Positions 1 through 64,000 of a DNA stretch of 64,000 bases are shown one piece after another; position 1 is the stretch's first letter; every line of letters begins with the position of its first letter. The notes beneath the pieces are model-generated. The model was not told the DNA's origin, did no database searches, and saw only the letters and a list, made by a program, of their open reading frames with translations. The translations under genes were made by a program, and so were the position numbers. This stretch comes from Acidimicrobiales bacterium. Its GTDB lineage: Bacteria; Actinomycetota; Acidimicrobiia; Acidimicrobiales; Bog-793. The stretch covers positions 9,710 to 73,709 of the forward strand of contig JBEKEM010000003.1 in NCBI GenBank assembly GCA_050013835.1. Reading direction: 5' to 3'.

Positions 1-1
1 C

Positions 2-916
2 GAGCTCGAGCACCACTGCGTGCCGTGGCACGACGTCGCGATCTCCGGCTGGATCCTCGACCCCGACCACAAGAAGATCTCGAAGTCGAAGGGCAACGTC
101 GTCGTGCCGAATGACTCCCTCGACGCCCACGGGACCGACGCCGTCCGGTACTGGGCGGCGTCCGCCCGCCTCGGTGTCGACACGATCTTCGACGACCAGC
201 AGATGCGCATCGGCCGGCGGCTCGCGATCAAGATCCTCAACGCCAGCAAGTTCATCCTGCAACGGCTCACGGCCAACCCCGGCGGCTCCCTGACGGCGGA
301 ACCTCCCAGCCATCCCCTCGACCTCGCGATGCTCAGTCGCCTCACCGACGTCGTCGCCGAGGCGACCGAGGCGCTCGTCAACTACGAACACGCCCGGGCC
401 CTCGAGCGCGTCGAACGCTTCTTCTGGACCTTCTGCGACGACTACCTCGAGCTGGTGAAGGGCCGCGCCTACGGCGTGGGGCCGGCCGCCGACTCGGCCC
501 GGCGCGCCCTCGCCCTCGCCCTCGACACGCAGCTGCGCCTGTTCGCCCCCTTCCTCCCCTTCGCGACCGAGGAGGCGTGGTCGTGGAGCCACGAGGGCTC
601 GGTCCACGCGGCGCGCTGGCCTGCCCAGGACGAGCTGGCGCGCGACCCCGCCGAGTCCGACGGCCGACTGCTCGACAGCGTCGGCGCCGTCCTCGGCGCG
701 GTCCGGCGCGCCAAGACGGCGGCGAAGCAGTCGATGCGCGCGCCGGCCACCCGCGTCGTCGTGTCGGCCCCCGCCGCCACCGTCGACCTCCTCCGCCTGG
801 CGGCCGACGACCTCGCCGCCGCCGGCGCGATCGAACGGCTCGAGTTCACGCCGCGCGCCGGCGATCTCGACGTCCTCGTCGAGCTCGCCGAACCCGGCGC
901 CGGGGACGCCGGTTGA
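2..916 (+). CDS. valS: valine--tRNA ligase, C-terminal fragment (open at 5' window edge)
   Basis: The reading frame of ORF 20..916 stays open back to the window edge. It has a KMSKS-type motif 'KISKSKGN' followed by 'GTDAVRYWAASARLGVDT' and a long C-terminal region. From memory this matches actinobacterial-type ValRS. Confidence 0.8.
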   Translation, partial: ELEHHCVPWHDVAISGWILDPDHKKISKSKGNVVVPNDSLDAHGTDAVRYWAASARLGVDTIFDDQQMRIGRRLAIKILNASKFILQRLTANPGGSLTAEPPSHPLDLAMLSRLTDVVAEATEALVNYEHARALERVERFFWTFCDDYLELVKGRAYGVGPAADSARRALALALDTQLRLFAPFLPFATEEAWSWSHEGSVHAARWPAQDELARDPAESDGRLLDSVGAVLGAVRRAKTAAKQSMRAPATRVVVSAPAATVDLLRLAADDLAAAGAIERLEFTPRAGDLDVLVELAEPGAGDAG

Positions 917-1019
917 ACCTCGGGCCCGCAGGCAGGGACATGTCCGGGCCGTTCGCCGTTAGGTTCGCGCTCGCCATGAGCACCCGACCGCCCGGCGATC
1001 CGTCTCCGCCCGCGCTTCA

Positions 1020-2018
1020 GTGTCCGTGACCGCCGACCCGACTGTCGGCGCACGCCCCGTCGGCGGCGCCGACGACGTCATCCGGACGATCGACCTGACC
1101 AAGGTCTACGCCGGCACCGACTTCCGCGCCGTCGACGATCCGAACCTCACCGTCGCGCAAGGCGAGATCTTCGGCCTGCTCGGCCCGAACGGCGCCGGGA
1201 AGACGACGACGGCGGGGATGCTCACGACCCGGGTCATACCGACGTCGGGCCGGGCCTTCGTCGCCGGAATCGACGTCGTCCGGCACCCCTCGCCCGCCAA
1301 GCAGCTGATCGGCGTCGTCTCGCAGACGAACTCGCTCGACCGGCAGCTCTCCGTCTGGGAGAACCTCTACTTCCACGGCCGGCTCTTCGGCATGGGTGCG
1401 GCGGAGTCGCGCCGAACAGCTGACGAGCTCCTCGAACAGTTCCAGCTCTCGAAGTGGGCCAAGGCGTCCGTCTACGCCCTCTCGGGCGGGATGGCCCAGC
1501 GGCTCATGGTCGCCCGCTCGATCTTCCACCGGCCGGCGGTCCTTTTCTTGGACGAGCCGACGGCCGGGCTCGACCCGCAAAGCCGCCTCGCCCTGTGGGG
1601 CCTTCTCCAGCAGCTGAACGGTGACGGCCAGACGATCCTGCTCACGACGCATTACATGGAGGAGGCGGACCGGCTCTGCGACCGGGTGGCGATCATGGAC
1701 CACGGCAGGGTCCTCGCCCTCGACACCCCGGCGGAGCTCAAGCGGACCGTCGGCGCCGACACGATCGTCACGGTCAAAGCGACCGGAGACCAGCAGGCGC
1801 TCGAGCAGGCGCTCGAACGCGCTATCGAGGGCGTCACCCGCATGCGCCATACCGAGGCCGGCCTCGAACTGCACGTCCGGGGCGGGACCAGGCTCATCGC
1901 CCGGGTCGCCGCCGCCGCCGAGGCGGGCGGTTTCGGCGTCGTCGATCTGGCGGTCACCGAGCCGAGCCTCGAGACGGTCTTCATCAACCTCACGGGCCGG
2001 GAGCTGCGGGAGCAGTGA
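1020..2018 (+). CDS. ABC transporter ATP-binding protein (ABC-2/DrrA-like)
   Basis: Walker A 'GPNGAGKTT', signature 'LSGGMAQRL' and Walker B 'VLFLDEPTAGLD' are present. GTG start. Its end overlaps the next gene by 4 nt (GTGA). Confidence 0.9.
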   Translation: MSVTADPTVGARPVGGADDVIRTIDLTKVYAGTDFRAVDDPNLTVAQGEIFGLLGPNGAGKTTTAGMLTTRVIPTSGRAFVAGIDVVRHPSPAKQLIGVVSQTNSLDRQLSVWENLYFHGRLFGMGAAESRRTADELLEQFQLSKWAKASVYALSGGMAQRLMVARSIFHRPAVLFLDEPTAGLDPQSRLALWGLLQQLNGDGQTILLTTHYMEEADRLCDRVAIMDHGRVLALDTPAELKRTVGADTIVTVKATGDQQALEQALERAIEGVTRMRHTEAGLELHVRGGTRLIARVAAAAEAGGFGVVDLAVTEPSLETVFINLTGRELREQ

Positions 2019-2896
2019 GCGACCACCCCGTGGCCTTCGTCCACGTCCCCGTCGCCACCCGGCCCCGGCGCACGACGCTCGCCGCCAGCCGGACGGCGCT
2101 GCGGGCGCTGCTGTTGCGCGACCTCACCGTGCTGCGCAAGAACATGTTCGAGTTCACGATCCGCACGCTCGTGCAGCCGTTCCTGCTCTGTTTCGTCTTC
2201 CTCTACGTCTTCCCCAAGATCGGCCAGTCGGTCGGGGGTTCGCGGGCAACTGACGGCGAATCCTCGTTCGCGACGGTCCTCGTGCCCGGGGTCGTCGGAA
2301 TCTCGATCATGTTCCAGGGCGTGCAGTCCGTCGCCCTGCAGCTCTCCCAGGAGTTCGGGTTCACCCGCGAGATCGAGGACCGCGTCCAGGCACCGTGCCC
2401 CATCTGGCTGGTCGCCCTCGCCAAGGTGCTCTCCGGGGCGATCCAGGGCGTGATCTCGGCGGCCATCGTCCTGCCGATCGCCTCGCTCGTCCATGCCGCC
2501 GGGGTGGAGGCCCAGATCAACCTGCACTGGTGGATCATCCTCACCCTCGTGCCCATCTCGTGCGCCGCCATGGCCTCGCTCGGGCTGGTGCTCGGCACGA
2601 GCTTCGAACCGCGCAACATCGGCCTCATGTTCGGCTTCGTCATCCTCCCGGTGACGTTCCTCGGCGGCACCTACTACCCCTGGACGCGGCTCGCGCCCGT
2701 GAAACTCGGCGCCTGGCACTGGCTCCAGACGGTCGTGCTCGTCAACCCGCTCATCTACGTGAACGAGGGGATGCGCGCCGCCTTCACGGCCTCGCCGCAC
2801 CTCCACCTCTACGTCGTCTACCCGGCGCTCCTCGGGTTCTGCGCGGCGTTTCTCGCGATCGGCCTGCACAACTTCCGCCGACGGGTGCTCTCCTGA
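2015..2896 (+). CDS. ABC-2 type transporter permease
   Basis: A 293-aa hydrophobic protein with several membrane-spanning stretches. It is translationally coupled to the upstream ATPase. Confidence 0.8.
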   Translation: MSDHPVAFVHVPVATRPRRTTLAASRTALRALLLRDLTVLRKNMFEFTIRTLVQPFLLCFVFLYVFPKIGQSVGGSRATDGESSFATVLVPGVVGISIMFQGVQSVALQLSQEFGFTREIEDRVQAPCPIWLVALAKVLSGAIQGVISAAIVLPIASLVHAAGVEAQINLHWWIILTLVPISCAAMASLGLVLGTSFEPRNIGLMFGFVILPVTFLGGTYYPWTRLAPVKLGAWHWLQTVVLVNPLIYVNEGMRAAFTASPHLHLYVVYPALLGFCAAFLAIGLHNFRRRVLS

Positions 2897-2914
2897 AATT
2901 CCCCGGGATGCCGC

Positions 2915-3586
2915 CTAACGGGTGAACGCCGAGTCGGCGGCGCCCGCGTAGAGCTCGCAGGCGCGCCAGCAGTACCAGGCGGCGACCGACCGGTACGGCC
3001 GGAATGGGTCGCCGAGCGGCCCGAGTTCGCGCGCCGTCGGCGGGGGCACGCGCCAGGCGAGCCCGTAGCCGCGGCGCACGCCGAGGTCCCCGGTCGGCCA
3101 GACGTCGAGACGGCGCAGCTGGAACATGAGGAACATCTGTGCCGTCCACTCGCCGATCCCGCGCACCGTCGAAAGGTGCGCCACGATCTCCTCGTCGCTC
3201 GCCCTCGCCAGGTGCCGGCGGTCGAGGTCGACCGTCCCGTCGAGCACCTTCGTCGCCAGGTCCCGCAGCGACTCCGCCTTGTTGCGCGACAGCCCGGCGG
3301 CGCGCAGCGCCTCGTCGGGAAGCCCCAGGAGCGCGGCAGGATCGTCCGGGTCGCCCATCGCGGCGAGGAGCCGACCGTGGATCGCCGCCGCCGCCGGCCC
3401 CGCCAGCTGCTGGTAGGTGACCGAACGCGTGAGCGCCGCGAACGGCGTCCCGCCCGGAGCCCGCAGCGTCGGCGGGCCGGCGGCCTCGATCAGCGTCGCC
3501 AGCACCGGGTCGCGCGCCGCGAGCAGGACCGCGGCCGAGCGGTGGGACGGGCGCCGGGGGGCCGGCTGGGGGGGGGACACGCTCAC
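2915..3586 (-). CDS. DNA-3-methyladenine glycosylase II family (HhH-GPD) protein
   Basis: Helix-hairpin-helix/GPD region 'LSTVRGIGEWTAQMFLMF...WPTGDLGVRRGY'. Confidence 0.75.
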   Translation of the reverse strand: MSVSPPQPAPRRPSHRSAAVLLAARDPVLATLIEAAGPPTLRAPGGTPFAALTRSVTYQQLAGPAAAAIHGRLLAAMGDPDDPAALLGLPDEALRAAGLSRNKAESLRDLATKVLDGTVDLDRRHLARASDEEIVAHLSTVRGIGEWTAQMFLMFQLRRLDVWPTGDLGVRRGYGLAWRVPPPTARELGPLGDPFRPYRSVAAWYCWRACELYAGAADSAFTR

Positions 3587-3681
3587 GGTCAGAGTCTGCC
3601 CGGAACGGGGTGCGGGGCGGCAATCCGCCCGCCGGAGCCGTTGCGTCTTCGGACCCGCCCGCGGGGCGCGATGATCGAGCC

Positions 3682-4026
3682 ATGGTCGCCATGACGACCG
3701 GGCGCTTCGAGGAGCTCGTCGCCTCGGCGCTCGACAGCCTCCCGGAGAGCCTCGGCCGCGCGATGGAGAACGTCTCGGTCTCGGTCGACCCCTACGCCCC
3801 GGCGGGCAGGCTCTTCGGCCTCTACGAGGGCGTCCCGCTCACCCAGCGGGGCATCCAGTACTCGGCGGTGCTGCCGGACCGCATCACGGTCTTCATGCGG
3901 AGCATCTGCGCCAGCTGCCGCAGCGAGGCGGAGGTCACGGCGGTCGTGCGCAAGACCGTGATCCACGAGATCGCCCACCACTTCGGGATCAACGACGCCC
4001 GCCTCGCCGAGCTCGGCTGGGCCTGA
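3682..4026 (+). CDS. zincin-like metallopeptidase family protein
   Basis: HExxH motif 'VIHEIAHHFG' near the C-terminus of a roughly 115-aa protein. I set the start at the in-frame ATG at 3682 inside ORF 3610..4026. Confidence 0.65.
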   Translation: MVAMTTGRFEELVASALDSLPESLGRAMENVSVSVDPYAPAGRLFGLYEGVPLTQRGIQYSAVLPDRITVFMRSICASCRSEAEVTAVVRKTVIHEIAHHFGINDARLAELGWA

Positions 4027-4113
4027 GGGGACACCTCCGACGCGACGTCCCAGCTGACCGCTCCGCTCCTCGCGGGGAACCGTCCGCCACTGGGCCGTGG
4101 GCCCGTCGGCCGA

Positions 4114-4542
4114 CTAGCCGGGAGGATCCTTCGCGAACCGGGCGCGGATCCGTTCCTCGACCTCGGCTCGGGTGCTCGGAACCGCGAACGTGATGAGCTC
4201 CCAGTCGTCCGACGGCTCGAAACCCACGCGGTCGTCGTGGAGCACGTAGGTGCCGTCGTCGAGTGTCCGGAACCCGACGAGCAGGTGCGCCTGGTCGATG
4301 CCCAGGAACGCCGCGGCCTTGTCGAGCAGGGAGAAGACATCGCGTTTCGTCGCGAAACTCCAGCGGTAGCGGTCACCCCGGCGTTCGATGAGGATCTGCG
4401 GATCGACCGTCGACGCCTCGACGACCGCCTCGCAGACGGCCTCGAGCGGCGAGAACGTGAACGCGCTCTCGAGCAGCCCGACCCTGGTCGGTTCGGACGG
4501 TGTCTCCGACGAAGTCGTCACCGGGAGATTCTCATCGCTCAA
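4114..4542 (-). CDS. hypothetical protein (acidic, 142 aa)
   Basis: Third-position GC is high throughout, with a TTG start at 4542. I recognise no motif. It lies directly downstream of the ArdC-like gene on the same strand. Confidence 0.5.
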   Translation of the reverse strand: MSDENLPVTTSSETPSEPTRVGLLESAFTFSPLEAVCEAVVEASTVDPQILIERRGDRYRWSFATKRDVFSLLDKAAAFLGIDQAHLLVGFRTLDDGTYVLHDDRVGFEPSDDWELITFAVPSTRAEVEERIRARFAKDPPG

Positions 4543-4652
4543 CCCGTTCTATCGCGTGAAACCCGGGCTCGCGGCATCGCCGCGGGAGTGCCCCGGGCGA
4601 GGCGAGCCGGACGCCTCGATTATCGCAGAGCGCCGCCCGGCGCAGTTTCTCG

Positions 4653-5468
4653 CTACGCCGCCCGCTCCCCCGCCTCGTCGCGGCAAGGACCGAGGATCGC
4701 CGCCGCGGCCTTCTGGATGCGCCCACACGAGGCCCGGACGGCGACGACTGCCGGTTCCCCCCCGCCAGCCCACGTCGCGACGTAACCGAACGAGTACTCG
4801 CCACTGTCGATCCCGAGCTGGCGGCAGACCACGTAGGCGGTGGACTCGGCCTCGAGCTCGGCGAGCGACCGGTCCTCGAAGCCCGCGTGGAGGAGGGCGT
4901 GGGCGAGCTCGTGGGCGAGGGTCTTCACGCGTTGGACCGGCGTGTTGCGGGCCTCGATCCGGATGCGGTGCTCGTCGTGAGAGCAGTCGCCGTTGACGTT
5001 CCCGGCAAAGGCGTGTTCCTCGACAGAGAAGCCCAGCCTCTGGGCGACCGCGGTGAGCCGCGCGAAGTGGCCCGCCGGGTCGTCGCCGACGAGCCGGCTG
5101 CACACGGACGGCAGCTCCTCGCCCTCGGTCTGGGAGACGTCGAAGACGGGCACGAACTTGAAACCGCGCACGACCCGTTCAGCGTCGTCCTCGGCGTCAC
5201 CGGGCCGCCGGTAGACGAGCGGCGCGAGAATCCAGATCGCCCGCTCCCCCGAACGGACGAAGCGGCCGAGCCTCCGCCAGGCGCGGTAGCCCGCCACCTG
5301 GGTCGCCTCGGGGCACTGCGCAGCGATGAGGAGCACGTTGTTGAAGCTGTAGGAGTGGAACCGGCCCTGGAATTCCAGGTAGCGCCGCCATTCGTCCGAG
5401 GTCGTGAGTCGGGCGATCCCCTCGGCGAGCTGGGTGATGACCTCTGGGTGCCTGTCGTAGGCGGTCAC
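4653..5468 (-). CDS. ArdC-like ssDNA-binding / zinc-metalloprotease domain protein
   Basis: The N-terminal 'YLEFQGRFHSYSFNNVLLIAAQ...AGYRAWRRLGRFVRSGERAI' resembles the ArdC/DUF1738 N-domain. The C-terminus has an HExxH motif, 'LAHELAHALLH'. I set the start at the in-frame GTG at 5468, preceded by GGGACGAAGAA. The upstream part of ORF 4653..5669 looks non-coding. Confidence 0.7.
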   Translation of the reverse strand: MTAYDRHPEVITQLAEGIARLTTSDEWRRYLEFQGRFHSYSFNNVLLIAAQCPEATQVAGYRAWRRLGRFVRSGERAIWILAPLVYRRPGDAEDDAERVVRGFKFVPVFDVSQTEGEELPSVCSRLVGDDPAGHFARLTAVAQRLGFSVEEHAFAGNVNGDCSHDEHRIRIEARNTPVQRVKTLAHELAHALLHAGFEDRSLAELEAESTAYVVCRQLGIDSGEYSFGYVATWAGGGEPAVVAVRASCGRIQKAAAAILGPCRDEAGERAA

Positions 5469-5685
5469 TTCTTCGTCCCTCCGTGTCGAGCCGGTGCGGC
5501 ACACCCCGCGGACGGGGTGAAGCGGCCCGACCGCCCGGTCGCACCCCACCGCCGGAGCGGGGGTCGTGACCGGGCCATCGCGGGTGACGCCGATTCGAGG
5601 ACGCTGGGGAGTTCGACCGATCGACACGCCGGCAGCGACAACCCGGGATTCGTGACGATGCGTAGTCACCGAAGTGAACCGGTCG

Positions 5686-5717
5686 GGGCGTCACCCTAGG
5701 TGCGGCCTGTGACGCCC
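5686..5717 (-). terminator. candidate stem-loop downstream of the 5814..6869 gene
   Basis: A 9-bp inverted repeat, GGGCGTCAC / GTGACGCCC, flanks a 14-nt loop about 100 nt past the stop codon. There is no clear U-tract. Confidence 0.3.
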
Positions 5718-5813
5718 GTTCCCCGCTGGGCGAGGCGGGGCGACTGGGCGAGGCGGCCGGCGAAAGGGACGATTGGCCCGACCCGACGAGCCGGGCCCGG
5801 CCCGCCGGGGACC

Positions 5814-6869
5814 TCAGGCGCCCTTGACGATCGAAGCCCCCAGGTGCCTGGCGATGATGGCCATCCGCATGGGGATCATGTTCGCCATCTGCTCGACGTC
5901 TCTCATCCTCGGGTCCGAGTCGACGCTGGGGTCCAGCTCGTCCCGGCGCGGGCGCGGGTGCATGACGATGCTGTCCGGCGACATCTGCTGGATCCGGTCG
6001 TAGTCGACGATCCAGCTCCCGTAGTCGCGGGCCAGCTGCTCGGCGCGGACGATCTCCGCCGGGTCCTCGCCCGTGTATTCATCCGGGTTGCGACCCAGGT
6101 AGAGGACGTCCGTGTGCCGCATCGCCCCGTCGAGGTCGCCGGTTCTCGTCAGGCGGTCCCCGAGCAGCTCGACGAGTGCCGGGGGCACCGGGGCGGCGGG
6201 TGACTCGACGGCCACGATCTCCATGCCCAGCGTCGCGGCGCCGATCATGAGGGAGTGGTGCGCCCGGTACCGCTCCTGGTCGCCGACCACCGTGATCGTG
6301 AGCCCGGCGAACCGCTTGAACTTCTTGTGCACGGTGAACAGGTCGCCGAGGGCCTGGGTCGGGTGCTCGTTGTGACCGTCGCCGAGGTTGATGACGGGCA
6401 CGACCTGCGCGAGCTGCCCGTAGGCCACGGCCTGGGCGATGACGTGGGCGGCGAAGGCCGGGCCGCCGTTCTCGGCGGTCCGGATGCCGAGGATGTCCGC
6501 CTGGGTCGCGAAGGCCACCCAGGAGTCCGCCAGCGACTCCCCCTTGGCCTCGGACGAGCTGCTCATACCGCTGATCAGCTCGGCGGAGCCACCGAGCTTC
6601 CGCATCGCCGAGGTGCAGCTGCCACCGGTCCGGGTCGAGGGTTGCCGCATGATCGCCTTCATGACGGCGCGGGGTAGCAGTTGCAGGCCGCGGCGCGCCG
6701 GATCCCGGATCGCGCGCTCGCCGGCGTAGGCCTCGTCGAGGTACGCGCCGATGTCATCGGCGTCCAGCTGGTGCATGGAAAGCAGGTTCTTGCCCGTGGC
6801 GTCTCCGGCGATCGGTTGCGTCACCGCAGACAGGTCAATCGCTTCCACCGCTTCGGTTGCAGCCATCAT
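5814..6869 (-). CDS. aspartate/ornithine carbamoyltransferase-fold protein, divergent (STRTG variant)
   Basis: Motifs seen: 'PSTRTGGS' where STRTR is expected, 'EHPTQALGDL' (HPxQ), and 'MHPRPRRDEL' (HPLPR-like). ATG at 6869 is preceded by GGGAGAAG. Confidence 0.75.
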   Translation of the reverse strand: MMAATEAVEAIDLSAVTQPIAGDATGKNLLSMHQLDADDIGAYLDEAYAGERAIRDPARRGLQLLPRAVMKAIMRQPSTRTGGSCTSAMRKLGGSAELISGMSSSSEAKGESLADSWVAFATQADILGIRTAENGGPAFAAHVIAQAVAYGQLAQVVPVINLGDGHNEHPTQALGDLFTVHKKFKRFAGLTITVVGDQERYRAHHSLMIGAATLGMEIVAVESPAAPVPPALVELLGDRLTRTGDLDGAMRHTDVLYLGRNPDEYTGEDPAEIVRAEQLARDYGSWIVDYDRIQQMSPDSIVMHPRPRRDELDPSVDSDPRMRDVEQMANMIPMRMAIIARHLGASIVKGA

Positions 6870-7160
6870 CTTCTCCCTGGGCGCGAGGCTCTGGTCAAAC
6901 GGGTCGGCACGGACGCCCGCCCCGCCACCGGTCACGCCGTGAAGGCCGAGGAACGGTCCCGCAGGACGGCTTCGCCATCCCGTCATCCCGGGAACCTGGC
7001 CGAAAGTCCGGGCTCTTCCTTGGCGATGCGAATTGCACGTGACACTCCGACGGGGTCGGTCGCCGTCAGGCTAATTGCCTCCCGCCTGGCGATGGGGAAC
7101 CACTCTCGGTGACGCCCGCCGGGAAAACGCGCGGAGAGGGATCGCCGGGGTCCGCCCGGC

Positions 7161-7634
7161 TCAGGGCGCATCGAGGTCGGTCACGTCGGCGATCGGCGTC
7201 GAGTCCTGGCCCCAGTCCGACCCCCCCGCCCAGGTTTCCCGCTTCCAAATCGGAGCCGTCGCCTTCACCATGTCGAGACAGGTCCGGGCCGCCGCGAAGG
7301 CGTCGGACCGGTGCGGGGTGGCGACCACGACCGCGACCGACACCTCCCCGACCGCGAGCACCCCGACACGGTGCAGCAGGGCGACCCGGCGCACCTCGGG
7401 GAAGCGTGCCCGCACGGCGCGGGCGACCTCCGCCATCTTCGTCGCGACGTAGGCCTCGTAGGCCTCGTAGGCCAGGCTGACCACGCCGGGACGGCCCTCG
7501 GAAGCGTCGCGGACCGAGCCGCAGAAGGTTACGACCGCCCCGCAGTCCGGCTGCGACGCCCAGGCCATCGCCTCGGCCACCGGCAGACGGTCGGCCAAGA
7601 CGGCGATCCAGTCCTCGGGCTGCTCCTCGGCCAT
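7161..7634 (-). CDS. moaE: molybdopterin synthase catalytic subunit MoaE
   Basis: Only the C-terminal 157 aa of ORF 7161..8972 look real: 'AVVTFCGSVRD...YEAYEAY...RVALLHRVGVLAVGEVSVAVVVATPHR...APIWKRE'. Confidence 0.85.
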   Translation of the reverse strand: MAEEQPEDWIAVLADRLPVAEAMAWASQPDCGAVVTFCGSVRDASEGRPGVVSLAYEAYEAYVATKMAEVARAVRARFPEVRRVALLHRVGVLAVGEVSVAVVVATPHRSDAFAAARTCLDMVKATAPIWKRETWAGGSDWGQDSTPIADVTDLDAP

Positions 7635-7754
7635 CGCCGAACGATCGTAGGCCCGAACGCACTCGACCGATCCGCCCGACGGGGATCGGGCGACCGTCAC
7701 GTCGCGCCGACGCGCGGATGGCACCCCGTCGGCCCCACCCTTACGCTTTGCCAG

Positions 7755-8876
7755 ATGAAGGAGATCCTCGCCGACATCGAACGGTGGCGGGAAGCGGGTC
7801 GCCGCGTCGCGCTGGCCCGGGTCGTCGGCACGCAGGGCTCGGCTCCGCGCGAGCCCGGCGCCGCGATGGCGGTCAACGAGGACGGCGAGGCCGCCGGGTC
7901 CGTGTCCGGCGGATGCGTGGAGACCGCCGTCGTCACCGAGGCGCTCGACGCGCTCGCGACGGGAAAACCCCGGTTGGCGACCTTCGGTTACTCCGACGAC
8001 GAGGCGTTCGCCGTCGGTCTGACGTGTGGCGGGACGATCCGGCTGTTCGTCGAGCCGCTGGGGCCACCGGGGATGGGAGAAGCGATCTTCCTCGCCTTGC
8101 GCGACCGTCTGGCCGCCGCGCGACCGGTCGTGCTCGCCACGCTCATCGAGGCGGGCGCGGCCCTCGGGGCGGCGATGCTCGCGACCCCCGACGCCCCGCC
8201 GATCGGCTCGCTGGGAGATCCCGGCCTCGACGGGGCGGTCCTCCGGGACGCACTCGGCCACCTCGACGCAGGCACGACCGCGGTCCGCCGCTACGGCCCT
8301 CACGGCGAGGCCACCCTGCCGGACGCCGCCGTCTTCATCGAGAGCTTCGCCCCGCCGCCCCGCATGCTCATCTTCGGCGCGGTCGACTTCGCCGCGGCGC
8401 TCGCCAGGATCGCCAAGGTCCTCGGCTACTGGGTCACCGTGTGCGACGCACGTCCCGTCTTCGCCACGCAAGCCCGGTTCCCGATGGCCGACGAGATCGT
8501 CGTCGACTGGCCCGACCGCTACCTGGCGACGGTCGGGGCCGACCTGTGCGCCCGCGACGCCATCTGCGTCCTCACCCACGACCCCAAGTTCGACATCCCC
8601 GCCGTCGTCGCCGCCCTCGACACGGCGGCCGGCTACATCGGCGCGATGGGATCCCGCCGTACCGCCGCCGACCGGGAGCAGCGGCTGCGAGAGGCGGGCG
8701 TCGGAGCCGAGGCCCTGACACGGGTCATGGCCCCGATCGGCCTCGACATCGGCGCGCGAACTCCCGAGGAGACGGCGATCTCCATCTGCGCCGAGATCGT
8801 CGCCCTGCGCTCGAGGAACCACACCGGCGCGCCGCTCCGTGCCACGGTCGGCCCGATCCACAACCCCGTTTTCTGA
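7755..8876 (+). CDS. xdhC: XdhC/CoxI family molybdoenzyme maturation protein
   Basis: 'MKEILADIERWREAGRRVALARVVGTQGSAPREPGAAMAV...GSVSGGCVE' plus a C-terminal Rossmann-like half. ATG at 7755 inside ORF 7311..8876. Confidence 0.85.
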   Translation: MKEILADIERWREAGRRVALARVVGTQGSAPREPGAAMAVNEDGEAAGSVSGGCVETAVVTEALDALATGKPRLATFGYSDDEAFAVGLTCGGTIRLFVEPLGPPGMGEAIFLALRDRLAAARPVVLATLIEAGAALGAAMLATPDAPPIGSLGDPGLDGAVLRDALGHLDAGTTAVRRYGPHGEATLPDAAVFIESFAPPPRMLIFGAVDFAAALARIAKVLGYWVTVCDARPVFATQARFPMADEIVVDWPDRYLATVGADLCARDAICVLTHDPKFDIPAVVAALDTAAGYIGAMGSRRTAADREQRLREAGVGAEALTRVMAPIGLDIGARTPEETAISICAEIVALRSRNHTGAPLRATVGPIHNPVF

Positions 8877-9203
8877 TCCCGACAACGCACCGATCGTCAC
8901 GACCGCGCCGGTCACGGCCCGCCCCGGGTGTCCCGTCGGCCAGCCCGGGGCGGTGGGCGATGACCTCGGCACGCCTTCCCGGACTGGGGCTCGCCGCCAG
9001 CGGGTCGGAAATGGACGGGTTTGACCTGCGGTTACGGATCACGGCGCAAGACCGCGCGTGCGGCGTGGAGTCGCGAATCTGGCAACCGTTATCTCTTCAT
9101 GACCGCGCGCAGATCATCGAAGGCGCGGCCGAGTCACACTGACCCACTACCAACGCTGGAACGACGAGACCGGCCCGCTAGCGTTCGAGCCGAGAGAGAT
9201 CCG

Positions 9204-11594
9204 TTGGCCACGATCACCACCGTCGGGACCCGAGGCAGGGTCGGGGAGGCCGCCCCGCGCGTCGACGGGGTGCCGAAGGTCACAGGCGCGTTCACCTTCG
9301 CGAGCGACCTGCACCGCGAGGGGATGCTCTTCGGGGCGACCCTGCGTTCCCACCTCGCCTACGCCCGCGTCCGGCACGTCGACACCTCGCGCGCTCTGGC
9401 GACACCCGGGGTCGCGGCGGTCATGCTCGGCACCGACGTCCCGGGAACGAACCGCTTCGGTCTGAACTTCTTCGACCAGCCGGTCCTCGCCGAGGACGTC
9501 GTGCGCTACTCGGGAGAGCCGATCGCCGTCCTCGCCGCCTCGACGCCGGAGATCGCCAGGCGGGCGGTGGCGAAGATCGACGTCGACCTCGAGGCATTGC
9601 CCGGCGTCTACGACATGGAGGAGGCGCTCGCCCCCGACGCGCCGCGCCTGCACGAGTTCGGAAACGTCCTTCGCCACGTGCACATCCTCCACGGCGAACC
9701 CGACACGGCCGAGGCGGACGTCTGGATGGACGGCTACTACGAGACGGCGATGCAGGACCAGGCCGCACTCGGCCCGGAGGCGGGACTGGCGGTGCCGGCC
9801 GAGGACGGCGGCATCGACCTTTACGTCACGACGCAGTGGCTGCACGTCGACCGCGAGCAGATCTCGCCGTGCCTGGGACTGCCCGAGGACAAGGTCCGGC
9901 TGCACCTCGCCGGCGTCGGGGGCGCGTTCGGGTCCCGCGAGGACATCCACATGCAGATCCACGCCTGCATGCTGGCGCTGCGGACGGGCAGGCCGGTGAA
10001 GTTCAGCTACGGACGCGAGGAGTCCTTCCACGGGCACGTCCACCGCCACCCCTCGAGGATCTGGATGCGGCACGGTGCCAGCCGCGACGGCCGCCTCGTC
10101 GCCCTCGACGTCCGGCTGATGTTCGACGGCGGTGCCTACGCCTCGTCCTCCCCCGCCGTGCTCGGCAACGCGGCGAGCATGTCCGCCGGTCCCTACGAGG
10201 TGCCGAACGTGCGCGTCGAGGGCACGGTCGTCTACACGAACAACCCGCCCTGCGGGGCGATGCGCGGGTTCGGCGCCCCCCAGGTGTGCTTCGCCTACGA
10301 GGCCCAGATGGACAAGCTCGCGCGCCTGCTGGCGATCGATCCCGTCGAGCTGCGCCTGCGCAACGCCGTCTCCACCGGCTCGGTCCTGCCGACCGGACAG
10401 GTCGTCACGGGGAGCGCCCCCGTGCGGGAGCTGATCCGGCGCTGCGTCGCCATCCCCCTGCCGGCGCCGGAGCCCGACCGGGGCCGCGACCTCACCCGCT
10501 ATCCCGGCGGGGTGGGCAACGTGACGCACGGCGAGGGGATCCGCCGCGGCGTCGGCCTCGCCGTCGGCTACAAGAACGTGGCGTTCAGCGAGGGATTCGA
10601 CGACTCCGCCACAGCCCGCGTGACGCTCTCCCGCACGCCCGACGGGCCCGAGGCGGAGATCTACACCGCCGCGGTCGAGATGGGCCAGGGGCTGTACACG
10701 TTCCTCACCCAGGTCGTGCGGACCGAGCTCGAGGTCGACCGGGTCGTCCTGCACGCCATCGACACCCTGATCGGCGGGGCCGGGTCGACGTCTGCGTCGC
10801 GCCAGTCGATGATGGCCGGCGGCGCGGTGCAGATGGCGTGCGGCGCCGTGCGCGCAACCCTTTTCGAACGGGCACGGGCCCGCTCCGGCTCGGTCCCGGA
10901 AGGCGCCAGACTCGCCCTCGCCGATGGCTGGGTCGTGGCCGGCGGGTCACCGCTCGTCGAGCTCGAGGACCTCCTCGACGAACCCGTCTCGGGCGAGGCC
11001 GTCTACCACCACCGCCCGACCGGGAACTTCGACGAGAACGGTCAGGGGGACGTCCACGTCTGTTTCGCCTTCGCGGCCGAGCGGGCGGTCGTCGAGGTCG
11101 ACGAGGACCTCGGGCTCGTGCGCGTCCTGCAGGTGGCGGCGGCGATCGACGTCGGCCGCGTGCTCAACCCGCTCGGGTTGACCGGCCAGATCGAGGGCGG
11201 AACCGCCCAGGGGCTCGGCCTCGGGCTGATGGAGCAGGTCCAGCTCCACGAGGGCGTGATCCGCAACCCGTCCTTCACCGACTACCTCATCCCGACGATC
11301 CTCGACATGCCGCCGGTCGTCTCCGTGGCGGTCGAGGAGCCCGAGCCCGGCTCCCCCTACGGCCTGAAGGGCGTCGGCGAGTCACCGACGATCGTCGCCA
11401 CGGCGGCCGTGGTCGCCGCCTTGCGCGACGCGACGGGGCGGGAGCTGAACCGCGCCCCGGTCACGCCGGACGAGCTCGTCGGCCTGCGGGGTCCCGCGAC
11501 GACGTCGGGCCCGCCACCGATTCCCGAGGTGCCCGGCCAGAAGTCGGTGCCGTTCTACTTCGAGATGAGCTCCGGCCAGCAGAAGATCATGTAG
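9204..11594 (+). CDS. xanthine dehydrogenase family molybdopterin-binding (large) subunit
   Basis: 'PRVDGVPKVTGAFTFASDL' at the N-terminus, 'GGAFGSRED', 'GAMRGFGAPQ', 'GESPT'. Third-position GC only becomes coding-like from the in-frame TTG at 9204, which follows GAGAGAGA. The ATG at 9099 is an alternative start. Confidence 0.88.
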   Translation: MATITTVGTRGRVGEAAPRVDGVPKVTGAFTFASDLHREGMLFGATLRSHLAYARVRHVDTSRALATPGVAAVMLGTDVPGTNRFGLNFFDQPVLAEDVVRYSGEPIAVLAASTPEIARRAVAKIDVDLEALPGVYDMEEALAPDAPRLHEFGNVLRHVHILHGEPDTAEADVWMDGYYETAMQDQAALGPEAGLAVPAEDGGIDLYVTTQWLHVDREQISPCLGLPEDKVRLHLAGVGGAFGSREDIHMQIHACMLALRTGRPVKFSYGREESFHGHVHRHPSRIWMRHGASRDGRLVALDVRLMFDGGAYASSSPAVLGNAASMSAGPYEVPNVRVEGTVVYTNNPPCGAMRGFGAPQVCFAYEAQMDKLARLLAIDPVELRLRNAVSTGSVLPTGQVVTGSAPVRELIRRCVAIPLPAPEPDRGRDLTRYPGGVGNVTHGEGIRRGVGLAVGYKNVAFSEGFDDSATARVTLSRTPDGPEAEIYTAAVEMGQGLYTFLTQVVRTELEVDRVVLHAIDTLIGGAGSTSASRQSMMAGGAVQMACGAVRATLFERARARSGSVPEGARLALADGWVVAGGSPLVELEDLLDEPVSGEAVYHHRPTGNFDENGQGDVHVCFAFAAERAVVEVDEDLGLVRVLQVAAAIDVGRVLNPLGLTGQIEGGTAQGLGLGLMEQVQLHEGVIRNPSFTDYLIPTILDMPPVVSVAVEEPEPGSPYGLKGVGESPTIVATAAVVAALRDATGRELNRAPVTPDELVGLRGPATTSGPPPIPEVPGQKSVPFYFEMSSGQQKIM

Positions 11595-11672
11595 GCACGA
11601 AGGACCGATGCGGATGCGACTTGGGCGAGGCAGTGCGCCTGCGGCGGCGGGACGGCGCCCGACGGTGGCATC

Positions 11673-12545
11673 GTGACGTTCCTGCGGCCGACGACCTGGG
11701 CCGACGCGCTCGCCGACCGGGCGGAGCATCCCGAGGCCGTCGTCGTCGCGGGAGGGACCGACGTGATGGTCGAGGTCAACTTCGGCCGCCTCCACCCGCC
11801 CGCCTTCCTCGACCTCTCGCGGGTCGAGGAGCTGCGCGCCCTCGGCCGCAAGGACGGGCGGGTCCAGGTGGGCTCCGGGGTCACCTACCGGTCGATCATG
11901 CGCGATCTCGCCGGCGCGCTCCCCGGACTCGCCGCCGCCGCCCGCACCGTCGGATCTCCGCCGATCCGGAACAGGGGCACGATCGGCGGCAACCTGGGCT
12001 CGGCGTCGCCCGCCGGCGACTGCCACCCGCCGCTCCTCGCCTGCGGCGCCGAGGTCGAGATCGCCTCGGTCACTTCGAGCAGGACCGTACCCATCGCCGA
12101 CTTCTTCCTAGGCCCCAAGCGCAGCGTCCTCGGCTCCGACGAGCTGATCGCCGCGGTGTGGGTGCCGGCGGCCACGGGGCCCCAGACCTTCTCCAAGGTG
12201 GGGTCGCGCAACGCCATGGTCATCGCCATCTGTTCCTTCGCCCTGGCCCTCCACCCCGACGAGGGCCGGGTCGGCACGGGGATCGGCTCCGCCGGCCCCG
12301 TGCCGCTGCGGGCGTTAGCGGCCGAGGAGTTCCTCGCCGGACACCTCGCCGAGACGGGAGGGTGGGAGTCGCGGCGCGCGCTCGACGAGACCGCCGTCGA
12401 CGAGTTCGCCCGACTCGTCGCCGGGGCCGCCCGGCCGATCGACGACGTGCGGGGCTCGGCCGACTACCGCCGGCACGCCCTCGGTGTGCTGGCGCGCCGT
12501 TCGCTCTCGTGGTGCTGGGACGAGTTCCGGGGGACGAGACGATGA
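11673..12545 (+). CDS. xanthine dehydrogenase family FAD-binding (medium) subunit
   Basis: 'VVVAGGTDVMVEVNFG', 'GTIGGNLGSASPAGD'. CoxM/XdhB-like, 290 aa. Confidence 0.85.
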   Translation: MTFLRPTTWADALADRAEHPEAVVVAGGTDVMVEVNFGRLHPPAFLDLSRVEELRALGRKDGRVQVGSGVTYRSIMRDLAGALPGLAAAARTVGSPPIRNRGTIGGNLGSASPAGDCHPPLLACGAEVEIASVTSSRTVPIADFFLGPKRSVLGSDELIAAVWVPAATGPQTFSKVGSRNAMVIAICSFALALHPDEGRVGTGIGSAGPVPLRALAAEEFLAGHLAETGGWESRRALDETAVDEFARLVAGAARPIDDVRGSADYRRHALGVLARRSLSWCWDEFRGTRR

Positions 12546-13000
12546 GGGTCTCGTTGACCGTCAACGGGGTCGCGCGCGTGGTCGACGGCGTCGGCGAGCA
12601 GGAGAGTCTGCTCCACCTGCTGCGGGAGCACCTCGATCTGTTCGGCACGAAGAACGCCTGCGAGCAGGGAGAATGCGGCTCGTGTTCGGTGTATCTCGAC
12701 GATGTGCTGGTCTGTTCCTGCCTGGTCGCCGCCGGTCAGGCGGAAGGGGGCACCGTCACGACGGTCGAGGGATTGTTCGCCGATGGCATCCTCGATCCCA
12801 TCCAGCAGGCCTTCGTCGAGGCCGGTGCCGTCCAGTGCGGATTCTGCACCCCGGGCTTCGTCCTGGCTACCCATGACCTCCTGCGACACATGCCGGATCC
12901 CGACGACGCCCAGATCCGCGAGGCGCTATCGGGAAACCTCTGCCGGTGCACCGGCTATCAGAAGATCATCGACGCTGTCCACCGCGCGGCAGGCCGCTAG
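12542..13000 (+). CDS. (2Fe-2S)-binding (small) subunit
   Basis: 'CEQGECGSCSV...CSC', 'QCGFCTPG', 'CRCTGY'. Its start overlaps the FAD subunit stop (ATGA). It is the last 152 aa of shadow ORF 9836..13000. Confidence 0.9.
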   Translation: MRVSLTVNGVARVVDGVGEQESLLHLLREHLDLFGTKNACEQGECGSCSVYLDDVLVCSCLVAAGQAEGGTVTTVEGLFADGILDPIQQAFVEAGAVQCGFCTPGFVLATHDLLRHMPDPDDAQIREALSGNLCRCTGYQKIIDAVHRAAGR

Positions 13001-13073
13001 TTGGCTGGTCGGACATTCTTGTCAGCCCGCTCGCAGCAGGAAATCGTCGCCCATCGATGACCACGATCAAGAG

Positions 13074-13547
13074 CTATCCGAACGGGCAGGGCAACGACCC
13101 GTTGACGATGATTGTCTTGCCCTCGGCGAAGTTCCCGGCGATACCGGTGAGGGTCACGTGCGAGACGATCAGCATGTAATCCTCAAGGCTCACGCCAGCG
13201 CTGCCGCTGGTGCTAAAGACCCAAACGACTCCCTTAACCGGGATCGACAGACTGAGTATGCCCGACGTGTCGACGCCGATGGTCACCGTCGCGCCGTTGA
13301 GCGTCGCTGTCCCCGTGGCCCCGGCCTGTGGGGGGCAACCCAGCGCGCTGTGGAGGATGGTGCCGGTCACCGCGCCGGTGACGGTCATGCGCGAGGGGAG
13401 AGTCGTCGTTGTGACGGGGAGAGTTGTCGTTGCGACAGGAAGAGTCGTCGTCGTGGCGAGCGGCGTAGCTGCTCCCCCTCCGCAGGATGCCAGACCGGCC
13501 ACCAACGCGAGCACTGCCACCGCCCCGAGCACCTTCCATCCGCCCAT
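13074..13547 (-). CDS. small secreted lipoprotein, unknown function
   Basis: Signal peptide plus lipobox 'LVAGLASC', then a Thr-rich repeat linker. ATG at 13547 is preceded by GGGGAGG. Confidence 0.6.
   Translation of the reverse strand: MGGWKVLGAVAVLALVAGLASCGGGAATPLATTTTLPVATTTLPVTTTTLPSRMTVTGAVTGTILHSALGCPPQAGATGTATLNGATVTIGVDTSGILSLSIPVKGVVWVFSTSGSAGVSLEDYMLIVSHVTLTGIAGNFAEGKTIIVNGSLPCPFG
13395..13457 (-). repeat. three imperfect 21-bp tandem repeats encoding TTT(T)LP(V/S)
   Basis: On the + strand: ggggagagtcgtcgttgtgac / ggggagagttgtcgttgcgac / aggaagagtcgtcgtcgtggc. They lie inside the lipoprotein gene. Confidence 0.8.
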
Positions 13548-13913
13548 AGCGACCTCCCCGACCTCCCGAAACCGTCCGGGAACACGATAATCCTGCCGAG
13601 CCGCGGCGAACGGTTCGACCTCTCCTGGAAGGACGCGCTCGGTCCCCGGCTCGAGCACCGGGGGATCCCTCATCTGCCTCGCCGAATTCGGCACCCGGGT
13701 GGTCCGCGCGGGAATGGCTTCTTTATTCAACGTCCAGCTACTTCGCCGCATTCGTCACGCGGGTGTTCCCACCGGTCGTACGCCTTAGAGGGGACCCCTG
13801 CCAGAGTCCGCTGCCAGACGCCGCCCACGGCCCACCTGGCTGGGTTCGCTCAGCACCGGGATTCGGCCGAATACCCGAATCGCGCGACCTCGTTCGACGC
13901 CGATCCAGTCGAT

Positions 13914-14864
13914 CTAGTCGACGGTGAAATGTGTCCCCGTCAGGCCGGCGACCGCCCTCGCGAGGTTCGGCGGATCCGTGACGATGGCGTGCTTCCCGCC
14001 GTTCTCGAGGTACTCGATGACCGCCTCGATCTTCGGCGCCATGCTTCCCGCTGCGAAGTGCACGCCCTCGGCGACATACCGCCGCGCCTCGGCGAGGCTG
14101 AGATGGTCCACCGAGCGCTGGGCAGGCGTGCCGAAGTTGAGCGCCACCTTCTCGACCGACGTGGAGATGAGGAACAGCTCGGCCCCGAGGTTGCGCGCCA
14201 GCAGCGAACAACCCAGGTCCTTGTCGATCACGGCCTCGACCCCCTGGAGGTCGCCATCGGCGTCGGCGACGACGGGGATCCCCCCGCCGCCGACCCCTAT
14301 CACGATGACCCCGGCCGCGATAAGCGACCTGATCGCGTCGAGCTCCACGATGCGCCGCGGGCGCGGTGAGGCGACGACGCGCCGCCAACCCCGATTGGCG
14401 TCCTCGACGACGTCCCAGCCGTCCTGCGCGCGGCGCCGACGCGCCTCGCTTTCGTCCATAAACGATCCGATCGGCTTGGTCGGGTTCGTGAAGGCGGGAT
14501 CGTCCACCGCCACCTCCACCTGGGTCACGATCGCCGCCACGGGCCTGTCCATGCCCCGGCGCCGCAGCACGTTCTGCAGGTTCTGCGCGAGGGCGTAGCC
14601 GATCGCGCCCTGGGAGTCGGCGCCGCAGGCGTCAAGCGGCACCTCGTGGAGCTCGTGGGCGGCGAGCTCCGAACGGCGCAGAATGAAGCCCACCTGTGGG
14701 CCGTTGCCGTGGCCGATTGCGACGTCCCAGCCGTCGGCGATCATGGCCGCCACGTGCTGGGAGGTTTCGTGGGCCGCGATGTACTGGTCGCGCACCGCCT
14801 GGTGCATCCGGTCCTTGATCAGCGAGTTGCCGCCGATCGCGACGACGGCGAGTCGATCGCCCAC
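13914..14864 (-). CDS. arcC: carbamate kinase
   Basis: 'VVAIGGNSL', 'VAIGHGNGPQVG', 'GGGGIPVV', 'AAGSMAPKIEA'. Confidence 0.9.
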   Translation of the reverse strand: MGDRLAVVAIGGNSLIKDRMHQAVRDQYIAAHETSQHVAAMIADGWDVAIGHGNGPQVGFILRRSELAAHELHEVPLDACGADSQGAIGYALAQNLQNVLRRRGMDRPVAAIVTQVEVAVDDPAFTNPTKPIGSFMDESEARRRRAQDGWDVVEDANRGWRRVVASPRPRRIVELDAIRSLIAAGVIVIGVGGGGIPVVADADGDLQGVEAVIDKDLGCSLLARNLGAELFLISTSVEKVALNFGTPAQRSVDHLSLAEARRYVAEGVHFAAGSMAPKIEAVIEYLENGGKHAIVTDPPNLARAVAGLTGTHFTVD

Positions 14865-14875
14865 GGCCTGGACCT

Positions 14876-15853
14876 CTAGCCCATCGTCAGCGCCATGACG
14901 GCCTTCTGGCCATGCAGGCGGTTCTCGGCCTGGTCGTAGACGACGGAGTGCGGCCCGTCGATCACCTCATCAGTGACCTCGACGTTGCGGTCCGCCGGCA
15001 GCGGGTGCATGTAGATCGCCTCCTCGCTCGCCAGGGCGACCCGGCGCGCGTCGGTGATCCAGTCGGCGTACTTGGCGATGAGCTTGGCCCCCTCGGCCTC
15101 GTCCGTCGTCGTGCGCAGCGCCCCCCAGCTCTTGGCGTAGATGACGTCGGTGCCCCGGATCCCCTCGTCGAAGTCGTGAGAGACCTCGAACGAGGCGTGC
15201 GCCCGGCGGGCCTCCTCCTCGGCCTGCCCGACGATCTCGGGCAGGAGGGAGAACTCGGGCGGATGGACGAGGCGGACGTTCATGCCGAAGCGCGGGAGCA
15301 GCAGCGCCAGGCTCTGGGGCACGCTGATCGGCTTCTGGTAGCTCGCGGCGCAGGCCCAGCTGATCGTCGCCGTGCGGCCACGCGGGTCCCCGAAGCGTTC
15401 GATGATCGTCATCAGGTCCGCCAGGGCCTGGTGCGGATGGAAGACGTCGCACTGCATGTTGAGCACGGGGACGCGGCTCGCTTCGGCGACGTCGCGCAGA
15501 TACCCGTTGCCCACCAGCCAGTCGACGTGGCGGATGGCGATGCCATCGTTGTAGCGCCCGAGGATCTCGCCGATCTCCTTGGCGGTGTCACCGTGGGCGA
15601 TCTGGGTGGTCCTGCTCTCGATGAACTGGGCGTGGCCCCCCAGCTGCGCCATGCCGGCCTCGAACGAGGCCCGCGTCCGCGTGCTCGAGAAAAAGAACAA
15701 CATCGCGAGCACCTTGTCGCGGAGCAGCGGGTGCGCCCGACCGAGGGCGCGGTCTCGTTTGAGGTCGAAGGCCACCTCGAGCACGGTGTCGATCTCGTCC
15801 TTGGTCCACTCGGAGAAGTCAATGACGTCCCGGCCCCGGAGGTTCGTCTGCAT
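14876..15853 (-). CDS. YgeW-like (unknown-substrate) carbamoyltransferase
   Basis: 'SSTRTRASFE', 'TQIAHGDT', 'NMQCDVFHPHQALADL', 'SYQKPISVPQS', 'YMHPLPAD'. As I recall the E. coli YgeW sequence, these segments resemble it more than OTC or ATC. Confidence 0.8.
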   Translation of the reverse strand: MQTNLRGRDVIDFSEWTKDEIDTVLEVAFDLKRDRALGRAHPLLRDKVLAMLFFFSSTRTRASFEAGMAQLGGHAQFIESRTTQIAHGDTAKEIGEILGRYNDGIAIRHVDWLVGNGYLRDVAEASRVPVLNMQCDVFHPHQALADLMTIIERFGDPRGRTATISWACAASYQKPISVPQSLALLLPRFGMNVRLVHPPEFSLLPEIVGQAEEEARRAHASFEVSHDFDEGIRGTDVIYAKSWGALRTTTDEAEGAKLIAKYADWITDARRVALASEEAIYMHPLPADRNVEVTDEVIDGPHSVVYDQAENRLHGQKAVMALTMG

Positions 15854-15881
15854 GGTCCTCCTTCCTTTCCGGTTCCCCGGC

Positions 15882-16832
15882 CTAGCTCACGGCCCCGAGG
15901 ACGAGCGAGAGCAGCGCCATCCGCATCACGACGCCGTTGAAGGCCTCGAACCAGTAGCGGGCGTGGCGCGTGCCGTCGACGTCGGTCGGCAGCTCGTCCA
16001 TCCTCGGCAGCGAGTGCAGGATGATGGCGTCGGTCTTGGCCTTCTTGGCCATGAGCTCCTTCGTCACGCGGTAGGCCGGCGGGGTGAGCCCGTGCTCCTC
16101 GACCTCTTCCCGGGACTTGGTGTAGTCGGCCTGCACGACCGGCTCCATGTAGACGACATCGGCGTCGGCCAGGCACTCCTCGACGCTGGCGACCTCGCGG
16201 TAACGCGCGCCGCGCGCGGCGAGCTCGGCCGAGAACTCCGGCAAGAGCGACATCTCCGGCGGGTGGACGAGCGACGCCGTCATGTCGAACTGCGTCATGG
16301 CGTAGAGGATCGAGTGCATCGTGCGCATCCGCATGTCCCCCACGCAGAGCACGTTCAGCCCGTCGAGCGTGCCCTTGTCCTTCCAGATCGTGTAGAGGTC
16401 GGTGAGCACTTGGGTGGGGTGCTCCCCCCAGCCGTCGCCGCAGTTGATCACCGGCACCGAGGACCACCGCGCGGCCTCGGCCGGCGCGCCCTGCTCGAAG
16501 TGGCGCATCGCGATGACGTCGCCGTAGTACTCGAGCATGTGGACGGTGTCCTTGATGCTCTCCTGGTAGAAGTCCCCGGCCCGGGTCATCTTGGCGTCGG
16601 AGAACCCGAGCACGTGCCCGCCGAGCCGGTGCATCGCCGCCTCGGTGGCGAGCCGGGTCCTGGTGCTCGGCTGGTAGAAGGCGGTGAGCAGCGTCTTGTG
16701 GGCGAGCAGGTCCCCGTTCTCGCGCCGCTCCGCGTACGGCCTTAGCTCGTCGGCGACCCGGAAGACCTCGAAGTACTCGTCGCGCTCGAAGTCCTTGAGC
16801 GAGAGGATGTCCCGTCCGGCAAAGCTCCTCAT
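15882..16832 (-). CDS. PyrB-like carbamoyltransferase, non-canonical second-substrate site
   Basis: 'QPSTRTRLATE', 'GEHPTQVLTDL', 'ILHSLPRMDELPTDVD...YWFEAFNG'. The 'MTRVQKER' aspartate-binding segment of E. coli PyrB is replaced by 'MEPVVQAD'. Confidence 0.8.
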   Translation of the reverse strand: MRSFAGRDILSLKDFERDEYFEVFRVADELRPYAERRENGDLLAHKTLLTAFYQPSTRTRLATEAAMHRLGGHVLGFSDAKMTRAGDFYQESIKDTVHMLEYYGDVIAMRHFEQGAPAEAARWSSVPVINCGDGWGEHPTQVLTDLYTIWKDKGTLDGLNVLCVGDMRMRTMHSILYAMTQFDMTASLVHPPEMSLLPEFSAELAARGARYREVASVEECLADADVVYMEPVVQADYTKSREEVEEHGLTPPAYRVTKELMAKKAKTDAIILHSLPRMDELPTDVDGTRHARYWFEAFNGVVMRMALLSLVLGAVS

Positions 16833-16863
16833 CTTGTACCGCCCTTCCGTAGTTGAAGGCCCG

Positions 16864-17853
16864 TCACGAGCCGAAAGTGTCGATCATCAACCGCACGTCG
16901 CTGCCGAGCGGGTACAGGATCGGGCAGGTTGCACCCGCGGCGATGTACTCATCGACCTTCGCGCGGCACTCCTCGGGGGCCCCGGAGGCGGTGATCATCT
17001 GGACCGCCTCGTCGGGCACGAGCTTCATCGCCCGGTGGATCTCCTCGGGCCCGGCCGGCCAGGTGAGGACCTTGCCGATCTCCTCGATGAGGGCCGGGTC
17101 GACCCCGCTCGCCTTCATGATGTGGGGCTGCTGGCCGAGGTACTGGGTGAGGAGCTCGCGTGACCGGTCGAGGGCGAGCTCGCGGTTCTGGTCGAGCGAG
17201 CACACGACGAGCTGGGGCCGGTCGATCTCGTCGAGCGATCGGTGGGCGCGGGCCGCACCGACGGCGAGGTGCTCCATCGCCGACCGGTTGTAGGCGGGGC
17301 TCACCATGTAGTTGAGCACGACCCCGTCGGCGATCTCGCCGGCGAGCTCCATCATCTGCATCCCCGTCGCGCCGACGTAGATCGGCACCTGCCTCGGCGA
17401 GCGGTCGCCGTGGACGACGTCGATCTCCACGTCGTCGAGGTGCACGAAGCTGCCGTGGTAGGTGACGCGCTCCATGGCGAGGAGCCGGCGGGTCGCCTCG
17501 ACGACCTCGCGCATCGCGGTGAGCGGCCGGGTGCGGTTGACGCCCACCTTGGTGGCGAGCGGCTCCCACCAGGCGCCGAGCCCGAGGATCACCCGGCCCG
17601 GGGCGAGCTCGTCGAGCGTCGAGAACGTCGCCGCCAGCAGGCCGACGTTGCGCGTCCAGATCGGGATAACCCCCGAGGCGACCTTGATCCTGCTCGTCAC
17701 GGCGGCGTAGGCGGCCATCGGCACGGTCGCCTCGCGCACGAGGCGGCTCTCGGCCTGCCAGACCGCCTCGAAACCGCGTTCCTCGGCGTAGCGGGAGTAC
17801 TCCATGCCCTCCCGGATCGGGTGCATGTCCTGCAGGTACAAGGCGGCCCTCAT
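16864..17853 (-). CDS. LLM-class (luciferase-like, probably F420/flavin-dependent) oxidoreductase
   Basis: '[12 protein letters not shown]...[31 protein letters not shown]'. ATG at 17853 is preceded by GGAGGGAGGAG and overlaps the ssnA stop (ATGA). Confidence 0.8.
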
Positions 17854-19211
17854 CGCTCCTCCCTCCGTGGATCGTAGGGGTGCGCCGGCGTCGCCTCGAG
17901 GCGGCCCCACAACCGCGCCGTGACCCCGACCTCGTCGGAGGCGACCGCGGCCTCGTCGACACGGGTCGAACGACCGTTTTCGACCACGAGCTCCCCGGCC
18001 ACGTAGACGTCACGCACCCTGCCGGGGGCGAGCCCGAAGACCCAGTGCCCGGCGAGGTTGTCCGAGCTGATCGGCGTCGGCGGGTCGTAGGCGAGGACGC
18101 AGAGGTCCGCCGGCGCGCCCGGCAGCAGCGTGCCGAGCAGCGGCTCGTCGAAGCATCGACCGGCGAGGCGCGCGCCCTCGGCCAGGCGCGCGAGCGGCCA
18201 CTCCGGCGGCGTCGTACGGTCGGCTTCCTTGGCGCGGAAGAACCCGGCCTGGGACTCGGCGAGCATGTCGCCCCCGATGCCGTCGGTGCCAAGCGCGACC
18301 CTCCCGCCCCGCAGGTTGAACGGCGAGTGCCCGACGCTGTTGTTCATGTTCGACCGCGGGTTGCACACGACCGTCGCGCCGATCGATCCGATGAGCCGGG
18401 CCTCGTCGTCGTCGACTTTGACGCAGTGGGCGAGCAGGGCGTCCTGGTTCAGCACCCCGCGGTCGCGCAGGCGCATCGCCACCCGGTTGCCGCCCCGGCG
18501 GAGGCTGTCCCGCTCGTCGACGTCGTCCTCGGCCACGTGGATGTGCACGCCGACGCCGGCCTCGGCCGCCACCCCGGCACAGCGCTCGAGGGTCCCGTCG
18601 GACAGCGTGAACGAGGCGTGCGCGCCCACCATCCCCCGCGCGAGCTCCCGGGGGCGACGGGCAAACCTCCGGTTCTCCTCGAGGCCGGCCGTCGCGCGCT
18701 CCGGGCCGTCCCGGTCGGTGACCTCGTAGCAGAGCACCGAGCGCACCCCCAGGACGGCGAGCGCCTCGGCGATCACGTCGAGCGACCCGTCGATGAAGTT
18801 CGGCGAGGCGTGATGGTCGACGATCGTCGTGGTGCCGGCGAGGAGGGCGTCGAGACCGCCCCGCACCGCCGAGGCGCGTACCGACTCCTCGTCGAGGGCG
18901 CGGTCGAGCCGCCACCAGATCCGCTGGAGGATCTCGGTGAAATCGGCCGGTGGCGCCAGCGAGTACGGCATGCCTCTCGACAGCGCCGAGTAGAGGTGGT
19001 GGTGGGCGCAGACGTTCCCCGGCACGATCAAACTTCCGCCGCAGTCCCGGGTCGGGATGCCTTGGGGAACCGCCCCGAGGCCGCGCACGCGCCCGTCGGC
19101 GATGACGAGATCGGCGCGCACGACTTCGGGTGGTGCGAGGGACACGGCGACCCATGCGCCGCACAGGGCCACGCCCGAGGCGGTGCTGGCGCGGGTCTGC
19201 CCGGCGGTCAC
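17850..19211 (-). CDS. ssnA: SsnA-type putative aminohydrolase (amidohydrolase superfamily)
   Basis: '[18 protein letters not shown]', '[17 protein letters not shown]', '[11 protein letters not shown]', '[11 protein letters not shown]', 'LGTDGIG'. GTG at 19211 overlaps the upstream stop (GTGA). The rest of ORF 17850..20183 is shadow frame. Confidence 0.85.
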
Positions 19212-20560
19212 GAGCGCTCGACCCCGGTGAAGAGCACCCCCACCCGCTCGGCGCGCCGGACGGTGCCCGACTCGACGAGCTGTGCCAGTCCGGCGAGCCC
19301 GGCCGAGCCCGTGGCGCTGACCGGGAATCCCGCCTCCCGACCGAGTTCGTGGGCCCACACGAGCCGCTCCTCCCCGACGACGACCGGCTCCCCGTGCGTC
19401 GCGAGCATCCCGCGCACGACGGCGAGCCAGTCGTAGGTCTCGTCGTCGAGGATCCCCTCGGCGACGCTTCTGGGCTCGGCTTCCCAGGGCCACATGTAGG
19501 CCGACCGCCGCCCGGCGGCGGCACGGACCGCCCGGTCGGTGGCTCCCGCGTCCGTCTCGCCCGCCAGGTCCTTGTGCACCTGGCGGAACGCCCGCTCCAA
19601 CGGGTGGGCCCCGGCCGTCTGCACCGTGTGGACCCGCGGGATCCTCCCGAGTTTCCCCAGGGCACGTGCCTCGGTGAACGCCTGCACGCAGCTGCTGGCG
19701 AGCGCGCCGCCGCCCACCTGGACAACGACGTGGTCGAGCCCCCGCCCGTCCGATGCGAGCTGCGAGACGAGCTCGTAGCCGAGCGTCTCGCCCCCCTCGA
19801 TCGCCAGGCCGTTGAGGTTCCCCTGGCAGGTGAAGCCGACGGCGCCCTCGTCGAGCTCGGCGAGCAAGCGGAGATACGTCGGATCCCCCGGCTCGCCGGG
19901 GTTCCGCGCGCAGGCGACGATGTCGGCGTCGAGCTCGCCGAGGCGGTTGACGACGTGGGCGTCGGCGTCGACCGGCACGAAGACCCGCAGCCGCCGGCCG
20001 GCCGCGGCCGCGACGACCGCGGCGGCGAGCGCGGCGTTCCCGCAGCTGGCGACGGCGAGCGTCGGGTGCCGGTCGGACGGGACGAGGCCGAGCATCTCCG
20101 CCACCTCGAGGTGCAGCGCCACGCCCATCAGGTGGCGCGCCTTGTGCGACCCGGCCACGTTCCCGGTCTCGTCCTTCACCCACACGCCCCCCGGCTCGAC
20201 GAAGCCGAGGGCACGCGACACGACGTCGCTCCGCCCGAAGGGAGTCACCGTGAAACCGTGGCCGTCGACCCGGGTGACCGCTGCGTCGAGGCGTCGCACG
20301 AGAGCGACGAAGTCCCCGTCGCTCACCCCTCCCGCGCGGGCACGGTGGTAGCTATGGAGGAGCCCCCGGTAGCCGACGAACGGGCACGGGTCGTCCGCCT
20401 CCGCCTCCGGGAATCGCACCCGGTCGGTCGCCAGCACCCGGGTGAGGACGTGGTCGACGTCGCCCTCGGCGTGGTTCGGGCAACGGAAGGGGTATGGGTC
20501 CCGCTCCCCCGGCGAGGCGCCGCAGCCGGCGCAGGAAAGCGTGCTCGCGGGCGCGCTCAA
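19208..20560 (-). CDS. PLP-dependent enzyme, fold type II (threonine-synthase-like) with Cys-rich N-terminus
   Basis: Lys motif '[11 protein letters not shown]', '[15 protein letters not shown]', '[10 protein letters not shown]'. The N-terminus reads 'LSCAGCG...FRCPNH'. TTG at 20560 overlaps the upstream stop (TTGA). Confidence 0.7.
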
Positions 20561-22053
20561 GAGACGGCGACCCCGGTGCGACCGTTGAAGGCGCGGATGA
20601 GCTCGTCCCAGCGCGTCAGCTCGGTCCGCAGTTCCCGCCACCAGGACTGGGCCCGCCGGGCGTTGAACTCGTCGATTCCGACCCCCTGCTGCTCCACCCA
20701 CGTGAAGTAACCGAGGTTGAAGATGCGCTGCCGGTCGACGGCCGTCGTCTCCAGGAGGTGGTCGGTCCCGGCGCCGAGCATGAAGCGGCCGAACGCCTCG
20801 GCGGCGGAGCGCTCATCGAAGCCCGAGGCGAAATCCCGCGCGACGATCCGCTGCCGCTCGCTTCCGTACATCTCGGCGCCGTCGGTGGCGACCGTCATCA
20901 CGACGTCGTCGGGACCGAGTCCCAGGTACTTGGCGGTCTTCACGGCGGCGAGGACGTTGCAGATGCTCGAGAGGCCGAACTCGTCGAGAGTCGCGAGCAC
21001 CTCGGGCGGCACCTGGCGCCGCCGGGCGAGGTACGCCCTGCCTTCCGCCGAGCCGAAGACCACCGCGAGGTGGTCGGTCGCGCGGTCGGAGACCGCCGTC
21101 ACGATGTCGGTGTTGTACACGTTGTGGATGAACGGGATGTGCTTGTCGCCGATCCCCTGGATGTTGTGCTCGCCGAACCCGTTGTAGAGCATCGTCGGAC
21201 ACTCGAGCGCCTCGACGGCGACGATGCGCGCCCCCCGCGTCTCTTTCAGGTAGTCCCCCGCTCCCAGCGTCCCCGCCGAGCCCGAGGCGGAGACGAAGGC
21301 GGCGAGCCGCAGCGAGGGTTCGGTGGCCAGCATCTCGTCGAAGACGGCGCCGAGCGCGGACCCGGTGCACCGGTAGTGGACCAGGTGGTTCCCGAACTCG
21401 GCGAACTGGTTGAAGATGACGTTCGCCCGGTCACGCGACAGCTCGGCGCATCGGTCGTAGATCTCCTTCACGTTGCTCTCGGTGCCGGGTGTCGCGATCA
21501 CGTCCGCCGGATCGGCGACCCAGTCCTCGAGCCAGGCGAAACGCTCCCGGCTCATCCCCTCCGGCAGCACGGCGACGCCGCGACAGCTCATGAGCCGTGA
21601 GATCGCCACCCCGCCGCGGCAGTAGTTTCCCGTGGAGGGCCACACCGCCCGGTTCGCCGTCGGGTCGAACTGCCCGGTGACGACCCGTGGCACAAGGCAG
21701 CCATACGCGGCGAGCACCTTGTGGGCGCGGATCATCGGGAAGCGGTCGCCGAACGCCACGACGATGCGGGCGTCGACGCCGGTGAGCTCGCTCGGCAGCA
21801 CCACGTGACCCGGCACGGTCACCTGCGACGTGCGACCGGCGTCGTTGTACCAGTGGACGCGGAACAGGTTGAGGGGACTGGCCTCGTCCGGCGCCACCGC
21901 CCCGAGCGCCCGGCGGATGGGAGCGGGGATGAGGATCGGCTCGGCCAGCTCGGCGAAGGTCGGCAACAGAATCTGGCGTTCCCGGAAGCGCTCGACGGTG
22001 CGGCCGTACACCGCCTCGTCGACGATGTCATCTTCGCGTCCCAAGGTCCGCAC
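20557..22053 (-). CDS. PLP-dependent enzyme, fold type II (cysteine-synthase/TrpB-like), about 498 aa
   Basis: '[14 protein letters not shown]' (candidate PLP lysine), '[13 protein letters not shown]', '[12 protein letters not shown]'. GTG at 22053 lies 6 nt after GGAGGA. Confidence 0.7.
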
Positions 22054-22288
22054 CTGCACTCCTCCGTCTCTATTGGATCGCGACGGCCCCATCGTCGCTG
22101 CCAGCCGGACTTGAGGTCCCCGAGCCTCCTTCGACTGCTCCGCTCATCTGTCTTGTCCGACGACTTCGGCCGGGCGTCGCGCCCGACCGAGGACCCGCCC
22201 GGCGACGGCGACCCGTCCCGGGCACCACCCGCTCGCGCACCCTAGTGACCACGTGGCCCCGGCGGCGCGAATCTCGTTCCAGACAGAC

Positions 22289-22319
22289 GGTGGCCCCCGC
22301 GCCACGCGCGGGGGCCACC
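22289..22319 (-). terminator. strong GC hairpin immediately after the permease stop
   Basis: A perfect 13-bp stem, GGTGGCCCCCGCG / CGCGGGGGCCACC, with a 5-nt loop lies 9 nt downstream of the TAG at 22328-22330. There is no clean U-tract. Confidence 0.55.
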
Positions 22320-22327
22320 GCTTCTGC

Positions 22328-23821
22328 CTAGAAGGACTGCTTGGCGACCTCCCTCGGGACCGAACGGAACGACAGCACGAAGTAGACGACCGCGCTGACG
22401 ATCAGCCCGAAGGCCCAGCTGAAGTCGGCACCGTGGGTCCAGTTCGACAACGGCGAGGAGTACGAGGGCGTGTAGAAGGCCGCGTCGATCCACATCATCG
22501 CCGCGAACATTCCAGCTGCCAGCGATACCAACGCCTTCCAGTTGAAGCCGCCGTCACGCCAGTACAAACCACCGTGTTTGGCGGCCAACGACTTGAACTC
22601 GTAGCGGCCGCGCCGGAGCCAGTAGTCGACGATGTAGACGCCGAACCACGCACCGAGCCAGACGACGATGTAGTCGAGGAACCCGGCAAGGTCCGTGTAG
22701 AAGTTCCCCTTGAAGATCACGAGGGCCGTCACGCCACCGGAGATGATGGTGTCGATGACGACGCAGACCCACCGCTTGGCCGGAAGGCCGAGCGCCTGGA
22801 GGGTGACCCCCGAGGAGTACATGTCGAGCGTGTTGATCGCGAACAGCTGCGGCAGCGCCAGGATCAAGAACGGCCAGAAGAACCAGCTGGCGAACGACGT
22901 CGGAAGAGCGGCCGCGGCACCGGGGCCGTAGATGTTGCTCTGGAGTGACGTGCTGACGAGGTAGGCGCAGGCACCGAGGAGCTCGAGCAGGATCGACGGG
23001 ATGGCCCCGCCAAGCGTCGCGGCCCAGAACGTCTTCGCCGTGGGGGTGTCAGCCGGCAGGTAGCGGGAGTAGTCCGCCGCGTTCTCGGTCCAGCCGAGAC
23101 CCCCTGCCGAGACGACGAGCACGAGCCCGGTGGTCCACAGCCACCACGAGTCCGTGCCGTGCGCGTGCAGGTCGGACAGGTGGACGTGGGGAAGGACGAG
23201 GCACGCCATGATGGCGAAGACCACGACGAACACGTAGGACAGGTAGTGCAGGACCTTCGTGATCGTCGCGTGCCCGAGGAACGGCACGACGAACTGGATG
23301 AGGACGGCGATGATGATCGCGATCGTCTTGCCGGTGTCGTTGAGGTGGATCCCCTCGTGGCTGAACATCGCCACGACGACCAAGACCGCGATCACAAGGC
23401 CTTCGACCTCGAAGCCGACCTGGGTGATCCAGTTGAACAACGACGGCGCGCGGTTGCCGTTCCGGCCGAAGGCCGCGCGGCTCACCATGAACGTCGTCGT
23501 CCCCGACCTCGGCCCGGCAAGGCTCGCCGCGCCGAGGAAGACGTAGACGATGTTCCCGAGGAGGATCGCCAAGACGGCCTGCCAGAACGTCAGCCCGAAG
23601 GCGACGATCAGGGCGCCGTAGACGAGGAACTCGACGTTCCAGATCCCGCCGGCCCACATCCAGAACAGGCCCCCAGGGCGCAGCCGCCGGTCGGCATCCG
23701 CGACGTGCTCGATACCCCGCTGCTCGAGTTTGAAGGCGCTATACCCCTCAGCGGCCTCGTCGCCGGACATCGACGACCCGCCTCCCGGCGGGCCGGAGCC
23801 CATGTCCACACCGTTGGCCAT
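22328..23821 (-). CDS. NCS1 family (cytosine/purine/uracil/allantoin/hydantoin) permease
   Basis: A 497-aa polytopic membrane protein with 'FKLEQRGIEHV...RLRPGGLFWMWAGG' at the N-terminus. ATG at 23821 is preceded by GGAGGGAGG. Confidence 0.85.
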   Translation of the reverse strand: MANGVDMGSGPPGGGSSMSGDEAAEGYSAFKLEQRGIEHVADADRRLRPGGLFWMWAGGIWNVEFLVYGALIVAFGLTFWQAVLAILLGNIVYVFLGAASLAGPRSGTTTFMVSRAAFGRNGNRAPSLFNWITQVGFEVEGLVIAVLVVVAMFSHEGIHLNDTGKTIAIIIAVLIQFVVPFLGHATITKVLHYLSYVFVVVFAIMACLVLPHVHLSDLHAHGTDSWWLWTTGLVLVVSAGGLGWTENAADYSRYLPADTPTAKTFWAATLGGAIPSILLELLGACAYLVSTSLQSNIYGPGAAAALPTSFASWFFWPFLILALPQLFAINTLDMYSSGVTLQALGLPAKRWVCVVIDTIISGGVTALVIFKGNFYTDLAGFLDYIVVWLGAWFGVYIVDYWLRRGRYEFKSLAAKHGGLYWRDGGFNWKALVSLAAGMFAAMMWIDAAFYTPSYSSPLSNWTHGADFSWAFGLIVSAVVYFVLSFRSVPREVAKQSF

Positions 23822-24157
23822 CGTCGGACCTCCCTCCGTGCGCCTCGGAAAGGTCGGTCGGCCCTCGTCGTGCGCACTATCTAGTCGTACGACAGAACGT
23901 GTTGCAGGCAACCCCGTGAAACCTCCGGCACTGTATCCCTTGGACGCCGTTCCGTCGCTGTTGAATTTGTCGTCTTCTTGTTCCCCTGCGCGGCGTCCCG
24001 CCGTCACGGGCCGCCCTGCGACCCTCCCCAGGCGGCAGGGCGACCGGCCGGGGCGTGGGCCGGCGATGCCCGCCGCACCGGCGGGCGGGGCTGGGTGGGC
24101 GGTCTCGTCTTGACCGGAGACGAGCTGGCCGACCGGTCCCAACGGCCTGGTCGGGTG

Positions 24158-25480
24158 ATGTCGGGGACGGCGATACTACGGGGCGTGGAACAGCGGACGG
24201 TCCTGCGCGGCGTCGCCTCGCCCGGCGACATCGCCGTCGAGCAAGGACACGTCGCCACGATCGGCACGGTCGACGCCCGGCCCGGCGACCGCGTGCTGCG
24301 CTGTGACGGTGCCCTCGTCACGGCCGGGCTCGTCAACTGCCACCACCACCTCTACCAGTGGCTGACCCGGGGCCGGGCGACTGCCTGCGACCTGTTCACA
24401 TGGCTCACGACCCTCTACCCCGTCTGGGGGCGGATCTCGGCCGAGGACACGGCGGTGGCGGCTCTCGTCGGGCTGGGCGAGCTCGCCCTGGGCGGGGCGA
24501 CGACGGTGTCGGACCACCACTACGTCGTGCCCCGTGGCGACGACACCGTCTTCGACGCCATCGCCGCCGCGGCGGGCACCGTCGGAGTCCGGCTGCAGCT
24601 CTGCCGGGGCTCGATGGACCTCGGAGAGAGCGCCGGGGGGCTCCCGCCCGACTCCGTCGTGGAGTCGATCGACGCCATCCTCGCCTCGACCGAGTCCGTC
24701 GCCGCCCGCCTGCACGACGGCGACCGCGTGATGGTCTCCGTCGCGCCGTGCAGCCCGTTCTCGGTGACGACCGACCTTTTGCGCGAGTCCGCCGCCCTCG
24801 CCCGCCGACTGGGACTGCGCCTGCACACCCACCTCGCCGAGACCGAGGACGAGGCGCGCCACTGCCAGGCGCGCTTCGGACTGCGGCCGCTCGAGTTGAT
24901 GGAGGAGCTCGGGTGGCTCGGCGACGACGTCTGGTTCGCCCACGCCGTCCACCTCGAGCCGGCTGAGGTCGCCGCCCTCGGGGACGCCCGCGCCGGCGTG
25001 GCCCACTGCCCGAGCTCGAACGCGCGGCTCGCCGCCGGCCTCTGCCCGGTACGGGGCCTCCTCGACGCCGGCGCGGCCGTCGGCCTCGGCGTCGACGGCC
25101 CGGCCTCCAACGAGCTGGGCGTGCTGCTGCCGGAACTGCGCCAGGCGCTCAACCTGGCGCGGCTGCGAGAGGGACGGGCCGACGCCCTGTCGCCGGCCGA
25201 GGCGCTGGCGCTCGCCACCTCGGGGGGCGCGGCCTGCCTCGGGCGTGCCGATCTCGGCCGGCTCGAGGTGGGGGCGGTGGCCGACCTCGCCGTCTGGCCG
25301 CTCGCCGACCTGGCCGACATCCCCGACCCGGTCGACGGGCTCGTGCTCGGCCCCGACCGGCGCGTGCGCCACCTTCTCGTCGGGGGCCGCGAGGTGGTGG
25401 TCGACGGGAACCTCGTGGGCGTCGACCTCACGGCCGCGCACGGCGAACTGGCGCGGCGCTCCCGCGAGCTGTGGCGGTGA
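24158..25480 (+). CDS. 8-oxoguanine/guanine-deaminase-like amidohydrolase (COG0402 type)
   Basis: 'GLVNCHHHLYQ', 'HTHLAETEDE', 'FAHAVHL', 'AHCPSSNARL', 'GVDGPASNE'. Confidence 0.8.
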   Translation: MSGTAILRGVEQRTVLRGVASPGDIAVEQGHVATIGTVDARPGDRVLRCDGALVTAGLVNCHHHLYQWLTRGRATACDLFTWLTTLYPVWGRISAEDTAVAALVGLGELALGGATTVSDHHYVVPRGDDTVFDAIAAAAGTVGVRLQLCRGSMDLGESAGGLPPDSVVESIDAILASTESVAARLHDGDRVMVSVAPCSPFSVTTDLLRESAALARRLGLRLHTHLAETEDEARHCQARFGLRPLELMEELGWLGDDVWFAHAVHLEPAEVAALGDARAGVAHCPSSNARLAAGLCPVRGLLDAGAAVGLGVDGPASNELGVLLPELRQALNLARLREGRADALSPAEALALATSGGAACLGRADLGRLEVGAVADLAVWPLADLADIPDPVDGLVLGPDRRVRHLLVGGREVVVDGNLVGVDLTAAHGELARRSRELWR

Positions 25481-25490
25481 GGGCCACACC

Positions 25491-26897
25491 GTGCTGATCC
25501 GCGGCGGCACCGTCATCGACGAGACGGGCGAGCGTCCGGCCGACCTCCGGGTCGGTGACGACGGCCGGGTGACCGAGGTGGCGCCGGGGCTCGCCCCCCG
25601 CCCGGGCGAGGACGTGCACGACGCGGCCGGCAGGCTCGTCGTGCCCGGCGGCGTCGACCCCCACACGCACATGGCGCTCCCGGTCGGGGCGGTGCGCGTC
25701 TCGGACGATTTCGCCACCGGGACGAGGGCGGCGGCGATCGGCGGCACGACGACGATCATCGACTACATCACGCCCGAACGCGGCGAGGACCCGATGCACG
25801 CCGCGGCGAGATGGCGCAGACTCGCGGAGCCCGCGTCGATCGACTGGGGCCTGCACCTCAGCTTCACCGCTGTCGTCCCCGAGGCGGTCGTCGCCGGGGC
25901 GGTCGCGGAAGGCATCACCTCGTTCAAGCTCTACCTCGCCTACCCCGACCGCCTGCAGGTCGACGACGGCACGGTCGTCGCGCTGATGCGCTCGGCCCGG
26001 CGCCAGGGGGCGCTCGTCACCCTCCACTGCGAGAACGGCGCGGCGATCGAAGAACTCCGGCGCGAGGCGCTGGCGGAAGGTCGCACGGCGGTCATCGAGC
26101 ACGCCCGCACGCGACCGCCCCTCCTCGAAGCGGAGGCGACGGCGCGCGCCGCGGTCCTCGCCGAGCTGACCGGCGCCGCCATCTACGTCGTACACGTCTC
26201 CTGCGGCGACGCCCTCGCCGAGATCCGCGCCGCCCGGGAGCGGGGGGTCCGGGTCCAGGCGGAGACCTGCCCGCAGTACCTCTACCTCGACGAGACCAGG
26301 CTCGGGGGCCCCGACGCGGCGGACTTCGTCTGCACGCCCCCGTTGCGCCCGGCGGGAGAAGCCGACCGCCTGTGGGAGGGCCTCGCCCGGGGGTGGATCC
26401 AGACCGTCGGCACCGACCACTGCCCGTTCCGGCGCGCCGACCGCCGCGCCGGGGTCACCGGGCTGCCGGGAGGCGCGCGCGATTTCACGGAGATCCCCGG
26501 CGGCCTCCCGGGCGTCGAGACGCGGCTCGCCCTCATCTGGCAGGGGGTGCGCGACGGCCGGATCAGCGCCGCCGACTGGGTGCGGATCTGCGCCACGGCG
26601 CCGGCGCAGGCCTTCGGGCTCTGGCCGGTGAAGGGCTCGCTCGGAGTCGGCGCCGACGCCGACGTGGTGGTCTGGGACCCCGAGCGACGCCAACCGCTCG
26701 GCGCCGCCGACCTCGACATGGCGGTCGACCACTCCCCCTACGAGGGCATGGTCGCCACCGGCTGGCCCGAGCTGGTGCTGAGCCGCGGCCGGCCGGTCGC
26801 CCGCGACGGGCGCTTCGTCGGCGAGGCCGGCTGGGGCCGCTACCTGGCCCGTTCGACGCTCGCGCCCGGGGGGGACCCTCCGACGGGGAGACGTTAG
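25491..26897 (+). CDS. D-hydantoinase / dihydropyrimidinase
   Basis: 'PGGVDPHTHM', 'GTRAAAIGGTTTIIDY', 'SFKLYLAY' (carboxylated-Lys context), 'VVHVS', 'TDHCPF'. GTG at 25491. Confidence 0.85.
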   Translation: MLIRGGTVIDETGERPADLRVGDDGRVTEVAPGLAPRPGEDVHDAAGRLVVPGGVDPHTHMALPVGAVRVSDDFATGTRAAAIGGTTTIIDYITPERGEDPMHAAARWRRLAEPASIDWGLHLSFTAVVPEAVVAGAVAEGITSFKLYLAYPDRLQVDDGTVVALMRSARRQGALVTLHCENGAAIEELRREALAEGRTAVIEHARTRPPLLEAEATARAAVLAELTGAAIYVVHVSCGDALAEIRAARERGVRVQAETCPQYLYLDETRLGGPDAADFVCTPPLRPAGEADRLWEGLARGWIQTVGTDHCPFRRADRRAGVTGLPGGARDFTEIPGGLPGVETRLALIWQGVRDGRISAADWVRICATAPAQAFGLWPVKGSLGVGADADVVVWDPERRQPLGAADLDMAVDHSPYEGMVATGWPELVLSRGRPVARDGRFVGEAGWGRYLARSTLAPGGDPPTGRR

Positions 26898-26934
26898 GCT
26901 CGTCCGCGAACCTCCCGGGAGGTACTGGCTCGAG

Positions 26935-27672
26935 ATGGAGAGCACTGCTCGGTACTCGCGCCCGCAGTCGTTAAGGGAGGCGCTCTCGCTGCTCGAGAGC
27001 CCTTCGGCGGCGGTGATCGGTGGGGGGACGAGGTTCCGCGCGCGCGACGGCTCGGCGTCCGTCGAGGTGGTCGACCTGCAGGCGCTCGGCCTCGACACGA
27101 TCTCTCGACGTGGTGACGGCACCCTCACGATCGGCGCCGTGACGAGACTGCAGCAGCTCGCCGACTGCGACGAGGCCCCCCCGGTGGTGCGCGAGGCGGC
27201 GCGCCGAGAGGCACCGAGCACGCTGCGGGCGCAGGCGAGCATCGGCGGGTGCGTCGCCACGGCGGCCTGGGACAGCGAGCTTCTGGCGGCGCTCCTCGCC
27301 TACGGGGCACGCGTGGAGCTCGCCAGCGAAAAGGGCACGACGGAGGTCACGCTCGAAGCGCTCCTTGCCCGGCTTCCGCTGGCGAGTGGCGAGGTCATCA
27401 CCGCCGTCTCGCTCGACACCCGCGGTTCGGCTGCGGTCGCGCGCACGGCGCGCACGCCCTCCGACCGCCCGATCGTCGCCGCCGTCGCCCGCCGCCTCGA
27501 CGGGGTGTGGCGGCTCGCGCTCACCGGGGTCGCGGCGACACCGGTGCTCGTCGAGCCGGGGGCGACGGACCGGCTCGCTCCCCCCGGCGACTTCCGGGGT
27601 TCGAGCGAGTACCGGCGCGCCCTCGCCGCCGTGCTGAGCGCGCGGGCCCTCGCGGCGGTGGAGGAGTCGTGA
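26935..27672 (+). CDS. short FAD-binding molybdopterin-dehydrogenase subunit (YgfM-like)
   Basis: 'AAVIGGGTRF', 'ASIGGCVATAAWDSEL'. 245 aa. It sits directly upstream of the XdhD-like gene. Confidence 0.7.
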   Translation: MESTARYSRPQSLREALSLLESPSAAVIGGGTRFRARDGSASVEVVDLQALGLDTISRRGDGTLTIGAVTRLQQLADCDEAPPVVREAARREAPSTLRAQASIGGCVATAAWDSELLAALLAYGARVELASEKGTTEVTLEALLARLPLASGEVITAVSLDTRGSAAVARTARTPSDRPIVAAVARRLDGVWRLALTGVAATPVLVEPGATDRLAPPGDFRGSSEYRRALAAVLSARALAAVEES

Positions 27673-27755
27673 GACGGCTCCCCCGCCACGAGGCATTCAC
27701 CGCCGGAACGGCGAAGCGGGAATCGGGCGCGGGGCGGTCTGGAGAGCTCACGACG

Positions 27756-30692
27756 GTGGTCCGTCTCTCGGTCAACGGCACGCCCCACGCCGTCGCCTGC
27801 GGGACCCACACGACGCTTCTTGCCGTGCTGCGCGGGCTCGGGTTCTTCAGCGTGCGGTTCGGCTCCGCCACGGGCGAGACCGGCGCGGCGGCCGTCCTTT
27901 TCGACGGCCGCCTAGTCTCGGCCGACGTGCTGCTCGCGGCCCAGGCCGCCGGCCACGAGATCACGACGGTCGAGGCGCTCAACGTCGCCACCGGCGAGTT
28001 CCACCCGATCCAGGAGGCCTTTGTCGAGGCCGGCGCGATGCAGTCGGGGTACTCGGCGGGGGCGATGGTGCTCGCCACGAAAGCGCTCCTCGAGGCGAAC
28101 CCCGACCCCACCGAGGCCGAGATCCGCGACGCCCTGAGCGGGATCCTCGACCGGGAGACCGGCTACGCGAAAGTCGTCGCGGCGGTGCAACGCGCCGCGG
28201 CGATGCTACGCGGCGAGAAGTACCCGCCGATGGACCCGGTCCTCGTCGACCCGCTCGCCGGGCAGGTGGGATCCCCGCCCGCGCCGGTGCCGGCAACCGA
28301 CGGCGACGTCTCGATGGCGGTGCCGCGCCTCGTCGCCTCGCCCGACGTCCCGCAGACATGCGTCGTCGGCAAGCCGGAGACGAAAGTCGACGCGCTGAAG
28401 CTCGTGAAGGGCAACCCGGCCTTCACCGACGACATCGAACCGCGGGGGGTGCTGTTCGCCAAGGTGCTGCGCAGCCCGCACGCCCACGCCCGCATCGTCG
28501 AGATCGACGACTCGGCGGCTCGCGCGCTGGCCGGTGTCCACGCCGTCCTCCACTGCCGGAACACGGCGCGCGTGAAGTACGCCTCGGGCGGCCAGAGCTG
28601 GCCGAACCCGCCACCGTGGGACCAGGTGAGCTTCGACGACAAGGTCCGCCACGTCGGCGACCGGGTCGCCGCCGTGGCGGCGGAATCGGTCGAGATCGCC
28701 GAGGAGGCCTGCCGGTTGATCAAGGTGACGTACGAGGTCCTCCCCGCCGTGTTCGACGAGATCGAGGCGATCGGGCCGGGGGCGCCGGTCATCCACGACG
28801 AGCCGGACACGGAGGGGATCTTCGACGCCAGCCGCAACATCAGCCACCACATCGAGGGTCAGACGGTCTCCGACGACCAGCTCGCCGCCGCCTTCGCCGC
28901 CGCCGACCGGGTCTTCGAGGAGACCTTCCACGTCCAGCAGGTCCAGCACACGCCCATCGAGCCGCACATCACGATCGGGTGGCTCGACGAGGACGAACGG
29001 CTGGTGCTGCGCTCCTCCACCCAGGTCCCGTTCCACGTCCGCCGGATGGTGGCGCCCCTCCTGGGACTGCCCGTCAAGCGCATCCGCGTCGTCAAGCCCC
29101 GCCTCGGCGGCGGCTTCGGGGCGAAACAGGAGATGGTGATCGAGGACATCGTCGGCCATCTCGTGCTCGCGACGCGCCGCCCGGTCCGTCTCGAGCTCAC
29201 CCGGGCCGAGGAGTTCGCCTCGACCCGCGTCCGCCACGCCCAGACGATCACGCTGCGCTCCGGCGTCGACGCCGAGGGCCGGCTCGTGGCGCAGGACATG
29301 CGGGTGGTCGCCAACACCGGCGCCTACGGCACGCACGGCTTCACGGTGAACTCGGTCTGCGGCCAGCACGGCCTTTCGCTCTACAACTGCCCGGCCAAGC
29401 GCTTCCGCTGCGACGTCGCCTACACGAACCGCCCGGTGGCGGGTGCTTTCCGCGGCTACGGCGCCCCCCAGGCGTTCTTCGCCCTCGAGTCCCACATGGA
29501 CGGCATCGCCCGGGCACTCGGTCTGGACCCCTACGAGATCCGCCGGCGCAACTGGGTGCGGACCGGCGACCCGCTCGACATCGTGCTGCAGCTCGGCGAG
29601 CGGGGCGGCGTCGAGGACATCGCCCCCGAGGACATGCCCGTCGTCACGAGCTGCGGCCTCGAGGAGTGCGCCCTGCAGGCCCGGCGCGCCATCGGCTGGG
29701 AGAGGCGGGGCGACCCCGCCTGGCATCGCCCGGCCGATCGGCCGAACATCCGCCGGGGCCTGGGGCTCGCGCTCGCCATCCAGGGCTCGGGGATCCCGCT
29801 CGTCGACATGGCGGCGTGCTCGATCAAGATCAACGACGACGGCTCGTTCAACATGCTCCTAGGCGCGACCGACCTCGGCACCGGCTCGGACACGGTCCTC
29901 GCCCAGATCGCCGCCGAGGTGCTCGGCGTGCCGGTCGAGGACATCCTCGTCTACTCGTCCGACACCGACTTCACGCCGTTCGACGTCGGCGCCTACGCCT
30001 CGAGCACGACCTACGTCTCGGGGGGCGCGGTGAAAAAGGCCGCCGAGGCGGCCCGGTCGCGCATCGTCGCCCGGGCGGCCCGCATGCTTTTAGTCGACGA
30101 CCCCGGGACGATCGAGCTCCACGACCGGCGGGCCTGGGCGGCCGACGGGCGCTCGGTCGCGATGGGCGACATCGCCCTCAACGCCCTGCACACTGAGGAC
30201 CAGGAACAGATCATGGGCACCGCCTCGCACGTCTCGCCCGAATCCCCGCCGCCCTTCGCGGCGCAGGCGGCCGAGGTCGAGGTGGACACTGAGACGGGCC
30301 AGGTGACCGTCACCAAGCTCGTCACCGCCGTCGACTGCGGCGTGCCCATCAACCCGGTCACGGCGAGCGGCCAGGTCGAGGGGGCGATGCTGCAGGCCCT
30401 CGGCTACGCCCTCTGCGAGGAGGTCGTCCTCGACGGCGAAGGGCGCCCGCTCAACGACCGGTTCGGGCCCTACTGGATCTTCCGCGCCGACGACACCCCG
30501 CCGATGGAGGTCTACCTCGTGCAGACGATGGAGCCCTCCGGCCCCTTCGGGGCCAAGGCGGTGGCGGAGATCCCGATGGACGACGTCGCGCCGGCGGTGC
30601 GCAACGCCATCCTCGACGCGACCGGCGTCGCCATCAACACGATCCCGTTCACCCCCGAGCGCGTCTGGCGGGCCCTGCAGCAGGCGAGGTGA
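27756..30692 (+). CDS. xdhD: XdhD-like molybdopterin hydroxylase: Cys-less ferredoxin-like N-domain fused to a Moco-binding large subunit
   Basis: The N-domain aligns to the small subunit but lacks the Cys ligands (see finding). The Moco part has 'VRHVGDRVAAVAAES', 'GGGFGAKQE', 'GAFRGYGAPQ', 'FGAKAVAEI'. I chose the in-frame GTG at 27756 after GGAGAG; the GTG at 27669 (GTGA overlap) is an alternative. Confidence 0.85.
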   Translation: MVRLSVNGTPHAVACGTHTTLLAVLRGLGFFSVRFGSATGETGAAAVLFDGRLVSADVLLAAQAAGHEITTVEALNVATGEFHPIQEAFVEAGAMQSGYSAGAMVLATKALLEANPDPTEAEIRDALSGILDRETGYAKVVAAVQRAAAMLRGEKYPPMDPVLVDPLAGQVGSPPAPVPATDGDVSMAVPRLVASPDVPQTCVVGKPETKVDALKLVKGNPAFTDDIEPRGVLFAKVLRSPHAHARIVEIDDSAARALAGVHAVLHCRNTARVKYASGGQSWPNPPPWDQVSFDDKVRHVGDRVAAVAAESVEIAEEACRLIKVTYEVLPAVFDEIEAIGPGAPVIHDEPDTEGIFDASRNISHHIEGQTVSDDQLAAAFAAADRVFEETFHVQQVQHTPIEPHITIGWLDEDERLVLRSSTQVPFHVRRMVAPLLGLPVKRIRVVKPRLGGGFGAKQEMVIEDIVGHLVLATRRPVRLELTRAEEFASTRVRHAQTITLRSGVDAEGRLVAQDMRVVANTGAYGTHGFTVNSVCGQHGLSLYNCPAKRFRCDVAYTNRPVAGAFRGYGAPQAFFALESHMDGIARALGLDPYEIRRRNWVRTGDPLDIVLQLGERGGVEDIAPEDMPVVTSCGLEECALQARRAIGWERRGDPAWHRPADRPNIRRGLGLALAIQGSGIPLVDMAACSIKINDDGSFNMLLGATDLGTGSDTVLAQIAAEVLGVPVEDILVYSSDTDFTPFDVGAYASSTTYVSGGAVKKAAEAARSRIVARAARMLLVDDPGTIELHDRRAWAADGRSVAMGDIALNALHTEDQEQIMGTASHVSPESPPPFAAQAAEVEVDTETGQVTVTKLVTAVDCGVPINPVTASGQVEGAMLQALGYALCEEVVLDGEGRPLNDRFGPYWIFRADDTPPMEVYLVQTMEPSGPFGAKAVAEIPMDDVAPAVRNAILDATGVAINTIPFTPERVWRALQQAR

Positions 30693-30792
30693 CCAACCCG
30701 CCCCGGCCGCCCCGCCGGAGGGGGACGGGCGGTCTGCGTCCGGCCGGAAAGGCCCCCGATAGGCTGCGACGGTCGAGGGGGCAGGGACTGAC

Positions 30793-33402
30793 TTGGTGAC
30801 GCCGGACGGCTCCGACGGGCCCGGGGGGATTTCGTTCGTCCTGAACGGCAGCCCCGTCGAGGTGCGCAACGACCATCCCCACCTCCTCGCGGCGCTGCGC
30901 GAGGAGCTCGGCGTCACCTCGCCCAAGGACGGCTGCTCGCCGAGCGGGCAGTGCGGCTGCTGCACGGTGCTCGTCGACGACAAGGCCGTCGTCGCCTGCC
31001 AGGTCGCCCTTTCGCGGGCCCGGGGCCGTTCGGTCGTCACCCTCGAGGGGTTCGACCCGGCCGAGCGCCAGCGCTTCGCGGCGGCCTTCGTCGCCGCAGG
31101 CGCCCTGCAGTGCGGCTTCTGCACCCCGGGGATCGTCGTCCGCCTGAAGGCGCTCCTCGACAAGAAAGGCTCCGGCCTCACCCGCGCCGAGGCCGCCCGG
31201 CACCTCGGGGCCCACCTGTGCCGGTGCACCGGGTACGCCAAGATCCTCGACGCCGCGGAGCTCCTCGCCGCCGGCTCGCCGCCGGCGATCCTGCCCTCCG
31301 GCGGCATCGGCGCCCGCGCCGCGCGCTATGACGGCGAGCGCCAGGCGCTCGGCGACGGCGGCTTCGTCGACGACCTCCGCCTGCCCGGGATGCTGCACGG
31401 CGCCCTCCGGCTGGCCGACCACGCCCGCGCCGAGGTCGTGCGGATCGACACCGCAGCCGCCCGCACGCTCCCGGGGGTCACGGCCGTGCTGACCGCCGGC
31501 GACGTGCCCGGCGAGTTGCGCGTCGGCATCTCCAGCGCCGACTGGCCGGTCTTCATCCCCGTGGGGGGCCGGACCTCGTACCTCGGCGACGTCCTCGCGA
31601 TGGTCGTCGCCGACACGCGCCAGACCGCCCGGCGGGCGGCCGCCCTCGTCGAGGTGGGCTACCGCCCGCTGCGCCCCCTCACCGACCCCGTGGCGGCGCT
31701 GGCGGACCCGGAGGACGCCGCCTGGCAGCTGCCGGGCAACGAGCTCGCGCGCTGCGGCTACCGCCGGGGCGACGTCGACGCCGCCCTCGCCGCCTCGGCG
31801 CACACCGTCCACGAGGTCTTTGCGACCCAGCGGGTCGAGCACGCCTTCCTCGAACCGGAGTCCACCCTCGCCGTGCCGGGCGACGACGGCCGCCTCCACG
31901 TCTACTCCGGGGGCCAGGGCGTCTGGGACGACCGGCGCCAGATCGCCTCGGTGCTCGCCCTGCCCGAGGAGGCCGTGCTCGTCGAGCAGGTCTCGAACGG
32001 CGGCGCCTTCGGGGGCAAGGAGGACATGTCGAACCAGGCCCAGACGGCGCTCGCCGCCTGGCTGCTGGGACGCCCCGTGAAGTGCACGCTCTCCCGGACG
32101 GAGTCCCTGCTCCTGCACCCCAAGCGCCACCCGTTCCGGCTCGAGTACTCGGCCGGATGCGACGCCGCCGGCCGGCTCACGGCGCTACGGGCCCGTCTGA
32201 TGAGCGACACCGGGCCCTACGCCTCGGTCGGGAGCCACGTGCTGGAGCGCGCCGCCGGGCACGCCTCGGGGCCCTACGTCGTGCCCGCGATCGACGTCGA
32301 GGCCGTCGCCGTGCGCACGAACAATCCCGTCGCCGGCGCCTTCCGCGGCTTCGGCGCCAACCAGGCCCAGTTCGCGATGGAGGGGGTGATCGACCGCCTC
32401 GCCGAAAAGGTCGGGCTGAGCGGCTGGGAGATGCGCAGGCGCAACGTCGTCGCGCCGGGTGCGGTCTGGGGCCCCGGACAGGTGATGGACGCCGGGAGCC
32501 GGGGTGCGCTCGCCTGCCTCGAACAGGTGAAACCCGCCCTCGACGAGGCCGTCGCCGTCGGCAAGGCGGTCGGACTCGGGCTGGGGTTGAAAAACGCCGG
32601 CCTCGGCAACGGCGCCGTCGAGGTGGCCCGGGCCGTCGTCCGGTTCGACGAGGCCGGCGGCGTCGAGGTGCGCCACTGCTGGACCGAGATGGGCCAGGGG
32701 ATCCACACGGTCGCCCGCCAGGTCGCCGTCGAGGAGCTCGCCATCCCGGCCGAACGGATCCGGGTCGTCGTCGACACCTCCCGCGAGCTCGGCGCCGGCC
32801 AGACGACCGGCTCGCGCGGCACGTTGATGGGCGCCGGCGCCGTCGCCGACGCCTGCCGGCGGGCCAACGAGGACGGACGCCGCCCGAACGTCGACTACGT
32901 GGGCGAGCACCGCGTCGACTGGACCAACTCGCTCGCCGAGGGGCTCCCCCACCCGACGGTGCATGCCGCCTTCTCCTTCGCCGCCCAGCTCGTCGTGATC
33001 GACCGCGCGACCGGCCGGATCGAGAGCGTGCTCGCCGTCCACGACGTCGGGCGGGCGGTCAACCCGATGCTGTGCGAGGGTCAGATCCAGGGCTCCGTGC
33101 ACATGGGGCTCGGCTACGCCCTCTCGGAGGACTTCCCCGCCGACGAAGAGGGCCGGCCCCGCAACATGACCCTGCGGAGTCTCGGGATCCTGCGGGCCAA
33201 GGACGTGCCCCCGGTCCGGGTCGTCCTCGTCGAGGAGCCCCAGCCGCGCTCCCCCTACGGCATCAAGGGGATCGGCGAGATCGGCCTCGTGCCGACGGCC
33301 GGCGCCGTGGCGGCGGCGCTGCACGACCTCGACGGGACCTGGCGGGCGTCGCTGCCGATGTCCGGGCCGGCGGCGGGGACCGTCGACACCTCCGACGACT
33401 GA
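30793..33402 (+). CDS. aldehyde-oxidoreductase (Mop)-type molybdoenzyme: 2x[2Fe-2S] domain fused to a Moco domain, no FAD subunit
   Basis: 'GCSPSGQCGCCTV...AC', 'QCGFCTPG' and 'CRCTGY' come first. The Moco part follows with 'GGAFGGKED', 'GAFRGFGANQ', 'GIKGIGEIG'. Confidence 0.85.
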   Translation: MVTPDGSDGPGGISFVLNGSPVEVRNDHPHLLAALREELGVTSPKDGCSPSGQCGCCTVLVDDKAVVACQVALSRARGRSVVTLEGFDPAERQRFAAAFVAAGALQCGFCTPGIVVRLKALLDKKGSGLTRAEAARHLGAHLCRCTGYAKILDAAELLAAGSPPAILPSGGIGARAARYDGERQALGDGGFVDDLRLPGMLHGALRLADHARAEVVRIDTAAARTLPGVTAVLTAGDVPGELRVGISSADWPVFIPVGGRTSYLGDVLAMVVADTRQTARRAAALVEVGYRPLRPLTDPVAALADPEDAAWQLPGNELARCGYRRGDVDAALAASAHTVHEVFATQRVEHAFLEPESTLAVPGDDGRLHVYSGGQGVWDDRRQIASVLALPEEAVLVEQVSNGGAFGGKEDMSNQAQTALAAWLLGRPVKCTLSRTESLLLHPKRHPFRLEYSAGCDAAGRLTALRARLMSDTGPYASVGSHVLERAAGHASGPYVVPAIDVEAVAVRTNNPVAGAFRGFGANQAQFAMEGVIDRLAEKVGLSGWEMRRRNVVAPGAVWGPGQVMDAGSRGALACLEQVKPALDEAVAVGKAVGLGLGLKNAGLGNGAVEVARAVVRFDEAGGVEVRHCWTEMGQGIHTVARQVAVEELAIPAERIRVVVDTSRELGAGQTTGSRGTLMGAGAVADACRRANEDGRRPNVDYVGEHRVDWTNSLAEGLPHPTVHAAFSFAAQLVVIDRATGRIESVLAVHDVGRAVNPMLCEGQIQGSVHMGLGYALSEDFPADEEGRPRNMTLRSLGILRAKDVPPVRVVLVEEPQPRSPYGIKGIGEIGLVPTAGAVAAALHDLDGTWRASLPMSGPAAGTVDTSDD

Positions 33403-33417
33403 GGCCCGGCGGTCGGC

Positions 33418-35139
33418 TCAGCCGACGGCGACGTCGACGAGCGAGAAGGCGGTGACGTCGAACAGTCCCCGGTCGGTCATCCGCAGCTCCGGGATCACCG
33501 TGAGGCCGAGGAACGACAGCTGCATGAACGGCGCCTCGATCGTCAGCCCGAGCCGGGTCGAGACGACGTCGGCGAGCTCGTGCACCTCGCCGGCGACCTC
33601 GCGGGCGTCCTTGTCGCTCATCAGGCCGCCGATCGGCAACCGCACCTCGCCGATCACGTGCCCGTCGAGCATGGCGACCTGCCCGCCGCCGATCTCGACG
33701 AGGCGCGCCACGGCGGCCGCCATCTCGGCAGGACCGCTCGCGTCCCGGGCGCCCACCACCATGCAGTTGTGGGCGTCGTGCGCCACGGTCGAGGCGATCG
33801 CCCCCCGCTCGAGCCCGAAGCCGGCGACGTAGCCGAGGCCGATCCTCCCGGTGTGGTTGTGGCGCTCGACGGCGCCGATCCGCGCCACGTCCTGGGTCGC
33901 GTCCGCCACGTCGACGATCAAGGCCCGCGTCGAGAGCGAGCGCGACTCGATGCCGATCACCCGGGCCTTGCCGGAGGGAGCGGGGAACTCGAAGACGGCC
34001 GGCCCCGGGAGCTCGTCGAGGTGCACGGAGTGGAACATCCACTCGGGGGCCGGGGCGTTCGGCACCACGCCGGGCACGATCTGGCCGTCGACCGCCACGA
34101 GCCGGCCGGCCTGCCAGACGCGAGTCGGCTCGAAGGTCGAAAGCTCGTCGAAGCAGCAAACATCCGCCTGGTAGCCGGGGGCGAGCCAGCCGAGGCGGTC
34201 GAACCGGTGGTAGTCGGCAGGATTCGCCGTTGCCAGCACGAGCGCCTCCTCGACCGGCAGGCCGGCGGCGACCGCCAGGCGCACGCAGTCGTTGATGTGC
34301 CCGTCGTGCACCAGGGTGTCGGGTTCGCGGTCGTCGGTGCAGAGGGCGACGCGGTCGGTGCCATGGGCGAGGACCGAGGGGATGAGGTCGGCGAGGTTGC
34401 GCGAGGCGGAGCCTTCCCGGATGAAGATCCACATCCCCTTGCGGCGCTTCTCGTCGGCCTCGTCGACGTCGGTGCACTCGTGGTCGGATTCCACGCCGGC
34501 GGCGAGGTAGGCGTCGAGCGAGGGCCCGCGGACCCCCGGGGCGTGCCCGTCGACCCGCCGCCGGCCCGCCGCCGCGATCTTGGCGAGCACCTCGGCATCG
34601 CCCCGGATCACGCCCGGGAAGTCCATCATCTCGGCGATCCCGATCGCCCCGTGGCGGTCGAGGAGCTCGACGAGCTTGGCGTGGTCGAGAACGCTCGCCG
34701 GGCTCTCGAAAGGCGACGCCGGCACACAGCTCGAAGCGCAGATCCCGAAGGTGAAAGGCAGGTCCCTCGCCGCCTCCGCCAGGGCGACGACGCCCGCGAC
34801 CCCGAAGACGTTGGCGATCTCGTGCGGGTCCGCGGCGACGGCGGTCGTCCCGTGCGGCAGCACCGTGCGCACGAACTCGTCCACCCACAGCTTCGTGGAC
34901 TCGAGGTGCATGTGCGGGTCGATGAAGCCCGCCGTGAGCGACGCCCCGGCGACGTCGACCACCTGGACGGCGTCTCGGGAACCCCAGCCGGCGATCACAC
35001 CGTCGGCGATGGCGAGGTCGGTCACGACCCACTCCCGGGTGCCCGGGACGAACACCCGGCCCCCCTTGATGAGGAGATCGGCGGGCTCGTCCCCGCGCGC
35101 CACGGCGAGCACCCGCGTCGTGCCCCTGCGCTGCAGCAT
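33418..35139 (-). CDS. ade: adenine deaminase
   Basis: 'GFIDPHMHLES', 'GTTAVAADPHEIANV', 'IAEMMDFPGV', 'VDGHAPG', 'ESDHECT'. I chose the ATG at 35139; the ATG at 35181 is an alternative. Confidence 0.85.
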   Translation of the reverse strand: MLQRRGTTRVLAVARGDEPADLLIKGGRVFVPGTREWVVTDLAIADGVIAGWGSRDAVQVVDVAGASLTAGFIDPHMHLESTKLWVDEFVRTVLPHGTTAVAADPHEIANVFGVAGVVALAEAARDLPFTFGICASSCVPASPFESPASVLDHAKLVELLDRHGAIGIAEMMDFPGVIRGDAEVLAKIAAAGRRRVDGHAPGVRGPSLDAYLAAGVESDHECTDVDEADEKRRKGMWIFIREGSASRNLADLIPSVLAHGTDRVALCTDDREPDTLVHDGHINDCVRLAVAAGLPVEEALVLATANPADYHRFDRLGWLAPGYQADVCCFDELSTFEPTRVWQAGRLVAVDGQIVPGVVPNAPAPEWMFHSVHLDELPGPAVFEFPAPSGKARVIGIESRSLSTRALIVDVADATQDVARIGAVERHNHTGRIGLGYVAGFGLERGAIASTVAHDAHNCMVVGARDASGPAEMAAAVARLVEIGGGQVAMLDGHVIGEVRLPIGGLMSDKDAREVAGEVHELADVVSTRLGLTIEAPFMQLSFLGLTVIPELRMTDRGLFDVTAFSLVDVAVG

Positions 35140-35279
35140 TGCAACGACTCTAGGCCCGGCCCGCCAGGAATCGGCCGACATCTGCGACGTCCGCCCGGTG
35201 CTCCCCGGCTGACCAGGGCAAGGCCCCGGCGCCCGCTCTGTACGCTCGCCGCAAGGGGCGCGGCGAGGGGAGGCTTGGC

Positions 35280-35927
35280 GTGGCACGCAGCCGGACGGGA
35301 CACGACGCCGAGCGCGCCGTCGCCGGCGTCGTGCTCGCGGCCGGCGAGGGATGGCACTTCGGCGGTCCGAAGGCCCTCGTCCGTTTCGCCGGCGAGATGC
35401 TCGTCGAGCGCTCGATCCGGACCCTCGCCCAAGGCGGCTGCCGACCGGTGTGCGTGGTGCTCGGCGCCGCCGCGGCCGAGGTGCAGGCGGCGTGCGATCT
35501 CGCCGACGCCGTCGTGGTCGTCAACGGGGCCTGGCCCGACGGCATGGGCGGGTCCTTACGGGTCGGGCTCGAGTCGGCGCGGCAAGCGGGGGCGGGAGCC
35601 GCCCTCGTCGCCCTCGTCGACCAGCCCCTCGTCACGCCCGCCCTCGTCGCCCGCCTGATCGCCGCCTGGCGGGGCGGCGCCCGCGCCCCCGTCGCCGCCT
35701 GGCGGGGCGAGGGCCTGACCCCGGCGCTCCTCGACCGCTCGCTGTGGGAGGTGGTCGCCCTGCACGCCGTGGGCGACGTGGGGGCCCGGGCGGTGCTGCG
35801 CGCCCAGCCCGAGCTCGTCACGCTCGTCGACTGCGACGACGTGGGGGCGCCCGACGACATCGACACCCCGGCGGACCTGCGCCGGCTGGAAGGCGGCCGG
35901 CCGCAGTCTCCCGCGCCGCCGCCCTAA
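35280..35927 (+). CDS. mocA: MobA/MocA-like nucleotidyltransferase (molybdenum cofactor cytidylyltransferase candidate)
   Basis: 'GVVLAAGEG..FGGPKAL', 'GMGGSLRVGL', 'ALVDQPLV'. Confidence 0.75.
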   Translation: MARSRTGHDAERAVAGVVLAAGEGWHFGGPKALVRFAGEMLVERSIRTLAQGGCRPVCVVLGAAAAEVQAACDLADAVVVVNGAWPDGMGGSLRVGLESARQAGAGAALVALVDQPLVTPALVARLIAAWRGGARAPVAAWRGEGLTPALLDRSLWEVVALHAVGDVGARAVLRAQPELVTLVDCDDVGAPDDIDTPADLRRLEGGRPQSPAPPP

Positions 35928-36403
35928 CGGTTCCAGGTCCCCGATCGCCCGCCGGATTTGTGCGCGACCACGAGATCGTCGACGCGCACATCGGGGTCGA
36001 CCGGAAGCACCGCGCCCACGATGGCGAGCGCCGCCCCGGCGCAGGCGGCGAGCGCCTCCATCTCGACGCCCGTGCGCTCCACGGTCTCGACGGTCGCCGT
36101 GATCGACACCGCGGATCCGCCCAGCGCGACCTCGACGGCGATCGAGTCGATCCGGATCGGATGGCACAGCGGGATGACCGCCGCGGCCCGCTTGCCGGCG
36201 ACGAGGCCGGCCGACCGGGCGGTCGAGACGATCTCGGCGCCCGCCGACGCGTCGCGCAGCAGCTCCCAGCCGGGCGCGGACATCCGGACCGAGCAGGTTG
36301 CCCGGGCGACGCGGTGGGTGGGGGGCTTGGCGGTGACGTTGACCATCGAGGCCCGGCCGCGCGCGTCCACGTGACTGAGACCGCCCTCGGGTGGCACGCC
36401 CAC
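35924..36403 (-). CDS. moaC: cyclic pyranopterin monophosphate synthase MoaC
   Basis: 'SHVDARGRASMVNVTAKP', 'AGKRAAAVIPLCHP', 'TGVEMEAL'. In-frame GTG at 36403. It is the C-terminal part of ORF 35924..36970. Confidence 0.85.
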   Translation of the reverse strand: MGVPPEGGLSHVDARGRASMVNVTAKPPTHRVARATCSVRMSAPGWELLRDASAGAEIVSTARSAGLVAGKRAAAVIPLCHPIRIDSIAVEVALGGSAVSITATVETVERTGVEMEALAACAGAALAIVGAVLPVDPDVRVDDLVVAHKSGGRSGTWNR

Positions 36404-36484
36404 GCGACGAGCATCGCACCCCGGCCGGCCCGCCCGGGCCGCGACCGACCCGAGAGCCTGGCCGCCCCCCGCTACGCTGCGCCA

Positions 36485-36952
36485 ATGCCCCTTGCCGCCA
36501 AGGTCCTCACCGTCTCGGACGGCGTCGCCGCCCGAACGCGCGAGGACGCCGCGGGCCCCGCGCTGGCGGCGCGGCTCGAGGCGGCGGGATTCGCGGTCGC
36601 CGCCCGCGACGTCGTCGCCGATGACACCGCCGCCATCGCGGCGGCGCTCACCGAGATGGCCCGGGACTTCTTCGGCCTCATCGTCACGACCGGGGGCACG
36701 GGCTTCGGGCCCCGCGACACGACGCCGGAGGCGACCCACCTCGTCATCGAGCGCGCCGCGCCGGGCCTCGCCGAGGCGATGCGCCGGGCGGATCCGCTCG
36801 GAAGGCTGTCGCGTGGCGTCGCCGGGACGGTCGGCGAGACGCTCGTGCTCAACGTGCCGGGATCGCCCGCCGGCGCCGTCGAGCACCTCGAAGCCGTGCT
36901 CGATGTGCTGCCCCACGCCCTCGAACTGCTCGCCGGGGGGCGGCCGCACTAG
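36485..36952 (+). CDS. mog: MogA/MoaB family molybdopterin adenylyltransferase
   Basis: 'KVLTVSDG', 'IVTTGGTGFGPRDTTPEA', 'LNVPGSPAG'. ATG at 36485 inside ORF 35351..36952. Confidence 0.85.
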   Translation: MPLAAKVLTVSDGVAARTREDAAGPALAARLEAAGFAVAARDVVADDTAAIAAALTEMARDFFGLIVTTGGTGFGPRDTTPEATHLVIERAAPGLAEAMRRADPLGRLSRGVAGTVGETLVLNVPGSPAGAVEHLEAVLDVLPHALELLAGGRPH

Positions 36953-37012
36953 GCCATCGCCACCGGCCACCCGACGCCGTGGCGCGGCTACCCGCCCGGG
37001 GGTGCCTCCGGC

Positions 37013-37249
37013 TCAGCCGCCCGACACCGGCGGCAGCACCGCCACCTCGTCGCCCGGTTGAAGCGGCGTGTCGGGGGGGGCGTTGCGGCCGTTCACCCAG
37101 ACGCGGGCCGTGGCGAGGACCGTGACGAAGGGCGCGCCGTAGCGGGAGCACGCCACCTCCAGGAGGTCACCGACCGTGTCCCCCGGCAGATCGTCGCCGC
37201 GGACGCCGGCCGCGTCGCCGGCGCTGCCGAAGAGGCGGAGGCGGGTCAT
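37013..37249 (-). CDS. moaD: molybdopterin synthase sulfur-carrier subunit MoaD
   Basis: A 78-aa ubiquitin-like protein ending '...VAVLPPVSGG'. It abuts the moaA stop. Confidence 0.8.
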   Translation of the reverse strand: MTRLRLFGSAGDAAGVRGDDLPGDTVGDLLEVACSRYGAPFVTVLATARVWVNGRNAPPDTPLQPGDEVAVLPPVSGG

Positions 37250-38317
37250 CTAGCCCCCGATCATCGACATCGAGCGCGCCGGGCGGATGAACCCGGGCTC
37301 ACCGATCCCGTGTCCGGCCCGCTTGCCCCACACCGCCCGGCGCAGGACGAGCGCGATCTCCTCGTCGGCGGCCCCGCCGCGCAACAGCTCCCGCACCGAA
37401 AGCTCGTCGTCGTTGAAAAGGCAGTTCCGCACGGCTCCGTCCGCCGTCAGCCGCAGGCGGTTGCAGGTCCCGCAGAAAGGCTGGGTGACGGTCGGCACCA
37501 CGCCGATGCGGCCCCGGCCGTCCGTGAAGCGGTAGACGGTGGCCGGCGCCGCGTCCGCGCCCCCGCGCCCGACCGGCTCCAGTGGCGAGTGGGCGCCGAG
37601 GCGCGCGATCACCTCCGCCGAAGGCACGACGGCGTCAGCGTCCCAATGGCCCTCGGCGTCGAGGGGCATGAACTCGATGAACCTCACCTCGCGCCCCGTC
37701 GCCCGGGCGAACTCGGCGAAGTCGACGATCTCGTCGTCGTTCACCCCGCGCTGGAGGACGACGTTCACCTTCACCGGCCGAAGTCCCGCCTCCTCGGCCG
37801 CATCCATCGCCCCGAGCACCCGGGCGAGCTCGCCCCGGCGGCGGATCCTCGCGAAGCGGTCGGCGCGCAACGAATCGCAGCTCACGTTGACGCGGTCGAG
37901 GCCGGCCGCCCGGAGCGCCGGGGCGAGGCGGGCGAGCACGGTGCCGTTCGTCGTGAGCGCGAGGTCCTCGAAGCCGAGGGCGCCCAACCGCTCGACGAGT
38001 CCCACCACGCCGGCCCGGATGAGCGGCTCCCCTCCCGTCACGCGGACCGCTCTGACCCCGAGCGAACGGGTGAGGCGCGCGACACGTTCGATCTCGTCGA
38101 ACGTGAGGATCTCGGCGCGGGGCAGGAAATCCTGGTCCTCGTCTGGCAGGCAGTAAGTGCAGCGGAGGTTGCAGCGGTCGGTCACCGAGATCCGCAGGTC
38201 GTTGTGCACCCTGCCAAACGTGTCGACCAGAGGTCCCTCGACGGGCATCGCGGAAAAGTCCCGGCGCACCTCCGGTCGGCGGCCGAGACGAACGGGGGTC
38301 GCCACGCCCGCCGTCAC
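37250..38317 (-). CDS. moaA: GTP 3',8-cyclase MoaA (radical SAM)
   Basis: 'DRCNLRCTYC', 'VRVTGGEPL', C-terminal 'CGTCNRLRLTADG', ends in GG. GTG at 38317 follows GGGGGAGGAGGG and overlaps the moeA stop. The ATG at 38248 is an alternative. Confidence 0.9.
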   Translation of the reverse strand: MTAGVATPVRLGRRPEVRRDFSAMPVEGPLVDTFGRVHNDLRISVTDRCNLRCTYCLPDEDQDFLPRAEILTFDEIERVARLTRSLGVRAVRVTGGEPLIRAGVVGLVERLGALGFEDLALTTNGTVLARLAPALRAAGLDRVNVSCDSLRADRFARIRRRGELARVLGAMDAAEEAGLRPVKVNVVLQRGVNDDEIVDFAEFARATGREVRFIEFMPLDAEGHWDADAVVPSAEVIARLGAHSPLEPVGRGGADAAPATVYRFTDGRGRIGVVPTVTQPFCGTCNRLRLTADGAVRNCLFNDDELSVRELLRGGAADEEIALVLRRAVWGKRAGHGIGEPGFIRPARSMSMIGG

Positions 38318-39681
38318 GGCGCGCCCTCCTCCCCCGCCGGCGCCAGGCCGTCGGCGTCGAGCAACATCACCCGGACGCGGGCCCCGCGCCTCACGCCCTC
38401 GCCGTCGGGGAGGAGTGCCAGGGCGTTGGCCTCCGCCATCGCCCGGAGCAGGTGGGAAGCCTGCCGTCCGGAAGACCGCACGTGCACCCTGCCGTCCGTG
38501 TCGAACCGGGCACAGACCCGCGCGAGGTGCAGCTTGCCGTCCAGGGCCCGACCGAGGTCTTCGTCGGCGACGGCGTCCACGGCCGGCCGGTCGAGCTGGC
38601 GGTGTCCCGCGATGCGTCGCAGCGCCGGGCGCACGAAGAGCTCGAACGAGACCAGCGAGGACACCGGATTCCCCGGCAGTCCGAACACCGGCGTGCCCGA
38701 GGCGGCGAGCACGCCGAAGGCGAACGGTTTCGCCGGCTTGATCGCCACCTGCATCCATCGCATCTGCCCGTCGGTCAGCTTGTCGAGCACGACCTTCACG
38801 TAGTCGCGGTCCCCGACGCTCACCCCACCGGAGGTGACCACGACGTCACAGGCGGTCGCGGCGCCCGTGAGCGCCTCGGCGAGACGCGCCTCGTCGTCGG
38901 CGACGATTCCCAGATCGACCGCCGGGAAGCCAGACGCCTGTACCAGGGCGAGCAGCGCCGGGCGGTTGGCGTCACGGACTTGGCCGGGCCGCAGGCGTTC
39001 GCCGAGGGGGACAAGCTCGTCACCGGTCGAGAGGACCCCCACCCGCGGGCGTCGGTGCACAAGAACGGCCCCTTTCCCGAGGCTCGCCAGCACGCCCAAC
39101 TGCGACGGGCCTAGAACGGTCCCCGGCCGGATCACGACCTCGCCGGCCGCGATGTCCTCCCCGGCGCGACGGACGTACTCACCTGGTTCGACGGATCCGT
39201 GCACGACGACGGAACCGTCATCCTCGGTCGTCGTCCGCTCGACCATGCACACCGCGTCGGCACCGGCGGGAATCGGCGCGCCGGTCATGATCCGCACCGC
39301 CTCACCCGACCCGACGGTCATCCCCCCCACCTGACCGGCCATGACCGATCCGACGACTCTCAGGTGGGTCTCGCCGGCGGCGGTGTCGGCGGCGACGAGG
39401 GCGTACCCGTCCATCTGCGAGTTCTCGAACGGCGGCACGGGCCCGTCGGCGACAACGCGCTCGGCGGCGACGGATCCCAGGGCCTCGCCGAGGGGCAGTC
39501 GGACCGGCGGCGCCGGCGCGACGGCCGACAGGACGAGGCGGCGGGCGTCGGCGAGCGGGATCAACGGCCGGCCGTGCCCGCGTCGCCGACGGGTGACGCT
39601 TCCTCGACGCGCATTCGGCCGCTCACACCCCCGCTGAGACGATGCCCACGACCGAACTTCGAGCGGTCGCCACCTGGTCAT
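38314..39681 (-). CDS. moeA: molybdopterin molybdotransferase MoeA
   Basis: 'PPFENSQMDGYA', 'TGAPIPAGADAV', 'VTSGGVSVGDRDY', 'VAIKPAKP', 'GLPGNPVSS'. The first 39 codons have lower third-position GC, so the TTG at 39564 may be the true start. Confidence 0.85.
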   Translation of the reverse strand: MTRWRPLEVRSWASSQRGCERPNARRGSVTRRRRGHGRPLIPLADARRLVLSAVAPAPPVRLPLGEALGSVAAERVVADGPVPPFENSQMDGYALVAADTAAGETHLRVVGSVMAGQVGGMTVGSGEAVRIMTGAPIPAGADAVCMVERTTTEDDGSVVVHGSVEPGEYVRRAGEDIAAGEVVIRPGTVLGPSQLGVLASLGKGAVLVHRRPRVGVLSTGDELVPLGERLRPGQVRDANRPALLALVQASGFPAVDLGIVADDEARLAEALTGAATACDVVVTSGGVSVGDRDYVKVVLDKLTDGQMRWMQVAIKPAKPFAFGVLAASGTPVFGLPGNPVSSLVSFELFVRPALRRIAGHRQLDRPAVDAVADEDLGRALDGKLHLARVCARFDTDGRVHVRSSGRQASHLLRAMAEANALALLPDGEGVRRGARVRVMLLDADGLAPAGEEGAP

Positions 39682-39783
39682 CCTATCGACACACCTCCGC
39701 GAGACCGCCCGTCGGCAGGGCCCGACAAGCCGGCTGGCCGGCGCGGCGACGAGCCTGGGACGCCCGTCGGGAGTCCGTCACTT

Positions 39784-41598
39784 TCAGGCTTCCCGCGGCC
39801 AGACGGCGACCGCCTCGACCGGCAGCCCGACGCGACAGCGCGCGCCGACGATCACGCCCTCGGCGCCCGATCCCCGTGCCCGCAGCACGAGCCCGTCGCC
39901 GAGATCCAGCGCGACCTCGCGGTTGGAGCCGAGATCGAGAACGTCGACGACGAGCGCCTCGACGTCCCCCTCCGATCCGACCACCACCTGCTCGGGCCGG
40001 ATGCACCACCACAATGGTGCGCCGGGAGCCAGCCCGTCGGTCCGCGCCTCGAACACCGCGTCGCCGCACACGACCCCGCCGGAAACGCGGGCGGTCCCGG
40101 GGAGGAGGTTGGCGATGCCGAGCAGGCGCGCCACCTCCGGCGAGGACGGCCTCCCGAAGACCTCGCGCCGGGTCCCGGCCTGGAGCAGGCGCCCTTCGGC
40201 GATGACCATCACCTCCGTCGCGAGCAGCGCCGCCTCCTCTGGGTCGTGGGTGACGAGGACGGTCGCGATCCCCGTCTCGCGCTGCAGCTGGCGCAGCTCC
40301 CGGCGGAGATCGGCGCGCACCGGCGCGTCGAGCGCCGAGAACGGCTCGTCGAGCAGGAGCAGCTGCGGCGAGCGGCTCAGGGCTTGGGCGAGGCCAACCC
40401 GCTGGCGCTGCCCACCCGACAGCTCGTTCGGCAGTCGGTTCTCGAGACCGGCGAGACCGAGCCGTGCGAGCCAGTAGGCGGCGACGGCGGGATCCGCGCC
40501 CGACCCGAAGAGCAGCTGCCCCCAGACCGTGAGATGCGGCAGCAGGGCGACGCCCTGGGGCAGGTAGCCGATACGGCGCTCCTCGACGGGCAGGCGCGAC
40601 ACGTCCCGGTCCCCGTAGTGGACGGGACCCGGCGAGGCGCCGTAGAGGCCGGCGAGGCAGCGCATCGTCGCCGTCTTGCCCGATCCCGACGGTCCGAGGA
40701 TGGCGAGTTGCGTCCCGGCACCCTCGTGCGCGAGCCGGAGATGGAACGAGCCGAGGCGGAGCCGGAGGTCGAATGCGACCGGCCGGCCCTCGACTGCGGG
40801 GGGTGCGGCGGGTGGGGGAAGCTGCCGCACGACCCGCCGTCGAGGACGGGGCCGGACGCGGGTGAGGGTGACGACGACCACGGCGAGCCCGAGGGCGAGG
40901 GCCGTCGGCGCCTCGGTCCCCGCCAGCCCGCTGGCGCTGAACTGCACCGAGGTGAAGATCGGCAGCGTGTACGGGTGGTAGGCGAGGATGACGGTCGCCC
41001 CGTACTCGCCGAGCGCGCGCAACCAGGCGAGCAGCAACCCCGCCCGGATCCCCTCGGCCGCGCCCGGCAGGCCGACCTTCCAGAACCGTGCCAGCTCCCG
41101 GTGGCCGAGCCCGGCGGCGAGGTCGAACAGCGCCGGGTCGATGCCACCGAAGGCGGAGCGCGCCACGAGGACGAGGAAGGGCGAGGCGACGAAGGTCTGG
41201 GCCAGCACGATGCCGGCCATCGAGTCGGTCAGGTTGCCGTTGAACATGCTCCCGAGCGTCGTGTACGGCCCGACGATGTAGATGAGGAGGATCCCCGCCA
41301 TGAGCGGCGGCAGCGCCAGCGGGAGCGACACGACGAGGGTGACGAGAGAGGACCACCGGGACCTCGAGCGGGCGAGCAGGTAGGCGAGCGGGATCCCGAA
41401 GGCGGCGATCAGCAGTGTCGAGATCGTCGCCGTGATGGCCGACGTGTAGAGGGCCGGGTAGAGGCCCGGCACCGAGAACCCCCGCTGGTGCGAGGTCGCG
41501 AGCCGGTCGACGAAGGCACCGAGCGGGACGGCGAGGTAGAGCGCGAGCAGACCGCCGAGAACCAGCAACGGGCTGTTGCGCCATGCTCGCCGCCCCAC
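39784..41598 (-). CDS. modBC: fused molybdate ABC transporter permease (ModB) - ATPase (ModC) - TOBE protein
   Basis: An N-terminal membrane domain of about 230 aa comes first. The ATPase follows with 'GPSGSGKTA', 'LSGGQRQRV', 'LLLDEPFSALD'. The C-terminus has a TOBE-like beta domain. Confidence 0.85.
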   Translation of the reverse strand: MGRRAWRNSPLLVLGGLLALYLAVPLGAFVDRLATSHQRGFSVPGLYPALYTSAITATISTLLIAAFGIPLAYLLARSRSRWSSLVTLVVSLPLALPPLMAGILLIYIVGPYTTLGSMFNGNLTDSMAGIVLAQTFVASPFLVLVARSAFGGIDPALFDLAAGLGHRELARFWKVGLPGAAEGIRAGLLLAWLRALGEYGATVILAYHPYTLPIFTSVQFSASGLAGTEAPTALALGLAVVVVTLTRVRPRPRRRVVRQLPPPAAPPAVEGRPVAFDLRLRLGSFHLRLAHEGAGTQLAILGPSGSGKTATMRCLAGLYGASPGPVHYGDRDVSRLPVEERRIGYLPQGVALLPHLTVWGQLLFGSGADPAVAAYWLARLGLAGLENRLPNELSGGQRQRVGLAQALSRSPQLLLLDEPFSALDAPVRADLRRELRQLQRETGIATVLVTHDPEEAALLATEVMVIAEGRLLQAGTRREVFGRPSSPEVARLLGIANLLPGTARVSGGVVCGDAVFEARTDGLAPGAPLWWCIRPEQVVVGSEGDVEALVVDVLDLGSNREVALDLGDGLVLRARGSGAEGVIVGARCRVGLPVEAVAVWPREA

Positions 41599-41614
41599 GC
41601 CGACGGAGCCTTCC

Positions 41615-42571
41615 CTAGGAGACGAGCGACCGCAGCTGCATCGGCACCGCGGAGTTCGGCCCGGAAAGGATCGCCGGGGAGTCGACCGTGAGACCGAAGC
41701 CGCGCAGGATCGCCGATCCCTTGGCGCCCAGCAGGAACTTCACGAAGGCGACCGCCCCGTCCTCGTGTGGCGCCCGGTTCACGACGGTGACCACGTAGGG
41801 GTTCGTGAGCGTGATCGAGCCGAGCGTGACCGTCGGGATCTTGGCCGCCTCGGCCTCGACCCCGAAAAAGAACGCCCCGTCGAGCTGGCCGGCCTGGAGG
41901 CGACCGACGAGGTCCTCCTCGGGGAAGACGTCGGAGGTCTCGGTGGCGAGCACTCGGAGCGTCGGCATCCTCTCCGACCTCGCGACCTCATCGAGGGCCG
42001 TCGCGGCGAGGACGCCCTTCGGGTCGATGACCGGGTCGGTGCGCCCGAGCCTGAAACCCGGCATGGTGACGACCTTGAACCACGGCTCGATCTTGAAGTA
42101 CTTGGCGAAACGGCTTTGCGGGTTGTAGCCGAGGAGGAGGGGCGTCGTCCCGAACTGCGCGTACCAGGAGACCCAGTCGCCGTTTCGTGCGCCCTCGAGC
42201 GAGACCGCCGACTTCGAACCGGCACTGACGAAGACGTCCGCCTTCTGGGTCTCGCCCTGGATCTCGGTGGCGAGCGCCGACGAGCCGGCGGAGAAGCCGA
42301 CGAACGAGTAGCCGGTCGCCCTGTCGAAGGCGGTGCTGACCTTGGCCATCGTGTCGACGAGGGACCCGGCGTAAAGGACGTACACCGGCCCGCCACGCGA
42401 GCTCGAGGCGACGACGGGGCCGGAGCCGGGGATCACCGCCGCGAGCCCGAAGACGGCCCCGGCGGCCATGGCCGCCACCGCCCACCCCGTCGCCCGCTGC
42501 CGCGGCCAGCCAGGCGCCCCGAACGCGAGATGCTGCCCGTGAACCGGCGAGTGCTGTGCAGGTAAGGACAT
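41615..42571 (-). CDS. modA: molybdate/tungstate-binding periplasmic protein
   Basis: 'VYVLYAGSL...FVGFSAGSSALATEI...ADVFVSAG'. It has an N-terminal signal-like segment. ATG at 42571. Confidence 0.8.
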   Translation of the reverse strand: MSLPAQHSPVHGQHLAFGAPGWPRQRATGWAVAAMAAGAVFGLAAVIPGSGPVVASSSRGGPVYVLYAGSLVDTMAKVSTAFDRATGYSFVGFSAGSSALATEIQGETQKADVFVSAGSKSAVSLEGARNGDWVSWYAQFGTTPLLLGYNPQSRFAKYFKIEPWFKVVTMPGFRLGRTDPVIDPKGVLAATALDEVARSERMPTLRVLATETSDVFPEEDLVGRLQAGQLDGAFFFGVEAEAAKIPTVTLGSITLTNPYVVTVVNRAPHEDGAVAFVKFLLGAKGSAILRGFGLTVDSPAILSGPNSAVPMQLRSLVS

Positions 42572-42611
42572 GCCCGGCCCCGTTCCACTAATCAACTTGT
42601 GACTAGTGAAC

Positions 42612-43199
42612 CTAGCCCGGCACATCCCGGCGCGGTGCCGTGCCCACCGACCCGGCGCCACCCTCCCGCGCCTCGATCAGCCCGGCGAGGAAGCTCGCCA
42701 GCGCCTCCGCCGAGCTGAGCCGCCAGCGCGCGAGCGTCGCTTCGAAGCCCTCGGCCCCGGCGAGCTGGTGTCGCAGCCCGACGAGGATCGGGTCGAGCCG
42801 CGCCGCCTGGACTTCGAGGAGCCCCCGGGGATCCCGGCCGGCACGGTCGATGAGCAGCAGCTTCACCAGCAGCTCCGACCGGGCGTCGCGCACGTGCGCC
42901 ACCGGCTCGGCGAGCCAGGCTTCGAGCGCCGCTCGCCCCTCCGGCGTCGCCTCGACGAGGCGCCGCTCGGGACCGCGCTCGCCGGGGACCGAGCCGAGTT
43001 CGCGCACGAGCCCCGCGGCCACGAGCGAGGCGAGCGCCCGGTAGACGAGCGGCCGCGGGACAGTCCAGATCGTCCCGATCGTGCCGTTGGGCGCGCAGGC
43101 CCGGCTGAGCGCGAAGCCATGCGTCTCGCCCTCCGCGACGAGCCCCAACACGGCCCACTCGCCAAGCGACAGGTCCTTCGGCGGTGTCACCGGCGCCAC
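42612..43199 (-). CDS. PadR family transcriptional regulator
   Basis: Winged-HTH region 'LGEWAVLGLVAEGETHGFALS...VYRALASLVAAGLV' with a long helical C-terminal domain. Confidence 0.8.
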   Translation of the reverse strand: MAPVTPPKDLSLGEWAVLGLVAEGETHGFALSRACAPNGTIGTIWTVPRPLVYRALASLVAAGLVRELGSVPGERGPERRLVEATPEGRAALEAWLAEPVAHVRDARSELLVKLLLIDRAGRDPRGLLEVQAARLDPILVGLRHQLAGAEGFEATLARWRLSSAEALASFLAGLIEAREGGAGSVGTAPRRDVPG

Positions 43200-43200
43200 C

Positions 43201-43461
43201 CTAGGTGCCTCTACACCGGGGGTCGCGGCCGTGGCGAAACCCGGGGTCCGGCTCCCGCCTGACGACCACGATGGAAGTGGAGGCGATCACCGCTCGAACC
43301 CCGTCCCCGGCGACAGAAGGAAGCGTCGCGGCGGAGCCCCCGGTGATCACCGCGACCACCTCCCAGCCGACGGCGAGTCTGATCGTGACGACACACGTGA
43401 CCGCTCCCGGCCCGACGCAAACGACCGTGGCGGACAGCTGACTCCGGGCGCTGATCCTCAT
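43201..43461 (-). CDS. stand-alone Mop/TOBE domain molybdate-binding protein
   Basis: 'MRISARSQLSATVVCVGPGAVTCVVTIRLAVGWEVVAVITGGSAATL...GDGVRAVIASTSIVVV' matches the TOBE/Mop pattern. The stop lies 1 nt before the PadR start. Confidence 0.75.
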   Translation of the reverse strand: MRISARSQLSATVVCVGPGAVTCVVTIRLAVGWEVVAVITGGSAATLPSVAGDGVRAVIASTSIVVVRREPDPGFRHGRDPRCRGT

Positions 43462-43600
43462 TCCCGGAGAGAATCTTCCCTGGTCATCAGGTTGTCGCTG
43501 CTGCGGCGACACTCGGCAGGACCCTTGTAACGGGTAGGGTGGGAACCTACGCTCCCTGGGCCGATCGCGGCCGAAAGACCGTGGAAGGAGCAGGCCCGCA

Positions 43601-45292
43601 ATGTTGAGCGCCCTCGAAATCGCCCGCCAAGCCGAGCTGCAACCCATCGAGGAGATCGCCGACCAGATGGGGATCGGCCGCCATCTGCTCGAGCACTACG
43701 GCCAGAGCGTCGCGAAGATCAAGCTCGAGGCCATCGAGGAGCTGGCCGACCGGCCCCGCGCCCGCTACGTCGTCGTCTCGGCGGTGAGCCCGACGCCGTT
43801 CGGCGAAGGCAAGACGACGATGACCCTCGGCCTCGGCCAGGCGATGCGCCTCATCGGCAAGCGCGGAACCGTGGCGATCCGCCAGGGCTCGATGGGACCG
43901 ACGTTCGGCATCAAGGGGGCGGCCGCCGGCGGCGGCTACAGCCAGGCCGTGCCCTTCGAGACGCTGGCGCTCAGCCTCACGGGGGACATGCACGCCGTCA
44001 CGGCGGCCCACAACATGCTGGCCGCGATCATCGACAACCACATCTACCAGGGAAACGATCTCGGCATCGATGTCCATGACGTCACCTGGCGACGTGTCCT
44101 CGACGTTGACGACCGGTCGCTGCGCAACGTCATCATCGGTCTCGGGGGCAGGGTCGACGGGATCCCGCGCCAGACCGGGTTCGATATCACCGCCGCCTCG
44201 GAGGTGATGGCGGTCCTCGCCCTGTCGAGTTCGCTCGTCGACATGCGGGCCCGCCTCGGCCGGATGATCGTCGGCTACACCCGGGCCGGCGAGCCGGTCA
44301 CCGCCGACGAGCTGCGGGGGGCGGGGGCAATGACGGTCATCATGCGCGACGCCCTCAAGCCGAACCTGCTGCAGACCCTCGAGAACACGCCGGTGATGGT
44401 GCACGCCGGGCCGTTCGGCAACATCGCCCACGGATCCTCGTCGATCGTCGCCGACCTGATCGGCATCCACTGCGGCGACTACCTCATCACCGAGGCCGGT
44501 TTCGGCGCCGACATGGGGGCGGAACGCTTCTTCAACATCAAGTGCCGGACCTCCGGCCTCGAGCCCGACGCCGCGGTCGTCGTCGCGACCGTCCGCGCCC
44601 TCAAGGTGCAGTCCGGGCGGCACCGCGTCGTCACCGGGCGGCCGCTGCCGGAGGCGCTGCTCGCCGAGAACGTCGACGACGTCCAGGCGGGGGCGGCCAA
44701 CCTCGCCAAGCAGATCGAGAACATCCGCTGCCACGGTGTCACCCCGGTCGTCGCGATCAACGCCCTGCCGAGCGACTTCCCCTCCGAGCACCGGGCGATC
44801 CAGGAGATCGCGGAGTCCCTCGGCGTGCGGGTCGCGCTCTGCCAGCCGTTCACCGAGGGCGGCAAGGGTGTCGTCGAGCTCGCTGAAGCGGTCGTGGCGG
44901 CCGCCGAGGAGCCGAGCCAGTTCCAGCTCCTCTACCCGGCCGAGATGACGCTGCGGCAGAAGATCGAGACGATCGCCGCGCGGATCTACGGCGCCGAGGG
45001 CGTCGACTACTCCCCCACCGCCCAGCGCCAGCTCTCCCGCTACGAGGCGCACGGACTGGGGAGCCTGCCGATCTGCGTCGCCAAGACCCAGTACTCGCTC
45101 TCGGCGGACCCGACCCTGTACGGTGCGCCGACCGGTTGGCGCCTCCCCGTGCGGGAGGTGCGGGCGTCGGTCGGCGCGGGTTTCATCTACCCGATCTGCG
45201 GCGACATGTCGACCATGCCGGGGCTCAGCTCGACGCCCTCGGCCTACGAGATCGACATCAACGACCAGGGCGAGATCGTCGGGCTGTCCTGA
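43601..45292 (+). CDS. fhs: formate--tetrahydrofolate ligase
   Basis: 'PTPFGEGKTTMTLGL', 'GPTFGIKGAAAGGGY', 'HAGPFGNIAHG'. 563 aa. Confidence 0.92.
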   Translation: MLSALEIARQAELQPIEEIADQMGIGRHLLEHYGQSVAKIKLEAIEELADRPRARYVVVSAVSPTPFGEGKTTMTLGLGQAMRLIGKRGTVAIRQGSMGPTFGIKGAAAGGGYSQAVPFETLALSLTGDMHAVTAAHNMLAAIIDNHIYQGNDLGIDVHDVTWRRVLDVDDRSLRNVIIGLGGRVDGIPRQTGFDITAASEVMAVLALSSSLVDMRARLGRMIVGYTRAGEPVTADELRGAGAMTVIMRDALKPNLLQTLENTPVMVHAGPFGNIAHGSSSIVADLIGIHCGDYLITEAGFGADMGAERFFNIKCRTSGLEPDAAVVVATVRALKVQSGRHRVVTGRPLPEALLAENVDDVQAGAANLAKQIENIRCHGVTPVVAINALPSDFPSEHRAIQEIAESLGVRVALCQPFTEGGKGVVELAEAVVAAAEEPSQFQLLYPAEMTLRQKIETIAARIYGAEGVDYSPTAQRQLSRYEAHGLGSLPICVAKTQYSLSADPTLYGAPTGWRLPVREVRASVGAGFIYPICGDMSTMPGLSSTPSAYEIDINDQGEIVGLS

Positions 45293-45303
45293 GGGTTGGG
45301 GTA

Positions 45304-45324
45304 GGCGCGCCCCGATGGCGCGCC
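45304..45324 (+). terminator. stem-loop after fhs
   Basis: GGCGCGCC-ccgat-GGCGCGCC forms an 8-bp GC stem 12 nt after the fhs stop. There is no U-tract. Confidence 0.4.
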
Positions 45325-45818
45325 GCTCGAGCTCGGCGCACCCGGCACACGGACAGGGCCAGGGGTTCCTGGGCGCCTGATTCCGGTTGGCGCGGGTCCG
45401 TCGTGGGGCGACGGGAGAAAGCGGGCCGTGGTGGCCGCGACCAGCTCGCCTTCCGACCGGGGTCGCCCGCCAGGCCCGCCTCGGACGAAAAACCGCTGCA
45501 ACCACGCCTCACCGCCCAACGACCGCGCCGGGCCCTGCACCCTCGGGGCGGACGCGACCCGTCGCCTTCCTCATCCCGCCCTTCCTCCGGGAGCCAATCG
45601 CTCGAGGCCGGCGACGTTCGGGCGCCGGCGGCGGGAGCGTCGTCGGGGTGCCGTTCCCGCACGTCGAGGAAGTGGACGTGCCGTGAGATGCCGCGGGTGA
45701 TCCACGCCTTGTCTGCCCCGAAGAAGGCCGTTCGCCCCTCCGGGCCACGGGTCGGTCAACGCGGATCAAGGCGACGTCCTCGAGTCGAAGCTGGCGGGCG
45801 ACGGCCGAGCTATATAGG

Positions 45819-45845
45819 GTATGTCCATCGCTTCCATTGACATAC
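45819..45845 (+). promoter_or_regulatory. inverted repeat overlapping a -35-like TTGACA upstream of cysK
   Basis: GTATGTC-N13-GACATAC lies in the only AT-rich patch of the 586-nt fhs-cysK spacer. TTGACA is at 45837-45842, 37 nt before the cysK ATG. Confidence 0.35.
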
Positions 45846-45878
45846 TTCTGAAGGACACGCCCAGGCGGTCGGAAAGGC

Positions 45879-46817
45879 ATGCCCATGGCCATTGCTGACG
45901 ACATCACCCAGCTGATCGGGAACACGCCACTCGTGCGTTTGCGGCGGGTGAGCGAGGGGGCGGCGGCCGAGATCATCGCGAAGCTCGAGTTCTTCAACCC
46001 GGCCCACAGCGTCAAGGACCGGATCGCCGTGTCGATGATCGACGCCGCGGAGCAGGCGGGACTGATCTCGGCGGACACGACGATCGTCGAACCGACGAGC
46101 GGCAACACGGGGATCGCCCTTGCCATGGTGTGCGCGGCGCGCGGCTACCGCTGCATCTTCACGATGCCCGAGACGATGAGCAAGGAGCGCCGCCTGCTGC
46201 TGCTGGGCTACGGGGCCGAACTCGTGCTCACGCCGGGGCCCGAAGGAATGGCGGGTGCCATCGCCAAGGCGAAGGAAATCGCCAGCGGTGAAGGCAAGTT
46301 CTTCGTCCCCCAGCAGTTCGAGAACCCCGCCAACCCGGCCATCCACCGGACGACGACCGCCGAGGAGATCTGGGCCGACACCGAGGGACGCGTCGACATC
46401 TTCGTCGCCGGCGTCGGAACCGGGGGCACGATCACCGGTGTCGGCCAGGTGCTGAAGGAACGGAAGCCCTCCCTCCGTGTCGTTGCCGTCGAGCCGGCGG
46501 CATCCCCCGTGCTGTCCGGCGGAGCAAAGGGCCCCCACCCGATCCAGGGGATCGGGGCTGGATTCGTGCCGGCGGTCCTCGACGTGGACGTGATCGACGA
46601 GATCATCACCGTCGAGAATGACGACGCCTTCACGACCGCGCGCCGGATGGCGCACGAGGAAGGGCTGCTCGTGGGCATCTCCTCAGGAGCCGCGGTCTGG
46701 GCCGCCCTGGAGGTCGCGCACCGGGCGAAGAACGCCGGCAAGCTCATCGTCGTCGTCGTCCCCTCGTTCGGCGAGCGCTACCTGAGCACGAAGCTCTTCG
46801 AGGGACTCGGCGACTGA
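45879..46817 (+). CDS. cysK: cysteine synthase A (O-acetylserine sulfhydrylase)
   Basis: 'IGNTPLVRL', '[14 protein letters not shown]', '[12 protein letters not shown]', '[10 protein letters not shown]', 'GISSGAA'. Confidence 0.92.
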
Positions 46818-46819
46818 CC

Positions 46820-47521
46820 GTGTTGACGGGCGTGCGACAAGACATCGCCTCGGTGCGGCAAAGGGATCCCGCCGCTCACTCGAAGCTCGAGATCGTGCTG
46901 TGCTACCCGGGGCTCCACGCCGTCTGGGGCCACCGACTGAGCCACTGGATGTGGGCCCACAGACTGAAACTGGCCGCCCGGGCGATCTCCGCCTTCGTCT
47001 GCACCTTGACGGGCGTCGACATCCATCCGGCAGCGACGGTCGGCCCGGGGCTGTTCATCGACCACGCCACCGGCGTCGTGATCGGCGAGACGGCCGAGAT
47101 CGGCGCCGACGTGACGATCTATCAGGGGGTCACGCTCGGCGGGACGAGTCTCGAGGCCGTCAAGCGTCACCCGACCGTCGAGGACCGCGTCACGATCGGC
47201 GCCGGGGCGAAGCTGCTCGGGGCGATCACCGTCGGCCACGACAGTCGCATCGGAGCGAACGCCGTCGTCGTGCACGACGTGCCGTCCAACTCCATCGTGG
47301 TCGGAGTGCCAGGACAGGTCATCGCCCGCAGCCGGCCCCACACGGCGGCCTCGCCGCCAGACTTGGACGAGACCCTGCTGCCCGACCTCATCGGTGTGAG
47401 CCTCGCGATGTTGCAGAAACGCGTCAACGAGCTCGAGAAAGTCGTGACCGGCCACGTCTCCGTCGCCCAGCTGCACCGCTCGGCGTCGGGGGTATGGTCC
47501 GGAGACGACTTCTCGATCTGA
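46820..47521 (+). CDS. cysE: serine O-acetyltransferase
   Basis: '[19 protein letters not shown]', hexapeptide repeats '[29 protein letters not shown]'. Confidence 0.9.
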
Positions 47522-47553
47522 GCATCAACAACAGCACCCTCAGGGAGGTCAGC

Positions 47554-47802
47554 TTGTCAGAGTCCGCAGCATCCGCCGCCGACAGGGTGCTCGACTGCGC
47601 TGGAATGTCGTGCCCGCTGCCGGTCCTTAAGACCGCGCAGGCGATCAAGGACCTCGCGCCCGGACAGGTTCTCGAGCTCCTCGCGACGGACCCGGGAGTC
47701 GAACCGGACATGCGGGCATGGACCAGGCGAACGGGCAACGAGCTATTGAGCGTCAGCAAGACAGATGAGGTCTTCCATGTGCTCATCCGCCGGGTGAAAT
47801 GA
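47554..47802 (+). CDS. tusA: TusA/SirA-family sulfurtransferase
   Basis: 'LDCAGMSCPLPVLK' (CPxP motif). TTG at 47554 lies 5 nt after GGGAGG. It is the C-terminal part of ORF 46900..47802. Confidence 0.8.
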   Translation: MSESAASAADRVLDCAGMSCPLPVLKTAQAIKDLAPGQVLELLATDPGVEPDMRAWTRRTGNELLSVSKTDEVFHVLIRRVK

Positions 47803-47811
47803 CCGGGACCG

Positions 47812-48198
47812 ATGACCTGGACTAAAGAGTCGCCCACCAAGATCCTCTACGTGCACACGCACGGGATCGATGACCCCGGGCGCTGCGCGACGCCGTTCTT
47901 CCTCGCGTCGGCCGCGGCGGCGATGGAGTTCGAGGTCATGATCTACTTCACGATGTTCGGGCCGACCCTTTTGCGCCGGGACGTCATCGACAAGATCGGC
48001 CCCAAGGGCGATCGGGGCCAGCCCCTGCGGCACTTCATCGAACAGGCCACCGGTCTCGGTGTCCGCCTGCTCGTCTGCCAGCCGTCACTCGACCTCAACG
48101 ACCTGAGTCTGGATGACCTGATCGACGGGGTCGAGGTGATCGGCGCGGCGACCTTCAACGACCTCGCAGCCGCCGCCGACGCCGTGGTCAGCTTCTAG
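47812..48198 (+). CDS. dsrE: DsrE/DsrF-like sulfur-relay family protein
   Basis: A 128-aa protein, 'KILYVHTHGIDDPGRCATPFFLA...RLLVCQPS'. This matches the size and Cys placement of the DsrE family. Confidence 0.7.
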   Translation: MTWTKESPTKILYVHTHGIDDPGRCATPFFLASAAAAMEFEVMIYFTMFGPTLLRRDVIDKIGPKGDRGQPLRHFIEQATGLGVRLLVCQPSLDLNDLSLDDLIDGVEVIGAATFNDLAAAADAVVSF

Positions 48199-48210
48199 TC
48201 GGCGGCGAAC

Positions 48211-48939
48211 ATGACCACCGTGCCTCGCCAGGAAATCGACGCCCACTACAAGACCTGGAACGTCGCCGGCCACGCGGACGTGCCTCACGAGGTCAAGGTG
48301 CGCCTGTTCGAGCAGGTGAAAGGTGACTTCCGGTTCGGCGACTACCTGCACGGCTGCTATGAGTGCGGCATCTGCGTCGGCGCCTGCCCGTCCGCCAAGT
48401 TCTACGACTTCAGTCCGCGCAGAATCGCGCAGGCGGCTGCGCGCGAGGACGTGGACCTCGTTTACCAGCAGATGCAGGAGGACATCTGGGAGTGCTCGCA
48501 GTGCTTCTCCTGCGTGCGTTGCCCGCGCGGCAACAACCCGGGCGGGATCATCACGATCATGCGGGAGGTGGCGGTGAAAAATGGCCTCGCCTCCGCCAAG
48601 GAAGCCCTTGTCGGCTACTCCCGGATCATCTACAAGATCATGTCCACCGGGACTCAGGTCTCGCCGGACATGCTCGGAAGGGACTCCTTCCCCGACTGGG
48701 GACCGGAGACCGCCGACGTGGCGGACAACCTCGACCTGTGGCGTCGCGCGCTGCCCCCCGAGACCATGCACACCACCTCAACCGGCTGGTCCGTCGCCGA
48801 GAGCACCCTTGTCGAGCTCTACCTCATCTGGATGGAGACCGGAGTTCTCGACATGATCGCCGAGGTCGACCCGGGCCTGCACACGATCCTGCTGGAGCTG
48901 ATGGAGGAACGCCTCGAGGAAGAGGGGATCGAGCCGTGA
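48211..48939 (+). CDS. shdrC1: sulfur-oxidising heterodisulfide reductase-like subunit C1 (2x[4Fe-4S])
   Basis: 'CYECGICVGACP' and 'CSQCFSCVRCP'. Confidence 0.8.
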   Translation: MTTVPRQEIDAHYKTWNVAGHADVPHEVKVRLFEQVKGDFRFGDYLHGCYECGICVGACPSAKFYDFSPRRIAQAAAREDVDLVYQQMQEDIWECSQCFSCVRCPRGNNPGGIITIMREVAVKNGLASAKEALVGYSRIIYKIMSTGTQVSPDMLGRDSFPDWGPETADVADNLDLWRRALPPETMHTTSTGWSVAESTLVELYLIWMETGVLDMIAEVDPGLHTILLELMEERLEEEGIEP

Positions 48940-50180
48940 CGATCCCCTTTGAGGCCCTGCGTCGCACGAGAGCCGCCGATGAACCCGTCACCGACCGGCG
49001 CGCCCTCGACGATCCCCGTGCCGAGCTCCTCGAACTGGAGCGCCGGGGTGAGCTGATCGTGCAGAAGATCGACCGGGAGGCCGTCTCGGTGTCGACGAAG
49101 TACGGACGCGTCAAGCGGATCCAAAAGTCGCACCTGTGGCATCACAAGTCCTGCGGCCAGTGCGGCCACATCCCGGGCTACTCCACCTCGATCTTCTGGG
49201 TGATGCGCAAGCTCGGCTACGACTACCACGACCCGCACGACCAGACCTCGTGCACTGCCTGGAACTACTACGCCAGCGCGACCTCCAACTCGGCGGCTCA
49301 GGCCGCGGTCGCCGTCCGCAACTTCGCGGCCGCCTACGAGACCGGATACTTCCCGCTCATCCACTGCGGCACCTCGTACGGCCACTACAAGGACGTGCGC
49401 GAGGAGCTCATCCGCTACCCCGAGCTCAGAGCCCAGGTCCGCGCCGTCATGGCAAGACTGGGCAAGCCGCTCGTGCTACCAGAGGAGATCGTCCACTACT
49501 CCGAGTGGCTGCACGCCCTGCGCGGCGAGATCGCCGCGCAGCGGGTGCGCGACGTGTCGCAGATCGCGGTCTCCGTCCACCCGGCGTGCCACTACCACAA
49601 GATCGTCCCGGGCGACGCGATCTACGACCCGGACATCTACGGCGGTCAGCGCACCGCCGTGGTGACCGGCCTCGCCGAGGCGCTCGGAGCCACGGTGCGC
49701 GACTACTCGACCTGGTTCGACTGCTGCGGGTTCGGCTTCCGGCACATCCTGGTCCAGCGTGACTTCAGCCGGTCCTTCGCCACACTCCGCAAGATCGAGG
49801 TCATGAAAGAGGAGGCCGACCCCGACGTCGTGCTGACCCACGACACCGGGTGCGTCACCACCCTCGACAAGAGCCAGTTCGCCGCCAGGGCCCACGGACG
49901 CAACGTCGGGCTGCCGGTGCTCAGCGACGCGCAGTTCGCGGCGCTGGCGTTGGGTGCGCACCCCTACCGGGTCTGCCAGCTGCACTGGCACTCCGCTGAC
50001 TACCGACCGCTCCTCGAGAAGATGGGCATCGACTGGGAGAAGGCGTGGGCCGAGTTCCAGAGTGATCTGCGCCGCCTCGAGTCGGGCGAGAAGCGCTATC
50101 TCGACTGGGATGACGCCGACGGCGTCAACGACAGCAACCGGCTCGAGAACTCTCCCGACAGGGACACACAGAACAGTTGA
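48936..50180 (+). CDS. shdrB1: heterodisulfide reductase-like subunit B1 (CCG domains)
   Basis: 'HKSCGQCGH...SCTAWNY' and 'HPACHYH...FDCCGFGFRH...HDTGCV'. GTG at 48936 overlaps the C1 stop. Confidence 0.8.
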   Translation: MTIPFEALRRTRAADEPVTDRRALDDPRAELLELERRGELIVQKIDREAVSVSTKYGRVKRIQKSHLWHHKSCGQCGHIPGYSTSIFWVMRKLGYDYHDPHDQTSCTAWNYYASATSNSAAQAAVAVRNFAAAYETGYFPLIHCGTSYGHYKDVREELIRYPELRAQVRAVMARLGKPLVLPEEIVHYSEWLHALRGEIAAQRVRDVSQIAVSVHPACHYHKIVPGDAIYDPDIYGGQRTAVVTGLAEALGATVRDYSTWFDCCGFGFRHILVQRDFSRSFATLRKIEVMKEEADPDVVLTHDTGCVTTLDKSQFAARAHGRNVGLPVLSDAQFAALALGAHPYRVCQLHWHSADYRPLLEKMGIDWEKAWAEFQSDLRRLESGEKRYLDWDDADGVNDSNRLENSPDRDTQNS

Positions 50181-50188
50181 GGTGACAA

Positions 50189-51259
50189 ATGTCGTCGACC
50201 ACGATCGCCGTCATCGGAGGAGGACCCGGAGGGCTGCGCGCCGCGCAGGGAATCGCCGACCTCGGCCAAGGGGTCGTGCTGGTCGAGAAGCTCGATCACC
50301 TCGGGGGCTCCCCGATCACCCAGAGGTACTACAGGCTGACCCCGCGCGGTGAGCTCGCGCAACCGCAGATGCAGCGGCTGATCGACCTCGTCACCGCCAA
50401 TCCGCTCACCGATGTCCGCTGCCAGACCGAACTCGTCGGCATGACGGGAGAGCCGGGGGCGTTTGCCATCACGCTGCGCGACGCACCGACCGGAAGCACC
50501 GAGACGGTCGAGTGCGGCGCACTCATCGTCGCCACCGGGTTCAGCCACTTCGACCCGGGTCGAGCCACCCAGATGTACGGGTACTTCGAGTTCCCCGACG
50601 TCATCACCCAGCCCGACCTCGAGGCCATGCTGTCCGATCACCGGGTGCTGCGCCCCTCCAACGGCCAGCCGCCAGAGCGGATCTGCTTCGTCCAGTGTGT
50701 CGGCAGCCGCGACCGGCAGATCGGCAACGAGTACTGCTCGAAGGTCTGTTGCGGAGTGGCGTCCAAGGAGGCGACCGAGATCCGGCAGCTTCTTCCGGAC
50801 TCGAAGGTGCTCATCTTCTACATCGACATGCGGACGTACGGCTACTGGGAGAACGAGATCTACTGGCCCGCGCAAGAACAGCACCACGTCCAGTACGTCA
50901 AGGGGCTGATCACCGAGGTCCTGCCAAAGGGTGACCGCCTGCTGGTGCGCGGCGAGGACACGACGATGGGTCGGCCGATGGAGGTGCTCATGGACCTCGT
51001 CGTGCTGTCGGTCGGCATGGAACCGTCACCGGGAACCCGCGAGCTCGCCAGGCTGCTCGGGGTGCGACAGAACAAGTTCGGCTTCATCGACGCCGTGGGT
51101 GCGCCACTCGATCCCGTCACGACCGACCGGGAAGGGGTCTTCGCCTGCGGTGCGGCGCTCGGCCCCGCCGATCTCGAGGACACCGTCTCCTCGGCGGCGG
51201 CGGCGGCCATGAGGGCCGTCGGCTTCCTGCGGTCCCGCGCCGTCGCCAAGGCAAACTGA
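50189..51259 (+). CDS. shdrA: heterodisulfide reductase-like subunit A (FAD, [4Fe-4S])
   Basis: 'IAVIGGGPGGLRAA', 'CFVQCVGSRD...EYCSKVCCG'. Confidence 0.85.
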   Translation: MSSTTIAVIGGGPGGLRAAQGIADLGQGVVLVEKLDHLGGSPITQRYYRLTPRGELAQPQMQRLIDLVTANPLTDVRCQTELVGMTGEPGAFAITLRDAPTGSTETVECGALIVATGFSHFDPGRATQMYGYFEFPDVITQPDLEAMLSDHRVLRPSNGQPPERICFVQCVGSRDRQIGNEYCSKVCCGVASKEATEIRQLLPDSKVLIFYIDMRTYGYWENEIYWPAQEQHHVQYVKGLITEVLPKGDRLLVRGEDTTMGRPMEVLMDLVVLSVGMEPSPGTRELARLLGVRQNKFGFIDAVGAPLDPVTTDREGVFACGAALGPADLEDTVSSAAAAAMRAVGFLRSRAVAKAN

Positions 51260-51260
51260 G

Positions 51261-52025
51261 GTGACGGTTCCCGCGATGGTCGGTCCCGTCGTCGACACGC
51301 TGAGCGCCCAGGAGTTCCAGCGCGAGATCCTGGAGCGGATCAGCGACACAGAGCTGCAGGTCATCGCCCGGGACGTCGAGCGCAAGTCGGCGGCACTGCG
51401 GGAGCTGTGCTCGGGAACCTCGCGCCCGTCGGACCGCGCCACGCTGCGCCAGGAGCTGCGCTGGGTGTTCGCGACCCGGCGGCGCGCCGACAGGATCCTC
51501 GACCTGGCCGGACCGGAGGCCCTCGCCGCGGCCATCGGTGGGCTGCTCGGCGACAGCGATCCGGTGCAGGACAGGCTGGACCGCTTCGTGGCCACATGGG
51601 AGAACCTCGTACCGGAGCCCGCGCCGGGGAGCTGCGGCTTCGAGCTGGCGGCCGAACTGCTGCACTTCATGTCGCCCGACCGGTACTGGTTGTGGACGAG
51701 GTGGATCTGGGATCCGGACACCCGGACCGGTGCACTGGCTCTCGTCACGACCGATGACGTCGACCTCGGCGAGGGGGACACAACAGGGGCGATGTACCTC
51801 ACGGTCGGGCGGGCGACCGCCTTCCTCGAGGAGACCGGCAAGGCGGCGGGTCTCACGACGGCGGGTCCCGGTCTTTTCGGCGTTGACGTCCTACTCGCCT
51901 CCGTCTACGCGGTGTACATGTACACGGTCCTGCGGCTGCGGATGAGCCGAGAGTTCAACCGGGTGATCCCGCCACTGCCCGATCTCGTGCGCCGCCTGCT
52001 CGGCGTCGACGACCGGGAGTCGTAG
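51261..52025 (+). CDS. conserved hypothetical protein in the sHdrH position
   Basis: A 254-aa protein with no cofactor motif. It occupies the position of the 'hyp'/sHdrH gene between hdrA and the next hdrC/B-like gene. Confidence 0.6.
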   Translation: MTVPAMVGPVVDTLSAQEFQREILERISDTELQVIARDVERKSAALRELCSGTSRPSDRATLRQELRWVFATRRRADRILDLAGPEALAAAIGGLLGDSDPVQDRLDRFVATWENLVPEPAPGSCGFELAAELLHFMSPDRYWLWTRWIWDPDTRTGALALVTTDDVDLGEGDTTGAMYLTVGRATAFLEETGKAAGLTTAGPGLFGVDVLLASVYAVYMYTVLRLRMSREFNRVIPPLPDLVRRLLGVDDRES

Positions 52026-52029
52026 AACC

Positions 52030-53337
52030 GTGCCGGTCGGAGGACGCAAGGTCCCGCCCGTTGTCGTCGAGAAGGAGACGGCCACCGTCGCCTCCACCAT
52101 CTCGGGACGCGAGGTCGAGCTCGGGGCGACGTGGAACCGGATGTTCGAGCCACGGGTCCTCACGAACTACGGCCCCGACGGCTTCGTCCCGATCTCGGCG
52201 CTGCCCGGTGGAGAGTCCCTCGAGTGGTGCTTCGGCTGCGGCAAGTGCATCCCGGCCTGCCCCGTCGACATGGTGGGCGACTACGGCCCGCGCAAGCTCC
52301 ATCGCAAGGTCCAGACGGGCACCGATTTGTTCACCGATTCCGACCTGTGGCTCTGCACCGCCTGCGGGAACTGCCTGCGAGTCTGCCCGAAGCGGGTCGA
52401 CATGCTCACGGTCATGCCGGCTGTACGCGAGGTCGCGCTGGCCGCCGGCGCGGTGCCGGCCGAGTTGCAGGACGTCTTCGAGAAGACCTTCCGGCAAGGC
52501 AACGCCCTCGGCCAGAGCCAACGGCGGCGGGCGCAGTGGGCGGACGCCGCCGGGGTCCCGGTCCGGATCCTCGCCAAGGACCCGGCGCCCGTCGACGTCC
52601 TTTTCTACGTGGAGGACTACTGGAGCTTCCACCCCCGCGGCCAGGAGGCGGCGCGCGCCTTCGCGAGAGTCGCGACCGCACTCGGCGTCGATTGGGCGAT
52701 CCTCGGCCCGGAAGAGAAGACGCTCGGCGACTCGCAGCGCCTCGCCGGCGAAAAGGGCCTTTTCGAGGCGCTGGTCGAGGACGCCGCGGCGACGCTGGCG
52801 AACTACGAGTTCAACCGGATCGTGACACCCGACCCACACGCCTTCAACGCGCTCGTCAAGGAGTACCCCGGGCGCGGGCACCGCTACGAGGCGCTCCATT
52901 ACACGCAGCTGCTCGCGCCGCTCGTCGGCCAGATCCGGTGGGAGCGGGAGCTCGATCTCAAGGTGACGTTCCACGACCCGTGCTACCTGGGGAGGCAGAA
53001 CGGCGAGTACGACGCCCCCCGGACGCTTATCGAGGCCATCCCCGGCGTGCAGCTGGTCGAGATGGACCGCTGCCGCCAGAACGGCTACTGCTGCGGTGGC
53101 GGGGGCGGCGGCATGTGGCTCGACGGCTTCACGGGCGACCACACGAGCGAACGGCTGTCCGAGCGCCGGGTCCGCGAGGCGGCCCAGACCGGGGCCGACG
53201 TGCTGGCGGTTTGCTGCCCCTACGAGGTGTCCCGGTTCTCCGACGCCGCCAAGGCGACCGGTCACGACGAGCTCCGGGTCTGCGACGTCATCGAGCTGGT
53301 CGACGAGGCGATGCGGGGCGCAACGGACCATGGCTGA
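52030..53337 (+). CDS. shdrB3: fused HdrC/HdrB-like Fe-S protein (sHdrB3 type)
   Basis: 'CFGCGKCIPACP' and 'CTACGNCLRVCP' come first. One Cys-free CCG-like half follows. The last part is one intact CCG domain, 'HDPCYLGR...YCCGGGGG...AVCCPYE'. Confidence 0.8.
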   Translation: MPVGGRKVPPVVVEKETATVASTISGREVELGATWNRMFEPRVLTNYGPDGFVPISALPGGESLEWCFGCGKCIPACPVDMVGDYGPRKLHRKVQTGTDLFTDSDLWLCTACGNCLRVCPKRVDMLTVMPAVREVALAAGAVPAELQDVFEKTFRQGNALGQSQRRRAQWADAAGVPVRILAKDPAPVDVLFYVEDYWSFHPRGQEAARAFARVATALGVDWAILGPEEKTLGDSQRLAGEKGLFEALVEDAAATLANYEFNRIVTPDPHAFNALVKEYPGRGHRYEALHYTQLLAPLVGQIRWERELDLKVTFHDPCYLGRQNGEYDAPRTLIEAIPGVQLVEMDRCRQNGYCCGGGGGGMWLDGFTGDHTSERLSERRVREAAQTGADVLAVCCPYEVSRFSDAAKATGHDELRVCDVIELVDEAMRGATDHG

Positions 53338-54358
53338 GCCGCTGCGCGTCATCGACTTCGGATCCCGCCCGCCGTTGCGCTCGCAGACGCTGTGGCACGC
53401 CGTCGGTTACGGGGTGTCGGCCGGCGCGCCGGCGACGCTCTCCTTCGTCCGCCCGGCCGTCCCGTACGTCTGTATCGGTTTTCACCGCCCCCTCGACGAG
53501 GTGGACCCCGACTTCTGCCGGGCGGAGGGCCTGCCGGTCCTGCGGCGGATGGTCGGCGGCGGTCCGGTGTACCTGGACTCAGGCCAGCTGCTCTTCCAGA
53601 TTTGCCTGCCCGCCGCCTCGGTGCCGGCGGTCCGGCCCAAGGCCCTGCGCCAGCTGCTCGAACCCGCTGTAGCGGCCTTCCGCGCCGTCGGGGTGCGGGC
53701 CGTGCTCGACGAGGACTCGGAGATCTGCCTCGGCGACGCCAAGATCTGCGGACACGGGGCCGGGCAGATCGGTGACGCCGTCGTCGTCTGCGGCAACCTG
53801 ATCGAGCGCTTCGACCACGCGCGGGCGACGCGGGTGCTCGCGATGACCGATCCGGCCCAGCGGGATCAGACGCTCGCCCTCATGCGCCGCTTCGTGGCCG
53901 CGACCCCGGTCGATCCCGTCAGCTTCCGGGCCGCCATGGTCGCCGCCTACGCCGCCAGGCTCGGGCTCACCGCCCGGCTGGGGGAACTGGACGACGTCGA
54001 GCACGCCGCGCTCACCTCGCTCGACGAGCAATTCGTCAGCAACAACTGGCTGGCCGGACCGGGCCGGCCGGGCCCGCAAGCCGGTCCCGGACCGGTCGCG
54101 CGCCAGGTCAAGGTGCGCGCCAGGATCTGGACGCTTAGCGCGACCCACGAAGGTGCGCAGGTCGCGGCCACCGTGGTTCGAGGAACGGTCCTCGCGGCAC
54201 GACTGCACGACCCCGGACTCAACGGTCTGGCCGTAAGAGCGGAACAGGCCCTCGTCGGGATCCCGCTGCGGTCGGTCGGCGACGTGCTGGCGGGCTTCGG
54301 CGACCCCGGACGAAGGCTGGCGGCCGCCTTCGCCACAGCCGAGCCTGAAAGGTCGTGA
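53330..54358 (+). CDS. lipoate--protein ligase family protein (copy 1)
   Basis: BPL/LplA/LipB-type fold: 'VCIGFHRPLDEV...GLPVLRRMVGGGPVYLD', candidate Lys in 'GDAKICGHGAGQ'. ATG at 53330 inside ORF 53096..54358. Confidence 0.7.
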   Translation: MAEPLRVIDFGSRPPLRSQTLWHAVGYGVSAGAPATLSFVRPAVPYVCIGFHRPLDEVDPDFCRAEGLPVLRRMVGGGPVYLDSGQLLFQICLPAASVPAVRPKALRQLLEPAVAAFRAVGVRAVLDEDSEICLGDAKICGHGAGQIGDAVVVCGNLIERFDHARATRVLAMTDPAQRDQTLALMRRFVAATPVDPVSFRAAMVAAYAARLGLTARLGELDDVEHAALTSLDEQFVSNNWLAGPGRPGPQAGPGPVARQVKVRARIWTLSATHEGAQVAATVVRGTVLAARLHDPGLNGLAVRAEQALVGIPLRSVGDVLAGFGDPGRRLAAAFATAEPERS

Positions 54359-54822
54359 TGGAACCGACGGCGCGCCTTGTCGTGGCCGGCTTCCCGCTCG
54401 CGCTCGACCGCCTCTACCAAGCCGAGACGCACATGTGGGTGCTCCCGACGGGACCCGGCCGGGTGAGAATCGGGATGGACCCGGTCGGCCTCGAGACGAG
54501 CGGCAGCCTCGCCGAGCTGTCCCTTGACCCGGTCGGGACCGAGCTCCACGCGGGCCGGCCGTTCGGCCAGCTCGAAGCGGCCAAGTTCGTTGGCCCGCTC
54601 CTCAGCCCGGTTTCCGGCGCCGTCGTGGAGACGAACGAAGAGGTCGTCGCCGACGCGAGCCTCGCCGTGCGGGACCCGTACGGGGCCGGCTGGCTGATCG
54701 GGGCCAGCCTGGGCGACGCCGATGCCGAACTGTCGGGGCTGCTCGCCGACCCGACCGAGATCACCACCTGGTTCGCCGCCAGGATCGCCCGTTACCGGCA
54801 CGAGGGCGTGATCGCGCAGTGA
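54355..54822 (+). CDS. lbpA: GcvH-like lipoate-binding protein (LbpA)
   Basis: 'FGQLEAAKFVGPLLSPVSGAVVETN...DPYGAGW' follows the H-protein lipoyl-lysine pattern. Confidence 0.75.
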   Translation: MMEPTARLVVAGFPLALDRLYQAETHMWVLPTGPGRVRIGMDPVGLETSGSLAELSLDPVGTELHAGRPFGQLEAAKFVGPLLSPVSGAVVETNEEVVADASLAVRDPYGAGWLIGASLGDADAELSGLLADPTEITTWFAARIARYRHEGVIAQ

Positions 54823-55808
54823 CCGGCGCGCCGACGGTCCCGACCCCCGCCGGGGTGCGACGGGCGAACTTCCCCAACGTGATGGACTTCTACGCGCCCG
54901 GACTCAGACGCTGGCAGACCTCCGAATGGGTCCCGGCCAGTCCCCGCCGGTTCCTTGCCGTGTCGGTGACCGGCTCGGCCTGCGCGCTGCGCTGCGACCA
55001 CTGCCACACGAAGTTGCTCGACGGCATGACGTCGCCCGGCGCGGGCGAGGACCTGTACACGCTGGCGGCACGACTTCACGAGGAGGGCTGCGAGGGCCTG
55101 CTCGTGTCCGGCGGCTCCACCCGCCGCGGCGCCGTCCCGTTGCTGGCGCATCTCGGGCACATCCGACGGATCCGCGAGCAGCTCGGGATGAGGGTCGTCG
55201 TGCACTCGGGCCTCGCCTCCCCCGAGCTCGCGGCCGGGCTCGCGGCCTCCGGCGTCGACGGGGTGATGATCGACGTCATCGGGTCCGACGAGACGCTGCG
55301 CGACGTCTACCACCTCGACTTGACGGTCGAGGACGTGGACCGCACTCTGGGGCTGCTTACCGACAATGGGTTGCGGGTCATCCCGCACATCGTGCTCGGC
55401 TTGCACTTCGGACGTTTTCTCGGCGAGTACCGGGCGCTCGAGATGGTCACCGGTTACCCGGTGTCGACCCTCGTTCTCGTGGTGCTCGTGCCGCTCGCCG
55501 GCACGCCGATGGCGCACGTGGCCCCGCCCCCGCTCGACCGGGTGGCCGGGTTCTTCGCCGCCGCCCGGCTGGCCGCGCCGGATACGACGATCAATCTCGG
55601 CTGCGCCCGTCCGCTCGGCCCCGCCAAGCGCGCGCTTGACGACGCCGCGATCGATCTCGGCCTGAACGGCATCGCCTACCCGGCCGAGGGCGCCATCGAG
55701 TACGCGAGATCGCGCGGCCTCACTGTGCGGCTCGTCGAGTCCTGCTGCTCGCTCACCTGGAGCGGGGTGGACGATCGCGTCCCCGCCACCGTGTCGGTGG
55801 CAAGGTGA
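54819..55808 (+). CDS. radical SAM protein (LipS-type lipoyl synthase candidate)
   Basis: 'GSACALRCDHCHT' contains a CX3CX2C motif. It sits between lbpA and the second ligase. Confidence 0.7.
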   Translation: MTGAPTVPTPAGVRRANFPNVMDFYAPGLRRWQTSEWVPASPRRFLAVSVTGSACALRCDHCHTKLLDGMTSPGAGEDLYTLAARLHEEGCEGLLVSGGSTRRGAVPLLAHLGHIRRIREQLGMRVVVHSGLASPELAAGLAASGVDGVMIDVIGSDETLRDVYHLDLTVEDVDRTLGLLTDNGLRVIPHIVLGLHFGRFLGEYRALEMVTGYPVSTLVLVVLVPLAGTPMAHVAPPPLDRVAGFFAAARLAAPDTTINLGCARPLGPAKRALDDAAIDLGLNGIAYPAEGAIEYARSRGLTVRLVESCCSLTWSGVDDRVPATVSVAR

Positions 55809-56911
55809 AGAAAACCTGGCGGCTCCTCGCCGACGACGGGGTCGGGGCGGCCGACGGCCTCGCGCTCGACGAAGCGCTGATGGGCGGGTATGCCCGGGGC
55901 GAACCGGACCGCCCGCCCACGCTTCGCCTCTACAGCTACCGCGACCACTGCGCCCTCGTCGGCCGGTATCAGAACCTGGAAGCGGAGATCGACCTCGCGG
56001 CCTGCCGCCGCACCGGCACCGAGGTTAACCGCCGACCGACCGGCGGTGGCGCGATCATCATGGGCTCGGGCCAACTGGGGATCGCCTACCTGGACCGGGC
56101 ACCGACGGTCAAGCGGCCCCGGGAGATCATCGAGGAGTTCTCGGCGGCGCTGGCGGCGGGACTCGCCCGGTTGGGCATCACCGCCAGCTTCCACGGCAAG
56201 AACGACCTCGAAGTCGGTGGTCGCAAGATCGCCGGTCTCGGCCTGTTCGTCGACCCGGCCGGCGCCATGCTCTTCCACGCGAGCGTGCTCGCCGACCTGG
56301 ACGTCGCGCTCATGGTGCAGCTGCTGCGGATCCCCGCGGCCAAGCTCGCCGACCGCGCCTTCACGGCGATAAGCGCGCGGACCACGACCGTCGCGGCCGA
56401 GACCGGCGCCCCCTGCGACGCGGCGACACTGCGCCCCGCGATCGCCGAGGGGTTCGCGACGACCTTCGGGGTCGACCTCGTGCCCGGAACGCCCGACGAG
56501 GAGGAGCGGGCACGTGCCGGGGCTCTCGCCACCGGCCGGTACCGGTCGCAGTCCTGGTTGAACGAGCGGAGCGTCGCGGTGGACGCCAGTGGCTCCGCCA
56601 TGGTGAAGACACCAGCCGGGCTGGCCAGGATCTTCCTCACGACCCACGGTGACGTGGTCAAGAGCGCGATGGTCGTCGGGGACTTCAACGAGCTGCCACC
56701 GGCCCTCGCGGCCATGGAGTCCGGGCTGCGCTGGCAGCGCCTCGATCACGGGGCCGTCGCCGCCGTCGTCGCGGCTTCCGGCGCCGCCGCCGCGCTCGGG
56801 GTTCCCGCTGAGCGGCTCATCGCCGCCGTGATCGAGGCGGGCCGGCAGGCGGGCGAACAGGCGACGGCGCCCGGGGGCGGGAGTGCCCGTCTCGGCGCCG
56901 AGGCGAGCTGA
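55805..56911 (+). CDS. lipoate--protein ligase A family protein (copy 2)
   Basis: 'LRLYSYRDHCALVGRYQ', 'RRPTGGGAI', 'GKNDLEVGGRKIAGLG'. Confidence 0.8.
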   Translation: MKKTWRLLADDGVGAADGLALDEALMGGYARGEPDRPPTLRLYSYRDHCALVGRYQNLEAEIDLAACRRTGTEVNRRPTGGGAIIMGSGQLGIAYLDRAPTVKRPREIIEEFSAALAAGLARLGITASFHGKNDLEVGGRKIAGLGLFVDPAGAMLFHASVLADLDVALMVQLLRIPAAKLADRAFTAISARTTTVAAETGAPCDAATLRPAIAEGFATTFGVDLVPGTPDEEERARAGALATGRYRSQSWLNERSVAVDASGSAMVKTPAGLARIFLTTHGDVVKSAMVVGDFNELPPALAAMESGLRWQRLDHGAVAAVVAASGAAAALGVPAERLIAAVIEAGRQAGEQATAPGGGSARLGAEAS

Positions 56912-56922
56912 GGAGGAACGGC

Positions 56923-58008
56923 ATGGTGGTCCGCGAGCGCCCGACGCCGCCTGCCGCCCCGCGGCCGGTCAAGACCAGCCCGGAATACGTGCGCATCTCG
57001 ATGGCGAGCGCGATCACGCTACAGATGTGCTCCGGCCGGTTCAGCCGCGACTTTCCGTTCGGGGGCATCAACCTCCTGCTGAACTACGGGGCCGGGTGCC
57101 GATCCGACTGCGGCTACTGCGGGCTCGCCCGCAGCCGTCCGGGCGACTACGCGGACAAGTCGTTCATCCGGGTGGCGTGGCCGCTGGTACGGACCGACGA
57201 GCTCGTGGCACGCCTCGCGCGGTTCGAACCGGCCCTGACCCGCCTGTGCATCTCCATGGTCACTAACGGTCGCGCCTACCGCGACACCTGCGAGATCGCG
57301 CGTCGGATCACCGAACGAGTCCGGACGCCGACATCGGTGCTCGTCGCACCGCCGAACATCACGCGTGCGCGGCTGGAGAACCTGCGTTCGATAGGCGTCG
57401 GGATGATCGGCGTCGGGCTCGACGCGGTCACGGAGGATCTGTTCCGGGCGGCCCGCACCGACGTCCCGGCCGGCGGTCTCAGGTGGGATAAGTACTGGGA
57501 GGTCATCGGCGACGCGCGCGAGATCTTCGGACCGTGGAACGTCAACGTCCACACCCTCGTCGGCTTGGGTGAGACCGACAAGGATCTGCTCACCTTGTTC
57601 GTCAAGCTCCGCGACCGGCAGATCTCGACGTACCTGTTCTGCTTCAACCCGGAGCCCGACTCCCGGATGGCCGCCCGACCGCAACCGTCACTCCGTCGCT
57701 GGCATCGGGTGCAGCTCGCCAGGCACCTGATCGAGACGGTCGGCTACGGACTGGATCGCTTCGATTTCGATGCCGCCGGCGGGATCGCCCGTGTCGACGC
57801 CGACCGGCCCTTCCTCGAGGCCGTCGTCGACGACGGCGCCGCCTTCATGACCAACGGCTGTCCGGGTGACGACGGAGGACCCGGGTGCACCCGGCCCTAC
57901 GGCTCCTACCGGCCGACCGAGCCGTTCCGCGACTACCCGTTCGCGCCCTCAGCCGGCGATCTCGCGGAGATCCGCCGGCAGCTGCGGCTGGGCGATCTCA
58001 GCGAATGA
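56923..58008 (+). CDS. radical SAM protein (biotin/lipoyl-synthase-like, LipS-type candidate)
   Basis: 'GAGCRSDCGYCGL' contains a CX3CX2C motif. The C-terminus has a Cys-containing segment, 'NGCPGDDGGPGCTRPYG'. Confidence 0.7.
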   Translation: MVVRERPTPPAAPRPVKTSPEYVRISMASAITLQMCSGRFSRDFPFGGINLLLNYGAGCRSDCGYCGLARSRPGDYADKSFIRVAWPLVRTDELVARLARFEPALTRLCISMVTNGRAYRDTCEIARRITERVRTPTSVLVAPPNITRARLENLRSIGVGMIGVGLDAVTEDLFRAARTDVPAGGLRWDKYWEVIGDAREIFGPWNVNVHTLVGLGETDKDLLTLFVKLRDRQISTYLFCFNPEPDSRMAARPQPSLRRWHRVQLARHLIETVGYGLDRFDFDAAGGIARVDADRPFLEAVVDDGAAFMTNGCPGDDGGPGCTRPYGSYRPTEPFRDYPFAPSAGDLAEIRRQLRLGDLSE

Positions 58009-58029
58009 ACACGATGGAGGTGGCCTGAG

Positions 58030-58818
58030 GTGCGAATCGTCGTGGCCCTGAAGACGGTTCCCGATCTCGTCGAGGAGATCGAGCTCACCGCCGACGAGAC
58101 CGCCATCGAGCGCGAGTACCTGAAGTTCGCGCTCAGCGAGTGGGACGCCCAGGCTCTCGAGGAGGCACTGCTCCTCAAGGACACCAGCGGGGCCGAGGTC
58201 GTGGCCGTCGGCCTAGCCGACGACCCCGAGATCGACCAGACCCTCTACACGGCGCTCGCCAAGGGGGCGGACGCGGCGGTCAAGCTCACCGACGCGGGCG
58301 CCGCTTCCCGCGAGCCGGCGGCGATCCCGGTCGCCGCCCGGGCCGCGCTGCTGGCGGGATACCTCGCCTCCGAACCGGCCGACCTCGTGATCTCCGGCGT
58401 GCAGGCGGCGGACGACCCGGACGGGCAGCTTCCGCCGACGCTCGCCGCACTGCTTGACCTGCCCCACGTCTCGGTGGTCGTAGCCGTCGAAGCATCCGCC
58501 GGCTCGGTCACCGTGCGCCAGGAGTTCGCCGGGGGCGTGTCCCACGAACTCGAGGTGCACCTGCCCGCCGTGATCGGTGTCCAGTCCGCCCGGCAGACCC
58601 CCCGCTACGCGCCGATCGCGCGGATCCGCCAGGCGATGCAGGCCGGTGGACTCACCGAGCTGGCGGTGACGTCCCCGGGTCCGGAAGAAGGCGTCGTCCT
58701 GCGCCGGATGCACCGACCCGAGACGACCGGTCGGGCCGAGATGCTGACGGGCAGCCCCGGAGAAGTCGCCGACCAGATCGTGGAACTGCTTCGTGACCGT
58801 GGCCTCGTGAAAGGGTGA
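58030..58818 (+). CDS. etfB: electron transfer flavoprotein beta subunit
   Basis: 'MRIVVALKTVPD...LSEWDAQALEEAL'. 262 aa. Its end overlaps etfA. Confidence 0.85.
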   Translation: MRIVVALKTVPDLVEEIELTADETAIEREYLKFALSEWDAQALEEALLLKDTSGAEVVAVGLADDPEIDQTLYTALAKGADAAVKLTDAGAASREPAAIPVAARAALLAGYLASEPADLVISGVQAADDPDGQLPPTLAALLDLPHVSVVVAVEASAGSVTVRQEFAGGVSHELEVHLPAVIGVQSARQTPRYAPIARIRQAMQAGGLTELAVTSPGPEEGVVLRRMHRPETTGRAEMLTGSPGEVADQIVELLRDRGLVKG

Positions 58819-59792
58819 GTGTCGCCGTGAGCCGCAATGTGATGGTGCTCGCCGAGCACACGACAACGGAGATTTCCGAGGGAACCTACGAGCTGATCGG
58901 CAAGGCGCGCGAGCTCGCCGAGGCGCTCGGGGGCCTGACCGAGGTGGTCCTTTTCGGCCCGTCCGAGCTCGCCGGCCGGCTCGGAGGCGCCGATGTCGTC
59001 GTCTGTATGGAACACCCGGCCCTGGCGGAGTACCAGCCGGAGGCCTACGAGCGGGCGCTCATGGAGGTGCTGTCACAACGATCCCCGCGGCTGTTGCTGA
59101 TGTCCAATGCCACCGTCGGCTTGGACCTCGGGGCTGCGCTCGTCGTGCGCTGGCACGCGCCGTTGGCCGCCTACGTCAACGCCCTGGGGATCCGTGACGG
59201 CACCGTGACGGCGACGGCGAAGATCCTCGGCGGGAAGGTGCTCGCCGACCTCGAGCTGCCCGGGGACCGCGCGATCGCCACCGTCCTCGGAGGCGCCTTC
59301 ACCGCGGAAACAGGCCTGTCCCCCGCCACCGAGGTCGTCGTTCTCGCCCCGCCGGCCGGACTCGACACGCTGCGGATGTCGCTTCGCCGGGTCATCGCGG
59401 CAGAAGCCGGTGACGTCGACATCACGACGGCCGACATGCTCGTCTCCGTCGGCCGCGGGATCGAGTCAGCGGACAACCTGGAGATCGTGACGGAGCTCGC
59501 CGACGCGCTCGGCGTGCCTCTCTCGGCGTCCCGACCGGTGGTCGACGCCGGATGGCTGCCGAAGACGCGCCAGGTGGGTCAGTCGGGCCTGAAGGTGAAG
59601 CCCCGCGTGTACCTGGCCCTCGGCATCTCGGGAGCCCCCGAGCACCTGGAGGGGATGCGGAATGCCGAGCTGATCCTCGCCTGCAACACGGACCCCGGCG
59701 CGCCGATCTTCGATGTCGCCCACTACGGGACGACGGTCGATCTGTTCGATCTCGTCCCCGAGCTCGTCAGCCGGGTGCGCGCCTTGCCATGA
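58815..59792 (+). CDS. etfA: electron transfer flavoprotein alpha subunit
   Basis: 'VSVGRGI', 'QVGQSGLKVKPRVYLALGISGAPEHLEGM', 'NTDPGAPIF'. Confidence 0.85.
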   Translation: MSVAVSRNVMVLAEHTTTEISEGTYELIGKARELAEALGGLTEVVLFGPSELAGRLGGADVVVCMEHPALAEYQPEAYERALMEVLSQRSPRLLLMSNATVGLDLGAALVVRWHAPLAAYVNALGIRDGTVTATAKILGGKVLADLELPGDRAIATVLGGAFTAETGLSPATEVVVLAPPAGLDTLRMSLRRVIAAEAGDVDITTADMLVSVGRGIESADNLEIVTELADALGVPLSASRPVVDAGWLPKTRQVGQSGLKVKPRVYLALGISGAPEHLEGMRNAELILACNTDPGAPIFDVAHYGTTVDLFDLVPELVSRVRALP

Positions 59793-61954
59793 CCGCCTCG
59801 CGTGGCGTGCTCGCCACGGCGGTGACCCGCCAAGTCTTCGAGGGCATCAGTCCGCTCGGCAGGGCGGTCTTCTACGCGCTTTCGGCGGTGGCGGTGGCGA
59901 CCTTCTGCTGGGGGACCTGGCGTCGGGTCCGCAAGTACCGGATGGGAAGGGCGGCGGGGCGCGGACCGAGGATCCGCGAGGCACTGGCCGGCCGGCTGCG
60001 CTCGATCGGATCCGGTACGTCGGTAACCAAGAGTGACCTCGCGGCCGGAATCGCCCACTTCCTCATCTTCTGGGGCTTTCTAGTCGCCCTCCTGGCGACG
60101 ATCATCCTCACGATCGACACCGACATCGTCCGGAACGTCTCGCGGCTCGTCTCCGGGCACGAGGACAGCTTCTTCCACGGAACGTTCTTCATCGTCTTCA
60201 CCTTCACCGTCGACACAATGGGATTCGCGTTCCTCGTCGCCCTCGTCTACATGGCCCTGCGCCGCGGTGCCCGCTGGCGGAAGCGGCTGAGCTACGAGAG
60301 AGCTGACAAGCCCGTCGGCGGCTACTCGCGCGCGGCGATGCGGCAAGGCGACTGGCTCTTCCTTGCGCTGCTCCTCGCCATCCTCGTCACCGCCTACCTG
60401 CTGACCGGCCTGCGGATTCTCGGCCAGCACATGCCGTGGTTCACCGCGCTGAGCCCGTTCGGCCGGGCCGTGGCCGAGGTCTTCTCGGCCTTCGGTGTGA
60501 CCTCGACCCAAGCACTTGCTGCGCACACCGTCATGTGGTGGGTGCACTCCACACTCGCGCTCGCATTCATCGCCTACATCCCATATTCCAAGGCCATGCA
60601 CCTGGTCGTCGACGGGGCGAACCTGCTCGCGACGGACCGCTCGGCGACACTCCGGCTGCCCGCGCCGGCGACCGCCCATCCGGGATACGCGGCGATCTCA
60701 GACTTCACCTGGAAAGAGCTCCTCGACTTAGACGCCTGCACAAAATGCGGCCGTTGCCACGAGGTCTGCCCGGCGACCGCGGGCGGAGCGCCGCTCTCGC
60801 CACGCGACCTGATCCTCGACCTGCGCCAGTGGGTCGACGTCTCGACCGGCGGATTCACCCTGCTCGACCGGGAGCGCAGGCCGGAGCGCACCGGTCCGCG
60901 CTCGGCAGGGGACGGCGCGAGAATCGCCGGCGACGTCATCACCGCCGACGCGCTGTGGTCCTGCACGACGTGCATGCACTGCGTCGACACCTGCCCGGTC
61001 GGCATCGAGCACGTGCCGACCATCGTCCAGCTGCGACGCAGCCTGGTGGACGAGGGGACCATGAGCTCGACCCTGCAGCAGTCGTTGCAGAACCTCGCCA
61101 CCCAGGGCAACTCGTTCGGGAGGTCGGCCAGGATGCGGAGTCGCTGGCTTAGGGAGCTCGACTTCCCGGTCCCCGACGCCCGCAGCCAGCCCGTGAAGTA
61201 CCTCTGGTTCGTCGGCGACTACGCCAGCTTCGACGAACGGCTGCAGGAGACCTCCCGCATCCTCGCCCGGATCCTGCACAAAGCGGGCGTCGACTTCGGC
61301 CTCCTCTACGACGGGGAGCGGAACGCGGGCAACGACGTGCGTCGTGTCGGCGAGGAGGGCCTGTTCGAGATGCTCGCCGAGCACAACATCGCGGCGCTCT
61401 CCGGGGCCCGGTTCGAGGAGATCCTCACCACCGACCCGCACACACTCAACGCCCTGCGCAACGAGTACCCCGGACTGGGGGCGACTTACCGGGTCCGGCA
61501 CTACACCGAACTCCTCGCCGAGCTGCTCGAGAGCGGGATGATCGGCGCCCGGCCCCTCGGGCACCGCGTCACCTACCACGATCCGTGCTACCTCGCCCGC
61601 TACAACGGCGTGACCGAGGCGCCGCGGCGAATCCTGCGCGCGCTCGGTTGCGATCTCGTCGAGATGCCGCGCCACGGCGCCGACACCTTCTGCTGCGGCG
61701 CGGGCGGTGGCCGGATCTGGATGGACGACGATCTCCTCACGGAGCGCCCGAGCGAGATCCGGATCGCCGAAGCGCTCGGCCTGGACGTCTCCCAGTTCGT
61801 CGTCGCCTGCCCGAAGGACGCGACGATGTTCGCGGACGCCGTGAAGACCGCCGGGGCCGAGGACCGCCTCGCCGTCCGGGACATCACCTTCCTCGTCGCC
61901 GAGGCGCTCGCCGAGCCGGCCGCATCGGGCCCGGTCGGGGTGACCGTGCGATGA
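59789..61954 (+). CDS. membrane-anchored Fe-S oxidoreductase (Etf:quinone oxidoreductase-like, Emo type)
   Basis: The first roughly 290 aa are polytopic membrane segments. Ferredoxin motifs 'CTKCGRCHEVCP' and 'CTTCMHCVDTCP' follow. Next comes one Cys-free CCG-like half. The last part is one intact CCG domain, 'HDPCYLAR...FCCGAGGG...VACPKD'. ATG at 59789 overlaps the etfA stop. Confidence 0.8.
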   Translation: MTASRGVLATAVTRQVFEGISPLGRAVFYALSAVAVATFCWGTWRRVRKYRMGRAAGRGPRIREALAGRLRSIGSGTSVTKSDLAAGIAHFLIFWGFLVALLATIILTIDTDIVRNVSRLVSGHEDSFFHGTFFIVFTFTVDTMGFAFLVALVYMALRRGARWRKRLSYERADKPVGGYSRAAMRQGDWLFLALLLAILVTAYLLTGLRILGQHMPWFTALSPFGRAVAEVFSAFGVTSTQALAAHTVMWWVHSTLALAFIAYIPYSKAMHLVVDGANLLATDRSATLRLPAPATAHPGYAAISDFTWKELLDLDACTKCGRCHEVCPATAGGAPLSPRDLILDLRQWVDVSTGGFTLLDRERRPERTGPRSAGDGARIAGDVITADALWSCTTCMHCVDTCPVGIEHVPTIVQLRRSLVDEGTMSSTLQQSLQNLATQGNSFGRSARMRSRWLRELDFPVPDARSQPVKYLWFVGDYASFDERLQETSRILARILHKAGVDFGLLYDGERNAGNDVRRVGEEGLFEMLAEHNIAALSGARFEEILTTDPHTLNALRNEYPGLGATYRVRHYTELLAELLESGMIGARPLGHRVTYHDPCYLARYNGVTEAPRRILRALGCDLVEMPRHGADTFCCGAGGGRIWMDDDLLTERPSEIRIAEALGLDVSQFVVACPKDATMFADAVKTAGAEDRLAVRDITFLVAEALAEPAASGPVGVTVR

Positions 61955-62066
61955 GCGGCCGCCTGCCCGCCGGTGCCGTCACGGCATCCCGGTCGGCGCC
62001 GCTTTTCGCGGGCGGCCCGCCGGATCACGGGAGAAGACCACCAGGAACCGAACGGGAGTTGGGGCG

Positions 62067-62501
62067 ATGACCTCAGTCAACAACTGCGATATTCCCGACG
62101 ATCTGTACTACGTCGTGGAGAAACACGTGTGGGCGCGTCCCGAAGGCGAGCTCGTGACGGTCGGGATGACCGACGTCGCCCAGCACATGGCCAAGACCAT
62201 CGTGGCGGTGACACCGAAGGCGGTGGGCGCGGCGGTGAAAAAGGGGCGCAATATCGCGACGGTCGAGAGCGGCAAGTGGGTCGGCGCCGTCTCCGCCCCG
62301 GTGAGCGGCGAGATCGTCGCCGTCAACGAGGCGCTCGCCACCTCGCCGGGCCTCATCAACTCGGACCCGTACGGCGCGGGCTGGGTCATCCGGCTGCGAC
62401 CGACCGACTGGGGGGCCGACGCCACCGATCTCGCCACCGGCCCGACGGGCGTCGAGGCCTACCGCCGCTTCCTCGAAGCCGAGGGCATCTCCTGCGAATG
62501 A
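62067..62501 (+). CDS. lbpA: GcvH-like lipoate-binding protein (second LbpA)
   Basis: 'HVWARPEG...VTVGMTD', 'IATVESGKWVGAVSAPVSGEIVAVN', 'DPYGAGWV'. Confidence 0.8.
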   Translation: MTSVNNCDIPDDLYYVVEKHVWARPEGELVTVGMTDVAQHMAKTIVAVTPKAVGAAVKKGRNIATVESGKWVGAVSAPVSGEIVAVNEALATSPGLINSDPYGAGWVIRLRPTDWGADATDLATGPTGVEAYRRFLEAEGISCE

Positions 62502-62684
62502 GGGCGGGCCCAGGGCCGGCCCACGGCCCCCGTGACCGCCGCGGATCCGGCAATCCCGGGCCGACGCGAACAAACTACAGTTCGTCTATCGCATCTAGGA
62601 CATTGCTGCACTAAACAACGAGAGGGCGCCTTGGCCGCGGCTTTCCGGCCCCGGGCCGATGACACCCAGTCAGGGGAGAACGAC

Positions 62685-63215
62685 ATGGACGACACGGACA
62701 GGAAGGTCACCACCACCGCCGACGCCTCCGACGGCGACGAGCCGAAGCGAATGTCCGTCATCTGCTGGAGCAACGACCTCGACCGGGTCTGGCCGGTCAT
62801 GATCCTCGCCACGACTGCGGCCGCTTCGGGTCTCGAAGTCGACGTCTTCTTCACGTTCTGGGGGTTGCGGGTGCTGCAGAAGAACGGTAAGCGGGTCACC
62901 GGCGACAACTGGATGCAAAAGGCCGAATCGTTGTTCGACCGAGGAGGGAACGAGCACCTCAAGCTGAGCAAGTTGCACTTCGGGGGGATGGGTACCTCCA
63001 TGATCAAGATGCTGGCGAAAGAGCACAACGTCGCCAGCGTGCCCGAGCTGATGGAGATGGCGATCGAGGCAGGCGTGCGACTTCATCCCTGCCAGATGAC
63101 CATGGACCTCTACGGGTTGAAGCCCTCCGATTTCGTCGACGGGGTGCAGCCCACGCTCGGCGCGGCGAGCTTCATCGACATGGCCGCCCGTTCCGACATT
63201 CAGCTCTTCATCTGA
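62685..63215 (+). CDS. DsrE/DsrF/DrsH-like family protein (long form)
   Basis: 'MSVICWSNDLDRVWPVMILATTAAASGLEVDVFFTFWG...RLHPCQMTMD'. ATG at 62685 follows GGGGAG. Confidence 0.65.
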   Translation: MDDTDRKVTTTADASDGDEPKRMSVICWSNDLDRVWPVMILATTAAASGLEVDVFFTFWGLRVLQKNGKRVTGDNWMQKAESLFDRGGNEHLKLSKLHFGGMGTSMIKMLAKEHNVASVPELMEMAIEAGVRLHPCQMTMDLYGLKPSDFVDGVQPTLGAASFIDMAARSDIQLFI

Positions 63216-63289
63216 ACCGGCACTCCGACGAAGGAAACCCGGCGATCCGAGCAGGCGAATGTCCACTGTCGCTACTACACTGAATCAGT

Positions 63290-63295
63290 TACAAT
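63290..63295 (+). promoter_or_regulatory. candidate -10 hexamer (TACAAT) for the encapsulin transcript
   Basis: TACAAT lies in an AT-rich patch 290 nt upstream of the encapsulin ATG. The -35 element is weak. Confidence 0.3.
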
Positions 63296-63585
63296 AGTGG
63301 AGAATGGCTGTACAACAGGGGCGCCCTGGTCGGTGGGTCACGGGGGTTGGAATCAGCCAATCCGGGCGACGACCGGGTCACCTTGGCGCCGGATGTCACG
63401 CCCGCCCCGGCGGACGGGTGCCGACGCCGGCAGAGATGGCGTTCGACCCGGAGGATCGTTGGCAATGCGGCGCACACCATTGCGGACCTCGCGCCAGATG
63501 ACTCCTCCGGCGCGTGACGGCTTCCACACGACTCACGACCTCCCGGTCAGCACACCGGGGCAGTCCCCGAGGGAAAGGTCCGGCA

Positions 63586-64000
63586 ATGCCCAGATCAGCG
63601 ACAAGTAGCACGCCGACGAATCTCGCCCTGAGCGATACCGCGGCACGTCAACTCGCGAATGTCTCGAAGAGCACCGCGCAGCTCGACACCATCACACCGC
63701 GATGGCTGATCAAGATGCTGCAGTGGGTGCCGGTCGAGGCCGGAAGCTACCGGCTGAACCGCGTCAAGGACTCGGGGGTCACCACCGTCGCCACGTCGGC
63801 GCGGGATGGAGCCGAGCTGCCGACGACACACCTCGGCTACTACGAGACACCTCGTGAGTACTTCCTCGACACGGTGGCCACCGTCCTCGACGTCCCCACC
63901 CGGATCTCTGACCTGTACGGCAGCCCGTTCGACCAGATCGCCGAGCAGGTCCGGCTCACGGTCGAGACGGTGAAGGAGCGCCAGGAGACCGAACTACTCA
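63586..64000 (+). CDS. family 2 encapsulin nanocompartment shell protein, N-terminal fragment (runs off 3' edge)
   Basis: This ORF is absent from the supplied track because it has no stop inside the window. My translation reads 'MPRSATSSTPTNLALSDTAARQLANVSKSTAQLDTITPRWLIKMLQWVPVEAGSYRLNRV...YYETPREYFLDTVATVLDVPTRISDLYGSPFDQIAEQVRLTVETVKERQETELL'. That matches the conserved N-arm pattern of family 2 (SrpI-type) encapsulins as I remember it. GAGGGAAAGG precedes the ATG. Confidence 0.8.
   Translation, partial: MPRSATSSTPTNLALSDTAARQLANVSKSTAQLDTITPRWLIKMLQWVPVEAGSYRLNRVKDSGVTTVATSARDGAELPTTHLGYYETPREYFLDTVATVLDVPTRISDLYGSPFDQIAEQVRLTVETVKERQETELL

Follow-up and report, generated by a model that had tools for sequence, protein, structure and literature searches.

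A clade of Acidimicrobiales in which a cysK-cysE pair is joined to a type II sHdr-LbpA cluster for sulfur oxidation

The 64,000-nt stretch of Acidimicrobiales DNA analysed here (the window) carries genes for cysteine biosynthesis directly in front of genes for the sHdr sulfur oxidation pathway, raising the question of whether the two are linked by function or by position alone. How the cytoplasmic sHdr complex obtains its sulfur is understood least well in type II systems, which occur in Actinobacteria, Chloroflexota and Firmicutes. From cysK to shdrB3, nine open reading frames lie on the + strand at the positions of an earlier sequence-only reading, and re-measurement of their eight junctions (2, 32, 9 and 12 nt, a 4-nt overlap, then 8, 1 and 4 nt) returned values identical to those it had given (Table 1). 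Pfam and NCBIfam matches back every gene assignment in this series except that of the H-position gene, for which neither collection yielded a match; a homologous gene occupies the same position in most of 80 related loci. The second ATG of cysK (45885) is a likelier start than the first (45879), because most CysK homologues are 310 aa long.

Table 1. Features of the locus and their positions in the window
Feature	Position	Strand	Support
Conserved AT-rich element before cysK	45807..45856	+	dyad GTATGTC-N13-GACATAC
cysK, O-acetylserine sulfhydrylase A, 310 aa	45885..46817	+	TIGR01139, PF00291; alternative ATG 45879
cysE, serine O-acetyltransferase, 233 aa	46820..47521	+	TIGR01172; C-terminal tail ending DFSI
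cysE-tusA spacer, 32 nt	47522..47553	+	GGAGG ribosome-binding site as sole content
tusA sulfur carrier, 82 aa, TTG start	47554..47802	+	PF01206, 80.6 bits
dsrE-type sulfurtransferase, 128 aa	47812..48198	+	PF02635, PF13686
shdrC1, 242 aa, two [4Fe-4S] motifs	48211..48939	+	Fer4 dicluster domains, HdrC-like NCBIfam matches
shdrB1, 414 aa	48936..50180	+	CCG domain, HdrB-like match
shdrA flavoprotein, 356 aa	50189..51259	+	Pyr_redox_2, HdrA-like matches
shdrH-position gene, 254 aa	51261..52025	+	position
shdrB3, fused HdrC/HdrB-like, 435 aa	52030..53337	+	Fer4 dicluster 64-123, one CCG stretch 312-397
LplA-like lipoate-protein ligase domain protein, 342 aa	53330..54358	+	PF21948; gene call in L164 (identical contig) agrees
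lbpA, lipoate-binding GcvH-like protein	54358..54822	+	PF01597
Radical SAM protein, position of LipS-type lipoyl synthase	54819..55808	+	PF04055
sLpl-type lipoate-protein ligase, 368 aa	55805..56911	+	PF21948, 117.9 bits
Second radical SAM protein, LipS-type position	56923..58008	+	PF04055
etfB	58030..58818	+	PF01012
etfA	58842..59792	+	PF01012, PF00766; start per L164 gene call
emo-type Fe-S/CCG protein, 721 aa	59789..61954	+	CCG + Fer4; hydrophobic N-terminal segments
Second lbpA, 144 aa	62067..62501	+	PF01597, 120.5 bits
dsrE2-type protein, 176 aa	62685..63215	+	PF13686, 158 bits
Family 2A (SrpI-like) encapsulin shell gene, partial at window end	63586..64000	+	PF19307, 74.8 bits

The sHdr part of the locus is a textbook type II cluster of the kind already published (shdrC1B1AHB3, lipoate-assembly genes with lbpA, etfBA and emo). 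Type II is defined by shdrC1, B1, A, H and B3 plus etfAB in one syntenic cluster (PMC11094781). These genes are all present, in an order common to the 80 loci retrieved with sHdrB1, so that the type II assignment made earlier agrees with the literature definition both by domain content and by gene order. The shdrB1 product is 68-92% identical to homologues from many phyla, and the dsrE gene occupies the position of DsrE3A in published type II clusters, being syntenic in nearly all 80 loci. sHdrB3 has been described as an HdrC-like ferredoxin fused to an HdrB-like part with a single noncubane-cluster (CCG) site (PMC11094781), and its counterpart in the window, with a Fer4 dicluster and one CCG stretch, fits this description. 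The single fused HdrC/B protein, etfBA and the membrane Fe-S protein were all found in the order originally recognized. By its domains and hydrophobic segments (three hydrophobic 19-mers within residues 82-200), the last of these is a membrane Fe-S/CCG oxidoreductase of the EMO type following etfAB, with menaquinone reduction as its predicted role. From its gene content, the locus is predicted to oxidize sulfane sulfur to sulfite.

The presence of cysK and cysE ahead of the sHdr genes had been called unusual, and it is: among 72 evaluable species-level (GTDB) sHdr loci, the pair lies directly upstream of tusA in four (L001, L005, L006 and L007) and this join is absent from the other 68, while 57 unfused loci have an sHdr block that opens with tusA. 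Partitioning of sulfur toward cysteine, or entry via a persulfide, is thereby ruled out as a general trait of type II sHdr systems, as almost all loci are without cysK-cysE. Additional fused copies (L081, L084, L085, L091 and L169) bring the total to about ten loci when metagenomes are included. In a C1+B1+A+H+B3 tree, the four species-level loci and the window form one clade, with the unfused lineages L004 and L012 as sisters, and the join is a synapomorphy of one clade of peat and soil Acidimicrobiales. The synteny comparison proposed earlier therefore gave a divided answer: the linkage is conserved in relatives, but it is confined to this single clade and does not extend beyond it. This cysE-tusA junction is found again in assemblies made independently of one another (NCBI, ENA and JGI) and is therefore not an assembly artefact. 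Genes upstream of cysK differ among the window, L001, L006, L081 and L169, so that synteny starts at the cysK promoter. Within the clade, same-strand adjacency has been kept over about ten loci, with CysE identity down to 64% and varying upstream neighbours. However, lasting adjacency after one fusion event is to be expected even without selection, because rearrangements will rarely strike within a junction of 30 nt.

Are the fused enzymes themselves unusual? CysE makes O-acetylserine from serine and acetyl-CoA, and CysK converts O-acetylserine and sulfide to cysteine. The sequence-only reading had suggested comparing CysK with CysM- and SrpG-like enzymes, and a specialized enzyme of this kind, using thiosulfate or persulfide instead of sulfide, could be imagined from the genomic context alone, that is, from the sulfur-oxidation genes and the nearby SrpI-like encapsulin gene. 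The comparison turned out otherwise: the protein scores 478.1 bits against the CysK equivalog TIGR01139 (cutoff 350.95) but stays below the cutoffs of the CysM models TIGR01138 (301.2; cutoff 394.2) and NF008735 (304.8; cutoff 413). Its translation includes HSVKDR and EPTSGNTG, which we take to hold the PLP-binding lysine site and the substrate loop (TSGNTG) of CysK, respectively, and no diagnostic residue separates fused from stand-alone CysK. CysE exceeds the cutoff of its own equivalog (TIGR01172, 239.6 bits; cutoff 210.65) and has 3 diagnostic residues out of 233 between fused and stand-alone forms; its C-terminal third is poorly conserved, and the DFSI tail with its C-terminal isoleucine is kept in all orthologues, fused and stand-alone. 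This tail is of the kind that docks into CysK, and formation of the CysE-CysK complex is predicted, which again argues against a specialized CysK. We consider such an enzyme highly improbable.

CysK homologues at 83-85% identity belong to stand-alone pairs that likewise consist of 310-aa and 233-aa genes with a 2-nt junction. Fused and stand-alone pairs interleave in a neighbour-joining CysK+CysE tree, in which the fused pairs fall into two groups, implying loss, transfer or tree error. By these comparisons, the fused genes are orthologous to the stand-alone pairs of relatives, and look like an ordinary actinobacterial pair rather than a specialized paralogue.

The region upstream of cysK, in turn, is specific to the fused loci. 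The conserved AT-rich element there has counterparts, by alignment, upstream of cysK in L001, L081, L006 and L091, and also occurs in L169. An nhmmer profile of the element matched fused loci only, with no match elsewhere in the window or in 163 loci, while stand-alone cysK-cysE relatives are without it and carry another motif instead. When compared, it resembled neither the stand-alone cysK motif nor the promoters of the sister sHdr loci. Its content is probably a −10 box together with either an operator or a 5' leader.

It could be argued that the adjacency is functionally meaningless, i.e., that an sHdr island came to lie beside a housekeeping cysK-cysE pair, is regulated separately, perhaps from a promoter in the 3' end of cysE, and has stayed there by inheritance alone. 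The lack of distinction between the fused CysK and CysE and their stand-alone orthologues, the restriction of the layout to one clade and the low chance of a break within so short a junction would all agree with this, and the weakly conserved C-terminal third of CysE could tolerate an embedded promoter. However, the cysE-tusA gap has been trimmed to 18-33 nt in nine loci (the window and eight other fused loci), with a ribosome-binding site as its only content, whereas the unfused sister loci retain long promoter-bearing regions upstream of tusA. In addition, the element specific to fused loci has taken the place of the cysK upstream region, which suggests that regulation changed in connection with the fusion. 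A scan of 45200 to 54500 gave no sigma-70-like site, although a scan of this kind carries little weight in a high-GC actinobacterium. Altogether, we regard a meaningless adjacency as rather unlikely. The + strand of the cysE-tusA spacer revealed no terminator-like site, and its fold is no more stable than that of shuffled sequence (z = -0.91). As the gap is 18-33 nt long with only a ribosome-binding site and no terminator, co-transcription of cysE and tusA is likely. The earlier description of cysK and cysE as the promoter-proximal genes is supported.

A third group of genes, which the sequence-only reading had overlooked and which alters the context of the locus, lies at the distal end. The encapsulin and desulfurase genes are found there in the window's own contig, with an Rrf2 gene, and in two further fused populations, the second of which is without Rrf2. 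L164 and L165, contigs identical to the window, contain the full 313-aa encapsulin gene, then a gene for an Aminotran_5 protein of 580 aa, and the N-terminal part of Rrf2. These genes have the family 2A arrangement, with a long, N-extended cysteine desulfurase gene directly behind an SrpI-like shell gene, and cargo loading is predicted. Related genomes repeatedly have cysK-cysE beside this pair, and in nine metagenome loci the encapsulin-desulfurase genes adjoin a stand-alone cysK-cysE. The order cysE-then-encapsulin is absent from the sampled stand-alone loci, where the encapsulin gene is divergent from or upstream of cysK, so that a simple insertion model needs an extra rearrangement.

The three modules might even form one pathway with cysteine as a dedicated entry route, leading from CysK through the desulfurase and TusA/DsrE to sHdr-LbpA: CysK would fix sulfide, and the encapsulin-associated desulfurase would yield protein-bound or stored sulfane sulfur to be oxidized at sHdr-LbpA. 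The modules are co-directional at one locus in at least three populations, an Rrf2 regulator gene follows the desulfurase gene, and in E. coli, IscS-TusA-TusBCD is an established relay in which sulfur passes from a cysteine desulfurase by way of TusA to proteins of the DsrE family. Moreover, desulfurase encapsulins are stores of elemental sulfur, and a serine acetyltransferase gene is frequent in their operons (PMC10836720). Nevertheless, 68 of the 72 type II loci work without an adjoining cysK-cysE, and in a lineage near L004 dsrE2 is present but the encapsulin pair is not. The dsrE2 and encapsulin genes follow gaps of 183 and 370 nt, respectively, each with a conserved upstream element of its own (that of dsrE2 is promoter-like and shared with L166 and L167), and are probably separate transcription units. 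Each sulfur atom taken along such a route would also consume one acetyl-CoA and one serine, a high price for a flux that yields energy, and the encapsulin systems that have been published react to sulfur starvation rather than to an excess. A dedicated cysteine route thus seems quite unlikely to us. Its fullest version, a single cytoplasmic pathway in which CysE and CysK fix sulfide, sulfur from the desulfurase is kept in the encapsulin, TusA, DsrE and DsrE2 pass it to sHdr-LbpA, and Rrf2 and the AT-rich element coordinate the whole, is decidedly doubtful; if it were true, the encapsulin with its zero-valent sulfur would serve an sHdr-type oxidizer as a cytoplasmic equivalent of the sulfur globule.

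The reading that we favour, and consider reasonably probable, is that of a canonical type II sHdr-LbpA cluster joined head-to-tail, in one clade, to an ordinary actinobacterial cysK-cysE pair. The sHdr block would have been placed inside an existing neighbourhood for cysteine synthesis and sulfur storage, as the encapsulin pair often adjoins the stand-alone cysK-cysE of relatives. The genes from tusA and dsrE through the second lbpA would have lost their own promoter and would be transcribed from the one before cysK. Co-expression might then serve supply and buffering: cysteine would be made when reduced sulfur floods the cytoplasm, supplying the pathway's numerous Fe-S proteins and persulfide carriers, while free sulfide would be mopped up, and CysK would be no special substrate-entry enzyme. 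The functional coupling of cysK-cysE with sHdr is a putative one, as are the coordinated partitioning of sulfur and the entry by way of a cysteine persulfide put forward earlier.

What is new is the presence of cysK-cysE before, and of a sulfur-storing compartment behind, a known sHdr cluster, with a possible working link between them. The literature searched contained no paper connecting sHdr and cysK and nowhere described cysK-cysE or the encapsulin pair with sHdr clusters; the overall layout was likewise not found there. The clade offers a natural experiment, in which carrier and oxidation genes that seem to have no promoter region of their own lie between cysteine synthesis and a desulfurase compartment. 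A functional link would tie together assimilatory cysteine metabolism, sulfur storage in a protein shell and dissimilatory sulfur oxidation in abundant peatland bacteria, and encapsulin sulfur stores would gain a downstream use. If a chance juxtaposition has merely been inherited, the locus would still be a clear case of operon fusion, and the conserved flanking genes could serve as homology arms for the exchange of sHdr islands.

Three known systems resemble parts of this locus. The cysK-cysE pair matches the actinobacterial bicistron (presumably of the cysK1-cysE type of mycobacteria) in its 310-aa CysK, 2-nt junction and 233-aa CysE with the DFSI tail, and its organization is identical to that of related stand-alone pairs in metagenome and genome contigs. 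It differs in having tusA within 32 nt instead of a convergent gene, and in its other conserved upstream element. The distal genes resemble the family 2A desulfurase encapsulin operons (SrpI of Synechococcus, Mmp1 of mycobacteria, and Acinetobacter; PMC8049743, PMC11659603, PMC10836720), as the gene for a long cysteine desulfurase comes directly after an SrpI-like shell gene, with a serine acetyltransferase gene in the neighbourhood. However, the acetyltransferase and cysK genes of the window are separated from this pair by 16 kb, a distance that takes in a complete sHdr cluster, and no rhodanese was seen at the locus, where TusA and DsrE are the sulfur carriers. Finally, the type II sHdr-LbpA cluster shdrC1B1AHB3-etfAB-emo (Cao 2018, Justice 2014 and Kumpel 2024, as cited in PMC11094781) differs from the window, which has cysK-cysE before tusA at an operon-type junction and a desulfurase encapsulin pair plus an Rrf2 gene after dsrE2. 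The two share the core order tusA-dsrE-shdrC1B1AHB3, the lipoate-ligase, lbpA and radical SAM genes, etfBA and emo, together with accessory TusA and DsrE3-type carriers and an actinobacterial host.

All nine genes of the run, cysK, cysE, tusA, dsrE, shdrC1, shdrB1, shdrA, the H-position gene and shdrB3, lie on the + strand. Rechecking of the ORF positions reproduced the coordinates reported in the sequence-only reading, and the eight junctions were exactly as described there (2, 32, 9 and 12 nt, a 4-nt overlap, then 8, 1 and 4 nt). Family searches backed the names of the family-matched genes: on the CysK equivalog model, whose cutoff is 351, CysK reached 478 bits, CysE passed TIGR01172 with 239.6 bits (cutoff 210.65), and behind them come TusA, a DsrE-family protein and the HdrC-, HdrB- and HdrA-like proteins. 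The ninth product carries a ferredoxin dicluster domain and one CCG domain. The H-position gene had no match in the family searches; it is kept at the same place in most related loci. Because close CysK homologues are 310 aa long, cysK probably starts at the ATG listed in the table. The co-directional genes continue past shdrB3 with an LplA-like gene, lbpA (lipoate-binding protein), a radical SAM gene, an sLpl-type ligase gene, a second radical SAM gene, etfB, etfA, emo (a 721-aa Fe-S/CCG protein with hydrophobic segments) and a second lbpA. From cysK to emo every junction is an overlap or at most 32 nt, the gap before the second lbpA is 112 nt, and that before dsrE2 is 183 nt.

Positions of the features discussed, in the window and in related contigs
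Feature	Sequence	Positions	Strand
Purine/pyrimidine-catabolism and molybdenum-cofactor region	window	1-43300	
ArdC/IrrE-like gene	window	4653-5690	
AT-rich element upstream of cysK	window	45807-45856	
Probable cysK start codon (ATG)	window	45885	+
Segment compared with metagenome contig L084	window	46634-48930	
AT-rich element before dsrE2	window	62560-62620	+
Conserved pre-encapsulin stretch	window	63262-63585	+
Conserved pre-encapsulin stretch	L166	10652-10965	
Conserved pre-encapsulin stretch	L167	10727-11045	
Encapsulin shell gene, N-terminal part	window	63586-64000	+
Encapsulin region	L164	11520-14328	
Encapsulin region	L166	10966-14202	

On the other side of cysK, a 586-nt gap separates it from fhs, with no clear third-position GC signal for a hidden gene. 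Scanning 43000-64000 against Rfam (E up to 1) produced one chance miRNA match and no riboswitch or known RNA near cysK or in the cluster. The G+C content of the window is approximately 70%, and cysK-cysE and the sHdr genes show no sharp departure from their flanks in GC or GC3, for which reason a foreign-island reading based on composition was dropped. The upstream two thirds of the window hold three xanthine-dehydrogenase-family enzymes and XdhC, three OTCase-like genes, carbamate kinase, two PLP enzymes, amidohydrolases, adenine deaminase, a nucleobase permease, MobA/MoaC/MoeA, a fused ModBC with ModA, and a PadR regulator.

To see how widespread the cysK-cysE-tusA join is, 80 loci with 10-kb flanks, each GTDB species being represented by one genome, were fetched by alignment of sHdrB1 homologues and the window proteins were mapped onto them; the upstream sequence sufficed for judgement in 72. 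Only in four of these (L001, L005, L006 and L007, the contigs of L005 and L007 ending inside cysE) does tusA directly follow cysE. A neighbour-joining tree of C1+B1+A+H+B3 groups the four with the window and L002 in a single clade; its sister lineages are the unfused L004 and L012, to which L003 is related; the contigs of L002 and L003 are too short upstream for the join to be judged. All of these loci belong to Acidimicrobiales MAGs recovered from bogs, fens and soils, and metagenome and contig look-ups yielded further fused copies (L081, L084, L085, L091 and L169). The join therefore recurs in relatives and is real and inherited, yet it is limited to a single clade and does not characterise type II sHdr systems in general. 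Our literature search found no paper naming sHdr together with cysK or with encapsulins.

The cysE-tusA gap measures 18-33 nt in nine fused loci, and its sole feature is a GGAGG-type ribosome-binding site, after which tusA starts with GTG or TTG. Consensus scans of 45200-64000 revealed neither terminator-like sites between genes on the + strand nor promoter-like sites, and the predicted fold of the cysE-tusA region is no more stable than that of shuffled sequence. In contrast, the unfused sister loci retain a long promoter-bearing stretch upstream of tusA. Read most simply, tusA and the genes behind it would now rely on transcription running through cysK-cysE. Since a junction of about 30 nt is a tiny target for rearrangement, its survival alone is no proof of selection. 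The metagenome contig L084 (2.3 kb) matches the window at 100% identity across cysE, the spacer and approximately the first 100 nt of tusA, after which identity falls to 63-90%. As this break falls inside tusA, it was ruled out as a recombination breakpoint at the junction; on so short a contig it reflects either an exchange between sHdr alleles by recombination or the chimeric assembly of two strains that occur together.

Each of the five fused loci that are fully visible has different genes upstream of cysK, so conserved synteny begins at the cysK upstream region. There, the fused loci have in common an AT-rich element of about 50 nt, which a nhmmer profile search did not find outside them. 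Local alignments gave no match to it in the other intergenic regions of the window, including those upstream of dsrE2 and the encapsulin gene, and L004 and L012 did not stand out in a weight-matrix scan of 64 tusA upstream regions, where the top scores came from AT-rich genomes. Hence its reuse within the window, or its origin as an element of unfused tusA, is unsupported. The nearest stand-alone pairs (cysK-cysE without tusA behind) carry another conserved motif, CCCGATAnnTTnGGTCGG, upstream of cysK. Because the two upstream elements differ in this way, regulation appears to have changed along with the fusion. Six stand-alone cysK-cysE loci of the nearest relatives (L082, L083, L087, L092, L094 and L170) share a conserved motif, CCCGATA(C/G)(G/A)TT(G/A)GGTCGG, about 50-80 nt upstream of cysK; this sequence, missing from every fused locus, is probably the native cysK regulatory site. 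The unfused actinobacterial loci L008-L014 share a conserved putative promoter or operator, CTGGACAAAC ... ATAAGCATATGTGCAA ... GAATATGT, about 100-300 nt upstream of tusA, and a divergent small cysteine-rich gene (MTINDLRCDFCG...) that may encode a regulator of type II sHdr clusters.

The enzymes themselves look unremarkable. The CysK homologues with 83-85% identity (L082, L083 and L170) come from stand-alone pairs with the gene lengths and 2-nt junction of the window, followed by unrelated convergent genes. Nearly all of 80 metagenome loci fetched with CysE contain the cysK-cysE pair, with tusA behind it in only three. In a CysK+CysE tree, fused pairs fall into two groups interleaved with stand-alone pairs, without long branches. 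Specialisation of the fused enzymes by marker residues was rejected: no CysK alignment column and only 3 of 233 CysE columns, at trivial positions, split fused from stand-alone, and the CysE C-terminal tail ...GVWxGxDFSI occurs in all of both. CysK passes its own cutoff, misses both CysM cutoffs and has no separating column; it is not CysM- or SrpG-like. By all sequence tests applied, the fused pair appears to be an ordinary actinobacterial cysK-cysE pair. No second cysK/cysE was found in the window, apart from a 30%-identical PLP enzyme in the purine-catabolism cluster.

The N-terminal part of a family 2A SrpI-like encapsulin shell protein is encoded in the final 415 nt of the window; its gene begins 370 nt past dsrE2 and is interrupted by the window end. 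Contigs identical to the window continue with the full 313-aa shell gene, a 580-aa cysteine desulfurase (572-580 aa across identical and related contigs) and the start of an Rrf2-family regulator. The L081/L166 genome has the same arrangement, Rrf2 gene included, and the population represented by L169 and L167 (two pieces overlapping at 99.98% identity) has it without the Rrf2 gene. The contig nearest the unfused L004 lineage has dsrE2 and no encapsulin pair. In nine metagenome loci the pair immediately adjoins a stand-alone cysK-cysE, mostly divergent from cysK; L089 reads encapsulin, desulfurase, cysK, cysE. Desulfurase-encapsulin operons often contain serine acetyltransferase, and the compartments store elemental sulfur (PMC10836720). 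With cysK-cysE before it and the encapsulin pair behind it, the sHdr block of the fused clade is set among genes for cysteine synthesis and sulfur storage.

In the window, L166 and L167, the gap that follows the second lbpA contains a conserved AT-rich element, AACTACAGTTCGTCTATCGCATCTAGGACA, ahead of dsrE2; its presence suggests that dsrE2 has its own promoter, outside the presumed long cysK-to-lbpA transcript. Three diverged loci show good conservation of the approximately 300 nt that separate a promoter-like element, CTACTACACTGAATCAGTTACAATAGTGGAGAATG, from the start codon of the encapsulin gene. This stretch has no Rfam match and shows some compensatory changes in predicted stems; on these three sequences, it may be a structured leader of a kind not yet described, or a small ORF.

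The best-supported account is that one clade-specific fusion set a complete type II sHdr-LbpA block behind an ordinary cysK-cysE pair and ahead of the encapsulin pair, with the tusA promoter presumably lost and a new element installed upstream of cysK. Cysteine synthesis would then likely be co-expressed with sulfur oxidation, which would help supply cysteine for cysteine-rich Fe-S and persulfide-carrier proteins and would trap free sulfide. A more ambitious route, from cysteine through a desulfurase and TusA to sHdr, has some plausibility given the desulfurase gene at the distal end and the known IscS-TusA sulfur relay. However, these genes are absent from nearly all other sHdr loci, dsrE2 and the encapsulin gene are each preceded by an upstream element of their own, the metabolic cost would be high, and known encapsulin systems answer sulfur starvation. 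The adjacency of cysK-cysE and sHdr may also be functionally neutral. The layout proposed from sequence is confirmed, and its interpretation holds in part. The locus would gain interest if the encapsulin link proves functional.

Type II systems are defined by shdrC1B1AHB3 with etfAB in one syntenic cluster, sHdrB3 being described as a C2/B2 fusion that has a single noncubane site; their main hosts are Chloroflexota, Actinobacteriota and Bacillota, and TusA and DsrE3A usually accompany them (PMC11094781). The window cluster fits both the definition and the description of sHdrB3, in agreement with the type II assignment proposed for it, and the sHdr portion of the locus is therefore a known system that has already been described.

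Follow-up and report, generated by a model that had tools for sequence, protein, structure and literature searches.

Where does the sulfur go that a desulfurase encapsulin has stored? Sulfur storage by such a compartment has been demonstrated experimentally, the route of remobilisation was stated to be unknown, and a co-encoded rhodanese is the only candidate named so far (Benisch, Andreas and Giessen, 2024). The 64,000-nucleotide stretch of an Acidimicrobiales contig analysed here, hereafter the window, ends in an encapsulin-like gene placed behind a gene string for sulfur oxidation by an sHdr system. The initial annotation had proposed that the compartment feeds persulfide sulfur to TusA, DsrE and LbpA-sHdr, and from gene context we infer that such a flux would fit the comparative data presented below.

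The reading frame of the shell opens with an ATG at 63586 on the forward strand and is free of stops to 64000 (138 codons), as had been claimed for an ORF outside the supplied track and open at the window edge. Its translation contains AARQLANVSKSTAQLDTITPRWLIKMLQWVPVEAGSYRLNRV and YYETPREY...RISDLYGSPFDQIAEQVRLTVETVKERQE, the strings quoted earlier as an N-terminal signature of family 2 encapsulins. The fragment aligned without interruption to the NCBIfam model of family 2A, NF041162 encap_f2a (E=1e-47, residues 15-138 against profile positions 1-124 of 295), and matched the Pfam SrpI-like family PF19307 (E=7e-21). The proposed subtype 2A was also borne out: the family 2B model (450 positions) matched the shell in two separate stretches only, skipping the insertion of the model, and the cNMP-binding insertion is therefore absent. 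In metagenome contigs that extend the window the gene is intact, neither truncated nor frameshifted, and encodes 313 aa, compared with 470-477 aa in solved 2B shells. The full-length product matched NF041162 from end to end (residues 15-308, profile positions 1-295 of 295) with 483.3 bits against a cut-off of 380, and is 69% identical over 305 residues to the desulfurase encapsulin 8T6R of A. baumannii (E=1.5e-145); the match to 6X8M of S. elongatus had E=1.5e-133. By this profile match above the curated cut-off, the shell is assigned to the family 2A desulfurase encapsulins and to no other family. An HK97 fold is predicted by homology to the solved shells 8T6R and 6X8M, and the identity to a characterised system suggests that T=1 assembly, cargo encapsulation and sulfur deposition may be shared as well.

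The extension contigs (L001-L008, 99.99-100% identical to the window over overlaps of 3.2-11 kb, with one mismatch in L003) carry, directly after the shell, the cargo that had been predicted for a 2A compartment, namely a cysteine desulfurase whose N-terminal targeting domain is disordered. The cargo gene cyd overlaps the shell stop by 26 nt and encodes 580 aa with the PLP-lysine motif SGHK and the catalytic-cysteine motif HHCAQP; its score with the family 2A cargo model NF041166 lies marginally under the cut-off of 800. The first ~175 residues are rich in Pro and Ala and form the disordered loading domain, in which LTRLVTEAYG (residues 24-33) and PSFYFIED (residues 147-154) are the counterparts of the published loading motifs LARLANEFFS and SPYYFLDG (AASPYYFLDG-like), respectively. 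An Rrf2 regulator follows, with its best specific similarity to CymR and IscR. On the best reading, a desulfurase-encapsulin operon, enc-cyd-rrf2, begins at the end of the window with the shell as its first gene. The distance of 17.7 kb from cysK to the shell given in the initial annotation is correct (17,707 bases), but the gene string does not end with the shell, as cyd and rrf2 continue it on the same strand.

Table 1. Features of the sulfur locus in window numbering; cyd and rrf2 were located in the extension contigs.
Feature	Position	Strand	Evidence
cysK, O-acetylserine sulfhydrylase, first gene of string	45879-46817	+	TIGR01139 478 bits, cut-off 351; Pfam PALP
cysE, serine O-acetyltransferase	46820-47521	+	TIGR01172 239.6 bits, cut-off 210.65
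tusA, sulfur carrier, 82 aa, TTG start, CPLP active-site motif	47554-47802	+	PF01206 E=7.5e-23
dsrE3A-like sulfurtransferase	47812-48198	+	Pfam DsrE and DrsE_2; best solved relative 3MC3, E=5.8e-21
shdrC1, two-[4Fe-4S] ferredoxin-like subunit	48211-48939	+	Fer4_8/17/9; 69-92% conserved in related clusters
shdrB1, CCG-domain catalytic subunit, GTG start overlapping shdrC1 stop	48936-50180	+	CCG E=6e-9; 68-92% identity across relatives
shdrA, FAD/Fe-S flavoprotein	50189-51259	+	Pyr_redox_2; HdrA/HdrA2 models E=2e-66 to 3e-68 over core
shdrH, conserved hypothetical of sHdr clusters	51261-52025	+	place between shdrA and shdrB3 kept in all related loci
shdrB3, HdrC2-like ferredoxin/HdrB2-like CCG fusion, 435 aa, type II sHdr marker	52030-53337	+	Fer4 and CCG in one protein
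sLpl, lipoate-protein ligase-like	53330-54358	+	LplA-B_cat E=1.5e-20; 342 aa as called in L001
lbpA1, lipoate-binding, GcvH-like	54358-54822	+	GCV_H E=3.9e-21
lipS1, radical-SAM lipoyl synthase	54819-55808	+	NF053742 228.5 bits, borderline under cut-off 230; Radical_SAM
second lipoate-protein ligase-like gene	55805-56911	+	LplA-B_cat E=7e-34
lipS2, radical-SAM lipoyl synthase	56923-58008	+	NF053743 E=1.8e-53, 181.9 bits, under cut-off 270
etfB	58030-58818	+	ETF domain E=3.5e-23
etfA	58842-59792	+	ETF and ETF_alpha; 316 aa as called in L001
emo, membrane-anchored ETF:(methyl)menaquinone oxidoreductase-like, 721 aa	59789-61954	+	Fer4 dicluster and CCG
lbpA2, second GcvH-like lipoate-binding	62067-62501	+	GCV_H E=4.8e-35
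dsrE2B-like sulfur carrier, directly upstream of shell	62685-63215	+	DrsE_2 E=2.3e-46; NF047629 DsrE2 E=6.5e-31; solved relatives 3PNX, 2QS7
370-nt region upstream of shell	63216-63585	.	AT-rich box, TTCGAC box, Shine-Dalgarno
enc, shell, family 2A	63586-64000 in window; end at 64527	+	NF041162, PF19307
cyd, cargo cysteine desulfurase	64502-66244, past window end	+	SufS 557 bits; NF041166 796.2 bits
rrf2, regulator	66296-66856, past window end	+	TIGR00738 112 bits

The string upstream of the shell begins with cysK and cysE and is, by its gene content, a complete type II sHdr cluster in the order cysK-cysE-tusA-dsrE3A-shdrC1B1AHB3-sLpl-lbpA-lipS1-sLpl-lipS2-etfBA-emo-lbpA2-dsrE2B (Table 1). The opening pair and the complete sHdr/LbpA/Etf module with two DsrE-like genes were thus correctly recognised from the outset. 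Type II has been defined by shdrC1B1AHB3 and etfAB in a single syntenic cluster, and Actinobacteriota are a known host phylum (Tanabe et al., 2024). Here, the shdr genes (48211-53337) and etfBA (58030-59792) lie on one strand with gaps of at most 32 nt, and the accompanying TusA and DsrE3A-like proteins are both encoded, 3MC3, the best solved relative of the latter, being cited as DsrE3A by Tanabe et al. (2024). The window has, in one syntenic cluster, what published type II sHdr-LbpA clusters contain: core genes, sHdrB3 fusion, etfAB, emo, lbpA, ligases, putative lipS1/lipS2, tusA and dsrE3A (Tanabe et al., 2024). LipS1 and LipS2 had their best matches in the right families, with both scores under the curated cut-offs, and two GcvH-like and two LplA-B_cat genes are present; ShdrH gave no match in Pfam or NCBIfam. 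Rather than with a dedicated model, emo was assigned by its architecture and its position directly after etfA; residues 1-215 of the product contain three clear hydrophobic segments, possibly more, and a role as ETF:menaquinone oxidoreductase has been proposed in literature cited with Tanabe et al. (2024). Adjacent genes are separated by 2 nt between cysK and cysE and by 112 nt between emo and lbpA2. By analogy, the type II sHdr of the window is predicted to oxidise sulfane sulfur to sulfite. The remaining 45 kb of the window, in which no further sulfur genes were found, contain genes for purine catabolism, molybdoenzymes, Moco synthesis and a molybdate-type transporter.

Comparison with characterised systems shows both the kinship of the compartment and the novelty of its surroundings. 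The A. baumannii locus likewise has an enc-cyd pair, a SufS-like cargo with a long disordered N-terminal loading domain and, in the wider locus, a serine O-acetyltransferase. Its operon is rhodanese-SAT-enc-cyd, whereas the window locus has no rhodanese, a DsrE2B-type carrier directly upstream of the shell, an Rrf2 after the cargo gene and a 15-kb type II sHdr/LbpA/Etf cluster between cysK-cysE and the shell. The mycobacterial MMP-I encapsulin (9KSL, 8WOL, 8WON; E about 1e-124) is another actinobacterial family 2A shell with desulfurase cargo, for which we know of no sHdr linkage. The SrpI-CyD system of S. elongatus (6X8M/6X8T; Nichols et al., 2021) shares the family 2A shell, versions of both published cargo motifs and associated cysK-like and cysE-like genes. 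These genes are adjacent to the shell in S. elongatus, whereas 16.8 kb with 17 genes separates them from the downstream shell in the window. The suggested split srpGHI-like arrangement is only loosely supported: adjacency, order, orientation and co-occurrence do not fit. The cysK genes that neighbour family 2A shells of other Actinomycetota share 76-78% identity with that of the window. A simple split of srpGHI by insertion was rejected, as canonical adjacency in unlinked relatives (e.g., L014, L020-L022 and L177) takes the form of a divergent cysK-cysE pair (L014) or of cysE-cysK-enc (L177), and as, among related sHdr clusters, the presence of cysK-cysE is independent of that of the shell.

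According to our literature search, which found no paper linking encapsulins with sHdr, TusA or DsrE and none in which sHdr or LbpA is brought together with a cysteine desulfurase or an encapsulin, the earlier statement that the link is undescribed still stands. Published encapsulin neighbourhood statistics list desulfurase, SAT, rhodanese, ABC transporter, LysR, HTH_3 and PALP, and no sHdr, DsrE, TusA, LbpA or ETF; conversely, the text of a survey of the sulfur transferases accompanying sHdr never mentions cysteine desulfurase (Tanabe et al., 2024). Unlike the published type II clusters, that of the window and about half of those of its relatives have the operon of an encapsulated desulfurase attached.

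The encapsulin-sHdr link is not a one-off. Among the 80 closest species-level genomes, the sHdr module was present only in four GTDB species representatives, all Acidimicrobiaceae, with shell identities of at least 76%. Four further contigs, with shells 75-81% identical to that of the window, have the same gene order and differing downstream flanks, and of the 21 metagenome loci anchored on LipS1 that extend far enough past dsrE2B, 11 have the shell. All 18 shells behind this sHdr cluster, from peat and soil Acidimicrobiaceae, form one clade (100/100 NJ bootstrap). Three of the linked loci encode a second, canonical shell paralogue, which was never monophyletic with the linked shells (0/100). 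A broken shell gene, assignment to another family and absence of synteny in relatives, the outcomes named beforehand as speaking against the initial annotation, were all examined, and none was observed.

A second clade of linked shells (100/100), in Thermoleophilia-like bacteria, is 58-63% identical to that of the window and is parted from it in the NJ tree by many unlinked shells; NJ trees of a single protein are the basis for treating the two linked clades as independent. Here the encapsulin-desulfurase pair is tied to type II sHdr, TusA and DsrE2 in further, differing gene orders, and the DsrE2 gene, unlike in the clade of the window, sits in or beside the enc operon. In L163 and L175, emo-lbpA2-enc-cyd lies inside the sHdr operon, with an lbpA2-enc gap of 24 nt as called in L175 and of at most 23 nt in L163. 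L179 has dsrE2-cysK-enc-cyd divergent from tusA-dsrE3A-shdr, with 228 nt between, and L178 has tusA-cysK-enc with a divergent dsrE2 and no sHdr nearby. Most of the Thermoleophilia-like loci (L175 and L177-L179, the exceptions being L163 and L176) and about half of those in Acidimicrobiaceae have a cysteine-supply gene alongside enc-cyd. These observations bear on the reading that the adjacency is a historical accident, vertically inherited and functionally meaningless. The arrangement in the first clade could indeed represent a single ancestral event that was lost repeatedly, but the recurrence of the link in a second clade in other gene orders, together with a junction kept while its downstream flanks vary, makes this the least probable of the readings considered.

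In the window, the shell and dsrE2B are separated by 370 nt. This region contains an invariant AT-rich box, ACTACACTGAATCAGTTA (63274-63291), which includes the palindrome ACTGAATCAGT, as well as a TTCGAC box (63442-63447) and the Shine-Dalgarno sequence GAGGGAAAGG before the shell; a TTGAC-like box and the Shine-Dalgarno sequence are kept in 9 relatives. In the subclade of the window, L009, L015, L115 and L145, ~320 nt of the leader are conserved with 72% column identity, and the leader is non-coding, because these orthologues differ by single-base indels. An ORF in the gap (63297-63608) was rejected as a gene for the same reason and had no Pfam match. Scans for sigma-70 promoters and intrinsic terminators around dsrE2B, enc and cyd gave nothing over shuffled background, an Rfam search of the gap and of all of 43000-64000 returned no relevant riboswitch or known RNA at E<=1, and the covariation term that RNAalifold assigned to five orthologous leaders was positive, and hence unsupportive. 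A shared operator upstream of cysK, dsrE2B and enc was also rejected, the palindrome occurring once in the window even with two mismatches allowed; ATGTCC/GGACAT half-sites noticed by eye in these upstream regions are not put forward as an operator. Given the gap and its conserved promoter-like box, the shell probably starts its own transcript, and co-transcription with sHdr is unlikely in the window.

This separate start counts against a single pathway and would suit a sulfur island under shared regulation without direct flux, in which the encapsulin would act, as it does elsewhere, as a sulfur store or buffer when sulfur is limiting or under redox stress. Its place beside sHdr would then reflect a common response to the sulfur status of the cell, with the adjacent Rrf2 as one possible mediator. 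The CymR/IscR-like affinity of this regulator favours such an arrangement. So does the absence of the shell from about half of the closely related sHdr clusters, from which it follows that the shell is dispensable for sHdr function. The systems of S. elongatus and A. baumannii are, moreover, induced by sulfur starvation, which suits sulfur economy better than dissimilatory oxidation. Against this, the shells of L163 and L175 follow lbpA2 inside a tightly packed sHdr operon, L179 and L178 have DsrE2 and TusA in or directly beside the enc operon, and the sHdr-linked shells form a lineage apart from the canonical paralogue in the same loci. Repeated and variously arranged links to the same partners exceed the usual outcome of shared regulation alone, and we consider this explanation rather unlikely.

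The clusters without a shell are informative in another respect. They retain dsrE2B at their end, and DsrE2B was therefore rejected as an encapsulin-specific accessory in the clade of the window. Three of them (L101, L111 and L108) encode a free SufS-like desulfurase beside dsrE2B, and L106 has a remnant of the cargo gene (residues 395-579 only); thus, the association of desulfurase, DsrE2B and sHdr is broader than the shell. A free desulfurase at the same place would also be expected if the enzyme served cofactor maturation, supplying the Fe-S clusters of sHdr and EMO and rebuilding those that LipS1 and LipS2 consume in lipoylating LbpA, and the cluster already has maturation genes of its own (two ligases, LipS1 and LipS2). 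However, an encapsulated desulfurase would be shielded from acceptors such as SufE or SufU, and it was found experimentally to deposit elemental sulfur (Benisch et al., 2024). No SufE, SufU, SufBCD or IscU gene was seen in the locus, and cysteine-supply genes, TusA and DsrE2 sit directly with enc even where sHdr is not nearby (L178). A maturation role thus appears improbable.

We put at about an even chance the reading that enc-cyd and type II sHdr work as one pathway, in which cysteine-derived sulfane sulfur would be stored in the shell and then reach LbpA-sHdr for oxidation to sulfite. The putative enc-cyd-rrf2 operon of this Acidimicrobiaceae lineage is attached to the 3' end of the type II sHdr-LbpA cluster. 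CysE and CysK would make cysteine, a supply role that may be taken in another lineage by cystathionine beta-synthase and a cystathionine gamma-lyase-like enzyme. The family 2A shell would package the SufS-type desulfurase through its disordered N-terminal domain, and the cargo, by homology with A. baumannii and S. elongatus, would convert L-cysteine to L-alanine and lay down the sulfur in the shell as poly-persulfide or elemental sulfur, a sequestered zero-valent pool. DsrE2B, TusA and DsrE3A could then mobilise this pool as protein persulfides, LbpA and sHdr would oxidise the carrier sulfur to sulfite, and menaquinone would receive the electrons by way of EtfAB and the membrane protein EMO. 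Two further points count against a single pathway: a closed shell would be an obstacle for a protein carrier reaching the sulfur within, and cysteine made only for desulfuration would cost one acetyl-CoA per sulfur atom.

The direction of the flux could also be the reverse and assimilatory, with an sHdr-like complex reducing sulfite or thiosulfate sulfur to carrier sulfane sulfur or sulfide with electrons from Etf, CysK fixing it into cysteine and the encapsulin banking the surplus. The position of cysK-cysE at the head of the operon would suit this, type II sHdr has a less firmly established function than type I (Tanabe et al., 2024), and a reductive role of Hdr with TusA and DsrE has been hypothesised in the literature for an archaeon. 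Yet type I is proven to be oxidative and sulfur oxidation is known from the organisms that have type II (Tanabe et al., 2024), and, judged from redox potentials, the coupling of EtfAB/EMO to menaquinone would favour electron flow from sulfur to quinone. An assimilatory direction is accordingly highly improbable.

The oxidative pathway proposed here would have a functional analogue in the purple sulfur bacteria, in which stored zero-valent sulfur likewise passes through TusA- and DsrE-type carriers to a cytoplasmic sulfite-forming enzyme (Rhd-TusA-DsrEFH-DsrC to rDsr). The storage structures are non-homologous: purple sulfur bacteria fill protein-coated globules by oxidation of sulfide or thiosulfate, whereas here a 24-nm cytoplasmic HK97-fold shell would be filled enzymatically from cysteine. 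The globules of Allochromatium are periplasmic. Oxidation proceeds by rDsrAB in the purple sulfur bacteria and would proceed by sHdr-LbpA here. Somewhat more tentatively than for the pathway itself, we suggest that in some Actinomycetota the desulfurase encapsulin is a counterpart, bounded by protein, of the sulfur globule, and that DsrE2B and TusA, in place of the proteobacterial rhodanese, drain it into type II sHdr-LbpA, the sulfur being respired to sulfite with electrons delivered to menaquinone.

In conclusion, the recurrent neighbourhood of encapsulin and sHdr in several soil and peat actinobacterial groups suggests that stored sulfur may reach respiration by a route not yet described. 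The loci name DsrE2B and TusA as new candidates for remobilisation and sHdr-LbpA as a defined sink for encapsulin sulfur, which makes the proposal directly testable. If it is true, the encapsulin field would gain the missing remobilisation route for stored sulfur, and type II sHdr in heterotrophs would gain a physiological sulfur source. Even if the link were only regulatory, it would represent a new type of neighbourhood for family 2A encapsulins, missed by published surveys. The occurrence among Acidimicrobiaceae of peat and soil and among Thermoleophilia-like bacteria, in association with the synthesis and desulfuration of cysteine, suggests that organic sulfur or captured sulfide is the feedstock, which bears on the cycling of sulfur in peatlands.

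The open reading frame at the end of the window is a real encapsulin gene, with matches far beyond chance. It starts with an ATG at 63586 and stays open for 138 codons through the window edge, and the strings quoted in the initial annotation as a family 2 signature are present in its translation. The NCBIfam family 2A shell model matched the in-window fragment with E=1e-47, residues 15-138 aligning unbroken to positions 1-124 of 295 of the family 2A profile, and the Pfam SrpI-like model with E=7e-21; the family 2B model matched in two pieces only, so the cNMP-binding insertion is absent. The DsrE2-family protein encoded just upstream was found on many metagenome contigs, eight of which were compared with the window (overlap 3.2-11 kb): seven were 100% identical over the overlap and one had a single mismatch. 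Past position 64000 they gave an intact shell of 313 aa, aligned end to end with NF041162 (483 bits; cut-off 380), which agrees with the earlier leaning towards subtype 2A. The shell was 69% identical to 8T6R, the solved desulfurase encapsulin of A. baumannii, and also matched SrpI (6X8M); by itself, it is an ordinary additional member of family 2A.

The anticipated cargo, a cysteine desulfurase with a disordered N-terminal targeting domain, has its counterpart directly after the shell gene, whose stop codon it overlaps by 26 nt. This 580-aa protein scored 557 bits with SufS and 796 bits with the family 2A cargo model (cut-off 800). Its catalytic domain (residues 174-575) contains the motifs SGHK and HHCAQP and matches solved SufS-type enzymes, and its first ~175 residues are Pro/Ala-rich and hold recognisable versions of both motifs found in encapsulin-associated desulfurases by Nichols et al. 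A role of this enzyme in cofactor maturation is among the less likely explanations of the locus. The encapsulin does not close the gene string, as had been stated, since the desulfurase gene and a gene for a 186-aa Rrf2-family regulator come after it, followed by unrelated genes on the opposite strand. In the closest species representative (L015), the Rrf2 protein was 96% identical to that of the window, versus 65-88% for the structural proteins of the locus.

Upstream of the shell, the gene order (see the table) agrees with the initial description of a complete sHdr/LbpA/Etf module (sHdr, heterodisulfide-reductase-like sulfur oxidation) and two DsrE-like proteins between cysK-cysE and the shell, and adds a tusA gene that had not been located there. 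By the published criterion this is a type II sHdr cluster, with shdrC1B1AHB3 and etfAB together and accompanied by emo. Intergenic gaps are at most 32 nt from cysK through emo; lbpA2, dsrE2B and the shell gene follow after larger gaps of 112, 183 and 370 nt, respectively. Elsewhere in the window, 45 kb of purine and molybdoenzyme functions, no additional sulfur genes were found. This region holds a large purine/N-heterocycle catabolic island, in which carbamoyltransferase paralogues lie among molybdoenzymes. Other genes of the island encode XdhC, amidohydrolases, adenine deaminase and a purine/cytosine permease. After it come MobA, MoaC and MoeA for Moco biosynthesis and a transporter of the molybdate-type ABC family. 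Flanked by housekeeping genes, an ArdC-IrrE/M78 protein has the domain combination usually seen in anti-restriction proteins of mobile elements.

Features of the window and of related loci, with positions in the coordinates of each sequence
Locus	Feature	Position	Strand
Window	ArdC N-terminal domain + IrrE/M78 peptidase domain	4653-5669	-
Window	Three xanthine-dehydrogenase-family molybdoenzymes	9021-11594, 27249-30692, 30793-33402	
Window	Three aspartate/ornithine carbamoyltransferase paralogues, carbamate-kinase-like gene	5814-6986, 14876-15853, 15882-16832, 13914-14864	-
Window	AT-rich patch upstream of cysK	45808-45860	
Window	First block: cysK, cysE, tusA, DsrE3A-like gene	from 45879 (tusA 47554-47802)	+
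Window	Second block: shdrC1, shdrB1, shdrA, shdrH, fused shdrB3		+
Window	Third block: lipoate ligase-like, lbpA, lipS1, second ligase-like, lipS2		+
Window	Fourth block: etfB, etfA, emo (721-aa membrane-anchored Fer4/CCG protein)		+
Window	Last block before shell: second lbpA (lbpA2), DsrE2B-like gene	DsrE2B-like 62685-63215	+
Window	Gap before shell	63216-63585	
Window	Invariant AT-rich box ACTACACTGAATCAGTTA	63274-63291	
Window	Shell gene	from 63586	+
L012	Second, canonical shell gene	13921-14901	
L101	Free SufS-family desulfurase	16359-17792	-
L106	Cargo-gene remnant (residues 395-579)	18497-19306	
L108	Free SufS-family desulfurase	1-1300	-
L111	Free SufS-family desulfurase	18807-20294	-
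L175	In-operon like L163, 24-nt gap; after enc-cyd, cystathionine beta-synthase (PALP+CBS) and cystathionine gamma-lyase/synthase-family gene (Cys/Met-metabolism PLP enzyme)	12639-15234	
L176	Metallo-beta-lactamase-fold/rhodanese fusion beside, and divergent from, enc-cyd	445-1848	-
L177	Canonical SAT-cysK-enc-cyd		
L178	tusA-cysK-enc, dsrE2 divergent; no sHdr within 10 kb upstream		
L179	dsrE2-cysK-enc-cyd divergent from tusA-dsrE3A-shdrC1B1AHB3..., across 228 nt		

The database shells most similar to that of the window (75-83% identity) belong to MAGs of Acidimicrobiales and Acidimicrobiaceae, and four neighbourhood look-ups shared the order lipS/etfBA/emo/lbpA2/dsrE2B, shell, desulfurase, with differing downstream flanks. 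Among the best 80 species-representative genomes, the sHdr module was present only in the four whose shell identity was at least 76%; in the other 76 (Actinomycetota and Proteobacteria, including Acinetobacter) the shell had its canonical neighbour cysE, in some cases together with cysK. On the sHdr side, a scan of metagenome contigs anchored on LipS1 revealed window-type clusters in many peat and soil contigs, with the shell present in 11 loci and absent in 10, counting those with at least 1.3 kb available downstream of dsrE2B. In neighbour-joining trees the 18 sHdr-linked shells were monophyletic in 100/100 bootstraps. The synteny in relatives for which the initial annotation had proposed a survey was thus recovered in genomes, look-ups and metagenomic loci, and again in a second clade.

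One of the 10 shell-less loci, L106, has an sHdr cluster closely related to that of the shell-bearing L096. Here the shell is gone, as are the leading two-thirds of the cargo gene, and only a C-terminal part of the cargo, 226 nt after dsrE2B, is left as a deletion remnant. Two other shell-less loci (L101 and L111), as well as L108 with a different gene order, carry beside dsrE2B a free desulfurase that is about 33% identical to the cargo and lacks its long N-terminal domain. Three Acidimicrobiaceae loci (L012, L017 and L018) possess, a few kb from the linked shell gene, another one of canonical type that adjoins a PALP gene (cysK-like, about 50% identical). These additional shells group with unlinked shells of Acidimicrobiales (L051, L067) and joined the linked clade in 0/100 bootstraps; such loci would encode either two separate compartments per cell or one mixed shell.

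The second clade, a probably independent occurrence of the linkage, was represented in the scan by a distant sHdr cluster, L163, with subunits 37-74% identical to those of the window. Its lbpA2 is followed by a shell gene with two possible starts, a GTG that overlaps the stop codon of lbpA2 and an ATG 23 nt downstream of that codon. A desulfurase with both loading motifs comes next. This shell is about 60% identical to that of the window, has its nearest named relatives in Solirubrobacteraceae and Patulibacter, and belongs to a clade with 100/100 support, separated from the first by many unlinked shells. Look-ups within this clade revealed five arrangements (L175-L179). The two cystathionine enzymes of L175 are predicted to form together a reverse-transsulfuration route to cysteine. 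The fusion protein of L176, a Solirubrobacteraceae MAG, weakly matches a Blh sulfur transferase/dioxygenase model and resembles persulfide dioxygenase-rhodanese proteins in architecture, which may be another tie between the compartment and sulfane-sulfur oxidation. The recurring partners are the encapsulated desulfurase, TusA/DsrE2 carriers, type II sHdr and, in most loci, an enzyme that supplies cysteine. Their joining in several distinct gene orders and in two unrelated shell lineages is what functional coupling would be expected to produce, and a pure accident of adjacency is one of the less likely explanations.

Neither an Rfam match nor a terminator-like site was found in the 370-nt gap before the shell; nine relatives share its TTGAC-like box and Shine-Dalgarno sequence. 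In the subclade of the window, L009, L015, L115 and L145, strong conservation extends over about 320 nt ahead of the shell start, and single-base indels among the members mark this stretch as non-coding. Within this stretch, the invariant box contains a perfect 11-bp palindrome, ACTGAATCAGT; other members of the clade have short gaps (170-220 nt) without the box. Covariation in the five leader sequences did not support an RNA structure. The box and the conserved stretch could represent a putative operator, perhaps for the downstream Rrf2, and a long leader. Taken together, these features suggest that in the genome of the window the shell probably starts its own transcript, enc-cyd-rrf2. The AT-rich patch upstream of cysK lies in a GC-rich spacer and has a 7-bp inverted repeat, GTATGTC...GACATAC; by eye, the half-site ATGTCC/GGACAT was also noticed near 63254, ahead of the shell, and near 62610, ahead of dsrE2B.

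The main rival explanation is a co-regulated sulfur island with no direct flux between encapsulin and sHdr. It is favored by the separate promoter region in the window, by the fact that the shell is dispensable and by the way sulfur starvation induces known encapsulin systems; we consider it rather unlikely.

The initial annotation also regarded the locus as a split version of the Synechococcus srpGHI arrangement. The window cysK is 76-78% identical to cysK genes beside unlinked actinobacterial shells, which hints at common ancestry. There is no support for sHdr having simply been inserted into a cysK-cysE-enc unit, because gene order and orientation differ from those of the shell-adjacent cysK loci and all four combinations of presence and absence of cysK-cysE and shell occur among related sHdr clusters.

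Desulfurase encapsulins store crystalline elemental sulfur, the remobilisation of which is acknowledged as an open question, and the four described operon types consist of shell and desulfurase only, with or without rhodanese and serine acetyltransferase (Benisch et al., 2024). Two surveys of encapsulin neighbourhoods list no sHdr, DsrE, TusA, LbpA or ETF genes, a 2025 review adds none, and cysteine desulfurases go unmentioned in a survey of the sulfur transferases that occur with sHdr (Tanabe et al., 2024). Full-text searches, whose coverage leaves out most subscription journals, gave nothing relevant on encapsulin together with TusA, DsrE, sHdr or heterodisulfide reductase, or on sHdr with cysteine desulfurase, in line with the earlier view that the link was undescribed; the sole match concerned a family 1 ferritin-type encapsulin of an archaeon.

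In characterised systems an encapsulated desulfurase produces alanine and deposits zero-valent sulfur (Benisch et al., 2024), TusA and DsrE proteins hand persulfide sulfur on to sHdr-LbpA for oxidation to sulfite, and EtfAB with EMO are the proposed route of the electrons to menaquinone (Tanabe et al., 2024). Here the identities of the genes, an intact shell and cargo, the loading motifs and a synteny that recurs are established, and on this basis we propose that sulfur would enter as cysteine, supplied by CysE and CysK or by the cystathionine enzymes in L175, and that the shell would hold a buffered sulfane-sulfur pool. DsrE2B and TusA would drain this pool into sHdr, taking the part that rhodanese is suggested to play in the operons of proteobacteria. 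For this pathway as a whole our confidence is evenly balanced, and its operation in a reversed, assimilatory direction is less likely. What is new is that a family 2A shell is recurrently attached to a system of dissimilatory sulfur oxidation and to the carrier proteins of that system.
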